IMG/VR virus record: IMGVR_UViG_3300027917_000053 | Location: 1 to 56,248 of that record | Length of the DNA stretch: 56,248 nt | From: a virus | Taxonomy: Duplodnaviria; Caudoviricetes | Strand: one strand, 5' to 3' | Shown here: positions 1 to 56,248 of the stretch, one piece after another | Layout of the letters: every line of letters starts with the position of its first letter | Numbering within the stretch: the first letter of the stretch is position 1 | Position numbers and translations under genes: made by a program | Notes under the pieces: model-generated | What the model was told of the DNA's origin: nothing | Databases searched by the model: none | The model's input: only the letters and a program-made list of their open reading frames with translations

Positions 1-687
1 ACAAGAAGGGATTGTATAGGAATAATTGATAATAGTGATAACTCCACGGTTGCAAACGAGTTAACGGATAGGACAAATTCTCATACATATAATAATTATT
101 ATATGTCACTCTTTTGCAACTTTAATAAGGTTTATGATAACTTCACTGGTCAGGATATGTGGGTTAGTCCGACTTGGCATGCTTCTTATTTATTACCAAG
201 AAATGATTCAGTGAGAGAAGTATGGGCAGGTTTTGTAGGATTCCCCGGAGGAACTTTGGATGGAATTAAAGAACTTCGATATAACCCAACTCTAAGTGAC
301 CGAGATGATATGTATTTGAAGCAACTTAACCCAATTGTTAAGTTCGCTCAGGGTTATGTATTCTGGGGTCAACTAACTTCCCAGTCCAAACCAAGTAGTT
401 TACAAGACCTTAATGTTGTTAGAATGATCCTTTATGTTAAAAAGGCATTGGAACAATATTGTAGATATTTTATTTTTGAGTTAAACGATGCTGAAACTTG
501 GGATAGAGTTGCTTCAGACATTACTTTATTCTTAGAAGACATTAAGCGAAGAAGAGGTTTGTATTCTTATGGTGTTGAAGTTGGGGCAACCGACTATGAA
601 CTTAAAACCAAACAGTTCCATGTCAATATTGAGCTTCAACCAATGAAATTAGTTGAAAAGATTAATTTGAATTTCTTTATTTTATAA
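1..687 (+). CDS. Contractile tail sheath protein, C-terminal part (5'-truncated by window edge)
   Basis: Frame is open from base 1 (TRRDCIGIIDN...). Sheath C-terminal motifs: LNPI, VFWGQLT, LQDLNVVRMILYVKKAL, FIFELND..TW, IKRRRGLY, VNIELQPMKLVEKINLNF. Confidence 0.9.
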   Translation, partial: TRRDCIGIIDNSDNSTVANELTDRTNSHTYNNYYMSLFCNFNKVYDNFTGQDMWVSPTWHASYLLPRNDSVREVWAGFVGFPGGTLDGIKELRYNPTLSDRDDMYLKQLNPIVKFAQGYVFWGQLTSQSKPSSLQDLNVVRMILYVKKALEQYCRYFIFELNDAETWDRVASDITLFLEDIKRRRGLYSYGVEVGATDYELKTKQFHVNIELQPMKLVEKINLNFFIL

Positions 688-699
688 ATTGTTCACCAA

Positions 700-753
700 C
701 CTTTTCCCTTTCCCTCTCTCTTTAATCTGTTTCTTGAGGGGGAAAGGGAAAGG
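700..753 (+). terminator. Long purine/pyrimidine hairpin after the sheath gene
   Basis: ccttttccctttccctctc ... gagggggaaagggaaagg inverted repeat 13 nt after the stop; weak U-tract. Confidence 0.5.
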
Positions 754-777
754 CCTCTTAAGAAAGAAGGAATTTTT

Positions 778-999
778 ATGTACGAACGAAATTTTATGGA
801 TAAAGTTTGTGGAGAATGTGTATTTTGGGATAATTGTTGTAGAAAAAATCCTCCAACCATCAATGAAGCAGGAACACCGATTTATAGTCCGGTTTCGTAT
901 AACCAAAAGGCATGTTCTAATTTTCAAGAAAAATCTAAACCTACTCTTATCCATGAGCAAATAGAAAACTATGAAACTTGGGGACATTTAAATGAATAG
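778..999 (+). CDS. Small Cys-containing hypothetical protein
   Basis: SD aagga upstream; CGECVFW...C pattern; overlaps the start of the next gene. Confidence 0.6.
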   Translation: MYERNFMDKVCGECVFWDNCCRKNPPTINEAGTPIYSPVSYNQKACSNFQEKSKPTLIHEQIENYETWGHLNE

Positions 1000-1231
1000 A
1001 ACTAAGGAGTCTATTTTTCCAGTTGACTCTGTGTCCAAAGAACCAATGGGACCATGCCAAAATCTTCCTAAATGTCCCTTATTTGAAAATATCCCTAGTC
1101 CAGAAGCAAGACATAGTATTCAAGAAGCTTATTGTAAAAAGAGATGGGATTTATGTAGAAGAAAACAAATGTCAGATCGTGGTGAAAAAGTTTCTCCTAC
1201 TATGCTACCTAATGGTAGAGAAATAGAATAA
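992..1231 (+). CDS. Small Cys-containing hypothetical protein
   Basis: C-x4-CPLF...YC...CRR...P.TMLPNG; coupled to the previous ORF. Confidence 0.6.
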   Translation: MNRTKESIFPVDSVSKEPMGPCQNLPKCPLFENIPSPEARHSIQEAYCKKRWDLCRRKQMSDRGEKVSPTMLPNGREIE

Positions 1232-1240
1232 TTAGAAATA

Positions 1241-1255
1241 TTGAACAAATAAATA
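1241..1255 (+). promoter_or_regulatory. Putative late promoter TTGAACAAATAAATA
   Basis: The same 12-mer TTGAACAAATAA lies upstream of the minus-strand structural operon (24202-24213); includes a TAAATA resembling T4 late promoters. Confidence 0.45.
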
Positions 1256-1297
1256 GTGAGATATTTATATATCACATAATTAAGGAGGTATATTAGC

Positions 1298-2026
1298 ATG
1301 CCAAGTTCTAACGCTTTTAATTCAGCAATAGTCAATCGCTTTTCTAGGAACTTTGGAGGTACAAATGTAGGTGTTGCTGATCCTTATTTAACTGGATATT
1401 TCTTTGTAGCCTTTACTCCGACAAGTATTTTCACTGAGATAGCAAAAAATATTGCTGGAGACGGAGTTATCAGTTTGGATGCTCCAAATATTCCTTTACT
1501 TCTCCAAGGGTGTTGTACTGGGGTGACTCCTCCAGGGGGAACATTGAATACAGTAGAATTCCCGGGTCTTGGTGGGATTAAATGGGGTGTTCCTGGAAAT
1601 ATCGATTACGGGACTACAGTAACTCTAAAATTTATGGAACTTCAAGGTCTTCCAATTTATCATGTAATGCATAATTGGTTTAAGATTATCAGAGACTATC
1701 GGTTTGGAGCAACTCGATTGCCTGATACCGATCAATCTGGTTATTCTAAAGGTAAATACGCAAGTGAACTTTATTATTGGACAACCGCCCCAGATGCACA
1801 AACGGTTGAGTATGCTGCGTGTTATGATGGTGTTTATCCAACTAAAGACCCAGCAGACTTATTCTCAAGTGATCTGGAGACAATTGGACGATTAGATGTA
1901 GAAATCGAATTTCATATTGACTACATTTGGTCAGAGAATTGGGTTTATACTAAGTGTCAGGAATTATCAACTAGAGTCAATGAAATTAGAGGTCAGATCG
2001 AAAATCGTTATGGATCTCATGGTTAA
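1298..2026 (+). CDS. Tail tube protein (T4 gp19-like)
   Basis: Follows the sheath; SD aaggagg; tube-like pattern (VTPPGGTLNTVEF, VTLKFME, W.K.I.D, YDGVYP, VEIEFHIDY). Confidence 0.75.
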   Translation: MPSSNAFNSAIVNRFSRNFGGTNVGVADPYLTGYFFVAFTPTSIFTEIAKNIAGDGVISLDAPNIPLLLQGCCTGVTPPGGTLNTVEFPGLGGIKWGVPGNIDYGTTVTLKFMELQGLPIYHVMHNWFKIIRDYRFGATRLPDTDQSGYSKGKYASELYYWTTAPDAQTVEYAACYDGVYPTKDPADLFSSDLETIGRLDVEIEFHIDYIWSENWVYTKCQELSTRVNEIRGQIENRYGSHG

Positions 2027-2032
2027 GGAATA

Positions 2033-3121
2033 ATGGATAAAAGAATTCTCGATACCTATCTTTTTTTAGACACCGCTAGAAAGACTTTAGCGGAGTTTTT
2101 CAATGATTTACCTACGAAAGAAGAACGATTCATTTTTAAGAAATTCATAATGAGCGAAGCAACTGACTTCGAAGTAATCCATTTATTATTTGAAGGAAAA
2201 TTACCTGAGAAAAAGAATGATTACATTATGGAGTCATTTTATTTAGATAGTTTAAGAAAGATAGGATCTATTTTCAATTTTGTACCTCTATGTGAATTTA
2301 ACTTATCATCTCAACCCGGAGTTATGAAATTTGTTTTTGAAAATAACTTAGTCTTAGAGCAAACTGATTCTGAGACTAAATTAAAACTTGAATTAGATAA
2401 GGCTAAGAGAGAATTAACTGACGAAAGGTCTAAACCTGGGACAACTAGAGAAAAAGTTGATTTAGCTGAGAAAAAAGTTAACTATGTTCAAGCTAAATTG
2501 AATAAGGCTAAAGCGAAAGAAAATCTCGTAGATGCTACGAAATCTGGAACTAATATCGAGAAAGCTCAGGCCCAAGTTGACCAGGCAGAAAACCAGGTTG
2601 ATTCCAGTCAGAGTGAACTTCAGTCAGCTAGAAAAAGTGTCACTACTATGGGCGGGAATATAGTAAGTGGTGGTGTTCAAATGGCAGGAACTCAGTATGC
2701 TGCTGAGAAATTTGGAAAAGTATTCCAAAAAGGTGGTACTATAGTAAAAGGTATGGTTAAGGGACTTTGGACAGGTGCTAAACAAGGATGGAATATTTTA
2801 AGACCATTATTGATTAAAGCATTAACTAATCCTTATACCCAAGTTGCTGCAGGTGCATTATTAGTAGTTTTATTGGCTTATGTTGCTAGAAAAGCATATT
2901 TAAGAGCATTTAAGCAAGCAGAAATGGCATGTAGAGGTTTATCAGGATCTGAGAAATCAGATTGCATTAGACGATATAAACTTAACGCATATAGACAACA
3001 ATTGAATAACCTTAAAGCAGGATTAGGGATGTGTAAATATTCTAAAAATCCTGATAAATGTTCAACTAAGGTTAGGAAAAAGATTGCTGATATTCAAAAT
3101 AAGATGTCAAAGATAGGATAA
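2033..3121 (+). CDS. NEATDY-family paralog 1 (putative virion protein)
   Basis: SEATDFEVIHL, VPLCEFNLSS, coiled coil, hydrophobic segment, C-terminal AC..L.G.EK..C / C..SKNP.KC module. Confidence 0.8.
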   Translation: MDKRILDTYLFLDTARKTLAEFFNDLPTKEERFIFKKFIMSEATDFEVIHLLFEGKLPEKKNDYIMESFYLDSLRKIGSIFNFVPLCEFNLSSQPGVMKFVFENNLVLEQTDSETKLKLELDKAKRELTDERSKPGTTREKVDLAEKKVNYVQAKLNKAKAKENLVDATKSGTNIEKAQAQVDQAENQVDSSQSELQSARKSVTTMGGNIVSGGVQMAGTQYAAEKFGKVFQKGGTIVKGMVKGLWTGAKQGWNILRPLLIKALTNPYTQVAAGALLVVLLAYVARKAYLRAFKQAEMACRGLSGSEKSDCIRRYKLNAYRQQLNNLKAGLGMCKYSKNPDKCSTKVRKKIADIQNKMSKIG

Positions 3122-3149
3122 TTATTTAATACTAGGAGGAGTCACAAAA

Positions 3150-4382
3150 ATGACACTACAAGAATCTTATCAATTTATGGCTATAGCAAGAAAGACTCTT
3201 TCTGAAATGGTCATGATGGATGAAAGTATTACTCAGAAAGAGAAAACGGAAACTTCAGATTTCTTACTCAACGAAGCAACTGATTACGAAATTCTTCATT
3301 TATTAGTTACCCAAAAACTTCCCCATCAAAAATATAACACTGAGGGAGAAATCCTTTGTATGGGTTATGTTAATAATTTTCTTGAAGAAAATAAGGAATT
3401 ATTTGATGGAATGGGAGTTGTGTTGAATGAAATGGCTCCTCTTAGTTTTTGGAATATGTCATCTCAACCCGCAGTTGCTCAATTTATGTTAGAGAATGAC
3501 TTAATTAGTGAAAGAATCTATGGAAGTAAGATAGTTAAGGATATCCCCGAATATACTAAAGAAAAAGTAGGAGCGGGGGTTAGAGCGGTTAAAAGAGGGG
3601 CAGAAAAAGTTGAAACTAGAATATCTCAAAAAATGCCTTGGTATAAGAAAACCGCTGGAGAAAAACTTAGTGCTGCTGGAGCAAAAGGAAAAGAAATTGG
3701 TGGTGCTGTAGCAGAAAAGGGAAAAGGTTTTATACAGAGTTTTTTGGATAAAATTGATGCTCTAAAAGAACGTCATAAAATCACTTTAGATACTATTAAT
3801 AGAGCAGAAATCAAGAAAAAAATGCATGCGACTGAATTAGCTAATGCAACCGATCCTGCCCAAAAAGCAAGGATTCAAAAGCTGATTGCTAATCAGGATC
3901 GAATTATTTCGATGGCCAAAGAAAATGCTCAGAAGATCACCAAGGCCATATGGGATGTTCAACAAAAAATGGCTGCTGCTAGGAAAAAAGCGAGTCAATT
4001 AGCCCAAGCAGGTAAAGCAAAAGTACAACAAGCATATACTCAAGCAAAACCTAAGGTTCAAGCAGCTTTAGGGAAGGCAAAAGAATTTGCTGGTCAACAT
4101 AAACTTGCTGTTGGTGCTGGACTTTTAGGAAGTGCTTTAGCTTTAGCCGCATGGAAAAAGTATAAGGCTTATAAAACTAGGTATTCTAAAGCATGCGGAA
4201 ACTTGACCGGAGAAGCCAAAAAAGCATGTGAGAGAAAAGCAAATATCGCTGCTATTAATGCCCAAATTTCTGGACTTAAAGCAGGTTTAAGTAAATGTAA
4301 TCAGGATAAGAACCCAGAGAAATGTAGGAAACTTATTGGGAATCAGATTGCTAAACTTCAGAAGAAGTTGACTAAGATTTAA
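3150..4382 (+). CDS. NEATDY-family paralog 2
   Basis: NEATDYEILHL; long Lys/Ala-rich middle; hydrophobic segment; Cys-rich C-terminus. Confidence 0.8.
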   Translation: MTLQESYQFMAIARKTLSEMVMMDESITQKEKTETSDFLLNEATDYEILHLLVTQKLPHQKYNTEGEILCMGYVNNFLEENKELFDGMGVVLNEMAPLSFWNMSSQPAVAQFMLENDLISERIYGSKIVKDIPEYTKEKVGAGVRAVKRGAEKVETRISQKMPWYKKTAGEKLSAAGAKGKEIGGAVAEKGKGFIQSFLDKIDALKERHKITLDTINRAEIKKKMHATELANATDPAQKARIQKLIANQDRIISMAKENAQKITKAIWDVQQKMAAARKKASQLAQAGKAKVQQAYTQAKPKVQAALGKAKEFAGQHKLAVGAGLLGSALALAAWKKYKAYKTRYSKACGNLTGEAKKACERKANIAAINAQISGLKAGLSKCNQDKNPEKCRKLIGNQIAKLQKKLTKI

Positions 4383-4396
4383 AGGGGTCTATACTT

Positions 4397-4945
4397 ATGA
4401 AAGAAGAAATTCTTAACTCTAAAATCTTTCTTGCTTGTTGTAGAAAGACTTTGGCAAACATGGTTCCTAGTCAAAAGAATTTTTTAATGAACGAAGCAAC
4501 GAATTATCAAATTCTCCATATGATATATGAAAATACAGTTCCTTCTCAAAAAGAATGCTCTATACTTGAGAATGCTTATATAACTAAATCGAATATTATA
4601 GTATCTGAATTATTAGAACAATACTATGGAAGTAATGTGCATGTGGTAAAGAAGCCAATTAACTTAACGAACTTTCTTACTGTAGCAGCAATATCTTACA
4701 TTGTAACGATGTTGATAATTAGACATAAACGTAAATCTTTTATGAAAAAAGATAAATGTAAAGGTCTAAAAGGCCCAAGTTTACAAGCATGCAAGAACCA
4801 AAAACGAATTTCTGATATAAAAGCGAGAATTAAAGCATATGAGAAAGGAAAGTCTCTTTGTAATAGGACTAAAAACCCTGAGAAGTGTAAAAGTACTTTT
4901 GATAAAAAGATTGCCAAACTAAAAGTTGAGTTAGCTAAGATTTAA
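4397..4945 (+). CDS. NEATDY-family paralog 3
   Basis: NEATNYQILH; TM segment FLTVAAISYIVTMLII; C-terminal Cys module. Confidence 0.8.
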   Translation: MKEEILNSKIFLACCRKTLANMVPSQKNFLMNEATNYQILHMIYENTVPSQKECSILENAYITKSNIIVSELLEQYYGSNVHVVKKPINLTNFLTVAAISYIVTMLIIRHKRKSFMKKDKCKGLKGPSLQACKNQKRISDIKARIKAYEKGKSLCNRTKNPEKCKSTFDKKIAKLKVELAKI

Positions 4946-4972
4946 CCCTAACTATATGAGGAGAAAAGAGAA

Positions 4973-5713
4973 ATGGTATCAAAAAATGTTATAGAGACTA
5001 TTAAGTTTTTAACCTGTTGTAGGAAAGAATTGGCTGAAAATAGTCCCTCTAAAGCAAACTTTTATCTCAAAGAAGCAACCGATTATCAAATTTTAAGTAT
5101 GATTTTTGAGGACAGACTTCCTAGTGAAAAGAATGATCCCATTCTTGAGTCTGCTTATATAGTTAAAGCTAATATGGGTCTTTCTGAACTTTTAGATAAT
5201 GTTAATTTAGAAAAAGATGGATTTGTCCCTCTTTGTGAATTTGGATTGACTTCAAACCCTGTAGTTTTGAAATATTTGGTTGAGAATGATATTGTCTCGG
5301 AGGCATTTCCTGGATACGAAAAAACTAAGGGTTTTATAAAAGATGTGAAAAGATCGAAGGCAATGTATGATGCTCTAGGTAGAATTCCTTGGCTTGGACC
5401 AAAAATTCAGAAAGATTTTCGAAAAACTGGGGAAGCAATATTAGGTGTTACCGCATTGATGGGTCTAGCTGGATATTTAATGGGAAAAGCTATAGAGAAA
5501 GATTTTAGCAAAGCTAAAGTGATATGTTCTAAATTCGAAGGAGAAGAAAGAAAGGCTTGTTATAGGAAATTCAAAATCGATTCTTATAAGACTCAAATTT
5601 CTCTTCTCCAGAAACTGAAATCTAACTGTTCTAAATCTAATGATCCTAAGAAATGCTCAGCTAAACTGGATGCTAAAATCTCTAAGATTAAAGCTAAGAT
5701 GGTTAAAGCTTAA
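4973..5713 (+). CDS. NEATDY-family paralog 4
   Basis: KEATDYQIL; VPLCEFGLTSNP; TM; Cys module. Confidence 0.8.
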   Translation: MVSKNVIETIKFLTCCRKELAENSPSKANFYLKEATDYQILSMIFEDRLPSEKNDPILESAYIVKANMGLSELLDNVNLEKDGFVPLCEFGLTSNPVVLKYLVENDIVSEAFPGYEKTKGFIKDVKRSKAMYDALGRIPWLGPKIQKDFRKTGEAILGVTALMGLAGYLMGKAIEKDFSKAKVICSKFEGEERKACYRKFKIDSYKTQISLLQKLKSNCSKSNDPKKCSAKLDAKISKIKAKMVKA

Positions 5714-5728
5714 GAAAGGTTTTTAAAA

Positions 5729-5902
5729 ATGGGACGAAGCAGAGTTACTATGGGTAGACTAAAGGCAAATTTAAATATCCAAATACTTGATCGTGGGAGA
5801 AAAAAAGTATTTGGGGGGAGATTTGTCCACGGTTCCCATAAGAAGAGAAGTCCAACTGATATTACTAAATCTAGGAAATTAAAAGGGGTAAAGTTTGGAT
5901 AA
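5729..5902 (+). CDS. Small basic protein, 57 aa (not in ORF track)
   Basis: ATG 5729 to TAA 5902, MGRSRVTMGRLKANLNIQILDRGRKKVFGG...; fills the gap between paralogs 4 and 5. Confidence 0.55.
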   Translation: MGRSRVTMGRLKANLNIQILDRGRKKVFGGRFVHGSHKKRSPTDITKSRKLKGVKFG

Positions 5903-5935
5903 TTTACCTCTTTTTTAAAGTGGGAGAATCATAGT

Positions 5936-6652
5936 ATGAAAGAAAACATTTTAGAGACTATTTCCTTTCTTACATGTTGTAGGGAAGTATTATGTGATAG
6001 TATTGATAAGTTAGATTTAACTGGATCCCAGAAAAAATCAGGGAGACGTTTTCTTACTAAAGAAGCAACTGACTATCAGATTCTACATTTAATATATGAA
6101 GGTAAATTCCCAGAAGATAAGAATAATAAACTTCGTGAAACAATATATATTAAGAAATCTAATGAATTAATTAACGAGTTTGAAATTCTCCCTAAAACTA
6201 AAGTTGAGTTTATTCCCTTATGTGAAATAGGACTTACTTCGAATCCAATAATTCTTAATTTTTTAGTTGAGACTGATTTTTGGGGTCGTGAGGGATTATT
6301 TAAAAAAATACTTACAGGAAAAACTAACTTCAGTCAGGAAGATCTAGATAAATTAACGGCAACAGCAAATATTGGTGGAACTGCTCTTTTAGCACTATTA
6401 GTGTATCTGGGGGTTAAAGCTGCTAAACTTTATAGTACTAAAGCAAAAAGGGCATGTTCTCACTTAAAAGGTAAGGAAAGAGAAGATTGTATTAAGAAGT
6501 TTAGAATTAATGCTTTAAAGGTAAAAATAGCTATTTTACAAAGAGGAAAGTCTAAGTGTTCTAAAACTAAGAATCCTCAAGAATGTAAAAATGCTATTGA
6601 CAATAAGATAGATAAGATAAGACTCAGACTTAGAGCACTAGAAAATAAGTAG
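5936..6652 (+). CDS. NEATDY-family paralog 5
   Basis: KEATDYQILHLIYEG; highly similar to the next gene. Confidence 0.8.
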   Translation: MKENILETISFLTCCREVLCDSIDKLDLTGSQKKSGRRFLTKEATDYQILHLIYEGKFPEDKNNKLRETIYIKKSNELINEFEILPKTKVEFIPLCEIGLTSNPIILNFLVETDFWGREGLFKKILTGKTNFSQEDLDKLTATANIGGTALLALLVYLGVKAAKLYSTKAKRACSHLKGKEREDCIKKFRINALKVKIAILQRGKSKCSKTKNPQECKNAIDNKIDKIRLRLRALENK

Positions 6653-6682
6653 CATTTTTATCCTTAAAAAGGAGTTCATAGT

Positions 6683-7399
6683 ATGAAAGAAAACATTTTA
6701 GATACTATTTCATTTCTAACTTGTTGCCGAGAAACTTTATGTGATATAGTCGATAAGTTAGATTTAACTCAATTTCAAAAAAACTCTGGTAAACTTTTCC
6801 TTACGAATGAAGCGACTGATTTCCAAATACTCCATTTAATATATGAAGGTAAGTTACCTAAAACTGAAAATGATAAGAATCTTGAATCAAAGTATATAGA
6901 ATTATCAAATCGAATGATGCATGAATTTGAAACTCTACATAAATCTAAGGTGGAGTTTGTTCCATTAAGCGAATTTAAACTAACTTCAAACCCATCAGTT
7001 CTTGGATTTTTAGTAGAGAATAATTTAGTTAGTGAAAAATTAAAGCTTCGAACACCTTGGTCAACCGGCCCAACTCCAGAAGAAGCAAAAAGAGCAGGAA
7101 AATTCATGCTTGGAGCAACTGCGATTTTAGCAGGATTAGGATTTCTAGCAACTAAGGCGGCTAAACGCTATTTGACTCAAGCAGGAAGAACTTGTGGTCA
7201 TTTAAAATTCAAGGAAAAGCAAGAGTGTATTAAGAAATTTAAAGTTAATGCTTTAAAGGCTAAAATTAGTATTTTAGAGCGGGGAAAGTCTAAATGCGCT
7301 AAATGTAAAGATCCAGAGAAATGTAGACTTGCTATTGACGATAAGATAGATAAAGTTAATGCTCAAATCAAAGCATTAGAAAGACCCGAGGTGGGATAG
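6683..7399 (+). CDS. NEATDY-family paralog 6
   Basis: Recent duplicate of paralog 5 (MKENIL.TISFLTCCRE, similar at DNA level). Confidence 0.8.
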   Translation: MKENILDTISFLTCCRETLCDIVDKLDLTQFQKNSGKLFLTNEATDFQILHLIYEGKLPKTENDKNLESKYIELSNRMMHEFETLHKSKVEFVPLSEFKLTSNPSVLGFLVENNLVSEKLKLRTPWSTGPTPEEAKRAGKFMLGATAILAGLGFLATKAAKRYLTQAGRTCGHLKFKEKQECIKKFKVNALKAKISILERGKSKCAKCKDPEKCRLAIDDKIDKVNAQIKALERPEVG

Positions 7400-7400
7400 G

Positions 7401-8264
7401 ATGGATAATCTTTTCACCTTTTCTTGTAGAGAAGCACTTCTTTTAATGATTAAGGATATGAATGTATCTAAATCTGATAAATTAAAGATGTTTAACTTTG
7501 TAGTAAATGAAGCAACTGATTATCAGATTCTCCATATGGTATATGAAGATTGTTTACCTGAAAAAAAGAACGATATAATTTTAGAAAATGCTTATTTGAA
7601 GAAATCTATCTTAGTCTTAGAGAATACATTCCTTTTGGAGAAAAGAAATACTTCCGCTTCTGAATACCTTAAAAATTCTATAGATAAATTAAAAGAATTA
7701 AGTCATAATATAATGAATGAACTTCGTTATTCTAGCGACGAAATTCTGAGACTAAATGCTAAGGCAGATGAAGTATCAAAAAAACTTAAGGGAGAGTCTA
7801 ATCCAGGAGTAAAAGAAAGATACAAAAAAGAATTAGATAGATTGACGGATTTAACTATTGATTATATAGCTCGAAAGGAAGGTTTACTTGCTAGAAACCG
7901 AGATATTAGTGAAAAAATGTTTGAGTTGGGGCAAGAATTAGATAATGCTAAAAAATACGATATCTCTTATGGAAGATATAAAATAGCTACTAATGTTGCT
8001 ATTGGAGCTTTAGTAGCAGGAATTATAGCTCTTTCATGGAAAATTTATAAGAATCGTTTTTCCAAAGCAGCTAGAGCATGTAAAGGTTTAAAAGGTTGGA
8101 AAAAAGATGAATGTATGGAAAAGTTTAAAAATGATGCTTTAAAGGCAAGAATTGCTGCTATTAAGAGTCAAATGTCGAAATGTTCTAAGTCTAGCAATCC
8201 AGAGAAATGTAAGAGATTACTAAATGCTAAAATCTCTAAATTAGAAGCAAAGATTAAGAAATAA
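7401..8264 (+). CDS. NEATDY-family paralog 7
   Basis: NEATDYQILH; coiled coil; TM; Cys module. Confidence 0.8.
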   Translation: MDNLFTFSCREALLLMIKDMNVSKSDKLKMFNFVVNEATDYQILHMVYEDCLPEKKNDIILENAYLKKSILVLENTFLLEKRNTSASEYLKNSIDKLKELSHNIMNELRYSSDEILRLNAKADEVSKKLKGESNPGVKERYKKELDRLTDLTIDYIARKEGLLARNRDISEKMFELGQELDNAKKYDISYGRYKIATNVAIGALVAGIIALSWKIYKNRFSKAARACKGLKGWKKDECMEKFKNDALKARIAAIKSQMSKCSKSSNPEKCKRLLNAKISKLEAKIKK

Positions 8265-8270
8265 GGAGAA

Positions 8271-9017
8271 TTGATAATGGACAATCTTTTAGATAGCTAC
8301 TTGTTTATGTCTTCTTGTAGAGAAGTGGTTTCTATTTGTGTTGAGAATTCAAAATTGTCTAAAACTGAGAAAAATGAAGTTATAAACTTTATTCTCAAAG
8401 AAGCAACCGACTACCAAGTATTATCTCTTTTAATAGAGAATAAAATTCCCAAAAAGAAATACCATAATCTCAAAGAAATGATTTACTTATATATATGCAA
8501 TGAATCTTTAAGAATGGTTGAGAATGAATATGGGGTAACTAAACATACTGAATTAGTTCCTTTATTTGAGTATAATATGTCTTCCAATCCAACTATAGCT
8601 AAGTATATGGTTGAGAATAATCTTTTGGAAACGACTGAAAAAGGTGTTGAATATAAATATGTCGAACAGTTAGTAAATCCTAAGAAGGAGTCTAAAGTTA
8701 AAAAACTTGGAGACCAAATCCGAAAAACTAAAGGTGGTTCTTGGATTGCTGCAGGTGTTGTTGGACTTGCGACTGGAGCCATAGCAGCAGGAATTATCTT
8801 TGGTGCTAGGAAGTTAGCCGAAAAACTTAAGGAAAAGTATAAAGATAAAGGTAAGAAAGTTCCCCCCGAAGTAGTAAAGAAGTCAATTCAAGCGCAAATT
8901 AGAGCTTTAACTTCTTCTTTACATCTTTGTAATAAATCAAAAGAACCAGCTAAATGTCGAGCAATTGTTCTTAAGAAAGTAGGTAAACTCAAAGAGAAAC
9001 TTTCTAAGATTAAGTAG
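8271..9017 (+). CDS. NEATDY-family paralog 8
   Basis: KEATDYQVL; VPLFEYNMSSNP; TM; C..SKEP.KC. Start may be ATG 8277. Confidence 0.8.
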   Translation: MIMDNLLDSYLFMSSCREVVSICVENSKLSKTEKNEVINFILKEATDYQVLSLLIENKIPKKKYHNLKEMIYLYICNESLRMVENEYGVTKHTELVPLFEYNMSSNPTIAKYMVENNLLETTEKGVEYKYVEQLVNPKKESKVKKLGDQIRKTKGGSWIAAGVVGLATGAIAAGIIFGARKLAEKLKEKYKDKGKKVPPEVVKKSIQAQIRALTSSLHLCNKSKEPAKCRAIVLKKVGKLKEKLSKIK

Positions 9018-9109
9018 ATATTTATATAGAGTCAAGCAGCACTAAAAGGTTATAAATCATTTTAGATAAGGGATTGAATTAAACCAATCTTTAAAAGGAG
9101 ATAGAGGAA

Positions 9110-9916
9110 ATGTTTAAAGGTTACGAAAACATTGCTTTACCCGAATATGAAGTAATAACACCACAAACTTTACTCTCATTTACTGTCAGAAGTATGACGG
9201 TTCAAGAAGAGGAAAGGCTAAAATCAAGTTTAGTCACTCCTACCAAAATTACCGAACATTTGAATAGATGTATCTATGATCTCATAGTAAGGAAACCTGA
9301 AGAAATAGTTGACTTCAAAGCATTTGAGCGATTATTGACTACTAAAGATAGAGAAGCCTTATTATTTGGTATTTATCATACTACTTACGATGAGTTAAGG
9401 AATTATGATATCACTTGTAAAGAATGTGATAAAGTATATCCAGTTACGGTAAAAGCAACTTCTACCTTTAATATAGAACTTTTTCCAGAGGGGCAAAAGG
9501 TTTTGGATGTAAAAGTTCCTATAGATTTAAAAATCTTAAAGGGTGTTAAAGTTACTATTAAGCAACCTAGTTTAGCAGATGAAATGGATGTTCTTTCGGC
9601 TTTTAGCTCAAGTAAAAATAGCGAGGTAGTAACTGATAGTATTCCTGTTGAAAAGATTGAGCAAATTATTCCTAGTAAACAAGGTGAAAAGGAAAAACCA
9701 CCTTCTGTTTGGACTGAACGTCATGATATTATAGATGCTATAATGGCAATGCCTCCATCCGATAGAAGGTTAATAAATAAAGAGTATGAAGACAATTTTG
9801 GGAAATATAGTATAAGTCTCAAAATGAAGTCTTATTGTCCATTTTGTAGGGCAGAGCAGGATTCAAATATTGATTTGGTAACACAATTTTTTCGTATGGT
9901 GTACGGATCCGCGTAG
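9110..9916 (+). CDS. Baseplate hub assembly protein / tail chaperone (T4 gp26-like)
   Basis: LPEYEV..P, VRSMTVQEE, DREALL, two CxxC motifs, ends ...QFF; located before the gp25-like gene. Confidence 0.7.
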   Translation: MFKGYENIALPEYEVITPQTLLSFTVRSMTVQEEERLKSSLVTPTKITEHLNRCIYDLIVRKPEEIVDFKAFERLLTTKDREALLFGIYHTTYDELRNYDITCKECDKVYPVTVKATSTFNIELFPEGQKVLDVKVPIDLKILKGVKVTIKQPSLADEMDVLSAFSSSKNSEVVTDSIPVEKIEQIIPSKQGEKEKPPSVWTERHDIIDAIMAMPPSDRRLINKEYEDNFGKYSISLKMKSYCPFCRAEQDSNIDLVTQFFRMVYGSA

Positions 9917-9962
9917 AATCGAAGAATACCGAAAGGTACTTTCTGACAATATCTTCGCGGCT

Positions 9963-10091
9963 ATGGAGTTGATGCATCTTCAATATTCTGAAGTTATGTG
10001 TATGCCAGTAAAAAGGTTTTATGATATGTTGGAATGGAAAACTAAACTTGAAGATGAGAAAAAGAAACTTTTACAGGAGAAAAAGACTTGA
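9963..10091 (+). CDS. gp51-like small hub chaperone (not in ORF track; possibly expressed as a frameshift extension of the upstream gene)
   Basis: YSEVMCMPVKRFYDMLEW pattern; frame open from 9882; stop overlaps the TTG start of the next gene (TTGA). Confidence 0.55.
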   Translation: MELMHLQYSEVMCMPVKRFYDMLEWKTKLEDEKKKLLQEKKT

Positions 10092-10513
10092 GTGGTATAG
10101 TTGATAGGTTTAACGCTTTAGTTAAGGGGAAAAAGAAAACTCCTCAAGACTTTTTAGCAAATATTTCTTCTGGAGGAGATTTTACACGAGTTGAAGGAAT
10201 TAATGCTATTCTTAACTCTTGGAATAATATATTATTAACTCCTTTGGGATCGTATTTGGATGATCCTACTTATGGATCAGAGTTATACAGTATGATTTTT
10301 GAACCTGCAGACATGGATACACAAGAAAGAATAATTACCGAGGTTAGGGATAGACTAACTAGAGTTGACGATAGGGCTAGTATTATCAATATTGATGTGA
10401 TTTGGAAAGCTAATCAAAAAGCATTTGATGTTACTATTTTAGTTTCCTATTTGGGAGAAGAGCAAGAGTTAGTAGTTACTATTTCTGAAGGTTCTTATAT
10501 TAAGTATATGTAA
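10088..10513 (+). CDS. Baseplate wedge protein, gp25/GPW family
   Basis: AILNSWNNILLTPLGSY..DPTYGSELY..IFEP motif. Confidence 0.85.
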   Translation: MSGIVDRFNALVKGKKKTPQDFLANISSGGDFTRVEGINAILNSWNNILLTPLGSYLDDPTYGSELYSMIFEPADMDTQERIITEVRDRLTRVDDRASIINIDVIWKANQKAFDVTILVSYLGEEQELVVTISEGSYIKYM

Positions 10514-10527
10514 AGGGGAATAATATA

Positions 10528-11073
10528 ATGGATAAGTTATACTTTGCTGCAGTTAAAATGTATAAAGGACTTTTCAGGAAAAAGTTCGAAAAAAATAATA
10601 TGATTCTTGTAGTCCCTACCAAGGGAAGATTCAGCTTAGTTTTGGGGTACATGGGAAATTTTGAAAATCTTAATACTGGAGAAGATTATAAGTTAGCAGT
10701 ACTTATCCAATATTTACCCAAAGTGTTAATAGATAATTTCTTTACTACAGTTAAAGAAACTTATTCTGAAAATTTTGTAATGTTAGACGATGTAAAAGTC
10801 ACTTCTATTAAAGCTAATCCTGATGGTTCTTCAGTTCAAGTGAAAGTTGAGAAAGGAAGTTATCTAAAAGGAAGTTTAACCTTTAACTATCTACCTAATA
10901 TCTCAGATACTTCACATAGAATATATTCAGTAGAAGGATATATGCCTGATTTATTTTATGAAGAAAATCTAGAGATGCATACTATCCCATTGAAAGCAAG
11001 TGATATTAAGAGTCAATACCATGCTTTTCTCAATATGACTAAAGCAGGAACTGAATTTAATATTAGGAAATAA
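10528..11073 (+). CDS. Hypothetical protein
   Basis: ORF with SD inside the structural operon. Confidence 0.65.
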   Translation: MDKLYFAAVKMYKGLFRKKFEKNNMILVVPTKGRFSLVLGYMGNFENLNTGEDYKLAVLIQYLPKVLIDNFFTTVKETYSENFVMLDDVKVTSIKANPDGSSVQVKVEKGSYLKGSLTFNYLPNISDTSHRIYSVEGYMPDLFYEENLEMHTIPLKASDIKSQYHAFLNMTKAGTEFNIRK

Positions 11074-11077
11074 TATA

Positions 11078-11299
11078 ATGGAAAACTTCGATAAAGTATT
11101 CAATGAAGTATTAACCGAGTTTCTTAGATATCAAGGACCTACAGGGGATGAGAATTTTTCAATGCCCTTTATAAGGTATAAACTTGAAATGCCTCAAAGT
11201 GAAAGAGATAGTATAGCAGGAGTATTGAAGAAAGATTTACAAGGTAAACCTGACTATATAGTTAAATCAATTGACTTAAAAGACCAAGTGCTTTTTTAG
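11078..11299 (+). CDS. Hypothetical protein
   Basis: Short ORF packed tightly in the operon. Confidence 0.55.
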   Translation: MENFDKVFNEVLTEFLRYQGPTGDENFSMPFIRYKLEMPQSERDSIAGVLKKDLQGKPDYIVKSIDLKDQVLF

Positions 11300-11318
11300 A
11301 ATAGGATTTTAGAAAAAT

Positions 11319-11969
11319 ATGAATACACAACTTTGGTTAAGGCTTTATGATTATATAGATGACTATCTCCATTTGGTATATAAATACTATTCTAAAGACG
11401 CAGTTGCCTATCCAGTTACCTATTATAATTTAGATACAGTAAACACAGTTTGGGAAGATGAGAAACTTATGGGTGGTTCATATGACTTAGTGGGTCAGTA
11501 TACTGGAGTAAAATGGAACAAAATATTACTACTTCCTGTGTATTTCCCAGAAGAGATAAGAACTGCTTTCAACGCAGAAGAAAGAGGATTAATTAAGGAA
11601 AACGAAACCACTATAGTTATTCCCTCAGAGTATGGGATAACTCCATACGCTCATGATATGATTAAATTGTCTCAAGATGTTCTTAGACCAACGAATGATA
11701 TATATCCAATATTTGAAGTGACTGGAGTAGAGAAATCGGTAAATACAGATTTAACTTTTTGGAAAATGCGTGTTGAAATACATGAGTCAATTACTGCTAC
11801 TCAAATAAGTAATCAAGTTTCAGCTAGGTTTGTTTTCTTTAATTATACCAAGAAAATATATCCGATAGCAACTGCTCAATTTTTACAGAAACTGATGACT
11901 AAGTCAGATACATTAAACACTAGGTTAAAGAACCTTTATGATGAAAATAGTGGACTTTATTTTTTATAA
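11319..11969 (+). CDS. Structural protein, possibly neck/head-closure (gp14-like)
   Basis: Structural context and beta-rich pattern; family assignment is weak. Confidence 0.45.
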   Translation: MNTQLWLRLYDYIDDYLHLVYKYYSKDAVAYPVTYYNLDTVNTVWEDEKLMGGSYDLVGQYTGVKWNKILLLPVYFPEEIRTAFNAEERGLIKENETTIVIPSEYGITPYAHDMIKLSQDVLRPTNDIYPIFEVTGVEKSVNTDLTFWKMRVEIHESITATQISNQVSARFVFFNYTKKIYPIATAQFLQKLMTKSDTLNTRLKNLYDENSGLYFL

Positions 11970-11983
11970 AGGAGGAGAATTAA

Positions 11984-12436
11984 ATGCACCCGATTACCGA
12001 AACATATCAATTTCTAAGTGATGCCAGGTGTGCTTTAGGTATTGCTACAAAAAAAGAAAAGTTCTTCACGAATGAAGCAACTGACTATGAAATTCTATAT
12101 TATATTTTCGAAGGAAAGTTACCTAATCATAAAAATGATCCTATAATGGAGTCAGCTTATTTGGAGCAAATCAATAAAGAATTAGGTCTTTCTCTAGTTC
12201 CTTTGAGTGAGTTTAAGTTAACTTCTCAACGAAATATTATGGAACATATAGTTAATAATAATTTACTGAGTGAAGGAATTATTAAACCTTCCGTAGCAGG
12301 ACCAAGTGAAAAGACTATGGAGATCATTAGAAGATGGAGAGAAAGATCTAAAAAGATGAAAAAACCAGGAACTACTTTTGCTTCAAGATATGGTGGTGCT
12401 TTACAGAGACTTCAAAAGATTGCTAAAGTTGATTAA
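11984..12436 (+). CDS. NEATDY-family paralog 9 (conserved N-domain with a short basic tail)
   Basis: NEATDYEIL..IFEGKLP..KNDPIMESAY, VPLSEFKLTS; lacks the TM and Cys module. Confidence 0.8.
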   Translation: MHPITETYQFLSDARCALGIATKKEKFFTNEATDYEILYYIFEGKLPNHKNDPIMESAYLEQINKELGLSLVPLSEFKLTSQRNIMEHIVNNNLLSEGIIKPSVAGPSEKTMEIIRRWRERSKKMKKPGTTFASRYGGALQRLQKIAKVD

Positions 12437-12470
12437 TTTTATAGTATAATACATATAAAGGAAATAGAAA

Positions 12471-15032
12471 ATGACAGTACAGTCTACCCAGATTTACTCG
12501 TCTCGAGATAATACTAGAAACCAAATTATCTCGTATTTACAAGACTATTTAGAGTTAGAAAATGTTGATTTAACTAAGTCTTCTTTTTTGTCTTATTTGA
12601 TTAATATATTCTCTACGTTAACTAGTAATCTAATGTTTTTCTCCTCATCCGCTTATCAAGAGCAATTCATGACTTTAGCTCAATTACCTGAGAGTGTTTA
12701 CAATTTGTCAGCATTCTTAGGTTATAATGCTCAGATAGCAAATGCTACTCCTGCCGATGTAAGTGTTTTGTTTACCATTCCTTTGACTTTTACTTCAAGT
12801 TATGGTGATGGTCATATATCTTTTACTATCCCTGAGAACCATAAGTTTTATGCTGGAGATGTTATTTTTATTCCAACTTACTCAACCACAGTTACTATCT
12901 ATAATAATGCTACTGCCTCAATCGAAGCCACCAAGGATAATAAGAAATATAGTTTACCATTTACTATGGATACCACAAGTGCAAATTCTTTATATTTTGT
13001 ACTTCCCCTTGAGCAAAAAGAACCTAGAACTTCCTCAGAAGGGAATTCTTTTCAGTATACTATTCCTAATGATTTAGAGACTTATCAGTTTATTACTTTA
13101 GATGTCCCCTTTACTGAAGGAGAATTGACTGACATTGAAGTTTATGTCACCAATCCAGGTGAACCTAAAACTAGGTATACTAGGTATAGTAGTATTTATT
13201 TAATGGATTCAGAATCTGATGGATATGTCCTCCAAATTATCTCTTCTGGATATAGAATAATATTTGGAAATGGACTTATGGGAACTCAACCAAGAGCAGG
13301 AGCAATTGTTGATATTGAAGGTTATAAAACTTATGGAAGTAATGGAAATATTATTGCTGGATCACTTAGTTCTATGGACACGGTGTTAGTTGACGATGGT
13401 TCTACAACTGAAAAAGTTTTGGCTTATACTATAACTAATCCTTCCCCTGCTTCGGGTGGAGATGACTCAGAAGATATTGAAGAAGTAAGAAGTAGAGCAA
13501 TAGCAGGAATAACCACTTTAAACCGATTAGTTACTAGTGATGATTATTCAAAGTTTGACGAAATAGCTCCTACAACACCTATAACTGATCCAATAGCGAT
13601 TCTTAAGAGAAGTGATTTAAAAGTAAATGAAATCCAACTTTACACGAGGATAGATTTTAACGATGCTTTAGTTCCAACTAAAAATGCTATTCACACAGTT
13701 GCCGCTGGAGTGACTGAAATTCCAGCAGGAACTACAATTCCTATCACTACTTTGGACCCAGATACCAATACCTATGTAACTAATTATTATAGAAATCTAT
13801 TTGACATCACTATTGATAGGACTATTAATAATATCGCTTATTATGAATATGTAGTTGACGATGTTACTACTACTCCAGTTATTGACACAACTTATGACAT
13901 TTCCCCATTGTCATCTGATTTAATTTGCACAAGTGCTCGATTTGTAAGAACTGGTTATAGTATTGACGTTTTAGCCCCTTATTCTACCGAAGAAGCATTA
14001 ACTGGGATAACTGCAGTTTTAGTAAATAGAAATACTGGAGCAACTTATAATATGACTTTAGATGCTCCAAATGAGAGATTTACTTATACTTTTAGTAGTT
14101 ATCTACAACTTCAAGATTCACCAATTCAGTTTTATATCCAATTTTATAAAAATGGAAATCTATTTGTAAGATATACTACTACGGTTACTATTCGTCAAGA
14201 TTTAGATTATATGATGATGAGTAATATATCAACTGACTCTACTTCAACTATTGTTTACGATATTCCTGCTGTAAGTCGAGTTTGGTATAATAATTTAACT
14301 ACAACTCAACAATCTCAATTTGAAAGTATAGTTTTACAATCTTTAGTTGGTGATTTGGATTTAACTAATTATAGAATGTTAACAGATTTTACAAATATCA
14401 AATTTACCAATACCACTGGTTATATGTTTAATATGCTTTTAAATAGAACTTCGCAGGCTCAAGTTTTGGATATTGGATTGACTGCAATCCCAGTTTCTCC
14501 ATCAGTTGGTGATCGATATATAGTCACAGGAAATGAAGGTGGAGAATGGGAAAATCATCCTGGGGAGATTGCGGAATGTACTGACGCAACTGCAGTTACT
14601 TGGGCCTACACAACCCCAACTACAAATGACGTAGTATATATAGTTAGTAAGGATACAAGATATGTTTATAGTGAATTTGGATGGATTAAACCCACTTATA
14701 GTATCCCATTAATTATTAGCCTTGATGTATTCAAAACTAGAGACTACACAGGAACTGCAGCAGAGTTAATTAGTGCTATTAAAACTCAACTATTAGCAGA
14801 CTTTACTTCAAGATTTGGCTCAAATGTTGACATTTATCGAAGTGAAATAATAGAAAGTGTTATGGGTGTTACTGGAGTTTCTTATTGTAGACTTTTGAGA
14901 CCAAAATCAGATATTTTCTTTAATTTTGAAACTACTGATTTAACTCAAGCCCAACTACTTAGGTATAGTCCAGAATATGTTTATTTCACTTCTTCTTCAA
15001 TAAATGTCAACGTAGTTGGAGCGACAAGTTAA
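12471..15032 (+). CDS. Baseplate wedge subunit (T4 gp6 / baseplate J-like)
   Basis: AQLPESVYNL..FLGY, YRIIFGNG..G, ASGGDDSEDIEEVR, NRLVT..DY motifs. Confidence 0.85.
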   Translation: MTVQSTQIYSSRDNTRNQIISYLQDYLELENVDLTKSSFLSYLINIFSTLTSNLMFFSSSAYQEQFMTLAQLPESVYNLSAFLGYNAQIANATPADVSVLFTIPLTFTSSYGDGHISFTIPENHKFYAGDVIFIPTYSTTVTIYNNATASIEATKDNKKYSLPFTMDTTSANSLYFVLPLEQKEPRTSSEGNSFQYTIPNDLETYQFITLDVPFTEGELTDIEVYVTNPGEPKTRYTRYSSIYLMDSESDGYVLQIISSGYRIIFGNGLMGTQPRAGAIVDIEGYKTYGSNGNIIAGSLSSMDTVLVDDGSTTEKVLAYTITNPSPASGGDDSEDIEEVRSRAIAGITTLNRLVTSDDYSKFDEIAPTTPITDPIAILKRSDLKVNEIQLYTRIDFNDALVPTKNAIHTVAAGVTEIPAGTTIPITTLDPDTNTYVTNYYRNLFDITIDRTINNIAYYEYVVDDVTTTPVIDTTYDISPLSSDLICTSARFVRTGYSIDVLAPYSTEEALTGITAVLVNRNTGATYNMTLDAPNERFTYTFSSYLQLQDSPIQFYIQFYKNGNLFVRYTTTVTIRQDLDYMMMSNISTDSTSTIVYDIPAVSRVWYNNLTTTQQSQFESIVLQSLVGDLDLTNYRMLTDFTNIKFTNTTGYMFNMLLNRTSQAQVLDIGLTAIPVSPSVGDRYIVTGNEGGEWENHPGEIAECTDATAVTWAYTTPTTNDVVYIVSKDTRYVYSEFGWIKPTYSIPLIISLDVFKTRDYTGTAAELISAIKTQLLADFTSRFGSNVDIYRSEIIESVMGVTGVSYCRLLRPKSDIFFNFETTDLTQAQLLRYSPEYVYFTSSSINVNVVGATS

Positions 15033-15033
15033 A

Positions 15034-16149
15034 ATGAATATTGAGGAAATTAAAGAGGGTATATCAGAGAAAGGTCGGCAACTTCGATCTTATATTATCA
15101 GAGTAACTAGCGAGGAATTAAGTCAATTATCAGAACCTTGCTATTATCCAAAATTACATAGGTATTATTATGAACTATTAAATCTTTGTAAACTCACAGA
15201 AAAAGAATTAAAAATCTTTATTAAAGATACTTACTTTGATACTAAAGCAAGACATTTCTTATTGATTAATGAACCTTATACTAATCTTATACTTATAATG
15301 TATAAGTATTTTTTAGATGGAAAAGATTTAGTGGCAGCTCAAACTTGTATGATATTTCTTCATCTTAAATTCTATTCCAGTGTTATGAATATCAATATTA
15401 AGTATTGTAATCCCCCCGTTTTTAAAGCTGCTTTAGATAATGTTTCTCGAGCCCACCTATTTAGAAGGGAAAAAACAATTGCTAATTCTCTAATGTATTT
15501 ATCCGACCAGATATCTAGAGCATATAGAAAAGATATAGAAGAGTGGGATGTTGAAAGAATAATCCGACTAATTCAAGAGGCTAGAAGTAGAATATCTCAA
15601 AGTGTAAAATCATTTGCTAAAATCTATTATGATATAGCAAAAGGAAAAGGTGGATATAAAGCACCCCCTGAGTATGAAGAAGAGGAAGAACCATTTTCCA
15701 TGCAAGCTGAAGAGCAAGGAAGAAGACTTATAGATGGGGTAGTTCAAGACATCACTATGTATAAGAATATTGATTTAAGGGCAAGAGATGAGGCAAAAAA
15801 ATTAACGAAGATTAGTTCCACTACAGCCAAAAGATTGACTGAAGTGATGGGAAATCCAAAATTCTCTGAAAACATTTCATTATGTTTAAGTCTATTTCTT
15901 AGAGGACTTAAGAATATTTCCAACCTATGCAAGAGTGACTATTTTGATTATGTAAGAGGGTTAATGGCAGTAAAAAGATCAACTAAACCTATTTACTTTA
16001 AGCAGGAAGTGAATAAGTTAACTAAACTTTTATGCGCTGAATTTCGTTATCTCTCTACATATGAGAAACTTAGTGCTCAGTCAAAATTTATGACCAACCT
16101 ATTTATCGCTTTTTATATTACTATGTTTCTTAGAAATAAAGTATGTTAA
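15034..16149 (+). CDS. Hypothetical helical protein
   Basis: Long ORF; ATG 15034 preferred to TTG 15016; stop overlaps the stop of the convergent gene (TTAA). Confidence 0.7.
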   Translation: MNIEEIKEGISEKGRQLRSYIIRVTSEELSQLSEPCYYPKLHRYYYELLNLCKLTEKELKIFIKDTYFDTKARHFLLINEPYTNLILIMYKYFLDGKDLVAAQTCMIFLHLKFYSSVMNINIKYCNPPVFKAALDNVSRAHLFRREKTIANSLMYLSDQISRAYRKDIEEWDVERIIRLIQEARSRISQSVKSFAKIYYDIAKGKGGYKAPPEYEEEEEPFSMQAEEQGRRLIDGVVQDITMYKNIDLRARDEAKKLTKISSTTAKRLTEVMGNPKFSENISLCLSLFLRGLKNISNLCKSDYFDYVRGLMAVKRSTKPIYFKQEVNKLTKLLCAEFRYLSTYEKLSAQSKFMTNLFIAFYITMFLRNKVC

Positions 16150-17432
16150 GCAGTTGCAGTTTTCAAATCATTTATAACTTGAGGGTTTTGAGCTTCTATA
16201 TCATTTTTTCTTGTTAAATCGTTTGAAGAAGTCCTTGTTCCTGGAGGAGTTGACATATCTGCTGGTGTCTCGGGAACTCTAGCACTGGAAATCTCAGGAG
16301 TATATTTTATTTCTTGAAAAGTAAATTGCTGACTTCCATTAAGAGTTTTAGCATAATTAACCAAAGTTGGAAAATCTAAAGCATCACCAGGACCTTGGAC
16401 TAAAGTTCCATAAAGATTTCCAAATTCTATTCTAACATCAATCATTCCTATACCTTTATTCATTCCATAAAGTCCTTGATCACCACCTTTAATTATATTA
16501 ATACTTGAGACAAAAGCTGATGGTAATCCAAAAACTCCAGGACAATCAACTTTACATAAATAAGGATAATGGAATACTCCTTGGACTTTTTCGCCAGTAT
16601 GTTCATCAGTTGGAGCTTTTGGTAAAACTAATAAAAGTAAAGCTATTAAAGGAGCAATAATAAATCTCTCAGTTGCCGATTTACTTGCTGGGTTAGGATT
16701 ATATAATCTAACCGTTATAGCATACGAAACACTATAATTACTATTTTTCCAAACTTGAGGCAAATCAATTCGTCCACCAGCTAAAACTCGACTCCCTGCA
16801 CTTATTAGACTTCTAAAACTTCTACCTAAATTAGCATTTTGTTTCCCTATATTTTCAGCAAGAGTATTCAAACCCGATGTCGCAGCATTTTCAACTACCC
16901 CCACACCTTTTCCTATAAGTCCCCCAAGACCAGCCTCTCCTTTTCCTACAAAAGCATTTTTAAGTTGCGAAAATGCACTTCCTATATCAGTGGAACCTAA
17001 CATAAAACTTAATTCTCCAACTCCACCCGAAACAACATCAGCCATCTTCTCAAGAAAAGATTGACCGTATTCTGAGGAGAAAGTTTCTGAGGGGAAATTC
17101 TCTGCTAAAAATCCCACATGTAGTGGATAATTTACTGGAACCCATGTTTCTAAAACTTCACGTATAGTATCGTAATAGTCTTTCTTAAAATCTTTTTTTC
17201 CTTCTTCTTTATCTAAAGTAAAAACATGAATTCCTCCAGTAAGATGTTGTCTGCATGGATAAATTTTTACTATAGGTAACATGTTTAATCTTATTTGCTC
17301 GGAAGCATTCAACTCTGCGGCAGGAGGAAGTCCAATTGGATTAGTTGGCGATCCTATTGATTTTTGGTTAAATCCAACTTCTCTATTTCTTAATGGACTT
17401 GATTTATCAAGTGGTAATTTATAGGTTGCCAT
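16146..17432 (-). CDS. Baseplate/tail-tube initiator-like protein (gp48/gp54-like)
   Basis: PQVWKNS.YS.SY.I.VRLYNP and YPYLCKV...FVSSINIIKG...IDVRIEF resemble tube-fold proteins. Confidence 0.5.
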   Translation of the reverse strand: MATYKLPLDKSSPLRNREVGFNQKSIGSPTNPIGLPPAAELNASEQIRLNMLPIVKIYPCRQHLTGGIHVFTLDKEEGKKDFKKDYYDTIREVLETWVPVNYPLHVGFLAENFPSETFSSEYGQSFLEKMADVVSGGVGELSFMLGSTDIGSAFSQLKNAFVGKGEAGLGGLIGKGVGVVENAATSGLNTLAENIGKQNANLGRSFRSLISAGSRVLAGGRIDLPQVWKNSNYSVSYAITVRLYNPNPASKSATERFIIAPLIALLLLVLPKAPTDEHTGEKVQGVFHYPYLCKVDCPGVFGLPSAFVSSINIIKGGDQGLYGMNKGIGMIDVRIEFGNLYGTLVQGPGDALDFPTLVNYAKTLNGSQQFTFQEIKYTPEISSARVPETPADMSTPPGTRTSSNDLTRKNDIEAQNPQVINDLKTATA

Positions 17433-17469
17433 CCTTTTATTTTCCTTTTAAATCCTAGTTTTTAATAAA

Positions 17470-20163
17470 TTAAGGTGCATTATTTGGATTAACTGCTCCA
17501 TCTATTATGTCATCTGCCCAACCATATGCTTTACCTCCCGCTTCGGTTACTGCATTGGTTATTTGCTGAGCCATATTTTGGGTATTGGTTATTTGAGCAA
17601 TACTTAACCCTGCCATTTGTTTCTGGAATTTCTCCCATCCCTTCATAGTTCCACCGGAAATTTGTTCATACAATTTCCTCATTTTTTCTTCCTGAGCCAT
17701 AGCATAACCAGTGGACGTTTGTGCCACATCTCTTAACTTTTGATGCCAAAAAGGAATCTTTTCTTGAACATAATTATATCCTTCTACGACTTTACCTTGA
17801 GCATAATCATAGATAGGCATTCCATATTCACCAATTTTTTCTATCGTTTCATCGTATAAAGGTTTGTATTCTGCTATTAATTCTTTTCCTTTCTTTTTTG
17901 CTTCATTAACAAAGAATTCTGGACCTTTCTTTCCTTTTATGCCCAATTTGATGTATTCATCAGCTGTGTAGAATTTTGATCCATATTTTCTGATGGCTCC
18001 ACTTTCTCTCAGTGCTAGTCTTGTAGTTCTCAAATCCATTGGGGTCATTCCATCAGTATTACCCATTAGAGCCCAAGCGGCAGGAGTCATTTCAAACATC
18101 AATCTTTTGACAGTTGCATCTGTGGTCGATTTCATCGCTTCTTCATAGCCTTTTTTGACTCTAGTTTCTTCCCCTAATGTTGCTAAATATTCACCAAGAG
18201 TATTTTCTCCAGTAAATTTCTTTATTCCTTCATTTATCCAATTATTGATATATCCACCTACTTTATATCCAACCATTCCCGCCCCAAGAACTGCAGCAAC
18301 TTGCCCGGTAGCTTGTAAAACAGCAGGATTAGTTAAAACCGCAGTTAAACCTTCTTTTACGTTCCCTGCTATATTCTTTAACGCATCAGCGGCTTTTCCG
18401 AATAATCCTGCAGCACCTTCTTTTCCTTTTTCTTTTAAACTAGCCAATCTTTCTTTTAACTTTTCCCATCTAGTTTTTTCTCTATTTTCTTCTAATGTTA
18501 TTCCTGACCAATGACGAATTTGGGATACATCTTCTTGAATTTTCATTAAACTTTGGGCAGTTAAAACTTCGGGTGAAACATTGGCAGCAACTCCCAGTTT
18601 TGCTTGGGCACTTTTTCTTTCTTTACTTGCTTTAGTCCCCGGAATGAAACTAGAAACTTCCCTACTTAAAACACTCATTCCCATTTTGTTGACTAACCAA
18701 GATAAGCCTCGACCCCCAGTTTTCCTCCAAATAGTCCAACCGCCTTTTTCTGGGTCTTTCATCTCTGCCCCTTGAGCTTGACCAATTTGTTTTAGATAAA
18801 AGTTAACTTTATCTAACTGAGTCATAACTCCTGTGTATATCATCCCAAGTAACACTGAGTTATATTGAGCAGGAGATTGTGCTTTTTTCGGAGTAGGGAC
18901 TTTATATTTAATACCAAACTTCTTAAAGAATATAAGTTTAAAAGGAGACCAAACCCATTTAAAAGCAGTAGTAAAAGTTTTTCCTATAGTTTTCAATGTA
19001 GACATTAAAGTTCTAGCAAGGACTGATTTAGCAACTGCATATTCAAAAGCTCTTCTAATTCCTCCAAGTAATCCAATTTTTTGAGATTCTTTACTTGCTA
19101 AAGCATCCCTAAGTTGATAAAGAATTAAGAGGACCTGGTCATTAAATGATCGTCTCATAGGGAAGAGTTCATGGAAAAGTAAAGTAGTAAATTCTTTTCC
19201 AAAACCCATCTTTCTTGGGGCCATTTGGGCACGTTTTCTTTTACTAAACCAAGTTCCAGGAGAAGTTAATTTAAATCCTCTTCTTTCTTCCCCGGTAACA
19301 TTATAACCAAACATTGTCCAATCTTTTTGAGTTTGGGTTTTTGTATATTCTCCAAAATGTTGGACAAACTTTTCAAATATGTCGGTTTTTGCTCCACCAT
19401 ATCTCTCTAATTGTCGAGCATTAATAATGACTTGATTAGCAGTAATGTGAATTGTGGCTTTTCCCCCAGCCCTCTTCATCTCATCTAATTCGCCACGTTC
19501 ACTTGGGCCTGCTCCTGAGCCAAGATCCGACATTACTCCTTCAAAATCAATCGCTCCACCCCCACCACCTTTTCTCTTGGAATATCTAGCCCCTCCCATT
19601 CCTGGGGTCCCACCTTTTCTTCTTTTTAAGAAACCTCCAATTGACGAAAAGAAGGCCCCTGCTTTTTCTTTCGCTCCACTAAACATCCTTTTCCATATAT
19701 CCATCTCAAAAACTTTAGAGACGAAATATCCCATAAGAGGACTAGAGCGAGCTAGCATGAGAGAAACGAAAGTTTTCTTATTTACATTGATGTCTTCTTT
19801 AATAGCACTTGTGTATTGAGAAACTGCGTCAATAGATGCTTTTCCTACTGCTTGAGTCGCTTTAACCGCACCTTCCGCAAGACTCTTTACTACTATTCCC
19901 ATTTTAGCAAGAAATTTATGACTTTCTTTTACGACTTTATCGACATCAGTGGCAAGGGTTTTTAGTTCGGATTGTTGTTTTTTGATATCATTTATGGCTT
20001 TAGTGGAACCAATAGAACCACGACCTTTTCCTACTGCTTTAGTATAGTCAGACTCAACTTTTCTTGCTTCATTTATGGCTTTATTAATATTAAAGTTTGC
20101 TCCGCCTGGTCTTCCACCCCTACCAGCTGAGCGAAAAGAAGCGTCTAACTTATTAATTGCCAT
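17470..20163 (-). CDS. Large K/G/A-rich helical protein, tape-measure-like
   Basis: 897 aa, low-complexity helical, GAGMVGYKVG motif, adjacent to baseplate genes. Confidence 0.5.
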   Translation of the reverse strand: MAINKLDASFRSAGRGGRPGGANFNINKAINEARKVESDYTKAVGKGRGSIGSTKAINDIKKQQSELKTLATDVDKVVKESHKFLAKMGIVVKSLAEGAVKATQAVGKASIDAVSQYTSAIKEDINVNKKTFVSLMLARSSPLMGYFVSKVFEMDIWKRMFSGAKEKAGAFFSSIGGFLKRRKGGTPGMGGARYSKRKGGGGGAIDFEGVMSDLGSGAGPSERGELDEMKRAGGKATIHITANQVIINARQLERYGGAKTDIFEKFVQHFGEYTKTQTQKDWTMFGYNVTGEERRGFKLTSPGTWFSKRKRAQMAPRKMGFGKEFTTLLFHELFPMRRSFNDQVLLILYQLRDALASKESQKIGLLGGIRRAFEYAVAKSVLARTLMSTLKTIGKTFTTAFKWVWSPFKLIFFKKFGIKYKVPTPKKAQSPAQYNSVLLGMIYTGVMTQLDKVNFYLKQIGQAQGAEMKDPEKGGWTIWRKTGGRGLSWLVNKMGMSVLSREVSSFIPGTKASKERKSAQAKLGVAANVSPEVLTAQSLMKIQEDVSQIRHWSGITLEENREKTRWEKLKERLASLKEKGKEGAAGLFGKAADALKNIAGNVKEGLTAVLTNPAVLQATGQVAAVLGAGMVGYKVGGYINNWINEGIKKFTGENTLGEYLATLGEETRVKKGYEEAMKSTTDATVKRLMFEMTPAAWALMGNTDGMTPMDLRTTRLALRESGAIRKYGSKFYTADEYIKLGIKGKKGPEFFVNEAKKKGKELIAEYKPLYDETIEKIGEYGMPIYDYAQGKVVEGYNYVQEKIPFWHQKLRDVAQTSTGYAMAQEEKMRKLYEQISGGTMKGWEKFQKQMAGLSIAQITNTQNMAQQITNAVTEAGGKAYGWADDIIDGAVNPNNAP

Positions 20164-20186
20164 TAATCTATCTCCTTTTAACTTCG

Positions 20187-20227
20187 ACTATATATATTAA
20201 TATTAAACGAGTCCGAAGGACTTTCGA
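20187..20227 (-). promoter_or_regulatory. AGTCC-GAA-GGACT hairpin plus TATATATA element (copy 1)
   Basis: A near-identical element occurs at 38131-38169. Confidence 0.45.
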
Positions 20228-20234
20228 GATTTTT

Positions 20235-21146
20235 CTATAACCTCTTTATTACTGAGTAAAATTTAGGACCTGGTTTTGCTGCAGCTATACATATTACTTC
20301 ACTTGGAATTCCAAATTCTTGATAAGCATATGTAAATCTAGTTGCTCTAATACCAAATACTTTTTGGTATGCTTGGTAAAGTAACACAAATAATTCTCTA
20401 TAGTCTCTTCTAGAATACATTTGGTCAATAACATCTTCATTCCAAAAATTAGCAATATAGATAAATTGAATTTTCTCAACACGATCCTGGAAAGCATCTG
20501 GATTGAAGTAAGACTTAGATTTATAGGACCTAAGTAAATCACCAAATCCTTCTATATCTCTTTTATTCATTTTATCAGCTTTTAATTCCATATTTTTCCA
20601 CATATACTCTACTAAAGGTAAAGAGTCAAACTTTACTCCTGCTTCGATCCCTAAAGCCCCAGAGAAAACAAAATTATAGAAATCTACTAAATCACCTTTA
20701 AAAGTATTCCAAAAGTCATTTGATTTTCTAGTGGCTGCCATGTGCATACATTCATGAACTACAGTATAAGATAACACGTCATCTGAAGTATAATTAAATA
20801 TATTACTATTAGTATCAACGAGGATAAATATCTTATCTTTATTAGGAATATAAAATCCTGCTACTCCCTCCATTTTATCACCAAAGGCTTTAATAGCAAA
20901 GTATTTAAAGAAACCACTTGAAATAAAGGCAGGAGTAATTTGGTCGTTCCAAATCATATCTATAAGTTTTGGAGAGACAGAACGAGTCATATTATTTTTC
21001 ATTAACATTTTAGAAAACTTCTTTTTTAATCCTTTGGATGAAAAAAGTTTAAATTTTCCATCTAACACTGCTACGACTCTAAGTCTAAAAGGCATAGCCC
21101 AAAACTCATTTAGAAAATCTGATTGGCGATCTATATCGTTTTTCAT
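20235..21146 (-). CDS. Putative zincin metalloprotease
   Basis: GVAGFY...IFIL...YTVVHECMH (HExxH) with a downstream E. Confidence 0.6.
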   Translation of the reverse strand: MKNDIDRQSDFLNEFWAMPFRLRVVAVLDGKFKLFSSKGLKKKFSKMLMKNNMTRSVSPKLIDMIWNDQITPAFISSGFFKYFAIKAFGDKMEGVAGFYIPNKDKIFILVDTNSNIFNYTSDDVLSYTVVHECMHMAATRKSNDFWNTFKGDLVDFYNFVFSGALGIEAGVKFDSLPLVEYMWKNMELKADKMNKRDIEGFGDLLRSYKSKSYFNPDAFQDRVEKIQFIYIANFWNEDVIDQMYSRRDYRELFVLLYQAYQKVFGIRATRFTYAYQEFGIPSEVICIAAAKPGPKFYSVIKRL

Positions 21147-21163
21147 TTTTTGATTTTATCCTC

Positions 21164-22906
21164 TTACTCTCTATTATAAAAAGAAAGAATGTCGACCCAA
21201 CCTTGATAAGCCTCTGGGGTGTTTTTAATGTTATCTCTTATGTTGGAATTAGTTACTTCCGCTAAGAAATGAGGGGTATTAAAATTCATAATTTCTTGGA
21301 AACTAGCCATACTCTCATAATTTTGTTCAATCTCTAAGACTGGGTCATATTTTCGTACATAGGCACAAAAACTATAAGCTAAAGCTAAGTCATCCCTACA
21401 ATCTTTATCTCCCTCAACTCTTCCATTTGGTTTTTCTACTAATCCTATCAATTCAGTTACTAATCGACTTGATTTAATAGTTTCAGGAAAACCGCTTACA
21501 TATGAGTATAAACCATCGATAACTAAAGGTCGAGTCATCGAATCTATGTTAAGACCAGGGGTAACTTTTCCTTTTCTATTTTCAGCATAAACCATTGAAG
21601 CGACATCTGACCGAGATAAAGTCTCCATTACTTGATTTCCAACACTATTTCTTTCTATAACTATAGTTCCTCGATATAGTGATGCTGCGGTCATAACTAC
21701 TTTACAAAAATCAGTTACTGGTAACTTTCCTTGGTATTCCCAGACTTGAGTAAAAGTTCTATAATCCAACACGACTATAGCACTTTTGTCTTCTCCAAAC
21801 TCAGTCGCTGTGTCAACTCCTATAATATAGTGATTCCCCACAATGGGTAAATAATATTGCCATGCTTCACCGTTAAAGATTTTCATTATTTCAATAGGTT
21901 TATTTTTTCTAGCATTATCTTGAAGAGCCAAACAAGTTGCCTCATTAAAGAAACTACCCCCAGAAGGTAAGAATTTTAACTCTAATTCTTGTTCTATCTT
22001 TTTTAAGTCATTTCCAAATAATTCACATTGATTTCTATACCAAAGGGGATCTTTAGAGATTTCATCAACATCTTTCCAGTGAATGATATAAGGGTTAAAT
22101 ATATCAGTTCCAGAGATCGAAGATTGATAACGAGAATAATACCATTTACCCACACCAGTAGTTTTATTTGGAGTTGATAGAACCACAGTTGCATAAGGAA
22201 CGTTTGCTTTTCTAGCTTGCATTTGATTAGTAGATAAAGCGGGGACTATACCTGTGTATGCTTCATCAATATGGTTGACAAAAGCTGCTTCATCGATGAT
22301 TAAAACAGTTACTGCCTTCCCCCTCAAAGTCTTTTCTGGATTATTTGGGTTAACGGTACAAGCATGACATTTACATCCATTTTCCAAGATAAAACTTTGC
22401 TCAGTCTTTTTCTTAAACTTTGGACGAATCCAAGGGGGTAAATTATCAATCATAGTTATTACACATCTATTAAAATCAGTTGCTTCAGAGGCATTCTTAG
22501 AGATAATCCCTACTACCACATTTTTATAGAAAATACATAACCAAACTATAAACGCCTGGATAACTGTGGTGATACCTATTTGTCGGGACTTAAGAACTAA
22601 AACATACTTTTTATCTTGTACTGTTTTTATTAATTCTAACTGGGGTTTATAGGGGTTCATTAAAGTATTACCACCGGGAAGTTCCAAGTATACAAAATTC
22701 TTACAAAAGTATTCAAAATCTTCTTTAGCTTGAAAGTATTTTCTTAGTCTTTCTTCATCTTTATCAGCTAAAATTTCCTCTATTTCTTCAACTTCATTTT
22801 CTTCTAATTCAAGTTCGCCCAGAACTATCTGTGCTTCTGGTTCTTCGGAATAAAAGGTTTCTTCTGTAAGAAACTCATCACATTCCATTATTCTCATATC
22901 ACCCAT
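21164..22906 (-). CDS. terL: Terminase large subunit
   Basis: KSRQIGITT Walker A, LIIDEAAF Walker B, STPN coupling motif, QELELKF, nuclease IGVD...D, DDL.LA. Confidence 0.95.
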   Translation of the reverse strand: MGDMRIMECDEFLTEETFYSEEPEAQIVLGELELEENEVEEIEEILADKDEERLRKYFQAKEDFEYFCKNFVYLELPGGNTLMNPYKPQLELIKTVQDKKYVLVLKSRQIGITTVIQAFIVWLCIFYKNVVVGIISKNASEATDFNRCVITMIDNLPPWIRPKFKKKTEQSFILENGCKCHACTVNPNNPEKTLRGKAVTVLIIDEAAFVNHIDEAYTGIVPALSTNQMQARKANVPYATVVLSTPNKTTGVGKWYYSRYQSSISGTDIFNPYIIHWKDVDEISKDPLWYRNQCELFGNDLKKIEQELELKFLPSGGSFFNEATCLALQDNARKNKPIEIMKIFNGEAWQYYLPIVGNHYIIGVDTATEFGEDKSAIVVLDYRTFTQVWEYQGKLPVTDFCKVVMTAASLYRGTIVIERNSVGNQVMETLSRSDVASMVYAENRKGKVTPGLNIDSMTRPLVIDGLYSYVSGFPETIKSSRLVTELIGLVEKPNGRVEGDKDCRDDLALAYSFCAYVRKYDPVLEIEQNYESMASFQEIMNFNTPHFLAEVTNSNIRDNIKNTPEAYQGWVDILSFYNRE

Positions 22907-22918
22907 GGTAATTCCCCA

Positions 22919-24172
22919 TTATATGGTCTTGTTAGTTCTAAAAAGATATAGGTTAACAGATGTTCCCCATTCTTTATTCCTAACTTGTTGGATTACAATA
23001 TCTGAGGCCCTTAAAATATAATCACCACTTAACTCAGTATATGTATCAACATATGGAGCAAAGAGAACTGTTTTTCCTATATCAAAAAATCTAGCAATAT
23101 CTAAAAAACCATTTAAAGTTACTTGTAAACTTGATAAATTACATATCATTCTACTAAGTCCAGAAATAGCAAAAGATTCACTATCTCTATTATTAGTACT
23201 ATAACCAGGTTTATCTACTTCGTATCTTTCTCTAGATGTTGAAGAATCAAACTTAACATCTCTATTTTTGAAAATAACACCATATTCTTTACATATATCA
23301 TTTAAATTCATGTTAACTGTAGAGTAAAGTCTATCAGATGGCTTTGTAATGTAATGAATGTCAGAAGCAACCGACGAAAATTTTTTATTCCCTTCATATC
23401 CTGATTGAATAGGTAAACTAGTATAGAAATGTTGACCATCAGTACATTTATCCATTATTTCTTTAGATGTTGTTTGATTACTAGCTACATAAAAAATGAC
23501 TATGTGAGATGACTTATTTATTTGTTTTGATAAATTAGTTATAAAGACTTTATTCTCATAGTTACAAAATATTGCCATTGGTCCATTAAATATACCAAAT
23601 GTATCATTTAGATATTTTATAGCTCTAATATAAGTCACTGGAGGAATAAGTATTTGGTCTATTTTTTCAGAATTAATTCCTTCATCTACTAACTCCAGTG
23701 TTGCTCCAGGATTTACTTTATTAGTTAAATCCTGTATAACTTCTTTTATAGTCTTGTTTTCGTAAACTTCATTGACTAATCCGGTTATAGTTTTATATGA
23801 TTGTCGACACACAGTGAGAATTTGACTTCCCCCACGATCTGACATATTTTGCTCAGCATTCATAGTTTCTGGAGCTAAACCAAAGTTAGACTGAATATAC
23901 ATTAACTCCATAACTATTTCTTGTCTTGGAAAACCCGATTGCTTTAAAGTCAATTTTAGATTAATAGGATTCTGACCAAATAGTTGATCTTTTAATATAT
24001 CCTTAGAGTCTATAAAAAGACCTAAACTGACTAAAGGATATACATTAGCTAAAGCTGAACCTATTCGTATTCTTCTTATTTTATCGGAATAGTCAGTTCC
24101 TCCTATTTCTAAGAAGACCTGAAAGTTTTCAAAAGATCCAGAATTTGTTTTTTCCAAGGTTTTCCTCCACAA
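22919..24172 (-). CDS. Baseplate hub-like structural protein (gp27-like)
   Basis: Y.NKTI.EVI.DL, QILIPP, LSG.YI pattern typical of hub proteins; start uncertain. Confidence 0.5.
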   Translation of the reverse strand: MWRKTLEKTNSGSFENFQVFLEIGGTDYSDKIRRIRIGSALANVYPLVSLGLFIDSKDILKDQLFGQNPINLKLTLKQSGFPRQEIVMELMYIQSNFGLAPETMNAEQNMSDRGGSQILTVCRQSYKTITGLVNEVYENKTIKEVIQDLTNKVNPGATLELVDEGINSEKIDQILIPPVTYIRAIKYLNDTFGIFNGPMAIFCNYENKVFITNLSKQINKSSHIVIFYVASNQTTSKEIMDKCTDGQHFYTSLPIQSGYEGNKKFSSVASDIHYITKPSDRLYSTVNMNLNDICKEYGVIFKNRDVKFDSSTSRERYEVDKPGYSTNNRDSESFAISGLSRMICNLSSLQVTLNGFLDIARFFDIGKTVLFAPYVDTYTELSGDYILRASDIVIQQVRNKEWGTSVNLYLFRTNKTI

Positions 24173-24201
24173 ATGTACAAAAAAATTTAAGGAAGTATTT
24201 A

Positions 24202-24213
24202 TTATTTGTTCAA
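24202..24213 (-). promoter_or_regulatory. Putative late promoter TTGAACAAATAA
   Basis: Identical 12-mer to 1241-1252, upstream of the minus-strand structural genes. Confidence 0.45.
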
Positions 24214-24231
24214 ATAATTCTGAAATTGCGC

Positions 24232-24266
24232 AACAAAGGAGGGCGGGGAAAACCCCACCCCCCTTC
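24232..24266 (-). terminator. Rho-independent terminator
   Basis: Minus strand GGGGGTGGGG-TTTT-CCCCGCCCTCC-TTTGTT after the methyltransferase gene. Confidence 0.6.
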
Positions 24267-24290
24267 CCCGATAGACTTACTAATTTTTAA

Positions 24291-24923
24291 CTAGGGTCTA
24301 CTGGCAATTATCTTTAAATACGGCCTATAGTCAAGATAAGTCGAATTTCTCCCTACAGATGTTATTTCTTTTATTTGCCAGTATCCCTCAAACTCCAGGT
24401 AATATTTAGCAAGGTTTTCCGTCCAGATACTTCCATGAGGATCGTACGGTTCATTACAGAATTCCGTAGTTATTTCTAGAAGTCTATTTAAGAAATCTTT
24501 ATTGATTTCTCCCACGGGTAAAACCTTATCTAAACCAATGAGGGTTTCAGCATAGTACCTATGATCAGGCACGAGGATTTCTAAAATCCCGTCCTTCTTA
24601 CATGAATTATGAAGCAAGTAAATAAAGGAAATTAGGTCTTTAAGAGGAACATGTTCCATGTAACGACTACATGTAATTTTGTCCACTTTAAACCTAAATG
24701 AGTCGAGAAAGTCAACCGCCTTACTTGAGCAAAAGAATACGAATCCCTCAGTAAAAGGTTTCACATTACTTACTGCTTTCATAAGATGGTTTTCTATCTC
24801 TGCGATTGAGCTACAGGATTTAACCGAGTAGGAACAATCAACATTAACCAGGAAATGGGAATCAGGAAGTTCAGTTTTATCAAAAGGAACTTTTCCCGAC
24901 CCAATATTCAATTCTAGATGCAT
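24291..24923 (-). CDS. Class I SAM-dependent methyltransferase-like protein
   Basis: LNIGSG motif I, VNVD, CSRYMEHVP, KKDGILEILVPD. Confidence 0.75.
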   Translation of the reverse strand: MHLELNIGSGKVPFDKTELPDSHFLVNVDCSYSVKSCSSIAEIENHLMKAVSNVKPFTEGFVFFCSSKAVDFLDSFRFKVDKITCSRYMEHVPLKDLISFIYLLHNSCKKDGILEILVPDHRYYAETLIGLDKVLPVGEINKDFLNRLLEITTEFCNEPYDPHGSIWTENLAKYYLEFEGYWQIKEITSVGRNSTYLDYRPYLKIIASRP

Positions 24924-25169
24924 GTTTCCTCCCTTATTCTAAAAGTTAATTAAAAGAAAACTCTAAGTAAAACAACTAGAACTACTCCTCTGTTAGGATT
25001 AATATTATCATGAGTGATATCCTTGTTATTGGGTTTTTCCTTTATTTACTATAATCTATAAGTTATAGTACTATACGTTTTAACACCCCATATCTTTATT
25101 AGTATGGAGTAAAATTCTATTCGGCTAGTAAGCAACTGATAGAATTTTTTATATTTGGTTACTTAGCTT

Positions 25170-25443
25170 AACTCAAACGGTTTTCTTCGGGCATATTATA
25201 CATTCCATTACGGTGGGTTTCTGAAAGTCAATGATACGTTTGTTTCCAGTGGGTTTCTATGGATGAATGATACATTCTATTTGTATGGTTTTTTCATAGT
25301 ACGACGTGATACATTAAGATAAAGTGGTTTTCTTCCTTAGAATGATACATTTTGAACTCGACGGTTTTCTAAAGCTCATTGATGCATTATTTTTTAGTGG
25401 TTTTCTAGGATGGTAAGATACGCTGTGTTCGAGTGGGTTTCTA
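25170..25443 (-). repeat. 36-nt dual-repeat (TIGR-like) array, block A, about 8 units
   Basis: Plus-strand ggktttct at 25179, 25215, 25251, 25287, 25326, 25363, 25399, 25435, alternating with gatacatt/gatacg half a period away. Confidence 0.85.
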
Positions 25444-26310
25444 TACCCTTTCCAGAATATTTTTTTCTAACTCATCGTCTACTACACTGACATTAAGATC
25501 AATTTCCTTAGAATTCAGAGGATACATGTTTTCAGGAATCAGTTTAGATATTTTATCTTTTTCTACTAGCAGCATCCGATTTATAACATTTATTGTCTTC
25601 TGAGGGGGGTATATGAGTGATTTGCTTCCGGGTTTGGGGTCACATAATAAAAATACCCTTTCGTTTTGTGAGAACTCCATTGGTAATAACAACTCTACTC
25701 CACGTATTTTGCAACATAAAGTTGCTAAAAGTTTAACTGAAATGTTGGGAATCACCTCAACATAGGGAGAGTTAATACTTTGTAATATTATTGTAGAATT
25801 GTCCTCCTTTTCAGGACCATATTTTGGAACCTTTCCAGTTGTTTCTATGCTATGTTTTAAAAATGAATAGTGTTCGTCCAGTGATGTGTTAATATCTTTA
25901 GCATATTTTTCAAACTCTTCATCTATCTTTACCTCATAAAATAATCCATTCTCTGTCCTTCTTAAATTTGAGGTTCCCTCTTTTAAGTTAAAAGAAACCT
26001 CATTTTGTTTATGACCATAAAAGGGATTGTTAACTATCAACTTTTTTAGTATCTCTGGTGTCTTAGAGACTAAAATTTTGTCTATGATTAGCGACATTTT
26101 CATCGGAAATTGTGTTTCATCTCGAAATATCGAATTTTGACATAATTTAAATATCCAAACCTGTTCATTCTCAGAATCTTGATTGGAGCAATAAATAATC
26201 CTGGCACTAAATTTAATTCCGTTTATGACTAAATCTAAGATCGAGTAGACATACGGAATCCCCTCTCTTATTTTACAACAACTACTATGGACTAGTCCTA
26301 ATTTAATCAT
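25441..26310 (-). CDS. Hypothetical protein, array-associated paralog family A (apparently two domains)
   Basis: SD aaggag; L.L.I.G..F / L.CKI.G.E..LP...P..V.N..L...LIP pattern shared with 26421, 26744 and 35602. Confidence 0.7.
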   Translation of the reverse strand: MIKLGLVHSSCCKIREGIPYVYSILDLVINGIKFSARIIYCSNQDSENEQVWIFKLCQNSIFRDETQFPMKMSLIIDKILVSKTPEILKKLIVNNPFYGHKQNEVSFNLKEGTSNLRRTENGLFYEVKIDEEFEKYAKDINTSLDEHYSFLKHSIETTGKVPKYGPEKEDNSTIILQSINSPYVEVIPNISVKLLATLCCKIRGVELLLPMEFSQNERVFLLCDPKPGSKSLIYPPQKTINVINRMLLVEKDKISKLIPENMYPLNSKEIDLNVSVVDDELEKNILERV

Positions 26311-26337
26311 ATCTTACTCTCCTTAAAAGTATATCCC

Positions 26338-26426
26338 AAGAAAAACCAATTTACTTTTTTGGGTTAACTCTTCTATTTTTGGAAACATTTTACTTGCAAC
26401 GGGTTTCTTAGAAATTATGATTAACT
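26338..26426 (-). repeat. Dual-repeat mini-array, block B (about 2 units) between two genes
   Basis: gggttaact 26361, ggaaacatt 26381, gggtttct 26401, gattaact 26419. Confidence 0.65.
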
Positions 26427-26741
26427 ATCAGAAATAGTTACGTTAACATCCTTTCTTTCTGATAATTGGAATACTTTAGGTAAATCTTTTACTATTCCTG
26501 GACTTATCTCTCTAAGTGTGTCATTTATTGAAGCCATTATTGGTTTCCACTTAGTATTAGAATAATTAATACCTTCCCTCATACACTCCACGGGGTTAGT
26601 TTCAAAATATCCAAATATGTTTATTAAAGGAATACTAAAATGACTTCCGTCGACTATGATTTTTAACCTACCTTTAACTATCGCTTTCCCTCCATAATCA
26701 ATACTTACAAATATGTTCTCAAAATACTCGATTTTAACCAT
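26421..26741 (-). CDS. Hypothetical protein, family A
   Basis: GRLKIIVDGSHFSIPL...INDTL; stop codon lies within an array repeat. Confidence 0.65.
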   Translation of the reverse strand: MVKIEYFENIFVSIDYGGKAIVKGRLKIIVDGSHFSIPLINIFGYFETNPVECMREGINYSNTKWKPIMASINDTLREISPGIVKDLPKVFQLSERKDVNVTISDS

Positions 26742-26743
26742 AT

Positions 26744-27136
26744 TTAGAATTCCTTTTCTTTATCTTCGCCTGTGTAAACAGTTATAGCATTCGAAACATT
26801 CATTTTTTCTATATCAATAGAGTTAACATGAAAGAACCTCGGAATACTCTGTAAACAAATCCAATTACATAATTTAAGCCATTTATTAATGCTATCAATC
26901 ACCTCCTGAGGCATTTTATTTATAAATCCAAAATTAGGATCATCGTCGGGAATAAGGGGATTAATTACTAAAACGCTTCCTGCTGAAACTAGAGGGAAAA
27001 TTCTTTCATCCCCGTCCACTGTGGTTCTCAGGAAAGCATAAAGATGACAATTATAAAATGGATCAGTTGGAGCTCTTCCATTAACCTGTGTTAGCATAAG
27101 TCGAATATGTGAAAGTTCTTTTACTTTGACCTCCAT
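26744..27136 (-). CDS. Hypothetical protein, family A
   Basis: LYAFLRTTVDGDERIFPLVS.G...PQEV..SIN.WL; SD gggagg. Confidence 0.7.
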   Translation of the reverse strand: MEVKVKELSHIRLMLTQVNGRAPTDPFYNCHLYAFLRTTVDGDERIFPLVSAGSVLVINPLIPDDDPNFGFINKMPQEVIDSINKWLKLCNWICLQSIPRFFHVNSIDIEKMNVSNAITVYTGEDKEKEF

Positions 27137-27150
27137 TTTAACCTCCCATT

Positions 27151-27558
27151 TTAATAAGACATGAAAATTAACGGGTGCTTATTTCCATCAATTCCTACTT
27201 TCTGAAGTTCGGATAAAACATACATCTTAAATTCGTGAAAAGTTTGATCATCTTTCATTTCATCAGTGCTTACACCAATCCTAATTCTATTTGGAAATAG
27301 ATGAAATTTAAGCTTTCTTTCTCTAAATCTATGATGCTTCCATTCGATTAGATGATAAATATTTCTGGAACTTTTTAAGAACTTATCTCTGTTGACTATA
27401 TTAGTTCGTAAACTAAAATACTCAGACGATATTTTTTTGGTGAACATAAGTGTCTTGAGTGCTTTTATAACATCTGGATATCTCCAAGGACTAACTATGT
27501 ATATCCCAAAAATAACTGATGAAGTACCATAATATACATCTTTTTCATATCCTGTCAT
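27151..27558 (-). CDS. Hypothetical protein, family B
   Basis: Start reassigned to ATG 27558 (SD aaggagg); C-terminal IRIGVS.DEMKDDQTF.EFK.YV..EL. Confidence 0.7.
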   Translation of the reverse strand: MTGYEKDVYYGTSSVIFGIYIVSPWRYPDVIKALKTLMFTKKISSEYFSLRTNIVNRDKFLKSSRNIYHLIEWKHHRFRERKLKFHLFPNRIRIGVSTDEMKDDQTFHEFKMYVLSELQKVGIDGNKHPLIFMSY

Positions 27559-27577
27559 TTTAACTACCTCCTTAAAA

Positions 27578-27916
27578 CTATGTAAAAAATACCATTCTAA
27601 ACCCTTCGGTATCAATTCCAAAATCTTCTAGTTGTGAACGAACATAACTATCAAATTCCTTAAGTGTTTGGTCTCCTTTCATTTCTTTCACATTGACTCC
27701 AATTTTCATATTTTTAACATATAACATGATAGTTAATTTTCCACGGGTCATTTTTATTTTAGGTTCGGAAATGAGTTTTCTCATTTTATAGTATAAATTT
27801 TCTTTTATTTCAGGAAACTCAGATAGGAGTAATTCTTTTATTTTTGGTATTAAGTATTCGAATGTATAGATGTCAGTAAAACTAATACCACAATAAGTAA
27901 CTTCAGGTATTCCCAT
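27578..27916 (-). CDS. Hypothetical protein, family B
   Basis: YCGI.F.DIY...KIGVNVKEMKGDQTLKEF; start ATG 27916. Confidence 0.7.
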   Translation of the reverse strand: MGIPEVTYCGISFTDIYTFEYLIPKIKELLLSEFPEIKENLYYKMRKLISEPKIKMTRGKLTIMLYVKNMKIGVNVKEMKGDQTLKEFDSYVRSQLEDFGIDTEGFRMVFFT

Positions 27917-27933
27917 TTTTCTACCTTTCAATT

Positions 27934-28287
27934 TTAATAACCATTTACGTATATTGCCATATCATCTCTTGAGAATTTGGGTTCTGTTATCTTTCCTAAT
28001 TCTGAGATAACGTAATCTTTGAACTCATTCAGTGGGGTATTTGGATTTTTCATTCCAATCCCGATATAGACTTTTTTTACAAATACTTCAAAGTTTAAGT
28101 TTTTATGAGTTAAACTTATATAAGATAATTTTTTACGTGACTGAAAACGTATCCCACTTTTATATTCCGTCCTTGGAAGGAATGAGTCTAATCTAAGAAG
28201 ATATAGTATATAAATAAAGTCACGTATTTCTTTATATTCGTTTATATTATCTATAACTACTCCCACTTTAGCATTATAACACCACAT
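27934..28287 (-). CDS. Hypothetical protein, family B
   Basis: VGVV.D...EIRDFIY.LY...YIG...PL.EFK.YVI.EL. Confidence 0.7.
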   Translation of the reverse strand: MWCYNAKVGVVIDNINEYKEIRDFIYILYLLRLDSFLPRTEYKSGIRFQSRKKLSYISLTHKNLNFEVFVKKVYIGIGMKNPNTPLNEFKDYVISELGKITEPKFSRDDMAIYVNGY

Positions 28288-28310
28288 CTTTTAAAGACCC
28301 CCCCTTTTTT

Positions 28311-28652
28311 CTATGTAAAGAAAACCAAATGTCTTTTTACTTTAATTTTGATCTTAAATAATTCTTCAGTAACAATTCTTTCAAAGTCAAGAAGAGATTG
28401 ATTATTTTTCATTTTATCTACATTGACTCCAATTTTTATATTCCTACTGAATATTATATAAGTTAACATTCCTTTAGTTATAACTATTTTATTGAGAGGA
28501 ATAAGACCTCTTATTTCTTGATACTCCAATCCAAATCCTACTAATCGTGAGAACTTAGCTTCAAGTAAATCTTTTATTATAGGCAATAATTTCTTATAGC
28601 TATAAATATCATAAAAGTATACTCCACAGTAAACTTCTTTGGTTTTCTTCAC
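28311..28652 (-). CDS. Hypothetical protein, family B
   Basis: Close paralog of 27578-27916 (YCGV.F.DIY; KIGVNV.KMK; VFFT end). Confidence 0.7.
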   Translation of the reverse strand: MKKTKEVYCGVYFYDIYSYKKLLPIIKDLLEAKFSRLVGFGLEYQEIRGLIPLNKIVITKGMLTYIIFSRNIKIGVNVDKMKNNQSLLDFERIVTEELFKIKIKVKRHLVFFT

Positions 28653-28665
28653 TTTTCCCCCTTTT

Positions 28666-29019
28666 CTAAAATAGTCGACTGGTATATAAAATCATATCCT
28701 TCTTTTTAAATCCAGTAAAACCAAGATCTTTTAATTCTTTAATGACAAAGGATTTAAAGTCTTTTAGAGGAACATTGTTTCTTTCTACTTCAGTCCCTAC
28801 GTAAAGTCTTTTTACATAAATCTCAAAGACTAAATTTTTATAAGGAGTTCGAATGTAATTAAATTTACTGCATTTTTCCACATATAAATTATTCTTATTG
28901 GCTATTCTATGTCGACTAATAGCTTTTTTATTAAGATATAAACAATATACAAATTCCCTTAGTTCTTTATGCTTAGATGCGTCTACTACTATTCCTACAA
29001 ATAGTTTATCATTCCACAT
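28666..29019 (-). CDS. Hypothetical protein, family B
   Basis: Start reassigned to ATG 29019 (MWNDK, SD ggagg); paralog of 27934-28287. Confidence 0.7.
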   Translation of the reverse strand: MWNDKLFVGIVVDASKHKELREFVYCLYLNKKAISRHRIANKNNLYVEKCSKFNYIRTPYKNLVFEIYVKRLYVGTEVERNNVPLKDFKSFVIKELKDLGFTGFKKKDMILYTSRLF

Positions 29020-29227
29020 CTTTTTCCTCCCCTTTATATCCTTCACAGTTAACCGGTTTCTGAGGAATAAAACCCTCAGAAGTCCTTTTATCAATATACT
29101 CTTTTGCTTTCTTATTAAACTTCATACAATGATAACCTTCACCTCCGAAAGTTAGATATCTACATCTTTCTTTTTCAGAGTAAAGTTTACATATATTTTC
29201 TAGTTGCTCTTTTGGTAAAAGTGACAT
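29009..29227 (-). CDS. Small Cys-containing hypothetical protein
   Basis: SD aggag; C...CRYL......C.K...NCEG. Confidence 0.65.
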   Translation of the reverse strand: MSLLPKEQLENICKLYSEKERCRYLTFGGEGYHCMKFNKKAKEYIDKRTSEGFIPQKPVNCEGYKGEEKDVE

Positions 29228-29262
29228 AATTGGACTCCTGAGGGCTTAAACTAACAATTGGT

Positions 29263-30530
29263 GGGGTTCTCTAAGGTGTTGGTAAACTTCTTGATCCTGG
29301 GTTTCTAAATGAATAAGATAATCTGTCTCGAAATGGGTTTCTCCGTATTCACGAAAAACTATATATTGATGGGTTTCTAATGAATATTGGTAAACTATAT
29401 CGGTACGAGTTATTAGTAATTCTGATAAACTTAAAGAAGATGGGTTTCTTAATTCTAATGATAAACTCTTTCCTGGCGGATTTTTACTTTTGTTTGGAAA
29501 ATGTTTTGGATTTGGGTTTCTATGGAATCGTGATAAATTATATGGGCGAAGGGTTTCTGTTATACCATGATAAACTTATACATTTAGGATTTCTGCGATG
29601 TAGAGGTAAACTAGCTCGGGGAGGATTTCTTCCTACCGCGGGTAAACTCATAATTAATGGGGTTCTAAATTAGAGTGGTAAACTTTTCTCATCTGAGTTA
29701 AGTTTGATTACTTGAAAAACTAGATTTTCATGGGTTACTAGCAGTACCTGATTACTATGTTCCAATGGGTTACTTAGAAATCAAGATAAACTTTCATTAA
29801 TGGGGTTTCTATTTATATATGCTAAACTAATTATTTATGGGTTTCTCTCACGAGGGGTTTCTAATATCTCTTTAGAAAAACTCGCAGATTGTGGGGTTTT
29901 TGTCAATTATGATAATTTGTCCTTAAGAGGGTTTCTTGGATTTTTCGGAAAACTCAATACCATTGGGTTTATTTCGAATTATGAAAATCTATTACTAATC
30001 GGGTTAAATTCTTTGGATAGGATAACTAGTCCAATGAGGGTTTCTTTCCAATTATGGTAAACTATGCAGATTGTGGGTTTCTAATCTTTCCTGGTAAACT
30101 ATGCAGATTGTGGGTTTCTTTTCAAATATGGTAAACTATTTTGTCATGGGTTTCTTACTCTTATCGGAAAACTAATCTCACATGGGTTTCTAGGATTTCC
30201 AGGTAAACTATTTTACTTAGGGTTCAGTTTTTAGTCTAGGAAAACTATATTTCTAAGACTTCTCCTTTAGCCAGATCACTGAGTAGTAAACTATTTTGTA
30301 ATGGGTTTCTTCTCCTTTATGATAAAAACTTATCATATTTGGATTACTATGAAATAGTGAAAAACTGTTTACGAATGGGTTACTTGATATTTTAGATAAT
30401 CTTTATAATTTTGGATTACTATTATTTATTGAAAAACTATTTAGGAGTGGGTTACTTGATATTCCAGATAATCTAAATTAACTAGGGTTTTATACGATGG
30501 TAATGAAAAATTTGCGATTTTAGGGTTTCT
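29263..30530 (-). repeat. 36-nt dual-repeat (TIGR-like) array, block C, about 34 units
   Basis: Alternating gggtt(t/a)ct and g(a/g)(t/a)aaact about every 18 nt, with unique intervening 9-10-mers. Confidence 0.9.
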
Positions 30531-30541
30531 TAATATATAGG

Positions 30542-30688
30542 CTATTCGTCGACTATAATATAAAGGTCGTATAAATATCTCCAACTCAAACTATCATATA
30601 TTTGGTTGAAGTTTATGCTATTCTTAGACTTTGCTAAATAAGCACAATAATAATGTGATACTTTACTAGTCAACATATATTTTCTCAT
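30542..30688 (-). CDS. Tyr-rich micro-ORF, 48 aa, inside the array
   Basis: MRKYMLTSKVSHYYCAYL...IVDE; fills a non-periodic gap; no clear SD. Confidence 0.35.
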   Translation of the reverse strand: MRKYMLTSKVSHYYCAYLAKSKNSINFNQIYDSLSWRYLYDLYIIVDE

Positions 30689-30710
30689 AGTTTAACTAGA
30701 TTCTCTTGGG

Positions 30711-30881
30711 TTAAAATATTAAATGGAGGTAGTCTAAATATCTCTTTGGTGTTTTATGATGTGCGTAAAGTTTTCTTACATAGATAGAGTATTTCTCAGA
30801 AGCGTCAACTTCATGCGATTTTAAGAAATATAATGAATGTTTATGATATGATAAATAATGAAGAAAAACTATATCGTACAT
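30711..30881 (-). CDS. Tyr/His-rich micro-ORF, 56 aa, inside the array
   Basis: MYDIVFLHYLSYHKHSLY...LHLIF; stop TAA lies within a TTTAACCCA repeat variant. Confidence 0.35.
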   Translation of the reverse strand: MYDIVFLHYLSYHKHSLYFLKSHEVDASEKYSIYVRKLYAHHKTPKRYLDYLHLIF

Positions 30882-30895
30882 TTCTTTTTCTCATT

Positions 30896-32722
30896 GGGTT
30901 TCTAGAAGTATTTAAAATAATCTTTATGTCAATGGGTTTCTCACACCTCCAGTAATTCTAGTTATAATACATCATTTATTTAGTTAACTAATATTAGGGG
31001 GGTTTCTAGGAAGTTTAGATATACATTACATTATTGTATTACTAAGAAATTATGGTAAACTCGTGGGTTTTCTGGGTTAAATAACTTGACTAGATACATT
31101 AAAAATTTTAGGGTTTCTTTTCTGCCAAGATAAACTAGTCCGAGTAAGGGTTACTATATATCTTGTGAAAAATAACTCACCTCCTTTAGGATTTCTAGAT
31201 GTACATGATAAACTAATCTCCTCTGGGTTACTTAAAAGATGTGATAATCTCTATTAATTAGGGTTTCTACGAAGTAATGAAAAACTAGGTTGGTCGTGGG
31301 TTAAATATTTCCCAATGATAAACTGCATCAGTTTGGATTACTCTTGCAGCACGGGTAAACTCTTGCTTATTGGATTTCTCGGCTTCAAAGATAAACTTAA
31401 ACGGAGTGGGTTAGTATAAATTAATTAGAAAAAATATCATCTTCTGGGTTTCTCCTGCCATAATGTTAAACTTTACTCTTTCGGAGTTACTATTCACAAT
31501 GGGTTAACTTACACTCACTGGGTTACTTATACATAGTGGTTAACTTACACTCACTGGGTTACTTTATAGTTGTGGTAAACTTACGCTACATGGGTTACTC
31601 TGTACATATGGTAAACTCGATAATTAAGGGTTTCTAATCTAAAAAGATAAACTTATGTTTTAAAAGTTAAATCTAAATCAAAGGTTAAATTTTAAGTATG
31701 TGGGTTTCTTCTCCTTTATAATAAACTTTAACATATTGGGTTAAATTAGAGCCCATGGTAAACTTCAGATACAAGGCTAATGGGTTAACTTTCCCCCTTC
31801 TGGGTTACTAGCTTTATGTGGTTAACTTCTCCATCATGGATTACTGACTTTTAAAGATAAACTTCGGTATTTCGAGTTGAATATAAATATGAGGTAAACT
31901 CTCTCGTTCTGGGTTATTGACCTTCCAGAGTAAACTTTAGAATGCTGAGTTAAATAATCAATATCAGTGATAAACTATCTGTCCTTGGATTTCTTTGTAG
32001 AAATGATAAAATCTTTGATTCTGGATTTCTATGCCTTATAGATAAAAACTATATTTCTATGGGTTTCTGATTTTTTTAGATAAACTTTTTCTCCTCGGGT
32101 TACTTAAAAATGTAAGATAAATTTATTCTCTCTGGGTTATTTAAGTGATTTAGATAAACTCTTCCTCCTCGGGTTACTATAGCGTGATAGTAATCTTATC
32201 CAATTCGGGTTTCTTTGGAGGGTTGGAAATCTCTTGGCCTGTGAGTTAATTTTCCTTAGTGAAAAACTTAAAACCGGTGGGTTACTCGCCGTTTTTGTTA
32301 AATAAACTATAAAATAGTGTACTAATTTGTTCTAAAGGTAAACTTTAGGTGTCTGGGTTATTTGGTGTATATGATATATAAATTTATCAAATTTACCAGA
32401 TTTGGGTTTCTTAATTTCAATGATAAACTCTATTAATTAGGGTTTCTACGAAGTTCTGGTAATCTCCTCCACCCGGGATTACTTACGACTTCAGGAAAAA
32501 ACTCAATTATTCAAGGGTTAATTTCGCTATTCGATAAACTCAGCTGTTCAGGATTACTTGCGGTTTAAGATAAACTCATCGTATCTGGTTTGAGTCCTTT
32601 TTCTAGGAAAACTCTCTTTGAATGGGGTTAAATATATAATCTTGATAACTTTATATAATTGGGTTTCTTATCGCAATGGGTAATCTTCTATGAGAGAGGG
32701 TTAATAAGTAGTATTGAAAATT
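30896..32722 (-). repeat. 36-nt dual-repeat (TIGR-like) array, block D, about 48 units
   Basis: For example, repeats at 31502, 31520, 31538, 31556, 31574, 31592 and 31610 are in exact 18-nt steps. Confidence 0.92.
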
Positions 32723-32858
32723 AACAACGCATTTTACTTGTGTATACATTAAGTCTATCAAAAGTAGAATGTATAAAACTTGAATATGAGTGAAACCAAG
32801 AATGGTGTTTCCATCCAGTCATAATTAAATATATTATGTACTCTTTTTCAAGACTCAT
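32721..32858 (-). CDS. Aromatic-rich micro-ORF, 45 aa, inside the array
   Basis: SD aagga; MSLEKEYIIYLIMTGWKHHSWFH...; stop overlaps the first repeat of block D. Confidence 0.4.
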   Translation of the reverse strand: MSLEKEYIIYLIMTGWKHHSWFHSYSSFIHSTFDRLNVYTSKMRC

Positions 32859-32867
32859 AATAATTCC

Positions 32868-32981
32868 TTAAAGTTTAGATATATCAAGATGAATTTCTCC
32901 AAAATACATTGCTCGACATGAATAATACCAATTGTTCTTAAATCGGGATAAATAACCAATATAATAAATAATCATGTCCAT
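32868..32981 (-). CDS. Tyr-rich micro-ORF, 37 aa, inside the array
   Basis: MDMIIYYIGYLSRFKNNWYYSC...; tandem with the neighbouring micro-ORF. Confidence 0.35.
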   Translation of the reverse strand: MDMIIYYIGYLSRFKNNWYYSCRAMYFGEIHLDISKL

Positions 32982-33032
32982 TATATTATCTGATTCGGTT
33001 TGGGTTAGTTGATTTCCATAGAAAACTTAAAG

Positions 33033-33105
33033 TGACACCGTAGGGATTCGAACCCTAATGACCGACTAGAAAGGCCGGTATCCTAAACCATTAGATGACG
33101 GTGCC
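33033..33105 (-). tRNA. trnE: tRNA-Glu (TTC)
   Basis: GGCACCG/CGGTGTC acceptor stem, D-loop AATGGTTT, anticodon arm CCGGC-CTTTCTA-GTCGG, T-arm TAGGG-TTCGAAT-CCCTA; CCA not encoded. Confidence 0.9.
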
Positions 33106-33134
33106 ATAAAATAGTATGTTCTAAAAACTAGTAA

Positions 33135-33360
33135 GGTAAACTTTACTCTTTAAGGGTTACTTCCCCTAATCGGTAAACTTTCTTTTTCGGGGTTACTTCA
33201 TTTTACGGGTAAACTTGCCTGTTTTGAGTTAATTAGGGATTGATGACAATCTTGTTTAACTAGAGTTAATTATAACTTATGAAAATTTTACGAAGTGTGG
33301 GTTACTTTCACTTTACGAAAATCTTATTACTCCTGAGTTAATGCTCATGAAGGGAAATCT
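33135..33360 (-). repeat. Dual-repeat array, block E, about 6 units
   Basis: ggtaaact/gaaaatct alternating with gggttact/gagttaat at about 18 nt. Confidence 0.85.
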
Positions 33361-33940
33361 AATTCTTTGAAGAAGAACTTGGATTTTCCTCTTCCTTGGT
33401 TTCATGAATGATTAAAGGTTCGCTTCCAGGATATTGATCTTGTATAAAAGATTTTACTCCACCAATCATTTTTTTCATATCGTCCCTAAATCCTTCACTT
33501 TTTTTAGTCCAAGGAAGACCTTCGGCTTTACATGATAGATATTCTCCAATATCATACATGCAGTCGACTTTTCGTCCTTCTTCGATTTTTTCCAAAAGAG
33601 TTTTAAATTGTTCTTCTGTAAAAACTCCTTCCTTATGTAGGTTGGTAACAAATTTTTGAACTATGTCGAAAGATGAATCACCGTGACTCCATTCATAATT
33701 ATAAGAAAATCCTGGTCCTAAAGCAGACATATTTCCCATTTTTTCATTACATCCAAGATACCAAATAACTAAATCTCCAGGAATAAGATTCCCTGCCTCA
33801 TCAAAGGCATGTCCACAATCGGATATAAGAAAATTAAATAATTGGTCTCCTGTGGTTTCTTGAGCAATCATATCTTGAGGAAATGTATCGGTATAGATTT
33901 TAGCATAAATATCTACAGATATCACTGTTTTATTGTTCAT
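33359..33940 (-). CDS. Hypothetical protein embedded in the array
   Basis: 193 aa, SD ggagg; stop TAG overlaps repeat AGATTTCCC. Confidence 0.75.
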   Translation of the reverse strand: MNNKTVISVDIYAKIYTDTFPQDMIAQETTGDQLFNFLISDCGHAFDEAGNLIPGDLVIWYLGCNEKMGNMSALGPGFSYNYEWSHGDSSFDIVQKFVTNLHKEGVFTEEQFKTLLEKIEEGRKVDCMYDIGEYLSCKAEGLPWTKKSEGFRDDMKKMIGGVKSFIQDQYPGSEPLIIHETKEEENPSSSSKN

Positions 33941-34169
33941 CAGAATCCTCCGAAAGTATACTTTTTGAGACAGTAAAGCGAGCTAATCCTTTAAGAGCAG
34001 GATTTTTTAGCATTTCTTCTAATTCCCTTTGTTTTTGCTCTTGCTCAGCAAGATATTTCTTTTTCTCCTCTTTGGTCATTTGTTGAAATAATCTTTCTTC
34101 TTCTTCCAGTTTTTCGGTAATGTCTTTCAGTAAATCGTCAAAACGCATAGCTTTAACTCTCTCGACCAT
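33930..34169 (-). CDS. Small coiled-coil hypothetical protein embedded in the array
   Basis: SD gaggt; E/K-rich; overlaps the next gene. Confidence 0.7.
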   Translation of the reverse strand: MVERVKAMRFDDLLKDITEKLEEEERLFQQMTKEEKKKYLAEQEQKQRELEEMLKNPALKGLARFTVSKSILSEDSDEQ

Positions 34170-34188
34170 TTTTTATACCTCATATTTA

Positions 34189-34615
34189 TGGGTTAGTATA
34201 ATATTATCTATTTCTACAAGGGTTACTAAGCATCATTGAAAAACTCTTTTAAGAAGGATTTCTACCTTTTAGTGATAAACTTTTTTACGGTGGATTACTT
34301 ATCGAAATTGATACATTCACCTGGGAAAGGGTTACTTTATCCAATTGATAAACTAGATATGGGTGGGTTACTATTTATTCCTGATAAACTTCACTTTTCT
34401 GGGTTACTTATATTTGAAAGATAAACTAAACTATTATGGAGTTATAAAATAATTAGTTTTGGTTAACTTAGATCTTGTGAGTTAATTGGAGGCGATGGAT
34501 AAACTTTTCCATATAGGATTTCTTTACTCAAATGATACTCTAAATAGAAGTGGGTTACTTTGCGTATAGGGAAAATCTACAGTTGAATGGGTTACTACCC
34601 GTTTTGGGAAAAATA
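34189..34615 (-). repeat. Dual-repeat array, block F, about 11 units
   Basis: gggttact/ggattact alternating with gataaact at 18-nt spacing. Confidence 0.88.
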
Positions 34616-34969
34616 TTAACACTGTCCACCAGGGCCAGTTGCTTTATGTAATTCTTTTTCTGTCTTTTCCCACGCTTTTAAGTCAATCATATCAGTGACA
34701 TCATACATTTGATCACTATACCAAACATAGCAATGCTTACATTTAGTACATACATTCACGCAGAGTGAATCAGTAGTGATATGCTGGGTTTTGTCTGCTT
34801 TAAGATAGGGCATAACAGATTCAAGATACCCAGCGTGACGAAAATGGACATTCCCACATTCTGGACATCGAAAAAGGAATAACTCTTCTGCAGTTATCTT
34901 TTTCGGTTTAACTTTGTCTTTAAAACAATTAGGTATACTTACTTCTTTCCCTTCTTCCTTTTTGTCCAC
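34616..34969 (-). CDS. Zinc-ribbon protein embedded in the array
   Basis: CPECG...CTKC; GTG start with SD aaggag; stop directly abuts block F. Confidence 0.7.
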   Translation of the reverse strand: MDKKEEGKEVSIPNCFKDKVKPKKITAEELFLFRCPECGNVHFRHAGYLESVMPYLKADKTQHITTDSLCVNVCTKCKHCYVWYSDQMYDVTDMIDLKAWEKTEKELHKATGPGGQC

Positions 34970-35006
34970 CTTTAAACTCCTTTTTTAAAGTTATCTGTTA
35001 TCTTTA

Positions 35007-35480
35007 GGGTTTCTGTCAATGATTGGAAATCTTCTCGTTCATGGTTTACTACGGAATCATGAAACTTTATTTTGTTATGGGTTACTACTTTCAATTGAAA
35101 AATTTGTTATAAATGAGTTTATTCACTCACTCAGAAATCTTCTCTTGTAAGGGCTAATACACATATCTATGGAAATAATGGATTATTTATTTTCAAAGAA
35201 AATCTATATTTCGTAGGGTTACTGTTCGTATAAGGAAATCTCTATAACTATGGATTAATGCACAAACAAGAAAAAATCTTTTTTTCCAGAGGGTTACTTT
35301 CCGTATAGGGAAAATCTGTATAACGATGGGTTAATGCACAAACAAGAAAAAATCTATTTTGCAGTGGGTTTCTTACTCATAGTGAAAAACTATTAACATA
35401 CGGGTTAAGTTGTTATAATAAGGAAATCTTACATCCTTTGAATTTCTATTTTTCTGGGTTACTCGACATAGAAGAAAATT
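35007..35480 (-). repeat. Dual-repeat array, block G (5'-most on the minus strand), about 13 units
   Basis: gggttact/gggttaat alternating with ggaaatct/gaaaatct variants. Confidence 0.85.
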
Positions 35481-35489
35481 ATAAAAATA

Positions 35490-35558
35490 GGAGGCTCTTT
35501 TGATATAAAATGATCCCGTTGTCTTAGGGAATACTACTTTCATACTAAAAGAGCCTCC
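35490..35558 (-). other. Stem-loop at the head of the array region (leader or terminator)
   Basis: ggaggctctttt (35490-35501) pairs perfectly with aaaagagcctcc (35547-35558). Confidence 0.55.
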
Positions 35559-35601
35559 ACAGAAAGATAAAAAGTCATTAACTTTTTACCAAGGGGCCAA
35601 A

Positions 35602-36036
35602 TTAAGATCTGCTATGTTTATACTGTTTTCTGTCTGCTGGTTGCTGATTTTGTGGTTTTTCAGCATTATTTAACTCAACAGTAATATCAAACATAACAGG
35701 GACTGGAAGTTGAGAAACCCAAATAGTACTTGGAATTAACTCGGTATAGACGAAATCTTTTCCTTCCAAAAGTTCATTAATCCTTTTATAAACTATTTCA
35801 GGAAGGTCTTTTGATTCCTGATATTTTCGAACTTTCGTCATCTCCTCTTTATCAACCTTGAGATACTTCCCTCCATCTGAGCAAACAGGTAAGCGGTATT
35901 CTTTTTCATCCATTCGGATTCGAACTTCTCCATATAAAGTCCCTGTTACTAAAATATCACGATGACTATTATCGTTTTTATCAACATTCAAAAAAAGATC
36001 ACTCAAAGATAAAACTTCGATTGATTTAGTAGACAT
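35602..36036 (-). CDS. Hypothetical protein, family A
   Basis: LYGEVRIRMDEKEYRLPVCSDG...LPEIVYKRINELL...LIP; SD aaggagg. Confidence 0.7.
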   Translation of the reverse strand: MSTKSIEVLSLSDLFLNVDKNDNSHRDILVTGTLYGEVRIRMDEKEYRLPVCSDGGKYLKVDKEEMTKVRKYQESKDLPEIVYKRINELLEGKDFVYTELIPSTIWVSQLPVPVMFDITVELNNAEKPQNQQPADRKQYKHSRS

Positions 36037-36069
36037 ATATGTCCTCCTTCGTTACGAACACCTTGAATG

Positions 36070-36795
36070 TTATGAGTATTCTATGAGTATAGAATCAGTG
36101 AATGGTTTTAAATAATGATCAAAATACCATTCCTTATCTATATCGGTGATCTTTAGTAATCTTACAGTTCCTTCCTTTATATTGACGAAACCGTGTCTTA
36201 CTAAACATACATCGTAAGATTTAGAGTCTTTTGTAGGAATACAAAAAACTCTGATTTTCTCACATTCAAAGAGTTCTTTCTTTATAAAATCTAACTTCTT
36301 AAATATTGCTATTTTACTTAAGAAGTTGATTTCTGCTAATTTTTGATAGAAATTATTTATGCCTTCATATCGTCTAGAAATTCCTTTAACTAAAACCTCG
36401 TCTGAACCACTTTTAATAGCTAAATAGAAATCTCTTCCTGGAGATATTATCAAATCTCGGTATTTAGTACATTTCATTATATCAATCACAGTTCCGAGTT
36501 TTCTAGTAACTATAAAACCATCAAATTGTCTTGTTATTAACTCCTCCTCTTTTTTAACATTATTTTGAGTTAAACACTGGTCAATTATATTTATAACCAT
36601 TGATCTAAGAATCTTAGTCAAATTGGGGTTTTCCCTCTGTAAAAGTCCTATAGCAATGTTTCTTTGTTCCTTTTCCAATGGGATATTACTTACATCATAA
36701 CCTAAAGATATAAGCATATTGTAATTACATTTCTCTATATCATAATTGTATACATCCTTTAAGCAAAGTTTACAGTTTTTATTTATTTCCATCAT
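36070..36795 (-). CDS. Putative family-B DNA polymerase-like catalytic fragment
   Basis: YNYDIEKC (motif A-like), ITRQFDGFI (motif C-like), LVKGI, DIDKEWY; only 241 aa. Confidence 0.4.
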   Translation of the reverse strand: MMEINKNCKLCLKDVYNYDIEKCNYNMLISLGYDVSNIPLEKEQRNIAIGLLQRENPNLTKILRSMVINIIDQCLTQNNVKKEEELITRQFDGFIVTRKLGTVIDIMKCTKYRDLIISPGRDFYLAIKSGSDEVLVKGISRRYEGINNFYQKLAEINFLSKIAIFKKLDFIKKELFECEKIRVFCIPTKDSKSYDVCLVRHGFVNIKEGTVRLLKITDIDKEWYFDHYLKPFTDSILIEYS

Positions 36796-37130
36796 TTTGA
36801 CTTTCTAGCTCTAAAAAGCTGGAAAACACAAATAATTACTCTATCAAACCATTCTTTATATGCATAAAACCGCATTTCGTTTTTACGAATAGCTAAATGT
36901 AAACAATAGGGGAGATATTTATCTATACATTCAGTTAATGCTAAGTCTAAATGATAAGAGTTAAAATAGTCAAGTCTCTGATTACTGAACCTATCTATCC
37001 ATTGGTCAAAAGATTTAAATCTCCCTACTGATTTAAAGTAATATAGATAATTATAATAGCTCCTATCAGCTAAGTTTTTTGTTTGGTTCAATGAAACACT
37101 CCTATTAAAATAAAGTAATGGGATACCCAC
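36792..37130 (-). CDS. Aromatic-rich hypothetical protein
   Basis: ORF coupled to the downstream gene (ATGA overlap). Confidence 0.55.
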   Translation of the reverse strand: MGIPLLYFNRSVSLNQTKNLADRSYYNYLYYFKSVGRFKSFDQWIDRFSNQRLDYFNSYHLDLALTECIDKYLPYCLHLAIRKNEMRFYAYKEWFDRVIICVFQLFRARKSK

Positions 37131-37198
37131 TAATCAAAACTTACGAAAAGTGAGTATCCCATTGGAGGAACATCTATAGAATTATTATTTACGAAAGT

Positions 37199-38050
37199 TT
37201 ACTGAAACATAAAAGCGATGGCATCGTCGATTTGATATAGATGAGCTATATCAAAGATTCCTTCTTGTTTTTTCAATAGAAAGGAAATTACATCTTTGCA
37301 ACTTCTCAGGTCTTTGGATTGACTGGACAACTGAGAATACTTTTTGATGATCAAATCTTCCAATGGTGCCGGATCATCTAATCCAGACAATAATGTGGGA
37401 GAATCCATACTTTTGCAAAGATCCAAGGAAATACTCATATTATCTCCAAACTCCGCTTTATTAAATTTTGCCGTATTCACAGGAATATAAACTTGACCTT
37501 CACTATCAGGAATGACACTAGCGGAGTCAACGGGAATACAAACCGTTGCCATTATTGTAGGAAGACGAACTATGGTTGATTTTTGGGGAAGAGCATGATA
37601 GATTTTGAGAACTCTATCTTCAAGACCATAAATGATAGCAATTCCGGTTGGGAAAATCTTTACATCAATGGGGGAAAGATTTGGAATGAATAGAAGAGTT
37701 GGTTTGCTCAGGATATTTATTTCTCTTCTATCTTCTCCATCATTGGTTTTTCCACCTCTTAAAGCAGGGGTGGTGACGACCACATAATCACTTGGCTCAA
37801 TACCCTGTAATTTCAACCCAACTGTAAAGATTTTTGAGGATTTTGCAACTGAATCTTTATAACTACACCACCAATCGTAAAGGTTGGTAAGTTGGATTGA
37901 AGTTAAGGATGGATTAGGTTCTTTTCCTGTTCCATTTCCTGGGGGTGTAAAAATCTTTGGTTCAAGAATGCTTGTTTCGATGGTTTCTGCTTCAGTTTCC
38001 TGAACTTTTTCATTTTCTACTAAATCATTAATATTAACATTATTATCCAT
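37199..38050 (-). CDS. Hypothetical protein
   Basis: 283 aa, SD aaggag. Confidence 0.75.
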   Translation of the reverse strand: MDNNVNINDLVENEKVQETEAETIETSILEPKIFTPPGNGTGKEPNPSLTSIQLTNLYDWWCSYKDSVAKSSKIFTVGLKLQGIEPSDYVVVTTPALRGGKTNDGEDRREINILSKPTLLFIPNLSPIDVKIFPTGIAIIYGLEDRVLKIYHALPQKSTIVRLPTIMATVCIPVDSASVIPDSEGQVYIPVNTAKFNKAEFGDNMSISLDLCKSMDSPTLLSGLDDPAPLEDLIIKKYSQLSSQSKDLRSCKDVISFLLKKQEGIFDIAHLYQIDDAIAFMFQ

Positions 38051-38130
38051 TAGTTTTTTTCTCCTTTAAGTTTGACTTTTCTCTCCCTTTTTATTACTTT
38101 TTTTATTAATTTATCATATCTCACCCCCTT

Positions 38131-38169
38131 CTTATATATATTTATGTATTAGTCCGAAAGGACTTTCGA
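38131..38169 (-). promoter_or_regulatory. AGTCC-GAAA-GGACT hairpin plus TATATATA element (copy 2)
   Basis: Matches 20187-20227. Confidence 0.45.
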
Positions 38170-38178
38170 TTTTTTAGT

Positions 38179-38649
38179 TTAGAATCTAGATTCTAAGATC
38201 CGCTCAACTTTTCTCAACCATTTCAAATAATTATCTATTCTTGTTATTATTATATTATAATCAGTCCCATTTGTACTGGGGTATGGGCATCTTTCTCCTA
38301 CTTCTAATTTCGCTAAACATTTTTCACAGAAATAACTCCCTCCACAATGTTTCATAGCATGTTCGCAAAGAGGAGATAAACGATGTCCATAACGAATTCT
38401 AAAAATTTCAGTCCTTAGTTTACCTTTTTTATTTCTTGAAACTTCCCGTACTAAAATCTTATCGTTAGTGTCAAATCTGAATTGACCAACTTTTTGTGGT
38501 CCAAGAAGGTCTTTAGCAATACTTTTATTGACTTCCCAAAATTTCCTAGTTTTTCTGATTAAATCTAGAGTTTTTTGTATGGCGGTATACTTTTCAGAAA
38601 TCATGGATTCTGTCAACTCTACCTGCTTTTTAGTTGGAACTCTATACAT
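38179..38649 (-). CDS. Basic Cys-cluster (possible Zn-binding) hypothetical protein
   Basis: PLCEHAMKHC....CEKC.......CP. Confidence 0.65.
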   Translation of the reverse strand: MYRVPTKKQVELTESMISEKYTAIQKTLDLIRKTRKFWEVNKSIAKDLLGPQKVGQFRFDTNDKILVREVSRNKKGKLRTEIFRIRYGHRLSPLCEHAMKHCGGSYFCEKCLAKLEVGERCPYPSTNGTDYNIIITRIDNYLKWLRKVERILESRF

Positions 38650-38675
38650 TTAGTCTTCCTTTTCTCTGGTGAAGT

Positions 38676-38721
38676 AGAGAAAGCGGGAAGGGAAAATAAT
38701 CTCCCTCCCCCTTTTCTCTCT
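38676..38721 (-). terminator. Hairpin after the RRM gene
   Basis: agagaaagcgggaaggga ... tccctcccccttttctctct imperfect inverted repeat. Confidence 0.45.
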
Positions 38722-38742
38722 AAAAATTAGGATTGAGTCAGA

Positions 38743-38979
38743 CTATCTCTTAGGTCTGGCCTTATCTATACGTAGGGACCTTCCTAAAAATTTCACTCCA
38801 TTTAAATCTTTAATGACTTTATCAGCTTCTTCTGGAGTGGAAAATTCTATAAAACCAAATCCTTTATCACTAAAAAGATTAACGGATTTAACGGTATATT
38901 CCGAAAGTAAATCCTGGATATCGGCCTCTTTAGTTTCATAGTTAAGGTTACCAATATAGACTTTTGAATCCTGAGACAT
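38743..38979 (-). CDS. RNA recognition motif (RRM) RNA-binding protein
   Basis: RNP-2 VYIGNL, RNP-1 KGFGFIEF, LNG...GRSLRIDKARP. Confidence 0.93.
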   Translation of the reverse strand: MSQDSKVYIGNLNYETKEADIQDLLSEYTVKSVNLFSDKGFGFIEFSTPEEADKVIKDLNGVKFLGRSLRIDKARPKR

Positions 38980-39015
38980 TATAGAAACTCCTTTTACTTA
39001 AAAATGGTTAGAAAT

Positions 39016-40365
39016 TTAGGAGAGAATGACTCCTAAAGTCTCTGCCAACATTTTAAGTATGTTCAGAGTTTTCTCCGGGTCATCTCCAAGATACGATTTC
39101 AAATCTTTAACTAATGAACGAATTTTGGTCTTTTTCTCATTATTAGACCTAATCCAATCTTTATCCACCTTTTTCATATAACCCATTAATTGAGTATAGA
39201 AAAAGATTGAAGATGACTCGGTAAAAATATCCACTCCCTGAGGAATACTCATATCAAATACCTGCTCAATCTCTTCTTTAGTCCGATCAGGAAAATCTCC
39301 CTCGGTCGGTTTGAGTGGAGCAGGTAATGGTTTTCCTTTTTCTGGAGGTCCAATCTTTCCTTTTCCTTGATAATCTCTCTTATAGATTGCTATGGATTTT
39401 TCAAGGTCAATGGGACTAAATACACCCTTAACTATATACTGGAAAGATTTCGGCTTGTCGGGATTCTCTCGTTTTATAAATTTATGAAAACAAGGAGAAT
39501 CTTTAACTTCAGAAAGAGCAATTAAAGCCCTACAGATTAAAAAAATCGGACTTACTGAACACCCAATGTCCTTAGCAATCTCTTTTGGAGTAGTTGCTTT
39601 ATTGAGGTTCTTTCTTGACCATATTACAAAAGCTTGATTAATACTCACACCAGCGTAATCACCTGTTTTAGGTTTTGGTGCACCAGACATTCTTTTACTC
39701 CTTTCATCCCTCCCCTCTTTTTCATCTCCGACCCTAAACATAATATGAGGTCTATACCACTTATTTCTAGGGTTATGCTTTTCCTCAATCGCTTTCAACT
39801 TTTGTTCCAGAGAAAGAAGGGATACCTTTTCTTCCTCATTTAAATCTCTTGAGCCTAATTTCTTTTTCAGATAATTTGCCTCAAAAGTATCTAAACTGAG
39901 TCCACACAATGCGATATCAACCTCATCGAATTTCTTTCCCAAAGACAAACGATAAAGTTTAACATCACCGTCTCTATAAACTTCCAAAAGCCCAACTTTC
40001 TCTAACTTCAGAAGCGCTAATGAAACTTTACTCCTTATTTCCTGGAGTGAGAATTGCTCCCAATCCCCTACATTAATCAAAAGAGTAATCGACCTTAAAT
40101 CAAAAGGTGAAAGGTTTCGACTTGAAAAGAAAACACAAATCTTTGCTATAGATCTCTCAAAACCAGTAACTTGTCCAGGAAAACTAGTACTTTCTTTTTC
40201 CGGAACATGCAAACCTAGTTTACTAATGATTGGAGATTTCCTTCTTTTAACCTCAGAATGTATAACTCCAGGTAAATCTGAGGCAAACTTCTTTTTTTGA
40301 TACTCATTAACAGAAAGAACCTCGCCTTCTCCTGTGGTTATAGTTACATCTTTTAAATCTCCCAT
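39016..40365 (-). CDS. Hypothetical protein, possibly with winged-helix DNA-binding domains
   Basis: LLKLEKVGLLEV...YRL and TPKEIAKDIGCS segments look HTH-like. Confidence 0.55.
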   Translation of the reverse strand: MGDLKDVTITTGEGEVLSVNEYQKKKFASDLPGVIHSEVKRRKSPIISKLGLHVPEKESTSFPGQVTGFERSIAKICVFFSSRNLSPFDLRSITLLINVGDWEQFSLQEIRSKVSLALLKLEKVGLLEVYRDGDVKLYRLSLGKKFDEVDIALCGLSLDTFEANYLKKKLGSRDLNEEEKVSLLSLEQKLKAIEEKHNPRNKWYRPHIMFRVGDEKEGRDERSKRMSGAPKPKTGDYAGVSINQAFVIWSRKNLNKATTPKEIAKDIGCSVSPIFLICRALIALSEVKDSPCFHKFIKRENPDKPKSFQYIVKGVFSPIDLEKSIAIYKRDYQGKGKIGPPEKGKPLPAPLKPTEGDFPDRTKEEIEQVFDMSIPQGVDIFTESSSIFFYTQLMGYMKKVDKDWIRSNNEKKTKIRSLVKDLKSYLGDDPEKTLNILKMLAETLGVILS

Positions 40366-40461
40366 TTCTCGTACCCCTTAGAAAAAAGATTACTTAGCAA
40401 AATATCAAGTTATCATTAATAAGCATACCTCCTTCTTTACTTCTTAGTAAAACCATTAGAA

Positions 40462-41463
40462 TTAGGTAAAATCGAATGGACAATTAGATGGATTTTTACT
40501 CAATAAATTCCTTGCTTTTAAAAACGGGGGAGCATTTTTCCAAACTTCAACCATACTTCTTTTACTTATATCAACTCCCCACTCATCGTGATCAGCAAAT
40601 GAACAAGGCATAAATTTCAAGTCTGGACTTATATAAGCAGACTTCCTTCCTGCTTCACAAGTGTCTAAAAAAACTTGCTCTTTCTTAGTAAAATTTAACT
40701 TTAAAGACATAATTTTATTTACTAAACATGAGTCCATTCCCAACTTAAAAGGACTCTTAGATTCTCTCAAACCAGCAAGGAAAAGTTTTATCTTATCATC
40801 ACTTGGAACTAGGTGAATAAGATTTTTTCCTCTTCCTTGGGGTTTGAAAAGAAGAAAAATAACTGCGTTAAGTTTATCTCGGTTAACTTTTTTATTCCAG
40901 ACGTCTTCACCTTTAGCAATTTGTATACACTTGTCAACTGATTCTGAAGTTACTACTATATGTATATTAGTTTTCATTTCATATGACTGAAGTAACTTAA
41001 TTGCTTCAAAAGTGAAATCTTTACTATAATCAGAAACCGCTACCGCTCCACAAAATTCCTTCGCAATCTCAACTTTTTCCTTAGTTAATTTTCTCCCGCT
41101 TGTAGTGAAATTAGGAACTACTTCGTTTTCCCTACAATAAGAAACTATTTCTTTATAATGTTCATGGAGTTCTGGATCTCCCCTCCCTCCAAGAGCACAT
41201 TGGTTTACGAGTTTTTTAGTCTCATTTATAATTCTTTTAAAACCATCCAAAGTCATATTTGGTTGGTCTTTATCTCCTTGATAACATATAGAGCATTTAT
41301 TTTCACAATGACCCATTATTCCAATATCTAGCATACATGGAAAATAGAGACTAAATGGGTCTTCATGACCATTTATTCCTGAAGTTATTTCCATCCCAGT
41401 TTCAGTATCGAATAGAATGATATAGTTTTTATTTGCTATAGTTTTTATCATTTTATTTTTCAT
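40462..41463 (-). CDS. Radical SAM enzyme with a C-terminal SPASM/twitch-type domain
   Basis: CENKCSICY (CxxxCxxC), GGRGDP, CEAG...YISPD...PCSF, terminal CP. Confidence 0.9.
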   Translation of the reverse strand: MKNKMIKTIANKNYIILFDTETGMEITSGINGHEDPFSLYFPCMLDIGIMGHCENKCSICYQGDKDQPNMTLDGFKRIINETKKLVNQCALGGRGDPELHEHYKEIVSYCRENEVVPNFTTSGRKLTKEKVEIAKEFCGAVAVSDYSKDFTFEAIKLLQSYEMKTNIHIVVTSESVDKCIQIAKGEDVWNKKVNRDKLNAVIFLLFKPQGRGKNLIHLVPSDDKIKLFLAGLRESKSPFKLGMDSCLVNKIMSLKLNFTKKEQVFLDTCEAGRKSAYISPDLKFMPCSFADHDEWGVDISKRSMVEVWKNAPPFLKARNLLSKNPSNCPFDFT

Positions 41464-41470
41464 TTCCTTT

Positions 41471-41851
41471 CTATGTTTGTACTGAAAAAAATCTGTTGGT
41501 GTCTACTACGTAAGCCAAAGCACATAGTATTTTGATGTCTTTTACTTCAGGAACATCATCTAATTCGTCCATTACTTTTTTAGCATGGATAAATTTAATA
41601 TACATAGGCATATGTTTAAAAACCATATCTGATTCCTCATCATCTTCAACTCTAACATCTTCATTGATTTCAAAATAGTCTTGAATCCCCCTACTATATA
41701 AATCAATTATGACTTTTTTGGCTTTAAGAGTTGGTGGAGTTTGTATGCCTTTTTCCATACATAACTCTGATATTAGATTTATAAAACCTTTTTCATCTTT
41801 TATGTTATCAGAGCATTTTATAAAAACTCTATATGTCAAGATGGTTGCCAC
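41471..41851 (-). CDS. Hypothetical protein (paralog of 41853-42164)
   Basis: Shared Y...K..D...F..L...C...F...E...P.Y...EVK.IK pattern. Confidence 0.65.
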   Translation of the reverse strand: MATILTYRVFIKCSDNIKDEKGFINLISELCMEKGIQTPPTLKAKKVIIDLYSRGIQDYFEINEDVRVEDDEESDMVFKHMPMYIKFIHAKKVMDELDDVPEVKDIKILCALAYVVDTNRFFSVQT

Positions 41852-41852
41852 T

Positions 41853-42164
41853 TTATTTTTCCCCCTCTTCTTGAATTGCTAAACTGATGTCTTTAATAGA
41901 TTTTACCTCTCCAAGTCTCCCCAAAGTCTTCATTGATATTAAAAGGCTCATATAAGGAGGAGTTCTATCAATGTCCAATTCCTCCATTTCAATTTCTTCT
42001 CTCACTTGGAAGGTATTTGGCTTATGTTCTTTTGAGATGGTAACTGTCCTATGGTGACTTATTTCTCTATTAAAAGTTTTACAAATATCAAGGAATAAAG
42101 TAGTAAAATCTTGCCATGATAGATCATCTTTAGTTTTCACATTCAGAACATATTTATACCTCAT
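41853..42164 (-). CDS. Hypothetical protein
   Basis: SD aaggagg; paralog of the neighbouring gene. Confidence 0.65.
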   Translation of the reverse strand: MRYKYVLNVKTKDDLSWQDFTTLFLDICKTFNREISHHRTVTISKEHKPNTFQVREEIEMEELDIDRTPPYMSLLISMKTLGRLGEVKSIKDISLAIQEEGEK

Positions 42165-42670
42165 TCTTTTTTTAACCTCCTTCTATTTAAGGTTATGGTT
42201 ATGGATATAGGTAGAGATGGGGGAGTAAATCCATTAGGATTTTTAAACTCCCCCACTTTACCCTGTTTAAAAATTTATGGAGTTGTACTCAAAGAGAGGA
42301 ATAATCGCATAAACCTCTCCTCAAGATTTGAGACTTTATAATAGGTAAAGATGGGAGAATACCTATCAACGTAATATTCTCCCACTTTAACCTAGCCAGA
42401 GTAAGAAAACCCAAAACAATATAACTAAACCCATATCATGGAAGGTGATAAGAAATGATACTTCCTGACATGATAAAGTGACCAATAATGAATATTAGTC
42501 AGTAAGGGAAGAGAAACCCCCTGGCATATTTCTCTCCGAATAATCCAGGAACCCAACCTGGATTATTTTCGTAGAAAAAATAGATAAATAAAAAATTCCT
42601 TACAATAAAGTGACAAACCTTTTCTTAATAACCGTTAATTAATATATATAGTATGTTAAAACTTTTCCAA

Positions 42671-42970
42671 TTAGGAAGCGGGATCTACAAGTTCAAAATC
42701 GGTTCCCACCAAGTCTACGGCATCACTCGTCCACTCCCAAAAAGTCATTTTATCTCCGCCTTCCTCCTTGGACTCATCTTCGTTGAAGTTTACATAACCT
42801 GACTCGTGGGCCTTTAAAAGCAAGTCTTTTGTTTCGGCGAAAAGAGGATGAATTTCTTCATCAAAACCTTCCAACGTTTCTATATCTTCGAGTTCAGAAA
42901 TCTCAGTTAAATTATCATTCAACTTCTTTAACTCCTCTTTTGACATCCTTTCCATTGTTTCCACTGACAT
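42671..42970 (-). CDS. Acidic hypothetical protein
   Basis: SD aaggag; D/E-rich. Confidence 0.7.
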   Translation of the reverse strand: MSVETMERMSKEELKKLNDNLTEISELEDIETLEGFDEEIHPLFAETKDLLLKAHESGYVNFNEDESKEEGGDKMTFWEWTSDAVDLVGTDFELVDPAS

Positions 42971-43025
42971 AAAATACTCCTTTCTTAACTTTTCAAAACC
43001 ATAAAATAAGTCACTTTATTGTAAG

Positions 43026-43448
43026 CTATCCAGTATTGACTTCAGTTGAATGACATTCCAGTGTTCCTTCAAACGGGGTATGTAAAAATAACTCAGCGGT
43101 TTTCTTTTTAAATTCACCAAAGGTTTCGTCTTCTCTCATATTCCAAGGAGATCTTCCAATAAATACCGAACTCATTCCCCCCGAAACTATACAATCAAAA
43201 CCTAAAGTGTTACAATAATTATGTAAAGCCATTTCAGAAAGTTCATAATCTTTACAAAATTCAGAAAACCCTTTGAATTTAATAAGATACCCCTCTCCTT
43301 CAATGCGTACTCTAAAAGCAATAGAATATAAATATATGAATTTCATTATCTCAGAATTCTCAAATATTTTCTCATCTGCGATAACCATACCATAAGCGCA
43401 AAAAACTTCAGTTGAACTATTTGTTATAAAAGAAACTTTTACAAACAT
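43026..43448 (-). CDS. TNSS(S)-motif protein
   Basis: SFITNSSTEVFCAYG; C-terminal FIGRSPW.M..DETF.EFK. Confidence 0.75.
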   Translation of the reverse strand: MFVKVSFITNSSTEVFCAYGMVIADEKIFENSEIMKFIYLYSIAFRVRIEGEGYLIKFKGFSEFCKDYELSEMALHNYCNTLGFDCIVSGGMSSVFIGRSPWNMREDETFGEFKKKTAELFLHTPFEGTLECHSTEVNTG

Positions 43449-43449
43449 T

Positions 43450-43905
43450 TTAATACTCCACTCTTTCGTCTATAGCATATGGTTTTACAGTTATTCCTAA
43501 GAGACTTTTTAACTTTTTCTGGACTTTATCTCTAAATTCTACTCCCGTTTCATCATTCCCTATTTTAAAAGGATTCATCCCAATAAAGATCTCTCCATAA
43601 GTATTTACGATACTTTCCATCCCAAAAATAGCACGAATCATCGATTCTGTTGAATTTATAAGTACTGAATTATGACCTTTAGTATTATCTAAAAGATCAT
43701 TCATAGAAACAAAATCAGAACCTTTCCATGATCCATCGGTCTGAGGAAATTTTCCTACTTCCCGATATGGAGAGCATAAATAATACACATATACTAAGAT
43801 ATGGATATTATTCATTAGTAAGAAGTTACTAAATTTTACTTCAATACCATATACACAAAAGTTAGTGGAAGAACTATTAGTTACAAAATCAAGTTTAGTT
43901 TTCAT
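43450..43905 (-). CDS. TNSSS-motif protein
   Basis: MKTKLDFVTNSSSTNFCVYG; IG.NPF.IG.DETG.EFR. Confidence 0.75.
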   Translation of the reverse strand: MKTKLDFVTNSSSTNFCVYGIEVKFSNFLLMNNIHILVYVYYLCSPYREVGKFPQTDGSWKGSDFVSMNDLLDNTKGHNSVLINSTESMIRAIFGMESIVNTYGEIFIGMNPFKIGNDETGVEFRDKVQKKLKSLLGITVKPYAIDERVEY

Positions 43906-44317
43906 AATAACTCACCAATTCACCGATCTCTTTAAACTCGAAATCAGAATTTAACACTTCTTTTATTGAATCATAAACTCTTAACCGAAATTCCTTTCCT
44001 GTTTCATTATCCCCAATATCGAATGGACTCACTCCTATATAAACCATCATATTACTATACTCTGAAAAAAGATCATATTTAAGTTTTAGAAGCGACTTTA
44101 TTCCAATCACCATATTTCTCCTATTTGTAGGACATGTGAAAGTTTCTTTAGAAGGAAAGTCGACTCCTGTTCTCCTAGAAGTATAAGAAAAACGAAAATC
44201 TCTTAGAGGAATGAGAGGATTTACTATATAAGAAATATAAACAAAATCGTCCATATTTTCTATTTCTAAAAACTTTTGAATATCTATTTTAGTTCCAAGA
44301 ATAATAACAGCTTTCAT
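43895..44317 (-). CDS. Paralog lacking the TNSSS leader
   Basis: YIGVSPFDIGDNETGKEFR shared with its neighbours. Confidence 0.7.
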   Translation of the reverse strand: MKAVIILGTKIDIQKFLEIENMDDFVYISYIVNPLIPLRDFRFSYTSRRTGVDFPSKETFTCPTNRRNMVIGIKSLLKLKYDLFSEYSNMMVYIGVSPFDIGDNETGKEFRLRVYDSIKEVLNSDFEFKEIGELVSYYEN

Positions 44318-44342
44318 TTCGTCGATGGTAATCCTCCTTTAT

Positions 44343-44792
44343 TTAATATCGAACAACTTCTTCAACTGCTCTTGGATGATAATCCCCAAAACCTATATCT
44401 TTCAAATCATCTCTAACATCACATTGAAATTCTCCGAGAGTTTGTGTTTTACACATAGACCAAGGAGATCTTCCTATAGCAATATAAACTGCTGCAGGTT
44501 CTTCTCCATACATTTCCCATAAAAAATGATTAATAACGGCATAATAACGAATAGTTTGAAAAAGATAACTTTCATATTCTTCAACGAATCTTTCTTTAGT
44601 AACAGGAAAATCAAATTCCAAAAGTCGATCATTACAGTAATCAGAAACTTCCCTCCAATAAGCAATTAAAACTAAATATAAGTATTTAATTAATTTTGAA
44701 TTTTCAACTAAATCTGTTAATTCTATATCCACCCCGTAAACACAGAATGCTTCGCTAGAACTATTTGTTATAAAATCAAGTTTTATTTTCAT
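44343..44792 (-). CDS. TNSSS-motif protein
   Basis: MKIKLDFITNSSSEAFCVYG; IGRSPW.M...QTL.EF. Confidence 0.75.
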   Translation of the reverse strand: MKIKLDFITNSSSEAFCVYGVDIELTDLVENSKLIKYLYLVLIAYWREVSDYCNDRLLEFDFPVTKERFVEEYESYLFQTIRYYAVINHFLWEMYGEEPAAVYIAIGRSPWSMCKTQTLGEFQCDVRDDLKDIGFGDYHPRAVEEVVRY

Positions 44793-45754
44793 TTTACCTC
44801 ACCTGTTTGGTCAAGTAAATTGAGTATTTGTCCACCGACTTCTTCTAATTTATGACCAACTTCGGCAGGGATCTTTTTAAATTGTGCTGCTCGGGTATAA
44901 GCATTTACGATATGAAACATTGAATCGCCTTGCTCGATTATCCAACCCCATTTTACTGCGTCTCTCTCGAGTTTACTCAACTGAAATCTTTTATTAAATG
45001 ATTCTATAGTTACTTGGGGGTCATGAATTTTAACATTAGTTGCTTTCTCTAAAAGTTCTTTTTCCGATAACCAACGTCCAGACAATTCTTTTGCTATCTC
45101 AGGAAATTGAGCTAATATAACTTCTGGCTCAGTTATATGTTTAAATGATTTAGTTAGTCTTTGTTTTGATATCATTCCATTAGTACATGAGAGTCTGTAT
45201 ACTAAAACTGACATTCCGATTTTAGTCAATCCTACTTCTGAGTTAAAAAATGACATTCCCCCCATCATTCGATCACCAGAGATTGAAAAAGTCTGCTGAT
45301 CATTTGGGATATTAATTTGGAGGAAATTTTCATTTTGGAAACACTTAACCTGAGTACTTGGAGGAATACCTAATTTTTTCTCAACAGCGTCTAAAAGCAT
45401 ATCGTCATTAGTTGGTTTATAGGTGGGAGTAAAGATCGCTCGGACTTTATCACCATTAAACCTAACTAATAACTTCTCATTCTTTTCTTTTTCAATCCAA
45501 TAATTTAGATTCCTTGCTTGTAACTCAGGTGGGCATTTTCGGAGATATTGTAATGGAGTTCCTGTTCTATAGCATGCTGAGGATTGAGCAATCTGAGTCA
45601 TTTGAAATACTTTATCGCCCATTCTAACTGCCTCTAAAGACATAAATTGGATGGATTTTACTTCTATTTGCTCATCCACAAAATTCTTACTAATTCTTGC
45701 ATAATTTTCACGAACATTCTCTAACGATGTAATATAAGATTGTCTATCAGACAT
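44789..45754 (-). CDS. DUF932-like protein
   Basis: RAIF...Y...D, FNSEVG, YRLSCTNGM, MF.IVNAYT.AAQ. Confidence 0.75.
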   Translation of the reverse strand: MSDRQSYITSLENVRENYARISKNFVDEQIEVKSIQFMSLEAVRMGDKVFQMTQIAQSSACYRTGTPLQYLRKCPPELQARNLNYWIEKEKNEKLLVRFNGDKVRAIFTPTYKPTNDDMLLDAVEKKLGIPPSTQVKCFQNENFLQINIPNDQQTFSISGDRMMGGMSFFNSEVGLTKIGMSVLVYRLSCTNGMISKQRLTKSFKHITEPEVILAQFPEIAKELSGRWLSEKELLEKATNVKIHDPQVTIESFNKRFQLSKLERDAVKWGWIIEQGDSMFHIVNAYTRAAQFKKIPAEVGHKLEEVGGQILNLLDQTGEVK

Positions 45755-45773
45755 GATAATATCTCCTTTTTTT

Positions 45774-45806
45774 AAAGGGGGAAATCATAAAAAATTTCCC
45801 CCTTTT
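45774..45806. terminator. Possibly bidirectional hairpin terminator
   Basis: aaagggggaaat ... atttcccccttt. Confidence 0.5.
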
Positions 45807-45814
45807 GTTAAATG

Positions 45815-46519
45815 TTAAAGTTTAAAAGATTCTATCTCTTCATCTAATTTACCATTTCTATGTAAGTAATAAGTATAACGAAATCCATTCTTGAATTTAC
45901 AATGATAACTTTCAGGAGTAACTGAGAGAGAAACTCCAAATTTTTTATGTAATTTAGATAGAACGTTTGAATATGGTGCTAAAGAAAAACACTGTTCCAT
46001 AGTTTGTACTAATTTCTTTTCTTTTTTTGAAATAGGTTCATATATAAGATTGTAATAACCATCAGAAGGCAACTTTGTCTTTCCAAATTCTAACCATCTC
46101 AAAAAAGGAACTCTATTATCCTTTATTATCTTTTCTGAAGTCCATGTCAATGTTTGGTATGTCAAGTCAATTATTGAATCTTCTTGGATAATAAAAGAAT
46201 TAGTACAAATAGGATTTTCATCTATATTAAAATAGATGGTATTTAATCTTAGACCTTCATTATACTCCTCAGGTATTATAGAAAGAAGTTTTACTTTTTC
46301 TTCAAAAAGAAAACTAATTCTTTCTAGACCTTTTTCCGTCTCTACAAGTCTTTCTTCGAGTAACTTTTCAGCTTTATAATAACAATATCTTCCTCCAATA
46401 AATCCTCCCACACCTACTAAGACAATAATTATTAACGTTGCTATGCTGATTAGACCTTTACTTCCTAATGCTTTTAGGTTTTGAAGCAATTGATTTCCTC
46501 CCTCTTTGTTTCTGAGCAA
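45815..46519 (-). CDS. Membrane-anchored hypothetical protein
   Basis: N-terminal TM LISIATLIIIVLVGVGGFIGG; likely start TTG 46489 after SD gggagg. Confidence 0.65.
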   Translation of the reverse strand: MLRNKEGGNQLLQNLKALGSKGLISIATLIIIVLVGVGGFIGGRYCYYKAEKLLEERLVETEKGLERISFLFEEKVKLLSIIPEEYNEGLRLNTIYFNIDENPICTNSFIIQEDSIIDLTYQTLTWTSEKIIKDNRVPFLRWLEFGKTKLPSDGYYNLIYEPISKKEKKLVQTMEQCFSLAPYSNVLSKLHKKFGVSLSVTPESYHCKFKNGFRYTYYLHRNGKLDEEIESFKL

Positions 46520-47630
46520 ACTTTTCAGAAACGGTTATAGATTTTTGGTAAAATCTATAAAGGAGGGACACTCCAAACTTTCCAACTGTGGGTTGAAAAA
46601 GAACTAACCTATTCCATTTTTTTCTTCCTTTGGGGAATCTAAAATCTCTTTCCCAAGAAGAGTTTTTAATCCAAGAGGGAAATAACTCAACTCCATTTGA
46701 AAATCCATATTTAGAAAAAGCCAACTCAGTTGCTCTAGTATGAAAACGAACTTTTGGTAATAACTTCCTTTCTATTTTCCTCTTATCTTTAAATAACCTT
46801 CGTAATTCATCAGAGTGTAATCTACATGGAACAAAAGTAGACTCACTTTCAGGGAAGTCAATAATAGATTCAAAAACGTCAAGTTTTACCTGAGTACCTG
46901 ATTCCTTAGTTCTTTTAGGTAGTTCTCTTTTTTCCCCAGGCGGTAAACGTATACCCTTTTTAATTAATCGTGAAATCTCATTCTTATAAAACTCTTTTTG
47001 CTCTTCAAGTCTAACTTCAGCTCGTTTCAATAGGAAATAAGGCATGCCATAAAACGACGTCCATCGACCAGGAGCAACAAAGAATTTAAATATAATACTA
47101 TTATTTGATAATATATTTGATTTTATAATAAATTCATTTTCCGCTGCAGAAGGAATAATTTGAATGGTACTCCAACCTTTATAAAAATCACCGTTAGCAT
47201 CAAGAATTGAGTAAACACGAAAATCGCCAACGTCTTCAGAGGAGATAACATTCGCATCCATAATTCTTATGGAAAATCCAAAAGTCACTTTATTGGACAA
47301 AACAGCAAGAACTTTTCCATGCCTATTTTCGGAGGAAACAACCATTTGACCTTCTTTATGGCATTTAGGAGTAAAAGTTTCATATTGCGGGATATTTATT
47401 ACAGCATTTCTCTCAGCTAACTCAGATAAAAAACATGCTAAATCCAAATCAGTAAACTGTAATATCCCATCGTGAGTATAAGCAGGTCCAGGTTTTCGGG
47501 AAAATAAATCAAATTTCCAATCCTCCAATAATCTTTCTACTACTGGGATTGGGTCTATTTTTCGATCCTGGAGTAAAAGAAAATCTTCATCTTTCAATAT
47601 GTTTGTTAAACTTTTAGCTACCTTTTTCAT
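46458..47630 (-). CDS. Hypothetical protein
   Basis: 390-aa ORF with SD gagga; no family recognised. Confidence 0.75.
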   Translation of the reverse strand: MKKVAKSLTNILKDEDFLLLQDRKIDPIPVVERLLEDWKFDLFSRKPGPAYTHDGILQFTDLDLACFLSELAERNAVINIPQYETFTPKCHKEGQMVVSSENRHGKVLAVLSNKVTFGFSIRIMDANVISSEDVGDFRVYSILDANGDFYKGWSTIQIIPSAAENEFIIKSNILSNNSIIFKFFVAPGRWTSFYGMPYFLLKRAEVRLEEQKEFYKNEISRLIKKGIRLPPGEKRELPKRTKESGTQVKLDVFESIIDFPESESTFVPCRLHSDELRRLFKDKRKIERKLLPKVRFHTRATELAFSKYGFSNGVELFPSWIKNSSWERDFRFPKGRKKWNRLVLFQPTVGKFGVSLLYRFYQKSITVSEKFAQKQRGRKSIASKPKSIRK

Positions 47631-47650
47631 TGGTTTTTCCTCTCTCTCTT

Positions 47651-47812
47651 TTATTCTTCTTCGTCAGGATTTCCAGAGTATTCCAATATAAACAATGGAG
47701 AAAGCTCAAAATTTCCATCTTCCTCTTTATCCAAATCGTATAACTCTAGAACTTCTTTTTGTTTGTCTTCTTTCAAATCTTTAAAGTAAACTTCTAAGGT
47801 TTTTGTTTCCAC
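47651..47812 (-). CDS. Small acidic protein, 53 aa (not in ORF track)
   Basis: GTG start with SD gaggag; METKTLEVYFKDLKEDKQKEVLELY...PDEEE. Confidence 0.65.
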   Translation of the reverse strand: METKTLEVYFKDLKEDKQKEVLELYDLDKEEDGNFELSPLFILEYSGNPDEEE

Positions 47813-47961
47813 AAAATATCTCCTCTTTTAAAATTTTATTAGTTAAAAAATTTATACTCTCATACAACATCCCCCCTTCCAAAAATTAAGAAAAAATAAA
47901 TTGACTAAAATGCACGAACAACTCCTGATTACTTTATCCGAAAATTAATATATATAGTTAG

Positions 47962-48822
47962 CTATACCAAGAAATAATCAGGACTAAGTCCGCCAGGAAC
48001 TCCTTTTGAAAGAATACAAACCGCTTCATGTGTATGGATAGACTCAAAGTGTTCACATTTAAGAAGCCAATCACAAATCCTATCATTTCTATCCAATTTG
48101 TCAGCTATTTCTCTAGCTGCATCTTCTACAAACATTGGATATTTAGCCGCCCGGATTGCTAAGAATTGCTCATCCTTTCGTTTAATAATAGGATATGGAA
48201 TATTTACAACAGCTTTCTCTACATCCCATATTACATTCTCTAACCATACATTTCTTGGAGGAATAGTTTGAACAGTTACGGTTGCTAAACTTCTTTGAGC
48301 ATGAGGAAATCCTTTTACATTGTCATTCTTTAAAGCATATTCACTTAATTCTGCTGAACATGGACAATAAGAAGCATAAGGAACTTTTACTATTTGAAAA
48401 AAGTGATATCCGAAAGAACCGAGTCTTCCCTCAAAAGTACAATTATAAAACTCAGGAAATTTTTGCCAGGTTTCTGGGGATTCTTTTACTATTGAGATAT
48501 CAAAATTAAATTTAGCATAAGCACAATTACATATAATTCCAATATCTTTTATTACTGCTTCTAACATTTCTTTTATTGAATTATTATTTAAATTAGTATG
48601 TCTCCATCGATCCAGACATCTCACAAATCTTGACATACTTACACCTTTTACATCTTTTTCTAAATCAGTAAAAATATCTACTTTTGCTTTAACTTCATAT
48701 GCATCTTTGCCATTTACTCCTGACTGAATACTTAATGGAACGGAAACATTCTGAACACCTACTCTATGTAAATGTCTTGGACAATTGGGCCTCATATCTT
48801 GTTGGACATCTGGGAGATTCAA
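47962..48822 (-). CDS. folE2: GTP cyclohydrolase IB (FolE2)
   Basis: LPDVQ, KGVSMSRF, YCPCS, HAQRS, PMFVEDAAR, FESIH.HEA. Confidence 0.92.
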   Translation of the reverse strand: MNLPDVQQDMRPNCPRHLHRVGVQNVSVPLSIQSGVNGKDAYEVKAKVDIFTDLEKDVKGVSMSRFVRCLDRWRHTNLNNNSIKEMLEAVIKDIGIICNCAYAKFNFDISIVKESPETWQKFPEFYNCTFEGRLGSFGYHFFQIVKVPYASYCPCSAELSEYALKNDNVKGFPHAQRSLATVTVQTIPPRNVWLENVIWDVEKAVVNIPYPIIKRKDEQFLAIRAAKYPMFVEDAAREIADKLDRNDRICDWLLKCEHFESIHTHEAVCILSKGVPGGLSPDYFLV

Positions 48823-49151
48823 TTACTTCCACCTCCTTTCTTTTTAGAAACCTTATTGCTAAATAAAGGAGGTCTTTCTAGTCCAACAAATAATGTCTTA
48901 CCTGTAGCAGTTTCTAACATTTTGATAAAGTTAGGAAATTTAAGTACTATAGCACTGGGTTTTTGCTTAAAATATACTTCTAGGGATTGTTCTATATCTT
49001 TTGTGTCCATTCGAGACATAGCAGACCTTACTAAATCATATATATCCTTAACTATCTCAGTTTTCAAAACATGGGGACTTCCCGAGATTGCCATAAGGAA
49101 TGGATAACATTCAGTTAATGGTATTTCTAAAGTCAATTCATCGTTTTCCAA
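48819..49151 (-). CDS. Hypothetical protein
   Basis: TTG start with SD aaggag; overlaps both the RNAP beta and folE2 genes. Confidence 0.6.
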   Translation of the reverse strand: MENDELTLEIPLTECYPFLMAISGSPHVLKTEIVKDIYDLVRSAMSRMDTKDIEQSLEVYFKQKPSAIVLKFPNFIKMLETATGKTLFVGLERPPLFSNKVSKKKGGGSN

Positions 49152-52100
49152 CGTTTGATCTCCTTACTCCTATCTGGGTAAAATAGGCATCCATGAGTTT
49201 AACAGATTCTGCTTTCTCACAAAAATCCTCTTCTTTTGTGAGATAAGATAACTTTTCACTAGTTATAATTTCGTTGATATGTTTATTTTTCCTATCAATA
49301 CAGTCGCTTTTAGTAGTAGCAAATTCATCTAAATTCTTTTCACCTTCCATTGCTATAATCGCCTGGTTTTCCATTTCTCCTAATCTTTGACCACCTTTTG
49401 ACTTTTTCCCTGAAAGTGGTTGCAATGTTCTTCTATTATATAATCCTATTCCTCTAGCAGATATTTTTTCTTCTGCTATATGGATCATTTTAAAGAAGTA
49501 ATTATAACCAACTGCTATTTCATTTTGAAAGTGAATATTCCCAACTGGATCAAAGGTGGGAAAAGAATACTCAGTATTAGTATACTTTAAGGCTTCTTTT
49601 AATGCTTCTTCGTTACATGATTTAAATGGTGCTTGAATTATTGTCAAATCCAGTATGAATTGTTTGTCTACAATAATAGGATCAATAATTTCAACCATTT
49701 GCTTGTAATACCATCTATCATCTGTTTGGTCAATAATTTTAATATAATCCAGTAAATATTTCTTCATGTTTTCCTGAGTCTCGCCATTAGAAAGAAGATC
49801 AAGCATAGTCTTTTTCAAATCATGTAGAGACATGGATAGATGTAATTCAAATAACTGACCAATATTCATTCTAGAGATAACACCCATTGGATTCATTATT
49901 ATATCAACTCGTCTTCCATCAGGTAAATAAGGCATTCTCTCTTCAGGTATTATTCGTGATATTACTCCTTTATTTCCATGTCTATTCCCTACTTTATCTC
50001 CCACTCTAATTGGTCGTAAATAATAACCTGCCATTTCTACATAGATTCCCGGAAACTCTTCACCTTTAATCTTATATTTACTAGTAGTAAACTTATTTAA
50101 ATTATACGACTTTATGATTTTGAATGCTTCTTTTTTTCCTAGAAGGTCTATAAAAAAGTTCTGTAATTTTACTTCTTCGTCTTTTTGCTTAGCTACTTCT
50201 TCTTCTACCCATTCCCTGTATTCTGGGATATCAGTAAAATAACCATTAACATAAAGACTTCTTTCAAAAACTGTAGTTGTTTTATGAACTATTAATTCAC
50301 TAACATCTTCAAATATCTTATAACCCTCCATACTTGATAAATCTTTCATTTTTGCATATGGATGACCAATTTTTATGGATTCATATAAGTCGGGTAGGAA
50401 TTTTAATGGTTCCCCATACTTATTTAATGAAAGTAAAACCTTATCTGGAGGAATCATAAATGACATATCGTTATAATGAACTGAAGTAAAAACTCCTTCT
50501 TTTACTAATCTTTCTGATATTACTATTCCGTCTTCATAATTAAAACCATAATAAGTAATAAAAGCAGTTAAAAGATTCTTTCCAAATCTTGTGGCACCAT
50601 TTTTCATATACTGACTTTCTGCTAGAATATCTCCCTTTTTAAATGAATCTCCTATTTTTACATAAACTCTCATAATATCAATGTTGTCAGTATAAGTATT
50701 TCTGGGACCAATCCAAAATACTTTAACCTCTTTATTAGTAGAGTATTGAACTATTAAAATTTTACCATTACAAAATAATACATCTCCATCATGCTCAGCA
50801 ACACAACAAAAAGAAGTATATCTACTATAAAGATGTTCGCATCCTGATTGAACATATGGTTCATCAAATTTTTGGAGCATAATGGCTTGCCTCATTTGAC
50901 TAGCCGCCATTTGTAATCTGGTTTGATCGTCATGCTCTAAAAATGGAATCATTGAGATTGCTACTGAAGTTGGAGATTCTATAATTCTTTCTTTAGTAAA
51001 TTTAAAATTCTCATCTAGCTTTGAATTTACTAAAAGTGATTGTTGAACTCCACAATTTTCTCTATCGGGTGTGTCTACTGGGCAAATTCTTCCAAACATA
51101 CTTTCTGAGATATCTCTCAGATATGCTGGGACATTTTCCTTATTAAATCCTCCGGGGCCTACAAGTGTACATCTGGAAAGTTTAGTTAACTCTTCTATTG
51201 GATTAATGGCGAAATCAAATTGAACTATGTCAGAAACATTACAATTATTAACAATTTGAGCAGAGTTAACATTAAATTTGGGTTTGGTCATTCGTAAGTT
51301 CGTAACACATAAATCATAAATTACCTTTGCTATTCTGGATGTAACTATGTATTCAAAACATCTTATTCTTTTATTTATCAAGTCAGTATCATCTAACCTT
51401 TTAGACCTTATAGCCTTTCCGATTTCCAATACTACGTCAGTACTACCTAAAAGTCTGGCTGACATAATATCACATTTAAGTAAGATTTTCAAAGCATATA
51501 TTGCTGTTTCTCCCTTACTCTTTTGAAAACTCTCAGAGAAAGGTTTTCCTACAATTCTTACATACTCCTCTTGAGTCAGACCTCTATTCATATTTGCGGT
51601 TAAATCAAGTGACCATTTATAAGGTCTTCCTGCTGGAAAACTAAATTCCAATTCTTCTTTAAATATCTCTTCTATTTCTTGTTTAGTATAGTAAGCAAAA
51701 ACTATGTCAGCTAAATTAAATGATTTCCCCATAAAGAACATATGCATATATGGAGAATTATCATTTTCTCTTATAGAAATAGAAGAAATAGAAGTTCTTA
51801 TCTTTATCATCTTTCGGTAAATTAAAGGAATATCAAATAATTGAAATAAAGGAACTTTTCTTTTTCCATTGATAAAGATATAATTATCGTTAATTAACTG
51901 AGGGATAGCCATACTTAAGTCTATTAGTTTTCCATTCTTCTCCAATCGAATTATGAATAAATGTTTTAAAGTATAAGCCAATTCCGATGCAACACTTTTA
52001 CTTTCTTTTATGCCAAATTCTTTAATCTCAAATCCTGCCTCTTCCGCTACCTCTAAAATCTTTCTCGCATCAGTTTCTAGTCTTTCATAATCCTTTTTCC

Positions 52101-52164
52101 TAATAAGAAAACTATTACATTCTAAATCAGGTTTGTAATAAGGATTTATCACTCTTGTCATCAT
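49138..52164 (-). CDS. rpoB: Phage multisubunit RNA polymerase beta-like subunit
   Basis: GRICPVDTPD, IPFLEHDD..R..M...MRQA, GFNYEDGI, GDKVGNRHGNKG, NPMGVISRMNIGQ, GGQRLGEME. Confidence 0.95.
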   Translation of the reverse strand: MMTRVINPYYKPDLECNSFLIRKKDYERLETDARKILEVAEEAGFEIKEFGIKESKSVASELAYTLKHLFIIRLEKNGKLIDLSMAIPQLINDNYIFINGKRKVPLFQLFDIPLIYRKMIKIRTSISSISIRENDNSPYMHMFFMGKSFNLADIVFAYYTKQEIEEIFKEELEFSFPAGRPYKWSLDLTANMNRGLTQEEYVRIVGKPFSESFQKSKGETAIYALKILLKCDIMSARLLGSTDVVLEIGKAIRSKRLDDTDLINKRIRCFEYIVTSRIAKVIYDLCVTNLRMTKPKFNVNSAQIVNNCNVSDIVQFDFAINPIEELTKLSRCTLVGPGGFNKENVPAYLRDISESMFGRICPVDTPDRENCGVQQSLLVNSKLDENFKFTKERIIESPTSVAISMIPFLEHDDQTRLQMAASQMRQAIMLQKFDEPYVQSGCEHLYSRYTSFCCVAEHDGDVLFCNGKILIVQYSTNKEVKVFWIGPRNTYTDNIDIMRVYVKIGDSFKKGDILAESQYMKNGATRFGKNLLTAFITYYGFNYEDGIVISERLVKEGVFTSVHYNDMSFMIPPDKVLLSLNKYGEPLKFLPDLYESIKIGHPYAKMKDLSSMEGYKIFEDVSELIVHKTTTVFERSLYVNGYFTDIPEYREWVEEEVAKQKDEEVKLQNFFIDLLGKKEAFKIIKSYNLNKFTTSKYKIKGEEFPGIYVEMAGYYLRPIRVGDKVGNRHGNKGVISRIIPEERMPYLPDGRRVDIIMNPMGVISRMNIGQLFELHLSMSLHDLKKTMLDLLSNGETQENMKKYLLDYIKIIDQTDDRWYYKQMVEIIDPIIVDKQFILDLTIIQAPFKSCNEEALKEALKYTNTEYSFPTFDPVGNIHFQNEIAVGYNYFFKMIHIAEEKISARGIGLYNRRTLQPLSGKKSKGGQRLGEMENQAIIAMEGEKNLDEFATTKSDCIDRKNKHINEIITSEKLSYLTKEEDFCEKAESVKLMDAYFTQIGVRRSNVGKR

Positions 52165-54871
52165 CGCCTATTCTCTCCCCTCCCATTATTCTGTCAAGAA
52201 CACCAGTATATTTTCCTTCATTAAATAAACCTCTAACCATATGAAACTTAGGTCGGTTAAAAGCAAAACCTAAAATCCAACTTTCCTGAGAAGGAACATT
52301 AAGAACACTTTTAAACTGAGGAGCTTTTCTACTTCTATTTTCGACCAATCTCCATTTCTCATCACCATACCACATTAATTGAGAAACCACACATTCAAAA
52401 TGTACTAAGTGGATTTTTCGATTCATATTGTATAAATCAAATAAGTTTCTAGTTAGGTTTTCACAATTAGTTCCCTCTGGAAATTTGTGGAGGAGACTTG
52501 AAATTTGGCTTAAATCCCCGATGATATCACATTGAATCATTTTTTTCTGCTCTTTTCCCACTTTAGCAACACCGCTTGTATGGAATGTCCTAAGTACTAA
52601 CTGGGTATTACATTCTCCTAAGGATTGAGCAGCTATGATTCCAACGTATTTAGAATTTACATATTTATAAAGATTACCATAACATTTTCTACATAAAGTT
52701 TCTCCCAAGCAATATATTGGACTTCTTATTTTAATTTTCGAACCAATGAGAGATTCGTAATTCTCTGGAGTAATTTCATGAAGTTCTTTATCTTCTCCCA
52801 AATAGTATCGAAACAATAAACATTGAGCAATTCTTTCATTATCAACATCTACTTCTAAATAATCTGTACTTCCGCAATCTTCTTCTTTTCCTAAAGTTAG
52901 ATTGACACAAGTAAATATAAGTTTTCTACTTAAATAACCCGATTCTCCCGTATTTACAGCAACATCCAAAAGCCCTTTTCTACAACCATAAGATGATAAA
53001 AAGAATTCTCTTGGTGTGAGTCCATCAAGAAGAGAATGTTTAATTGGTTCCAAGTGAATATTTCCCCTAAAATCAGAAACAAATCCCCGAGCCATAACTA
53101 CTTGTTTTACTTGATCCCAACTTCCTCTTGCTCCAGAGTCTACTATATAAGAGTAAGTAAATGCTTTTTTCAAGATTTTCTTAATTTTATCATCAGCAAA
53201 ACTTTGAAGCATTTCTACTGGTTTCTTAGAATCTGAGAAAATCTCATTTATTATCTCATTTTTATTTGGAATCATCATTTTGTCCAAAGACATTGTAACT
53301 CCAAATGAAGTAGAGAATTTAAAACCTAATTTTTTAACTTCATCTAATACCCTCCTTATTTCTTCTTCAGAATAATTATTTTTTATTTCAGTTAATATCT
53401 GAATAAGTTCTTTGGATCCAACTTGGTAATCAATAAATCTGAAATCTTTTGGTAAAACAGAATTAAATAAAACTAAACCTTTTGAGTATTCTCCATCATT
53501 ATGTTTTACTAATTCGTCATATCCATTTATTTTCCCCCCAGTTAATAAATATATTCCTAATACTATATCCTGATTTGGTTTGGTAGAAAGACTGGTATCT
53601 GTGGGATTAGAGAGATTTTTTGTTACTAAAAACTTATCAATTATTTCTTGCTTGGTTTCCTTAGTTAAGGGTATGTAAACAGCCATTTGGTCACCATCAA
53701 AATCTGCGTTATAAGGATCACAAATTAATGGATGAATTTTTATAACATGACCGTCAGTTAACTTTATCTTAAACCCTTGAATTCCAAGTCTATGAAGTGT
53801 AGGTTGTCTATTTAGTAAGCAATATTCTCCTTCTATCACTTCTTCACATAAACTATATAAGCATTTATGATTAACTTCAATACATCGATCAATAAAAGTA
53901 ATTGCTTCATTGATTAGTTTAAACCTACTCGCTTCAATTAATTTTCTTGCTATTACTAATTTGTACAGTTCTAATACCATAACATAAGGCAGTTTACACT
54001 CATCTAAATTAAGAGTAGGGTCGGGAACAATAACTGCTCTACCTGAAAAGTCTATTCTTTTTCCTAATATATTTCCCCTTATTAATCCTTTTTTCTTTGC
54101 CAATTTAGCTTGAATATGATCATATAAATTATTAACTTCTTTCTGCAATTGCCTATAGTGATGAAAATATATTTTATTATCCCTCATGATATTAAGTATT
54201 ATTTTTTTAATAAGTTCATTCTTATTAATAATAGAGGTATAAATTCTATTTATTTCATCAGTATTATGGACATTTCTTGTCGCTGATTTTCCAATTGGTC
54301 TTAAATCCGCAGGAAGAACTATTACATTACTACAAGTCATACAATCAATATTATCTAAGACTTTTTTCCATTTAGAAACACTTTGATTCTTAATAGCCAT
54401 TTCTCGAATTACTTCTTTTAGTCCTTCCGTTCTAATATATATTTTAGAACCAGTTGGAACTTCACTTCTATTTTCAGCGATTTTATAACTTTCTGTATTC
54501 TGTCTTTTATAAATTATAGCATTCTCATTTCTCATTACAAAGTCTAAAAGTGATTTAGTATGCTTTCCTCCTACATAACATAATAAATCATAAAAAATGG
54601 GATTAATAACAGGAAGACTTAATTTAATTTTAGCAAACCTTTCTCTTCTAACTCTTGTATCTAATGCTTGAACTTTACAATGTGGACACTCAAATCCCTT
54701 TTGAGACATTCCATATGTTATTCCACATGAGCAAGTAAACTTTTTTATCGGGCCAAAAATCTGCTCAGAAAATAACCCCTCCTTATGGAATTTATTTTTT
54801 TGGAATATCTCATGAGTTGTTATTTCAGGTAGGTTTTCACAAAACAAGTCAATATTGAAAAGTTTTGGCAT
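52127..54871 (-). CDS. rpoC: Phage multisubunit RNA polymerase beta'-like subunit
   Basis: GLFSEQIFGP, Zn finger, LGKRIDFSGRAVI, LNRQPTLHR, catalytic NADFDGDQM, SGYLSRKL, AAQSLGE..TQL.LRTFH. Confidence 0.96.
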   Translation of the reverse strand: MPKLFNIDLFCENLPEITTHEIFQKNKFHKEGLFSEQIFGPIKKFTCSCGITYGMSQKGFECPHCKVQALDTRVRRERFAKIKLSLPVINPIFYDLLCYVGGKHTKSLLDFVMRNENAIIYKRQNTESYKIAENRSEVPTGSKIYIRTEGLKEVIREMAIKNQSVSKWKKVLDNIDCMTCSNVIVLPADLRPIGKSATRNVHNTDEINRIYTSIINKNELIKKIILNIMRDNKIYFHHYRQLQKEVNNLYDHIQAKLAKKKGLIRGNILGKRIDFSGRAVIVPDPTLNLDECKLPYVMVLELYKLVIARKLIEASRFKLINEAITFIDRCIEVNHKCLYSLCEEVIEGEYCLLNRQPTLHRLGIQGFKIKLTDGHVIKIHPLICDPYNADFDGDQMAVYIPLTKETKQEIIDKFLVTKNLSNPTDTSLSTKPNQDIVLGIYLLTGGKINGYDELVKHNDGEYSKGLVLFNSVLPKDFRFIDYQVGSKELIQILTEIKNNYSEEEIRRVLDEVKKLGFKFSTSFGVTMSLDKMMIPNKNEIINEIFSDSKKPVEMLQSFADDKIKKILKKAFTYSYIVDSGARGSWDQVKQVVMARGFVSDFRGNIHLEPIKHSLLDGLTPREFFLSSYGCRKGLLDVAVNTGESGYLSRKLIFTCVNLTLGKEEDCGSTDYLEVDVDNERIAQCLLFRYYLGEDKELHEITPENYESLIGSKIKIRSPIYCLGETLCRKCYGNLYKYVNSKYVGIIAAQSLGECNTQLVLRTFHTSGVAKVGKEQKKMIQCDIIGDLSQISSLLHKFPEGTNCENLTRNLFDLYNMNRKIHLVHFECVVSQLMWYGDEKWRLVENRSRKAPQFKSVLNVPSQESWILGFAFNRPKFHMVRGLFNEGKYTGVLDRIMGGERIGDDDKSDKSLLQT

Positions 54872-54904
54872 TTCTCCTCCTTCCTTATTTATAAATATTA
54901 TATA

Positions 54905-55186
54905 TTATTTCTTTTTTAAACTCAAATGTAGACTTTGATATTGAATTTGTAAATTATTAAAAAATCTCAGTAAATGTTTGCCTCTCTCTGTTATTGGACA
55001 TGACTTTTTCATAGTTTCTGGCATATGTTGATATACTTCTTTTTCTATGCATACTAATAAGAAATCGCATCCAGGATTTTTACATTTACATACTGGAAAA
55101 ATATCTCCATGAAAAGTAATATTCCCCCATTTCAAATTATGCTCTTTTAGTTTTTTTCTTAACATATAATTAGTTATAGGATTCAA
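54905..55186 (-). CDS. Small Zn-finger-like protein (paralog pair)
   Basis: MNPI...KLK.HN..W...C.NPGC.F...CP.T...HL shared with the neighbouring gene. Confidence 0.7.
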   Translation of the reverse strand: MNPITNYMLRKKLKEHNLKWGNITFHGDIFPVCKCKNPGCDFLLVCIEKEVYQHMPETMKKSCPITERGKHLLRFFNNLQIQYQSLHLSLKKK

Positions 55187-55458
55187 TCTTCCTCCTCACC
55201 ATATAGGAAAAGACTATATTCTCTTTTTATTCCTTGAAATACTTCCTGTAGATGTTTACTTTTCTTAGTAAATGGGCAAGTATGGTAATTTATGTAGTCA
55301 TAGACAAAAATTTTCTTATCTAATATAGTAGTAAACTCACAACCTGGATTAATACATCTATACTTTTCTATCATACCAAACCACGTCTTGGGATTTTTCC
55401 AGTCCATATTATGTTTTTTTAATTTTAATGATAAAACCAATCTAACTATGGGATTCAA
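55183..55458 (-). CDS. Small Zn-finger-like protein (paralog pair)
   Basis: Same motif set as 54905-55186. Confidence 0.7.
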   Translation of the reverse strand: MNPIVRLVLSLKLKKHNMDWKNPKTWFGMIEKYRCINPGCEFTTILDKKIFVYDYINYHTCPFTKKSKHLQEVFQGIKREYSLFLYGEEED

Positions 55459-55459
55459 C

Positions 55460-56017
55460 TTACCTTCTTTCTTTCTTAATAAGATTTGGATTATCGGGCT
55501 TATTTTTCATTAATTCAACTATTTCTTCAAACCAAAGTAGCTGATAATTATTATTATCAATACCAATATCATGACTTTTTCCGATTGAGGGGAGACTTCC
55601 ATGACTATGAGCATATAAATGCCAAGAGTTATAATGACTCTTTGGCCACACTCTCATACACCAATGACATAAAACTATATTTTGTTTTTCCCATTTAACC
55701 CGGCAAACCGAATCCATTATATCTATTTTGCTTCTAAACTTGGGGTTTCTTCGTAGAAATTTGATAAGGTCTCGGTCATGGTCACCGGGGATAAGTTTTA
55801 TTTTTCCCTTTAAAGTTGAAAGAAGGTAATGGACAAACCCATCATTATGCTTACAGAATACTAAATCCCCATTAATGTATATAATAGAGTTAGGGTCTGC
55901 TTTCATATTCCATGATGTAATAAGAGTCTCATTCATTTCCTCTTTATCTTTAAATGGTCTTTTGCAATAACCTATCACTTTAGAGTGATTAAAATGGAAG
56001 TCTCCTCCAAATAGCAT
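55460..56017 (-). CDS. Calcineurin-like metallophosphoesterase
   Basis: DFHFNH, GD, GDHD (GNHD-like), LCH, HSH motifs. Confidence 0.88.
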   Translation of the reverse strand: MLFGGDFHFNHSKVIGYCKRPFKDKEEMNETLITSWNMKADPNSIIYINGDLVFCKHNDGFVHYLLSTLKGKIKLIPGDHDRDLIKFLRRNPKFRSKIDIMDSVCRVKWEKQNIVLCHWCMRVWPKSHYNSWHLYAHSHGSLPSIGKSHDIGIDNNNYQLLWFEEIVELMKNKPDNPNLIKKERR

Positions 56018-56248
56018 GTTTTTCTCCTTTTTATAATGGAAAAAGAAAGTCAGAGGTGTACTTTTACGCCAAATGCTCTAAGGGACGTATATAGACATCC
56101 CAAGGGGATCAATTACTATGGTCATCTTTCACCCTGGTCAGCCCCGGAAGGTCCTCTCGTAATGTCCCGGGTATGGTCTACATACCGACTACTAAACGAA
56201 TCCCGAATAACTTTGTCACTCAAAGATAGAACCTCCCCCCTATTGCTA

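Follow-up and report, generated by a model that had tools for sequence, protein, structure and literature searches.

The window analysed in this study, a stretch of 56,248 nucleotides that forms part of the genome of a very large marine phage, contains a region of alternating short repeats between positions 25170 and 35480, which raises the question of whether these repeats specify guide RNAs and, if so, which protein would use them. The dual-repeat, dual-spacer anatomy proposed in a first-pass annotation is confirmed: on the minus strand, the 9-nt repeats AGTTTAYCA and AGWAACCCA are found in alternation, separated by variable 9-nt spacers, in units of 36 nt. An alignment of 37 seed units defines the unit as A-G-T-T-T-A-Y-C(-A), 9-10 variable bases, A-G-W-A-A-C-C-C(-A) and another 9-10 variable bases, which adds up to 18 + 18 = 36 nt, and the minus-strand example from 31617 to 31502 was found as quoted upon re-reading of the sequence. 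In the cleanly parsed units, spacer A measures 9 nt in 65 of 74 and spacer B in 64 of 74 cases, with 10 nt in the others, and just three spacer sequences were seen twice. The suggested autocorrelation shows a lag-36 peak of 0.411 compared to a mean of 0.287 (sd 0.022) in the non-coding stretch 29228-33358, with equivalent peaks in 24924-25440, 34170-34615 and 34970-35601 and none in 1-20000. A two-PWM chain, in which both repeat types alternate at a spacing of 17-19 nt, detects 159 repeats on the minus strand and none on the plus strand (20 shuffles: mean 0.4, maximum 4), which bears out the co-orientation with the surrounding genes, and a 40-nt IUPAC pattern of the repeats has 10 exact matches in the window compared to none in 100 shuffles. 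The described non-coding character is reflected in the lack of minus-strand ORFs of at least 60 aa in 29228-33358, and the two plus-strand ORFs within the array translate into repeat-derived 'GFL' runs.

An outward walk from the chain matches yields 185 repeats, 94 of the edge and 91 of the loop type, to which 8 loop repeats in the divergent block 25445-25170 and about 4 in 35480-35278 are added. The recount thus amounts to about 100 units, distributed over eight to nine blocks, instead of the 110-125 units in seven blocks estimated initially. Both repeats start with AG (A 0.97-0.99, G 0.81-0.89) and contain a C at position 8 (0.90-1.00) that is mostly followed by A, with A1, G2 and C8 conserved at 0.81-1.00 in either type and positions 3, 6, 7 and 9 being variable, although these values are partly circular since the sites were selected by PWM. 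Among the 94 edge copies, the most frequent variant is represented 10 times, and among the 91 loop copies 17 times, a larger variability than in arrays of the type found in the IMG/VR contig G001 described below. At about 15 places, gaps of 26-32 nt harbour a partner repeat that is too degenerate to be scored, and some units may thus be dead. Since a near letter-identical island is present in contigs from four other public runs of four studies, the array is not an assembly artefact; none of the runs that contain the stretch is an RNA run. Among four metagenome runs, seven SNPs are located in parsed array units, five in spacers, two at variable repeat positions and none at box bases, a sample too small to be given weight.

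The observed anatomy corresponds to the definition of TIGR dual-repeat arrays in section 4 of PMC12045711, which comprises two alternating repeats of 8-12 nt, spacers of about 9 nt and units of 36 nt. Moreover, the identical repeat pair adjoins Tas-family genes in 11 other contigs, namely G001 and ten metagenome loci, and the earlier assignment as a large TIGR array therefore holds. The metagenome loci originate from a scan for the repeat pattern, which returned 15 distinct loci, ten with an adjacent Tas-family ORF (E <= 6e-95, corresponding to about six distinct proteins as judged by score), three short all-array contigs and two chance-like hits. In G001, the repeat pair is found on both sides of a 355-aa ORF termed P0004, and its array carries truncated copies of AGTTTACCA at start and end, followed by a hairpin and a T-run. 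As PMC12045711 describes published arrays to start and end with truncated edge repeats and to be followed by an intrinsic terminator, the ends of the G001 array identify AGTTTAYCA as edge and the A-rich AGWAACCCA as loop repeat. By sequence comparison and structure prediction, the P0004 family is assigned to Tas: its profile matches TIGR-TasR (9mty_A) at E 1.5e-27 and TasH (21kl_A) at E 2.1e-22, and in a Foldseek comparison of the AF2 model of P0004 (pLDDT 87.5) with the PDB, TasR and TasH chains take up all of the top 10 places, with IS621 recombinases coming next. HNH or RuvC domains were matched by Pfam in 0 of 33 family members and an IS110 C-terminal domain in 18 of 33, and the lack of a nuclease domain classifies the clade as TasA-like. 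All Tas-adjacent arrays of this clade carry AG...CCA and, according to section 8 of PMC12045711, box motifs may diverge provided that edge and loop repeats covary. The AG of the island, compared to the UG in box D of solved TasR arrays, thus does not single out a divergent subtype as had been proposed. CRISPR was correctly excluded, given that the repeats have 9 nt and are of two kinds instead of a single repeat of about 25-36 nt.

The array blocks are distributed over an island, whose constituents are listed below.

24924..36069, minus strand: island of 11.1 kb that encloses all array blocks together with a tRNA-Glu and ORFan genes
25170..25445, minus strand: block H, 8 units, divergent AATGTATCA-like edge, loop AGAAAACCA/AGAAACCCA, lag-36 peak
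25441..26310, minus strand: P0001, a 289-aa ORFan directly upstream of block H
26421..29227, minus strand: immediately downstream of the main array, eight or nine small ORFs of like orientation (from the ORF list)
29262..30209, minus strand: block G, 46 repeats in about 23 units, the cleanest block, edge AGTTTAYCA, loop AGAAACCCA
30284..30530, minus strand: block F, 14 repeats, with a duplication that spans two units (72 nt)
30981..31061, minus strand: block E, 5 degenerate repeats
31110..32705, minus strand: block D in three sub-blocks, about 72 repeats, loops AGTAACCCA or AGAAACCCA, including 31617 to 31502
33032..33105, minus strand: tRNA-Glu (anticodon UUC) between blocks (ARAGORN; Rfam tRNA, 52.6 bits)
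33134..33324, minus strand: block C, 5 + 2 repeats, immediately upstream of the tRNA-Glu
33359..34169, minus strand: two ORFs of 193 and 79 aa between blocks, no family match
34219..34614, minus strand: block B, 19 repeats, edge AGTTTATCA, loop AGTAACCCA
34616..34969, minus strand: 117-aa ORF with two CxxC pairs, zinc-ribbon-like by weak matches only
35006..35480, minus strand: block A, about 9-10 units, edge variant AGATTTYC, loop AGTAACCC/ATTAAYCC, 76-nt duplication
35490..35558, minus strand: terminator-like strong hairpin and following U-rich tract, separating ORF 35602-36036 upstream from the first block

The island is absent from the relative L049, where tblastx and the ORF map place the homologues of its flanking genes (24291-24923 and 36070-36795) next to each other at 2278-2889 and 1532-2281 with an overlap of 4 nt. 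The hairpin preceding the first block has a predicted RNA folding energy of -30.3 kcal/mol (z -5.45), with 0 of 200 shuffles being equally stable, and a general scan for terminators showed no enrichment (9 found, 6.3 expected). [quoted passage not shown] The small ORFs in 26421..29227 have no family matches; an all-against-all BLASTP comparison reveals five tandem paralogues at 27151-29094 with 26-41% identity and E-values down to 3e-22. In block H, the eight loop motifs are spaced by 36-39 nt and the block begins at the stop codon of P0001, a protein with no Pfam or PHROG match and with no homologue other than itself among 5.8 billion proteins. P0001 was ruled out as a Tas-like protein, based on an hhalign probability of 0.3% against the Tas profile. 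Its AF2 model, with a pLDDT of 30, is unusable.

To our knowledge, each of the published arrays was found adjoining a tas gene. In the 56-kb record, the Pfam Nop profile matches nothing at E <= 10, a Tas family HMM run against all six-frame ORFs of at least 30 aa in the window has a best E-value of 0.01 that falls outside the Nop motif, and hhalign of 75 window ORFs of at least 90 aa against Tas gives probabilities of at most 3.5%. A leftward extension of 5,495 nt from another assembly (L050) is equally devoid of tas. There is thus no Nop-domain Tas gene adjoining the array within the 61.7 kb covered; CheckV rates the 56-kb record as about 14% of the genome, leaving 86% unseen. A precedent for such separation is G003, a complete syntenic relative of 277,131 nt with terminal repeats, which contains one intact 387-aa tas gene with an adjoining array and a second array of like repeat type at 75.6-76.6 kb, located 142 kb from tas (132 kb in G002, which is the same phage). 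This remote array resembles the island in its minus-strand location within the terminase-to-RNA-polymerase gene block of a syntenic jumbo phage and in its distance from tas, and differs by its edge repeat AGTGAACCA, by its confinement to a single block with about 27 edge repeats and by its location about 9 kb from the position that is syntenic to the island; the Tas protein of G003 is 36% identical to P0004. Among 15 further related records searched, three contain tas, in addition to G001.

In light of these observations, the region 25170-35480 is very probably a cluster of TIGR dual-repeat arrays with about 100 tigRNA units that would be served by a distant protein of the TasA type. Since the window lacks a Tas gene, a point missed in the first-pass annotation, the complete system is not seen here and the use of its units as guides is inferred and not observed. 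The island would be transcribed from the minus strand, either jointly with or beside the surrounding minus-strand genes, and a nuclease-free TasA-type dimer with Nop domains would bind the AG...CC(A) boxes of the edge (AGTTTAYCA) and loop (AGWAACCCA) repeats. [quoted passage not shown] Because this Tas clade contains neither HNH nor RuvC domains, we expect binding and repression rather than cleavage, presumably at sites in host DNA or in mobile elements that compete with the phage. We predict that tas resides elsewhere in the phage genome and acts in trans, a reading that we consider likeliest because G003 combines a single tas gene with a second array 142 kb away, and we moderately favour a single distant TasA serving the entire island. 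In that case, the approximately 100 guides would form a multiplexed repression programme directed at the DNA of the host or of rivals.

The alternative that withstands the data best, although we regard it as unlikely, assumes relic arrays, whose tas was lost or never brought in and whose island is drifting and no longer used. Such decay would be consistent with the lack of tas within 61.7 kb, with repeats that are more heterogeneous than in G001-type arrays, with the strong divergence of the edge repeats in blocks A and H and with the unrecognisable partner repeat in about 15 units. Also, none of 26 loci found via their terminase carries arrays or tas (13 of the 26 at 50-55% identity), which indicates that these elements turn over quickly. 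However, spacers retain their exact length of 9 nt in the large majority of parsed units and the box bases are kept, and the positions that vary in the island vary to an equal extent in the Tas-adjacent arrays L174 and L175. Moreover, most of the genome is unseen and the complete relative G003 has kept both an intact tas gene and an array remote from it. Highly improbable, in our view, is a phage without its own tas, whose approximately 100 tigRNAs would be used either by a Tas protein supplied by the host, by a prophage residing in it or by a relative that infects it at the same time, or by an ORFan of the island acting as a novel non-Nop effector. In the former variant, the island would redirect the effector of another element. 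This guide-only reading would be consistent with the missing nearby tas, its patchy presence in relatives and the ORFan genes of the island, including the five-member paralogue family and the 289-aa protein abutting block H. Yet, these ORFans show no detectable RNA-binding or Nop features and a distant tas of its own is the simplest reading of the G003 precedent. Finally, the proposal that the 36-bp lattice acts as DNA, either as arrayed binding sites of a phage protein (iteron or centromere-like) or as a selfish satellite, would agree with the lack of an adjoining tas but is scarcely credible in view of a strand-specific motif that is co-oriented with transcription (159 minus to 0 plus), the identical repeats beside Tas genes in 11 other contigs and variable parts that are as diverse as spacers, a property that binding-site arrays would not need.

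Potential targets of the favoured trans-acting system were searched in both possible geometries of spacer A/B pairing. For 56 units compared to the masked window and L050, there were no matches at 0 or 1 mismatch, and at 2 mismatches the same set gave 2 matches per target model, compared to 0.2-0.4 for shuffled pairs and 0-1 in the wrong orientation. Against 1.5 Mb of fetched loci, the island spacer pairs found nothing above shuffles, and the 29 units of G003 have no site at up to 2 mismatches in its own complete genome. Altogether, in the window, the fetched loci and G003, the pairs show no excess over shuffled ones.

The island represents a known kind of system, whose array size and distance from tas are unusual. 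With the TIGR-TasA arrays described by Faure et al. 2025 and in the preprint of Xu et al. 2026, it shares repeats and spacers of 9 nt, covarying boxes, an A-rich loop repeat and a truncated edge repeat at the array end. It differs in its about 100 units in 8-9 blocks, between which ORFan genes and a tRNA are located, in a main array that meets an ORF instead of a terminator, in the AG of its box D and in the lack of tas from the 61.7 kb covered. Published arrays contain 'most often 5 to 15' units (PMC12045711), and the TIGR-TasA literature reports 65,635 tigRNAs in 4,126 dual-repeat arrays, with a mean of about 16 (PMC12045711; 10.64898/2026.09.09.750476). In a crude periodicity count of 95 Tas loci, which includes noise, the median is about 21 and the maximum about 50 units, compared to about 103 for the island by the same count. 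CRISPR arrays, including orphan and phage-borne ones, can serve in trans effectors whose genes are located at a distance. Their repeat-spacer logic is similar, but they contain a single repeat of 25-36 nt, whereas TIGR arrays combine two alternating 9-nt repeats and split 9 + 9-nt spacers with a Nop-domain effector, and adaptation genes are not known for them. In box C/D snoRNA clusters and IS110 bridge RNAs, the likeness concerns a Nop-domain protein that reads box C/D-like motifs around two guide segments. TIGR arrays differ from both by their compact tandem units without K-turn or long stems and by DNA as published target. On the IS110 side, IS621 recombinases come directly behind TasR and TasH in structural similarity to P0004.

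The region between positions 25170 and 35480 on the minus strand of the window is a real TIGR array cluster with an unusual architecture. Its repeats, quoted in the first-pass annotation from a stretch that is present in the window as given, are reflected in a sharp autocorrelation peak at a lag of 36 nt, which is found in the non-coding parts of 24924-35601 and is absent from the rest of the window. The alignment of 37 seed units defines a unit composed of AGTTTAYC(A), 9-10 variable bases, AGWAACCC(A) and another 9-10 variable bases. With a chain of two weight matrices, 159 repeats were detected, all of them on the minus strand (shuffle mean 0.4), and a 40-nt pattern gave 10 exact matches in the window compared to none in 100 shuffles. 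An outward walk from these hits yielded 94 edge-type and 91 loop-type repeats, to which two divergent stretches add about 12 further loop repeats. The array is large, as had been proposed: eight to nine blocks hold about 100 units in total, slightly less than the initial estimate. Among 74 cleanly parsed units, the spacers have a length of 9 nt in 65 (spacer A) and 64 cases (spacer B), and only three spacer sequences recur. A long reading frame as source of the periodicity, which had been named as a potential refutation, is not found, as the main 4.1-kb stretch contains no minus-strand ORF of at least 60 aa; two plus-strand ORFs in the same stretch are artefacts of the repeats.

The proposed layout with two repeats and two spacers agrees with the published definition of TIGR arrays (PMC12045711), and the same repeat type is located beside Tas genes elsewhere. 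A scan of IMG/VR with the repeat pattern identified one contig with 14 matches (G001), where AGTTTACCA and AGAAACCCA repeats are found on both sides of a 355-aa ORF (P0004). The arrays of this contig carry truncated AGTTTACCA copies at their start and end, followed by a hairpin and a T-run, which in conjunction with the published edge-repeat rule (PMC12045711) defines AGTTTAYCA as edge repeat and the A-rich AGWAACCCA as loop repeat. The family of P0004 comprises 186 proteins at E <= 0.001, and its profile matches the solved TIGR-TasR chain 9mty_A with an E-value of 1.5e-27 and TasH with 2.1e-22. In the PDB, the ten best neighbours of its AF2 model (pLDDT 87.5) are without exception chains of TasR or TasH; IS621 recombinases come next. 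Since none of 33 family members shows a Pfam match to HNH or RuvC, we consider the family as TasA-like. Metagenomes scanned with a longer pattern yielded 15 distinct loci, 10 of which contain an array-adjacent Tas-family ORF (about six distinct proteins by score), the others being three short all-array contigs and two chance-like cases. On comparison of these loci, the window carries a regular, Tas-associated type of repeat. The assignment to a divergent subtype, which was based on repeats starting with AG instead of UG, has to be abandoned: whereas TasR arrays contain a 'UG' box D, AG is the box D of the Tas clade of the window and is also found in Tas-adjacent arrays.

Several properties count against this reading. 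The repeats of the window are more heterogeneous than those of G001-type arrays, though not more than in two Tas-adjacent metagenome arrays (L174, L175); in about 15 units the partner repeat is not recognisable; the main array leads at its 3' end into an ORF and not a terminator; and the conservation table was built on sites selected by the weight matrices. In four other public runs, which belong to four studies (marine sediment and seawater), contigs carry the island almost unchanged, and it is thus not an assembly artefact; no gain or loss of 36 nt is observed between the aligned contigs of these runs. The phage itself occurs in several metagenomes of marine sediment and seawater, and the public runs found to contain the stretch include no RNA run. 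At 30354-30357, three base changes in one spacer A are common to three of the four other runs while the flanking repeats are unchanged, a difference which, from the aligned contigs, is a spacer variant between populations. Tandem duplications of two units (72-76 nt) are located at 30330-30474 and 35199-35374, and spacers are repeated in the units at 30119/30082, 31563/31527 and 32447/31268. Their sequences suggest array growth by segmental duplication with subsequent divergence, and the duplicated two-unit segments are also relevant to array growth in systems for which no adaptation genes are known.

The window, an entire IMG/VR virus record of 56,248 nt with a CheckV completeness of 14%, encodes a tail sheath, a baseplate, a large terminase and the beta and beta' subunits of RNA polymerase in full size, and its sizeable ORFs between 16146 and 56017 are all on the minus strand. 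In a relative with a 51% identical terminase (L049), the homologues of the window genes at 36070-36795 and 24291-24923 are adjacent, which defines the whole of 24924-36069 as an 11.1-kb island. Besides the array blocks, this island contains the following features:

35602-36036, minus strand: 144-aa ORF, upstream of the first array block
35490-35558, minus strand: hairpin with U-rich tract, between the 144-aa ORF and the first array block
33032-33105, minus strand: tRNA-Glu (UUC), between array blocks, with repeats within 30 nt on both sides
27151-29094, minus strand: tandem paralogues, five ORFs of 113-156 aa with 26-41% identity, immediately downstream of the main array and part of a run of small ORFs
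25441-26310, minus strand: 289-aa ORFan P0001, abutting the last, divergent block
within the island: zinc-ribbon-like ORF of 117 aa
within the island: two further ORFs

The hairpin has a 12-bp outer stem and a predicted energy of -30.3 kcal/mol (z -5.45). If the tRNA were co-transcribed, its processing would cut the array precursor. Searches of Rfam matched the tRNA alone, and scans for promoters (61 found, 61.2 expected) and terminators (9 found, 6.3 expected) remained close to expectation. The ORFs of the island received no family assignment in Pfam and PHROGs. The five paralogues show no family match and have no homologue in the complete relative G003, and for P0001 we found no homologues and no usable match in the ESM Atlas, its single-sequence AF2 model reaching a pLDDT of 30.4.

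A tas gene was found neither in the island, whose ORFs were negative by Pfam (E <= 10), PHROGs, a Tas HMM and hhalign, nor in the remainder of the window, where Pfam Nop gave nothing at E <= 10 and hhalign against Tas assigned a probability of at most 3.5% to the 75 ORFs of at least 90 aa. Among all six-frame ORFs of at least 30 aa, the best Tas HMM match was the borderline hit of 22922-24286 (E 0.01), which was rejected since its alignment lies outside the Nop motif. A contig that is 99.96% identical to positions 1-2465 (L050) extends the sequence by 5,495 nt to the left, equally without tas, and the arrays are thus at least 30.6 kb and at least 20.8 kb away from any such gene; no contig identical to the right end of the window was found. 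The arrangement of G001, with tas next to the tail-sheath gene, was dismissed for the window as L050 reaches 5.5 kb past this gene without encountering tas, and neither tas nor an array is found within 10 kb in any of 35 sheath-related loci. The 26 loci retrieved by their terminase, 13 of them at 50-55% identity, contain neither of the two, and the nearest Tas relative, P0005, was not located among metagenome contigs.

Tas is present in three of 15 further related virus records, including G003, a complete genome of 277,131 nt with terminal repeats, which is syntenic with the window. It encodes one intact tas of 387 aa with an adjacent array; far from this gene lies another array with the same type of repeat:

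75.6-76.6 kb of G003: second array, at a distance of 142 kb from tas, in the terminase-to-polymerase gene block, as in the window
75.6-76.6 kb and 219.2-220.9 kb of G003: loci L211, L218 and L219, with a counterpart at 31.1-32.1 kb of G002

The remote array shares the AGTGAACCA edge repeat with the array adjacent to tas. G002 is the same phage and thus does not constitute independent evidence. Given this precedent, a distant tas acting in trans would be the likeliest explanation of the array in the window. A relic array appears unlikely to us, an island that provides guides only, or that acts with a new effector, is by our assessment highly improbable, and we attribute next to no probability to a lattice operating at the level of the DNA. 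Regions of G003 with a lag of 36 nt at 1.5-12 kb and 22.3 kb (L208, L209) turned out to be Thr/Ser-rich coding repeats (ACN-rich), and periodicity alone thus does not identify arrays.

For a TIGR array served by a distant tas, analogy to described systems suggests that a TasA dimer would bind the minus-strand precursor at its box motifs, and that cuts within the edge repeats would turn it into 36-nt tigRNAs. Cutting in dual-repeat systems is assigned to the Y/H loop of Tas in a preprint (10.64898/2026.09.09.750476). The guides would bind 18-bp sites, with spacer A on one and spacer B on the other strand, and with a TasA devoid of a nuclease the presumable outcome would be repression, as nuclease-free TasA was shown to repress transcription in published TIGR work. 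Our search for targets covered both half-site geometries, with shuffled pairs and wrong orientations as controls, and revealed no excess of spacer-pair sites in the masked window and L050 and nothing above controls in 1.5 Mb of retrieved loci. The 29 units of G003 have no sites with up to two mismatches in its own complete genome, which weakly argues against self-regulation in this phage and has no bearing on host targets. In 596 Gb of sequence, about 17 chance occurrences are estimated for a single 18-mer.

While this kind of element has been known since 2025, its size, organisation and distance from tas are unusual here. Published TIGR arrays contain 'most often 5 to 15' units (PMC12045711), with a mean of about 16, and a crude count at 95 Tas loci gave a median of about 21 and a maximum of about 50, compared to the approximately 100 units of the window, which form separate blocks in an island that also carries ORFans and a tRNA. 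Array catalogues are centred on tas, with 5-kb flanks in the methods of the Science paper (PMC12045711) and tas loci in TIGRFinder, and arrays far from tas would thus be invisible to such surveys. The words 'orphan' and 'jumbo' do not occur in the main text of either TIGR paper, and the three 'distal' passages of the preprint (10.64898/2026.09.09.750476) concern tigRNA stems and not array position; the supplementary tables of the Science paper or the TIGRSafari resource of the preprint may list this contig or larger arrays. Full-text searches for orphan tigRNA arrays led to a general review only, and those for TIGR-Tas in jumbo or huge phages and megaphages to a mention of CasPhi and nothing else; arrays distant from tas were mentioned in neither the two papers nor these searches. 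Together with the second array of G003, the window illustrates that tas-distant arrays exist in jumbo phages and that they can be several times the usual size. Published work describes the natural targets of phage TIGR-TasA systems and their biological role as open questions, and with about 100 spacer pairs from one phage, a search for targets against shuffled-pair controls has much greater statistical power than with an array of 5-15 units.

Other genes of the window also have counterparts in G003. A FolE2-type GTP cyclohydrolase I (47962-48822, minus strand; E 9.5e-63) and a radical-SAM protein (40462-41463, minus strand) are both conserved in this relative and may be members of a 7-deazaguanine or queuosine-type pathway. 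The RNA polymerase genes at 49138-54871 on the minus strand are unsplit, with 1008 aa for beta and 914 aa for beta', and about 52% identical to those of G003. In the structural module, the plus-strand ORFs at 2033-3121, 4973-5713, 5936-6652 and 6683-7399 all match the same region of G003 (263.6-263.95 kb) and thus form a paralogous family.

Follow-up and report, generated by a model that had tools for sequence, protein, structure and literature searches.

A dual-repeat array of putative TIGR type, interrupted by genes and a tRNA, in a large tailed phage

Dual-repeat TIGR arrays hold about 16 units on average (65,635 tigRNAs in 4,126 arrays; bioRxiv 10.64898/2026.09.09.750476). According to the published accounts, such arrays can precede tas, follow it, or do both, and can even run into the ends of the tas coding sequence (PMC12045711; bioRxiv 10.64898/2026.09.09.750476), box D and box C motifs are described as covarying between edge and loop repeats (PMC12045711), and dual-repeat Tas proteins are described as cutting pre-tigRNA within the edge repeat (PMC13421893; bioRxiv 10.64898/2026.09.09.750476).

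Identity and geometry of the array

The DNA examined here (IMG/VR record IMGVR_UViG_3300027917_000053; the full 56,248 nt are called the window) is a marine phage fragment. Its minus strand carries, at 25170–35480, a 36-nt dual-repeat array in which box A (AGTTTAYC) is followed by 10 nt, box B (AGWAACCCA), and 9 nt. The array comprises 111 detected units, or ~130 by span, split over nine segments, between which lie four gene blocks (14 ORFs), one tRNA-Glu, and two short non-array stretches; array, tRNA, and all 14 ORFs are on the minus strand. At a box-pair score of at least 12, 109 units were found in 25150–35560 of the minus strand, compared with 14 on the rest of this strand and 6 on the entire plus strand.

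Box lengths are 8 nt for A and 9 nt for B. Of the 111 units, 78 have a spacer A of exactly 10 nt, and of the 87 adjacent pairs, 71 have a spacer B of exactly 9 nt; the 88 box-B-to-box-B intervals include 23 of 36 nt, 12 of 37 nt, and 4 of 38 nt. The locus thus has the two alternating repeats of 8–12 nt, the spacers of ~9–12 nt, and the unit of ~36 nt that define dual-repeat arrays, and in its 8–9-nt repeats, 9–10-nt spacers, and 36-nt period it resembles arrays of the TasA-like branch (Faure et al., Science 2025, PMC12045711). As sequence logos show, the two boxes have AG at the start and CC or YC at the end, with A as a frequent next base, so the covariation of box D and box C is seen here as in dual-repeat TIGR arrays. 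Spacers are mostly unique, with 16 near-duplicate pairs of spacer A (at most 2 mismatches) and 9 of spacer B (at most 1 mismatch).

On these features we identify the region as an unusually long TIGR guide-RNA array of the dual-repeat type (TIGR-Tas) in a large tailed phage, with box A as its predicted edge repeat and box B as its predicted loop repeat; box A is assigned in this way because the arrays of relatives start and finish with box A, as published for edge repeats. The locus differs from published dual-repeat arrays in its size (111–130 units versus a mean of ~16), in being split into nine segments by a tRNA and 14 ORFs other than tas, and in the absence of tas from the 56-kb window. 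The main text of the TIGRFinder preprint (bioRxiv 10.64898/2026.09.09.750476) makes no mention of orphan, jumbo, interrupt, or tRNA, and a literature search found no paper combining a TIGR array with a jumbo phage.

Tas-linked relatives and the position of tas

Searches for tas within the window were negative by tblastn (best E 1.0) and with an HMM of five Tas sequences run with filters off (best E 0.28), and no Nop family was found in Pfam scans of 59 window ORFs. No Nop-domain tas gene therefore lies beside the array within the window, the contig being a fragment, and any activity of the array rests on a gene outside it. The 289-aa ORFan at 25441–26310 was not detectable as Tas.

A pattern search based on the boxes matched one viral contig and eight metagenome loci. 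A protein of 346–410 aa stood beside a contiguous array of 16–28 units in seven of these nine, and two had an array only. Three of the seven (L007, L008, and L009) appear to be one sequence, so that the boxes described here flank Tas genes in one viral and four distinct metagenome relatives. A profile of five such proteins matches solved TasH (E 2.1e-14) and 9mty (E 1.5e-21), and its invariant Tyr aligns with Y289 of SpTasH, the residue given as catalytic (PMC13421893). In G001, whose sheath protein is 65.6% identical, the TIGR-Tas locus lies upstream of the sheath gene at a distance of two genes; in our fragment the sheath gene is cut by the left end of the window, and by synteny tas probably lies just beyond that end.

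These relatives bear on a reading in which the array is an orphaned, decaying relic with no working guides, left over after tas was lost or relocated. The boxes are more degenerate than those of relatives (median pair score 22.1, with scores of at least 26 in 13 of 111 units; in G001, 16 of 23 units reach the top score), isolated pieces of one or two units occur (segments S4, S5b, and S7), and no tas was found in the window. However, the contig is a fragment, off which tas may merely lie, the geometry is tightly kept, most spacers are unique, and a phage would not usually carry ~4.7 kb of useless DNA. The sequence is also nearly identical in four other sequencing runs; six base differences in mapped units, four in spacers and two in boxes, are too few to weigh. 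We regard a relic as unlikely.

Array segments, embedded genes, and their junctions

The region is preceded on the minus strand by a 144-aa gene (35602–36036). Directly past its stop, folding revealed an AU-rich hairpin with a U run after it (35566–35590), which may form a terminator-like left border of the unit, and a strong leader hairpin (35490–35558, inverted repeat I1) stands immediately before the first array unit. The 121-nt stretch containing both (35481–35601) folds at -39 kcal/mol (z -4.94), a value matched by 0 of 200 shuffles. Segment S1 (35006–35480; 12 units detected, 13.2 by span) opens with box A behind this hairpin; its boxes are of the AGATTTYC/AGTAACCC and ATTAAYCCA type, and it contains 76-nt dimer duplications. 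Next comes a gene for a 117-aa protein with CxxC...CxxC motifs (34616–34969; GTG start, AAGGAG ribosome-binding site), which has no family match in Pfam or PHROGs, and then S2 (34185–34614; 10 units detected, 11.9 by span), whose second unit has a spacer 1 mismatch from that of an S1 unit. A gene pair (33359–34169) encoding 79 aa (33930–34169) and 193 aa (33359–33940) leads into S3 (33136–33360), which has six units and a trailing box A. The tRNA-Glu (UUC; 33032–33105) was found with ARAGORN and matches Rfam RF00005 at 52.6 bits; one box A is located 29 nt upstream of it and another begins 4 nt past its 3′ end, in the single unit of S4 (32991–33027).

The first non-array stretch (32723–32990, 268 nt), possibly an internal promoter region, contains a 45-aa micro-ORF (32721–32858) and is followed by S5 (30895–32722; 42 units detected, 50.8 by span). 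The second (30513–30894, 382 nt) contains micro-ORFs of 56 aa (30711–30881) and 48 aa (30542–30688) and one isolated unit, S5b (30707–30735). S6 (29246–30512; 31 units detected, 35.2 by span) is the segment nearest the AGTTTACC/AGAAACCCA consensus and ends with box A AGTTTAAG, then AGGAG, then the ATG at 29227, which begins a block of nine tightly packed genes (26421–29227). Five of these are paralogues of 112–135 aa (27151–29022), for which a structural model (pLDDT 76) gave no fold match. S7 (26340–26426), with two units and a box-A-like piece (2.4 units), separates this block from the 289-aa ORFan, which has array on either side. S8 (25170–25462; 6 units detected, 8.1 by span) carries variant boxes (A, AAYGTATC; B, AGAAAMCCA) and is followed by a perfect 10-bp hairpin (25111–25148, inverted repeat I17; fold z -2.17) that lacks a clear U run; the transcription unit may end here. 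Of the six segments that come straight after an embedded gene block, after the tRNA, or after the 45-aa micro-ORF, five (S2, S3, S4, S5, and S7) open with box A and S8 opens with box B. By fold and inverted-repeat scans, strong hairpins occur at the borders of the region and none inside.

The original prediction held that gene stop codons lie flush with or inside repeats. All of its coordinates were confirmed on the minus strand, and the overlap itself was found for three of the four genes. The stop TAG of the ORFan (25443–25441) supplies the AG that opens box B AGAAACCCA (25442–25434), the stop TAA of ORF 26421–26741 (26423–26421), the last of the nine-gene block, lies within box A AGTTAATC (26426–26419), and the stop TAG of ORF 33359–33940 (33361–33359) overlaps box A AGATTTCC (33360–33353). 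For ORF 34616–34969, the stop TAA (34618–34616) is adjacent only, one base ahead of box A ATTTTTCC (34614–34607). The micro-ORF stops were also located as described, at 30713–30711 inside TTTAACCCA and at 32723–32721 overlapping AATTTTCA, with the coding status of both micro-ORFs doubtful, and the short array pieces reported between genes are real (2.4 units at 26340–26426 and one each at 30707–30735 and 32991–33027).

For all five embedded elements (four gene blocks and the tRNA), a box starts between -6 and +4 nt from the last base, whereas among 55 ORFs of 90 aa or more in the rest of the window, just 3 have a box-like motif in a wider interval (-8 to +4). Adjacency of element ends to boxes exceeds chance. 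This was not so for the overlap of stop and box: of the 369 stop triplets in the array, 179 (48.5%) overlap a box compared with 49.5% of all triplet positions, and a random frame entering the array meets a stop after a median of 21 nt, with 44.8% of such first stops touching a box. Against an expectation of 45–49%, three overlaps in four give P ~0.24 (binomial), or P ~0.04 if the adjacent stop is counted as a fourth. Stops fall in boxes because boxes hold the commonest stop sites of the array (T|AG and AGTAA), with T|AG at a box start accounting for 61 of 369 and TAA in AGTAACCC for 57 of 369.

The original prediction had also raised an integron-like device, in which the repeats would act as DNA recombination or insertion sites that capture cargo genes, as attC and attI do. 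Like integron cassettes, short ORFs here are separated by repeats that abut stop codons, with the genes located between repeat runs; the units flanking gene 34616–34969 (35317 and 34578) have spacers that differ at 1 position in 11, the spacer of the first S7 unit is 1 mismatch from that of a unit 4.6 kb away (31061), and the 193-aa gene also occurs elsewhere with no array. Unlike in integrons, there is no fixed crossover point: the downstream box starts at +1, -2, or -6 (box A), at -2 (box B), or at +4 (tRNA, box A). The boxes, of 8–9 nt and non-palindromic, do not resemble attC, and just one 12-bp inverted repeat was found at a gene end (26423–26467). No IntI-type tyrosine recombinase lies beside the array within the window, and no integrase, transposase, or recombinase was found in Pfam scans of 59 window ORFs or a PHROGs scan of 24 ORFs. 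The embedded genes have native composition (GC3 of 0.20–0.30 versus 0.15–0.29 in other phage genes), and one of them, the 193-aa gene, has a homologue in an ordinary phage operon that contains no array. Nor did gene presence vary in four other runs from four samples, where contigs bridge the junctions with base changes and one 3-nt in-frame gap and no joints, although these copies are nearly identical and so give little depth in time. Among eight further Tas loci with box-model arrays, only G002 carries another array past intervening genes, and the genes in that gap are on both strands, with terminators. Capture is thus unsupported, and we consider it highly improbable.

The second array of phage contig G002 (IMGVR_UViG_3300010167_000031) is an independent replicate of the flush gene/array junction. 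Located 6 kb from the tas-adjacent array, it has ~56 units of the same box type and starts 4 nt past the stop of a co-oriented 193-aa non-tas ORF. It differs from the present array in being uninterrupted, in ending in a clear terminator hairpin, and in having tas on its contig, and its 6-kb gap, with genes on both strands and their own terminators, is unlike the one-strand region described here. In all four relatives with an array downstream of tas, a gap of 35–80 nt with a GC-rich hairpin separates the tas stop from the array; between gene stops and array here, there is neither hairpin nor gap.

One transcript or several

The reading that we favor, with modest confidence, is that the mosaic of array and genes is one long transcript cut by Tas rather than a gene-capture device. 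The entire 10.3 kb, in which the array alternates with native phage genes and tRNA-Glu, would form a single transcription unit or a small number of them, starting past the terminator and leader hairpins (35490–35590) and ending near the hairpin at 25111–25148. In favor are the flush ends of all five elements, with box A the first box to follow in four of them. Lacking space for its own promoter or UTR, each internal segment restarts with a box at most a few bases from the stop before it. The frame of the 193-aa gene seems to have run on to the first array stop, as its non-conserved C-terminal tail has 21 aa compared with 0–7 aa in eight homologues. Tas, whose gene probably lies shortly beyond the left end, would bind to every unit with a cut in each edge repeat, releasing 36-nt guides and, as by-products, mRNAs with 5′ leaders of roughly 15–30 nt and almost no 3′ UTR together with a tRNA precursor. 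Processing at the repeats, the other option raised by the original prediction, fits both the published cleavage at edge repeats and the anatomy of the region. It meets the objection that cleavage in mid-box would sever the stop TAA in AGTTAATC (26423–26421) from its mRNA.

The same junctions could result from compaction, phage genomes tending to delete useless DNA: segments and genes would abut without coupling, each with its own promoters inside upstream coding sequence or the non-array stretches, and Tas cleavage would have no role in mRNA or tRNA maturation. Many gene pairs across the window are 1–7 nt apart or overlap, and since flush packing is common throughout the genome, adjacency alone requires no functional reason. 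The chance-level overlap of stops and boxes is consistent with this, as are the upstream junctions, where the last strong box before an element varies in type (B, B, A, B or A) and distance (19–36 nt), and the two non-array stretches, which, like coding sequence itself, could hold internal promoters. In a post hoc and weak test of phase, a box A start lay in a 12-nt stretch of the 36-nt period in four of five elements (P ~0.045). A sigma-70 scan gave no excess (65 found versus 66.7 expected from shuffles) and a terminator scan nothing above shuffles (12 versus 7.9 expected), although both may be blind here since the phage has its own RNA polymerase genes. Against compaction, segments that start 0–4 nt past a stop leave no promoter room outside coding sequence, the terminator-like hairpins that relatives have are missing between genes and the next array segments, and any read-through transcript would be cut by a Tas that cuts edge repeats. 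We judge compaction without coupling possible but rather doubtful.

Polycistronic precursors punctuated by structured RNA elements are familiar from the tRNA punctuation model of mitochondria and from engineered tRNA-gRNA arrays. The transcript proposed here would likewise be cut at such elements, yielding mRNAs and a tRNA as well as guide RNAs, with the difference that the punctuation would be made by a Nop-domain protein that binds guides and cuts its own repeats. In its strongest form, offered tentatively, the 10.3-kb region would be a single hybrid precursor RNA, with Tas as the punctuation enzyme of the operon, cutting every edge repeat. If this is true, one transcript would give rise to ~130 guide RNAs and to four mRNAs almost devoid of a 3′ UTR, along with a tRNA-Glu precursor, and expression of the embedded genes and tRNA would depend on Tas and on guide maturation. 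The TIGR system would then have a second, gene-regulatory job, as a natural counterpart of engineered tRNA-guide arrays.

Architecture, growth and identity of the array

The minus strand carries a regular array at 25170-35480. The seed [AT]AACCC occurs 89 times on this strand within 25000-35600, most commonly at an interval of 36 nt, and the unit derived by an iterated two-box weight matrix consists of box A, AGTTTAYC (8 nt), 10 nt, box B, AGWAACCCA (9 nt), and a further 9 nt. At a pair score of at least 12, the region contains 109 units, with 14 elsewhere on the same strand and 6 across the entire plus strand; at a score of at least 10, 111 units were found in nine segments covering 4671 nt (about 130 units by span). 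Of these 111 units, 78 have a spacer A of 10 nt, and spacer B measures 9 nt in 71 of 87 adjacent pairs. TIGR-Tas was first described in 2025 (PMC12045711), where dual-repeat TIGR arrays are presented as alternating 8-12-nt repeats with spacers of ~9 nt and 36-nt processed guides, box D and box C motifs being common to both repeats. The window array has the architecture of a dual-repeat TIGR array, at about 8 times the mean length of such arrays.

A search with a pattern derived from the boxes returned a single viral contig, G001, together with eight loci from metagenomes. G001 belongs to the nearest phage relative (sheath 65.6% identical, next gene 54%), and its locus runs in the order 7-unit array, 355-aa gene, hairpin, 16-unit array and terminator, with 16 of the 23 units at the top score. 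The 355-aa protein matches the solved chain 9mty_A (E 3.4e-12) and TasH (E 2.4e-5). Homologues with 33-41% identity are found in 6 of the 8 metagenome loci (three of which, L007, L008 and L009, look like one sequence), where they adjoin arrays of 19-28 units; the remaining 2 contain an array without a Tas homologue. A five-protein profile matches 9mty (E 1.5e-21) and TasH (E 2.1e-14), and its invariant tyrosine is aligned with SpTasH Y289, one of two residues reported in PMC13421893 to cut pre-tigRNA in the edge repeat. An invariant histidine lies near this tyrosine, its alignment to SpTasH being inexact. Because the arrays of the relatives start and end in box A, box A was assigned as the edge repeat and box B as the loop repeat.

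Among 16 further viral Tas loci, examined with flanks of up to 10 kb, the box model found arrays in 8 and a second array beyond other genes in only one (phage contig G002). No tRNA was found close to arrays in 16 related loci. A relative of 224.6 kb (G003) has a single 54-unit array adjoining tas, where the pattern matches 24 times, and only once elsewhere. In the tas-adjacent array of G002, a GC-rich hairpin lies inside the array, and the array end is a bidirectional terminator common to a convergent gene (L030 11530-11575 / 12915-12945).

The majority of spacers in the window array are unique. Near-duplicate pairs nevertheless exceed those expected from shuffling, for both spacer A (16 versus 4.4) and spacer B (9 versus 2.6); unit duplications are both local and dispersed, and tandem-repeat finding returned dimer duplications of 72-76 nt. 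Four other sequencing runs contain near-identical contigs, and in three of them a single 10-nt spacer A has three clustered base differences at 30354-30357, which hints at spacer diversification through point changes. The boxes of the last segment (S8, 25170-25462, minus strand) differ from those of the other segments, with edge AAYGTATC and loop AGAAAMCCA. This edge box resembles the box-A consensus derived for a locus of the more distant relative G002 (AGTGTATC), and the S8 boxes may suggest a second Tas specificity. In each of runs X2, X4 and X6, a contig matches the array up to 32030 (plus-strand coordinate) and continues into 244-255 letters unlike the window there and absent from the rest of it; this loose sequence may represent structural variation of the array or come from a distinct but related sequence. 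As to self-targeting, allowing up to 3 mismatches gave 640 dual-spacer matches in the window and allowing up to 2 gave 63, showing no clear excess over 10 permuted-pair controls (533-621 and 42-61, respectively), and several of these matches fall within the array itself.

Phage background and the search for tas

The window covers part of the genome of a large tailed phage and encodes a tail sheath C terminus, baseplate proteins, a large terminase, and RNA polymerase beta and beta-prime-like subunits. Searches returned no close relatives, and no GenBank phage matches the terminase at more than 29.6% identity. A FolE2-type GTP cyclohydrolase I (E 9.5e-63) and a radical-SAM-like protein, the latter a weak match of 26.9 bits under Pfam's 29.5-bit cut-off, are also encoded (the two together at 47962-48822, 40462-41463 minus). 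Genes of these two kinds are used in 7-deazaguanine DNA modification. On the array strand, some 250 nt past the last segment in the downstream direction, a 210-aa ORF (24291-24923, minus) has a weak class-I methyltransferase match (Methyltransf_23, E 0.0038, 17.4 bits, under the 27-bit cut-off). Neither this ORF nor the 417-aa neighbour yielded a usable locus in viral contigs.

No tas gene was found in the window by tblastn (best E 1.0) or by a five-sequence HMM with all filters off (best E 0.28), and no Nop family was present among the 59 window ORFs. The TIGR-Tas locus of G001 is encoded on the opposite strand to the sheath gene, two genes upstream of it, and the left end of the window falls inside the sheath gene; the homologous place for tas would therefore be just past that left end, judging by the gene order of this one relative. 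A tas gene with small arrays of its own is predicted there, some 1.5-3 kb past the end and upstream of the sheath gene.

The embedded 289-aa ORF, an ORFan, was considered as a hidden Tas, and no link was established. Its best match to PDB sequences had an E of 0.26, a BLASTP comparison with the G001 Tas gave E 5.2, no relatives were found in viral contigs, the ESM Atlas gave no usable match, and a set of 5.8 billion proteins yielded no relative besides the ORF itself. An exhaustive search returned itself and one internally repetitive 746-aa protein, taken to be spurious, and AlphaFold run on the single sequence gave a model too poor to use (mean pLDDT 30.4).

Junctions between array segments and embedded elements

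Between the array segments, all on the minus strand, lie a 117-aa gene, a pair of 79-aa and 193-aa genes, a tRNA-Glu (ARAGORN; Rfam 52.6 bits, with nothing else in the Rfam scan), a nine-gene block including five paralogues, the 289-aa gene, and two non-array stretches with micro-ORFs. The paralogues (112-135 aa) are in tandem at 27151-29022, minus, with pairwise E down to 7e-20, and relatives of the family were not found outside this phage. A paralogue AlphaFold model (pLDDT 76, pTM 0.71) gave no Foldseek match at E <=0.001, and the best VIA-align Z of 4.1 was unconvincing. Two of the other runs have an in-frame 3-nt gap in this region at 28732-28735.

A box starts within -6 to +4 nt of the end of all five embedded elements examined, and a box-like motif was found within -8 to +4 of just 3 of 55 control ORF ends. 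The adjacency of elements to boxes is thus far beyond chance. The original prediction had the repeats supplying the stop codons, and on re-checking its coordinates for the gene-block stops and for the micro-ORF stops (30711 and 32721) proved right. Of the four stops that end gene blocks, three overlap a box; the fourth (TAA, 34618-34616) lies one base ahead of box A. Such overlap does not exceed chance: the array contains 369 stop triplets, of which 48.5% share bases with a box, as against 49.5% of all triplet positions. A frame entering the array at random meets its first stop at a median of 21 nt, touching a box in 44.8% of cases, and the stop sites most frequent in the array are located in boxes, namely T|AG at the box start (61 of 369) and TAA in AGTAACCC (57 of 369). 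The overlap of stops with boxes is a by-product. The 193-aa protein extends 21 residues beyond the last conserved column, as against 0-7 in eight homologues, and its frame seems to read on to the first stop, T|AG at the first box; this run-on tail supports a stop supplied by the repeat, as a by-product. On inspection of the sequence, the tail showed no resemblance to decayed array units.

The same junctions had been proposed to be integron-like points at which the repeats capture cargo genes. The phase of the downstream box varies (box A at +1, -2 and -6, box B at -2, and +4 at the tRNA), and the last strong box upstream of each element start lies 19-36 nt away and is B, B, A, B or A depending on the element. 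Pfam scans of 59 window ORFs and PHROGs searches of 24 revealed no recombinase family. In the other runs (four runs from four samples and four studies, recorded as marine sediment and seawater), contigs are present for every one of the 30 bins in three runs and for 29 in the remaining one. They bridge the junctions without any joint and depart from the window solely at 24 base positions and by a single 3-nt gap that keeps the frame; the near-identity of these copies makes the presence/absence comparison a shallow test. GC3 is 0.20-0.30 in the embedded genes and 0.15-0.29 in other phage genes. The eight homologues of the 193-aa gene share 43-53% identity, and the one whose context was read belongs to a different phage, where it sits in a tightly packed, ordinary operon that lacks an array. 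Capture is supported by none of these checks, and the locus is not an integron-like device.

Possible read-through transcription and guide processing

The other proposal had been that the repeats serve as RNA processing sites. All 4 relatives in which an array follows tas have a 35-80-nt interval, containing a GC-rich hairpin, between the stop of tas and the first unit, and no comparable element was found at any internal junction of the window. Strong structures in the window are confined to the region before the first unit, where a 121-nt stretch (35481-35601) folds with a z of -4.94 and contains a terminator-like hairpin (35566-35590) and a stem (35490-35558), with a 10-bp hairpin also following the last segment (25111-25148). 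Promoter and terminator scans were not above shuffles. An array segment beginning 0-4 nt after a stop leaves no space for a promoter of its own outside coding sequence, and read-through transcription would be the simplest reading of the junctions. G002 is an independent case: an array of ~56 units, closed by a terminator hairpin, begins 4 nt past the TGA of a gene in the same orientation.

Dual-repeat Tas proteins are described as cutting within each edge repeat (bioRxiv 10.64898/2026.09.09.750476, sections 10 and 11; PMC13421893). Applied to a read-through transcript of this locus, such cutting would release the tRNA precursor and the mRNAs on either side as well. A 12-bp inverted repeat at 26423-26467, minus (92% complementary, 21-nt loop), ends exactly at the stop/box A of the 106-aa gene, and if the RNA were cut in that box, the mRNA would end as a stem-loop. 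Arrays overlapping the ends of tas coding sequences have been reported previously, and a link between guide maturation and translation suggested (bioRxiv 10.64898/2026.09.09.750476, section 5); the window would extend this idea to genes other than tas.

The locus is genuine and represents an unusual variant within a known system rather than a new kind, and the interesting part is its flush mosaic of guides, genes and tRNA. Published catalogues search around tas, and arrays that are distant from tas or broken up by genes would therefore be missed. The origin, growth and expression of TIGR arrays are stated in PMC12045711 to be unknown. If cleavage at the junctions occurs, the locus would make it possible to test directly whether mRNAs, too, are matured by guide processing, and would provide a natural template for mixed guide/mRNA/tRNA expression cassettes; if it does not, the locus would still be an informative extreme for the study of array growth.
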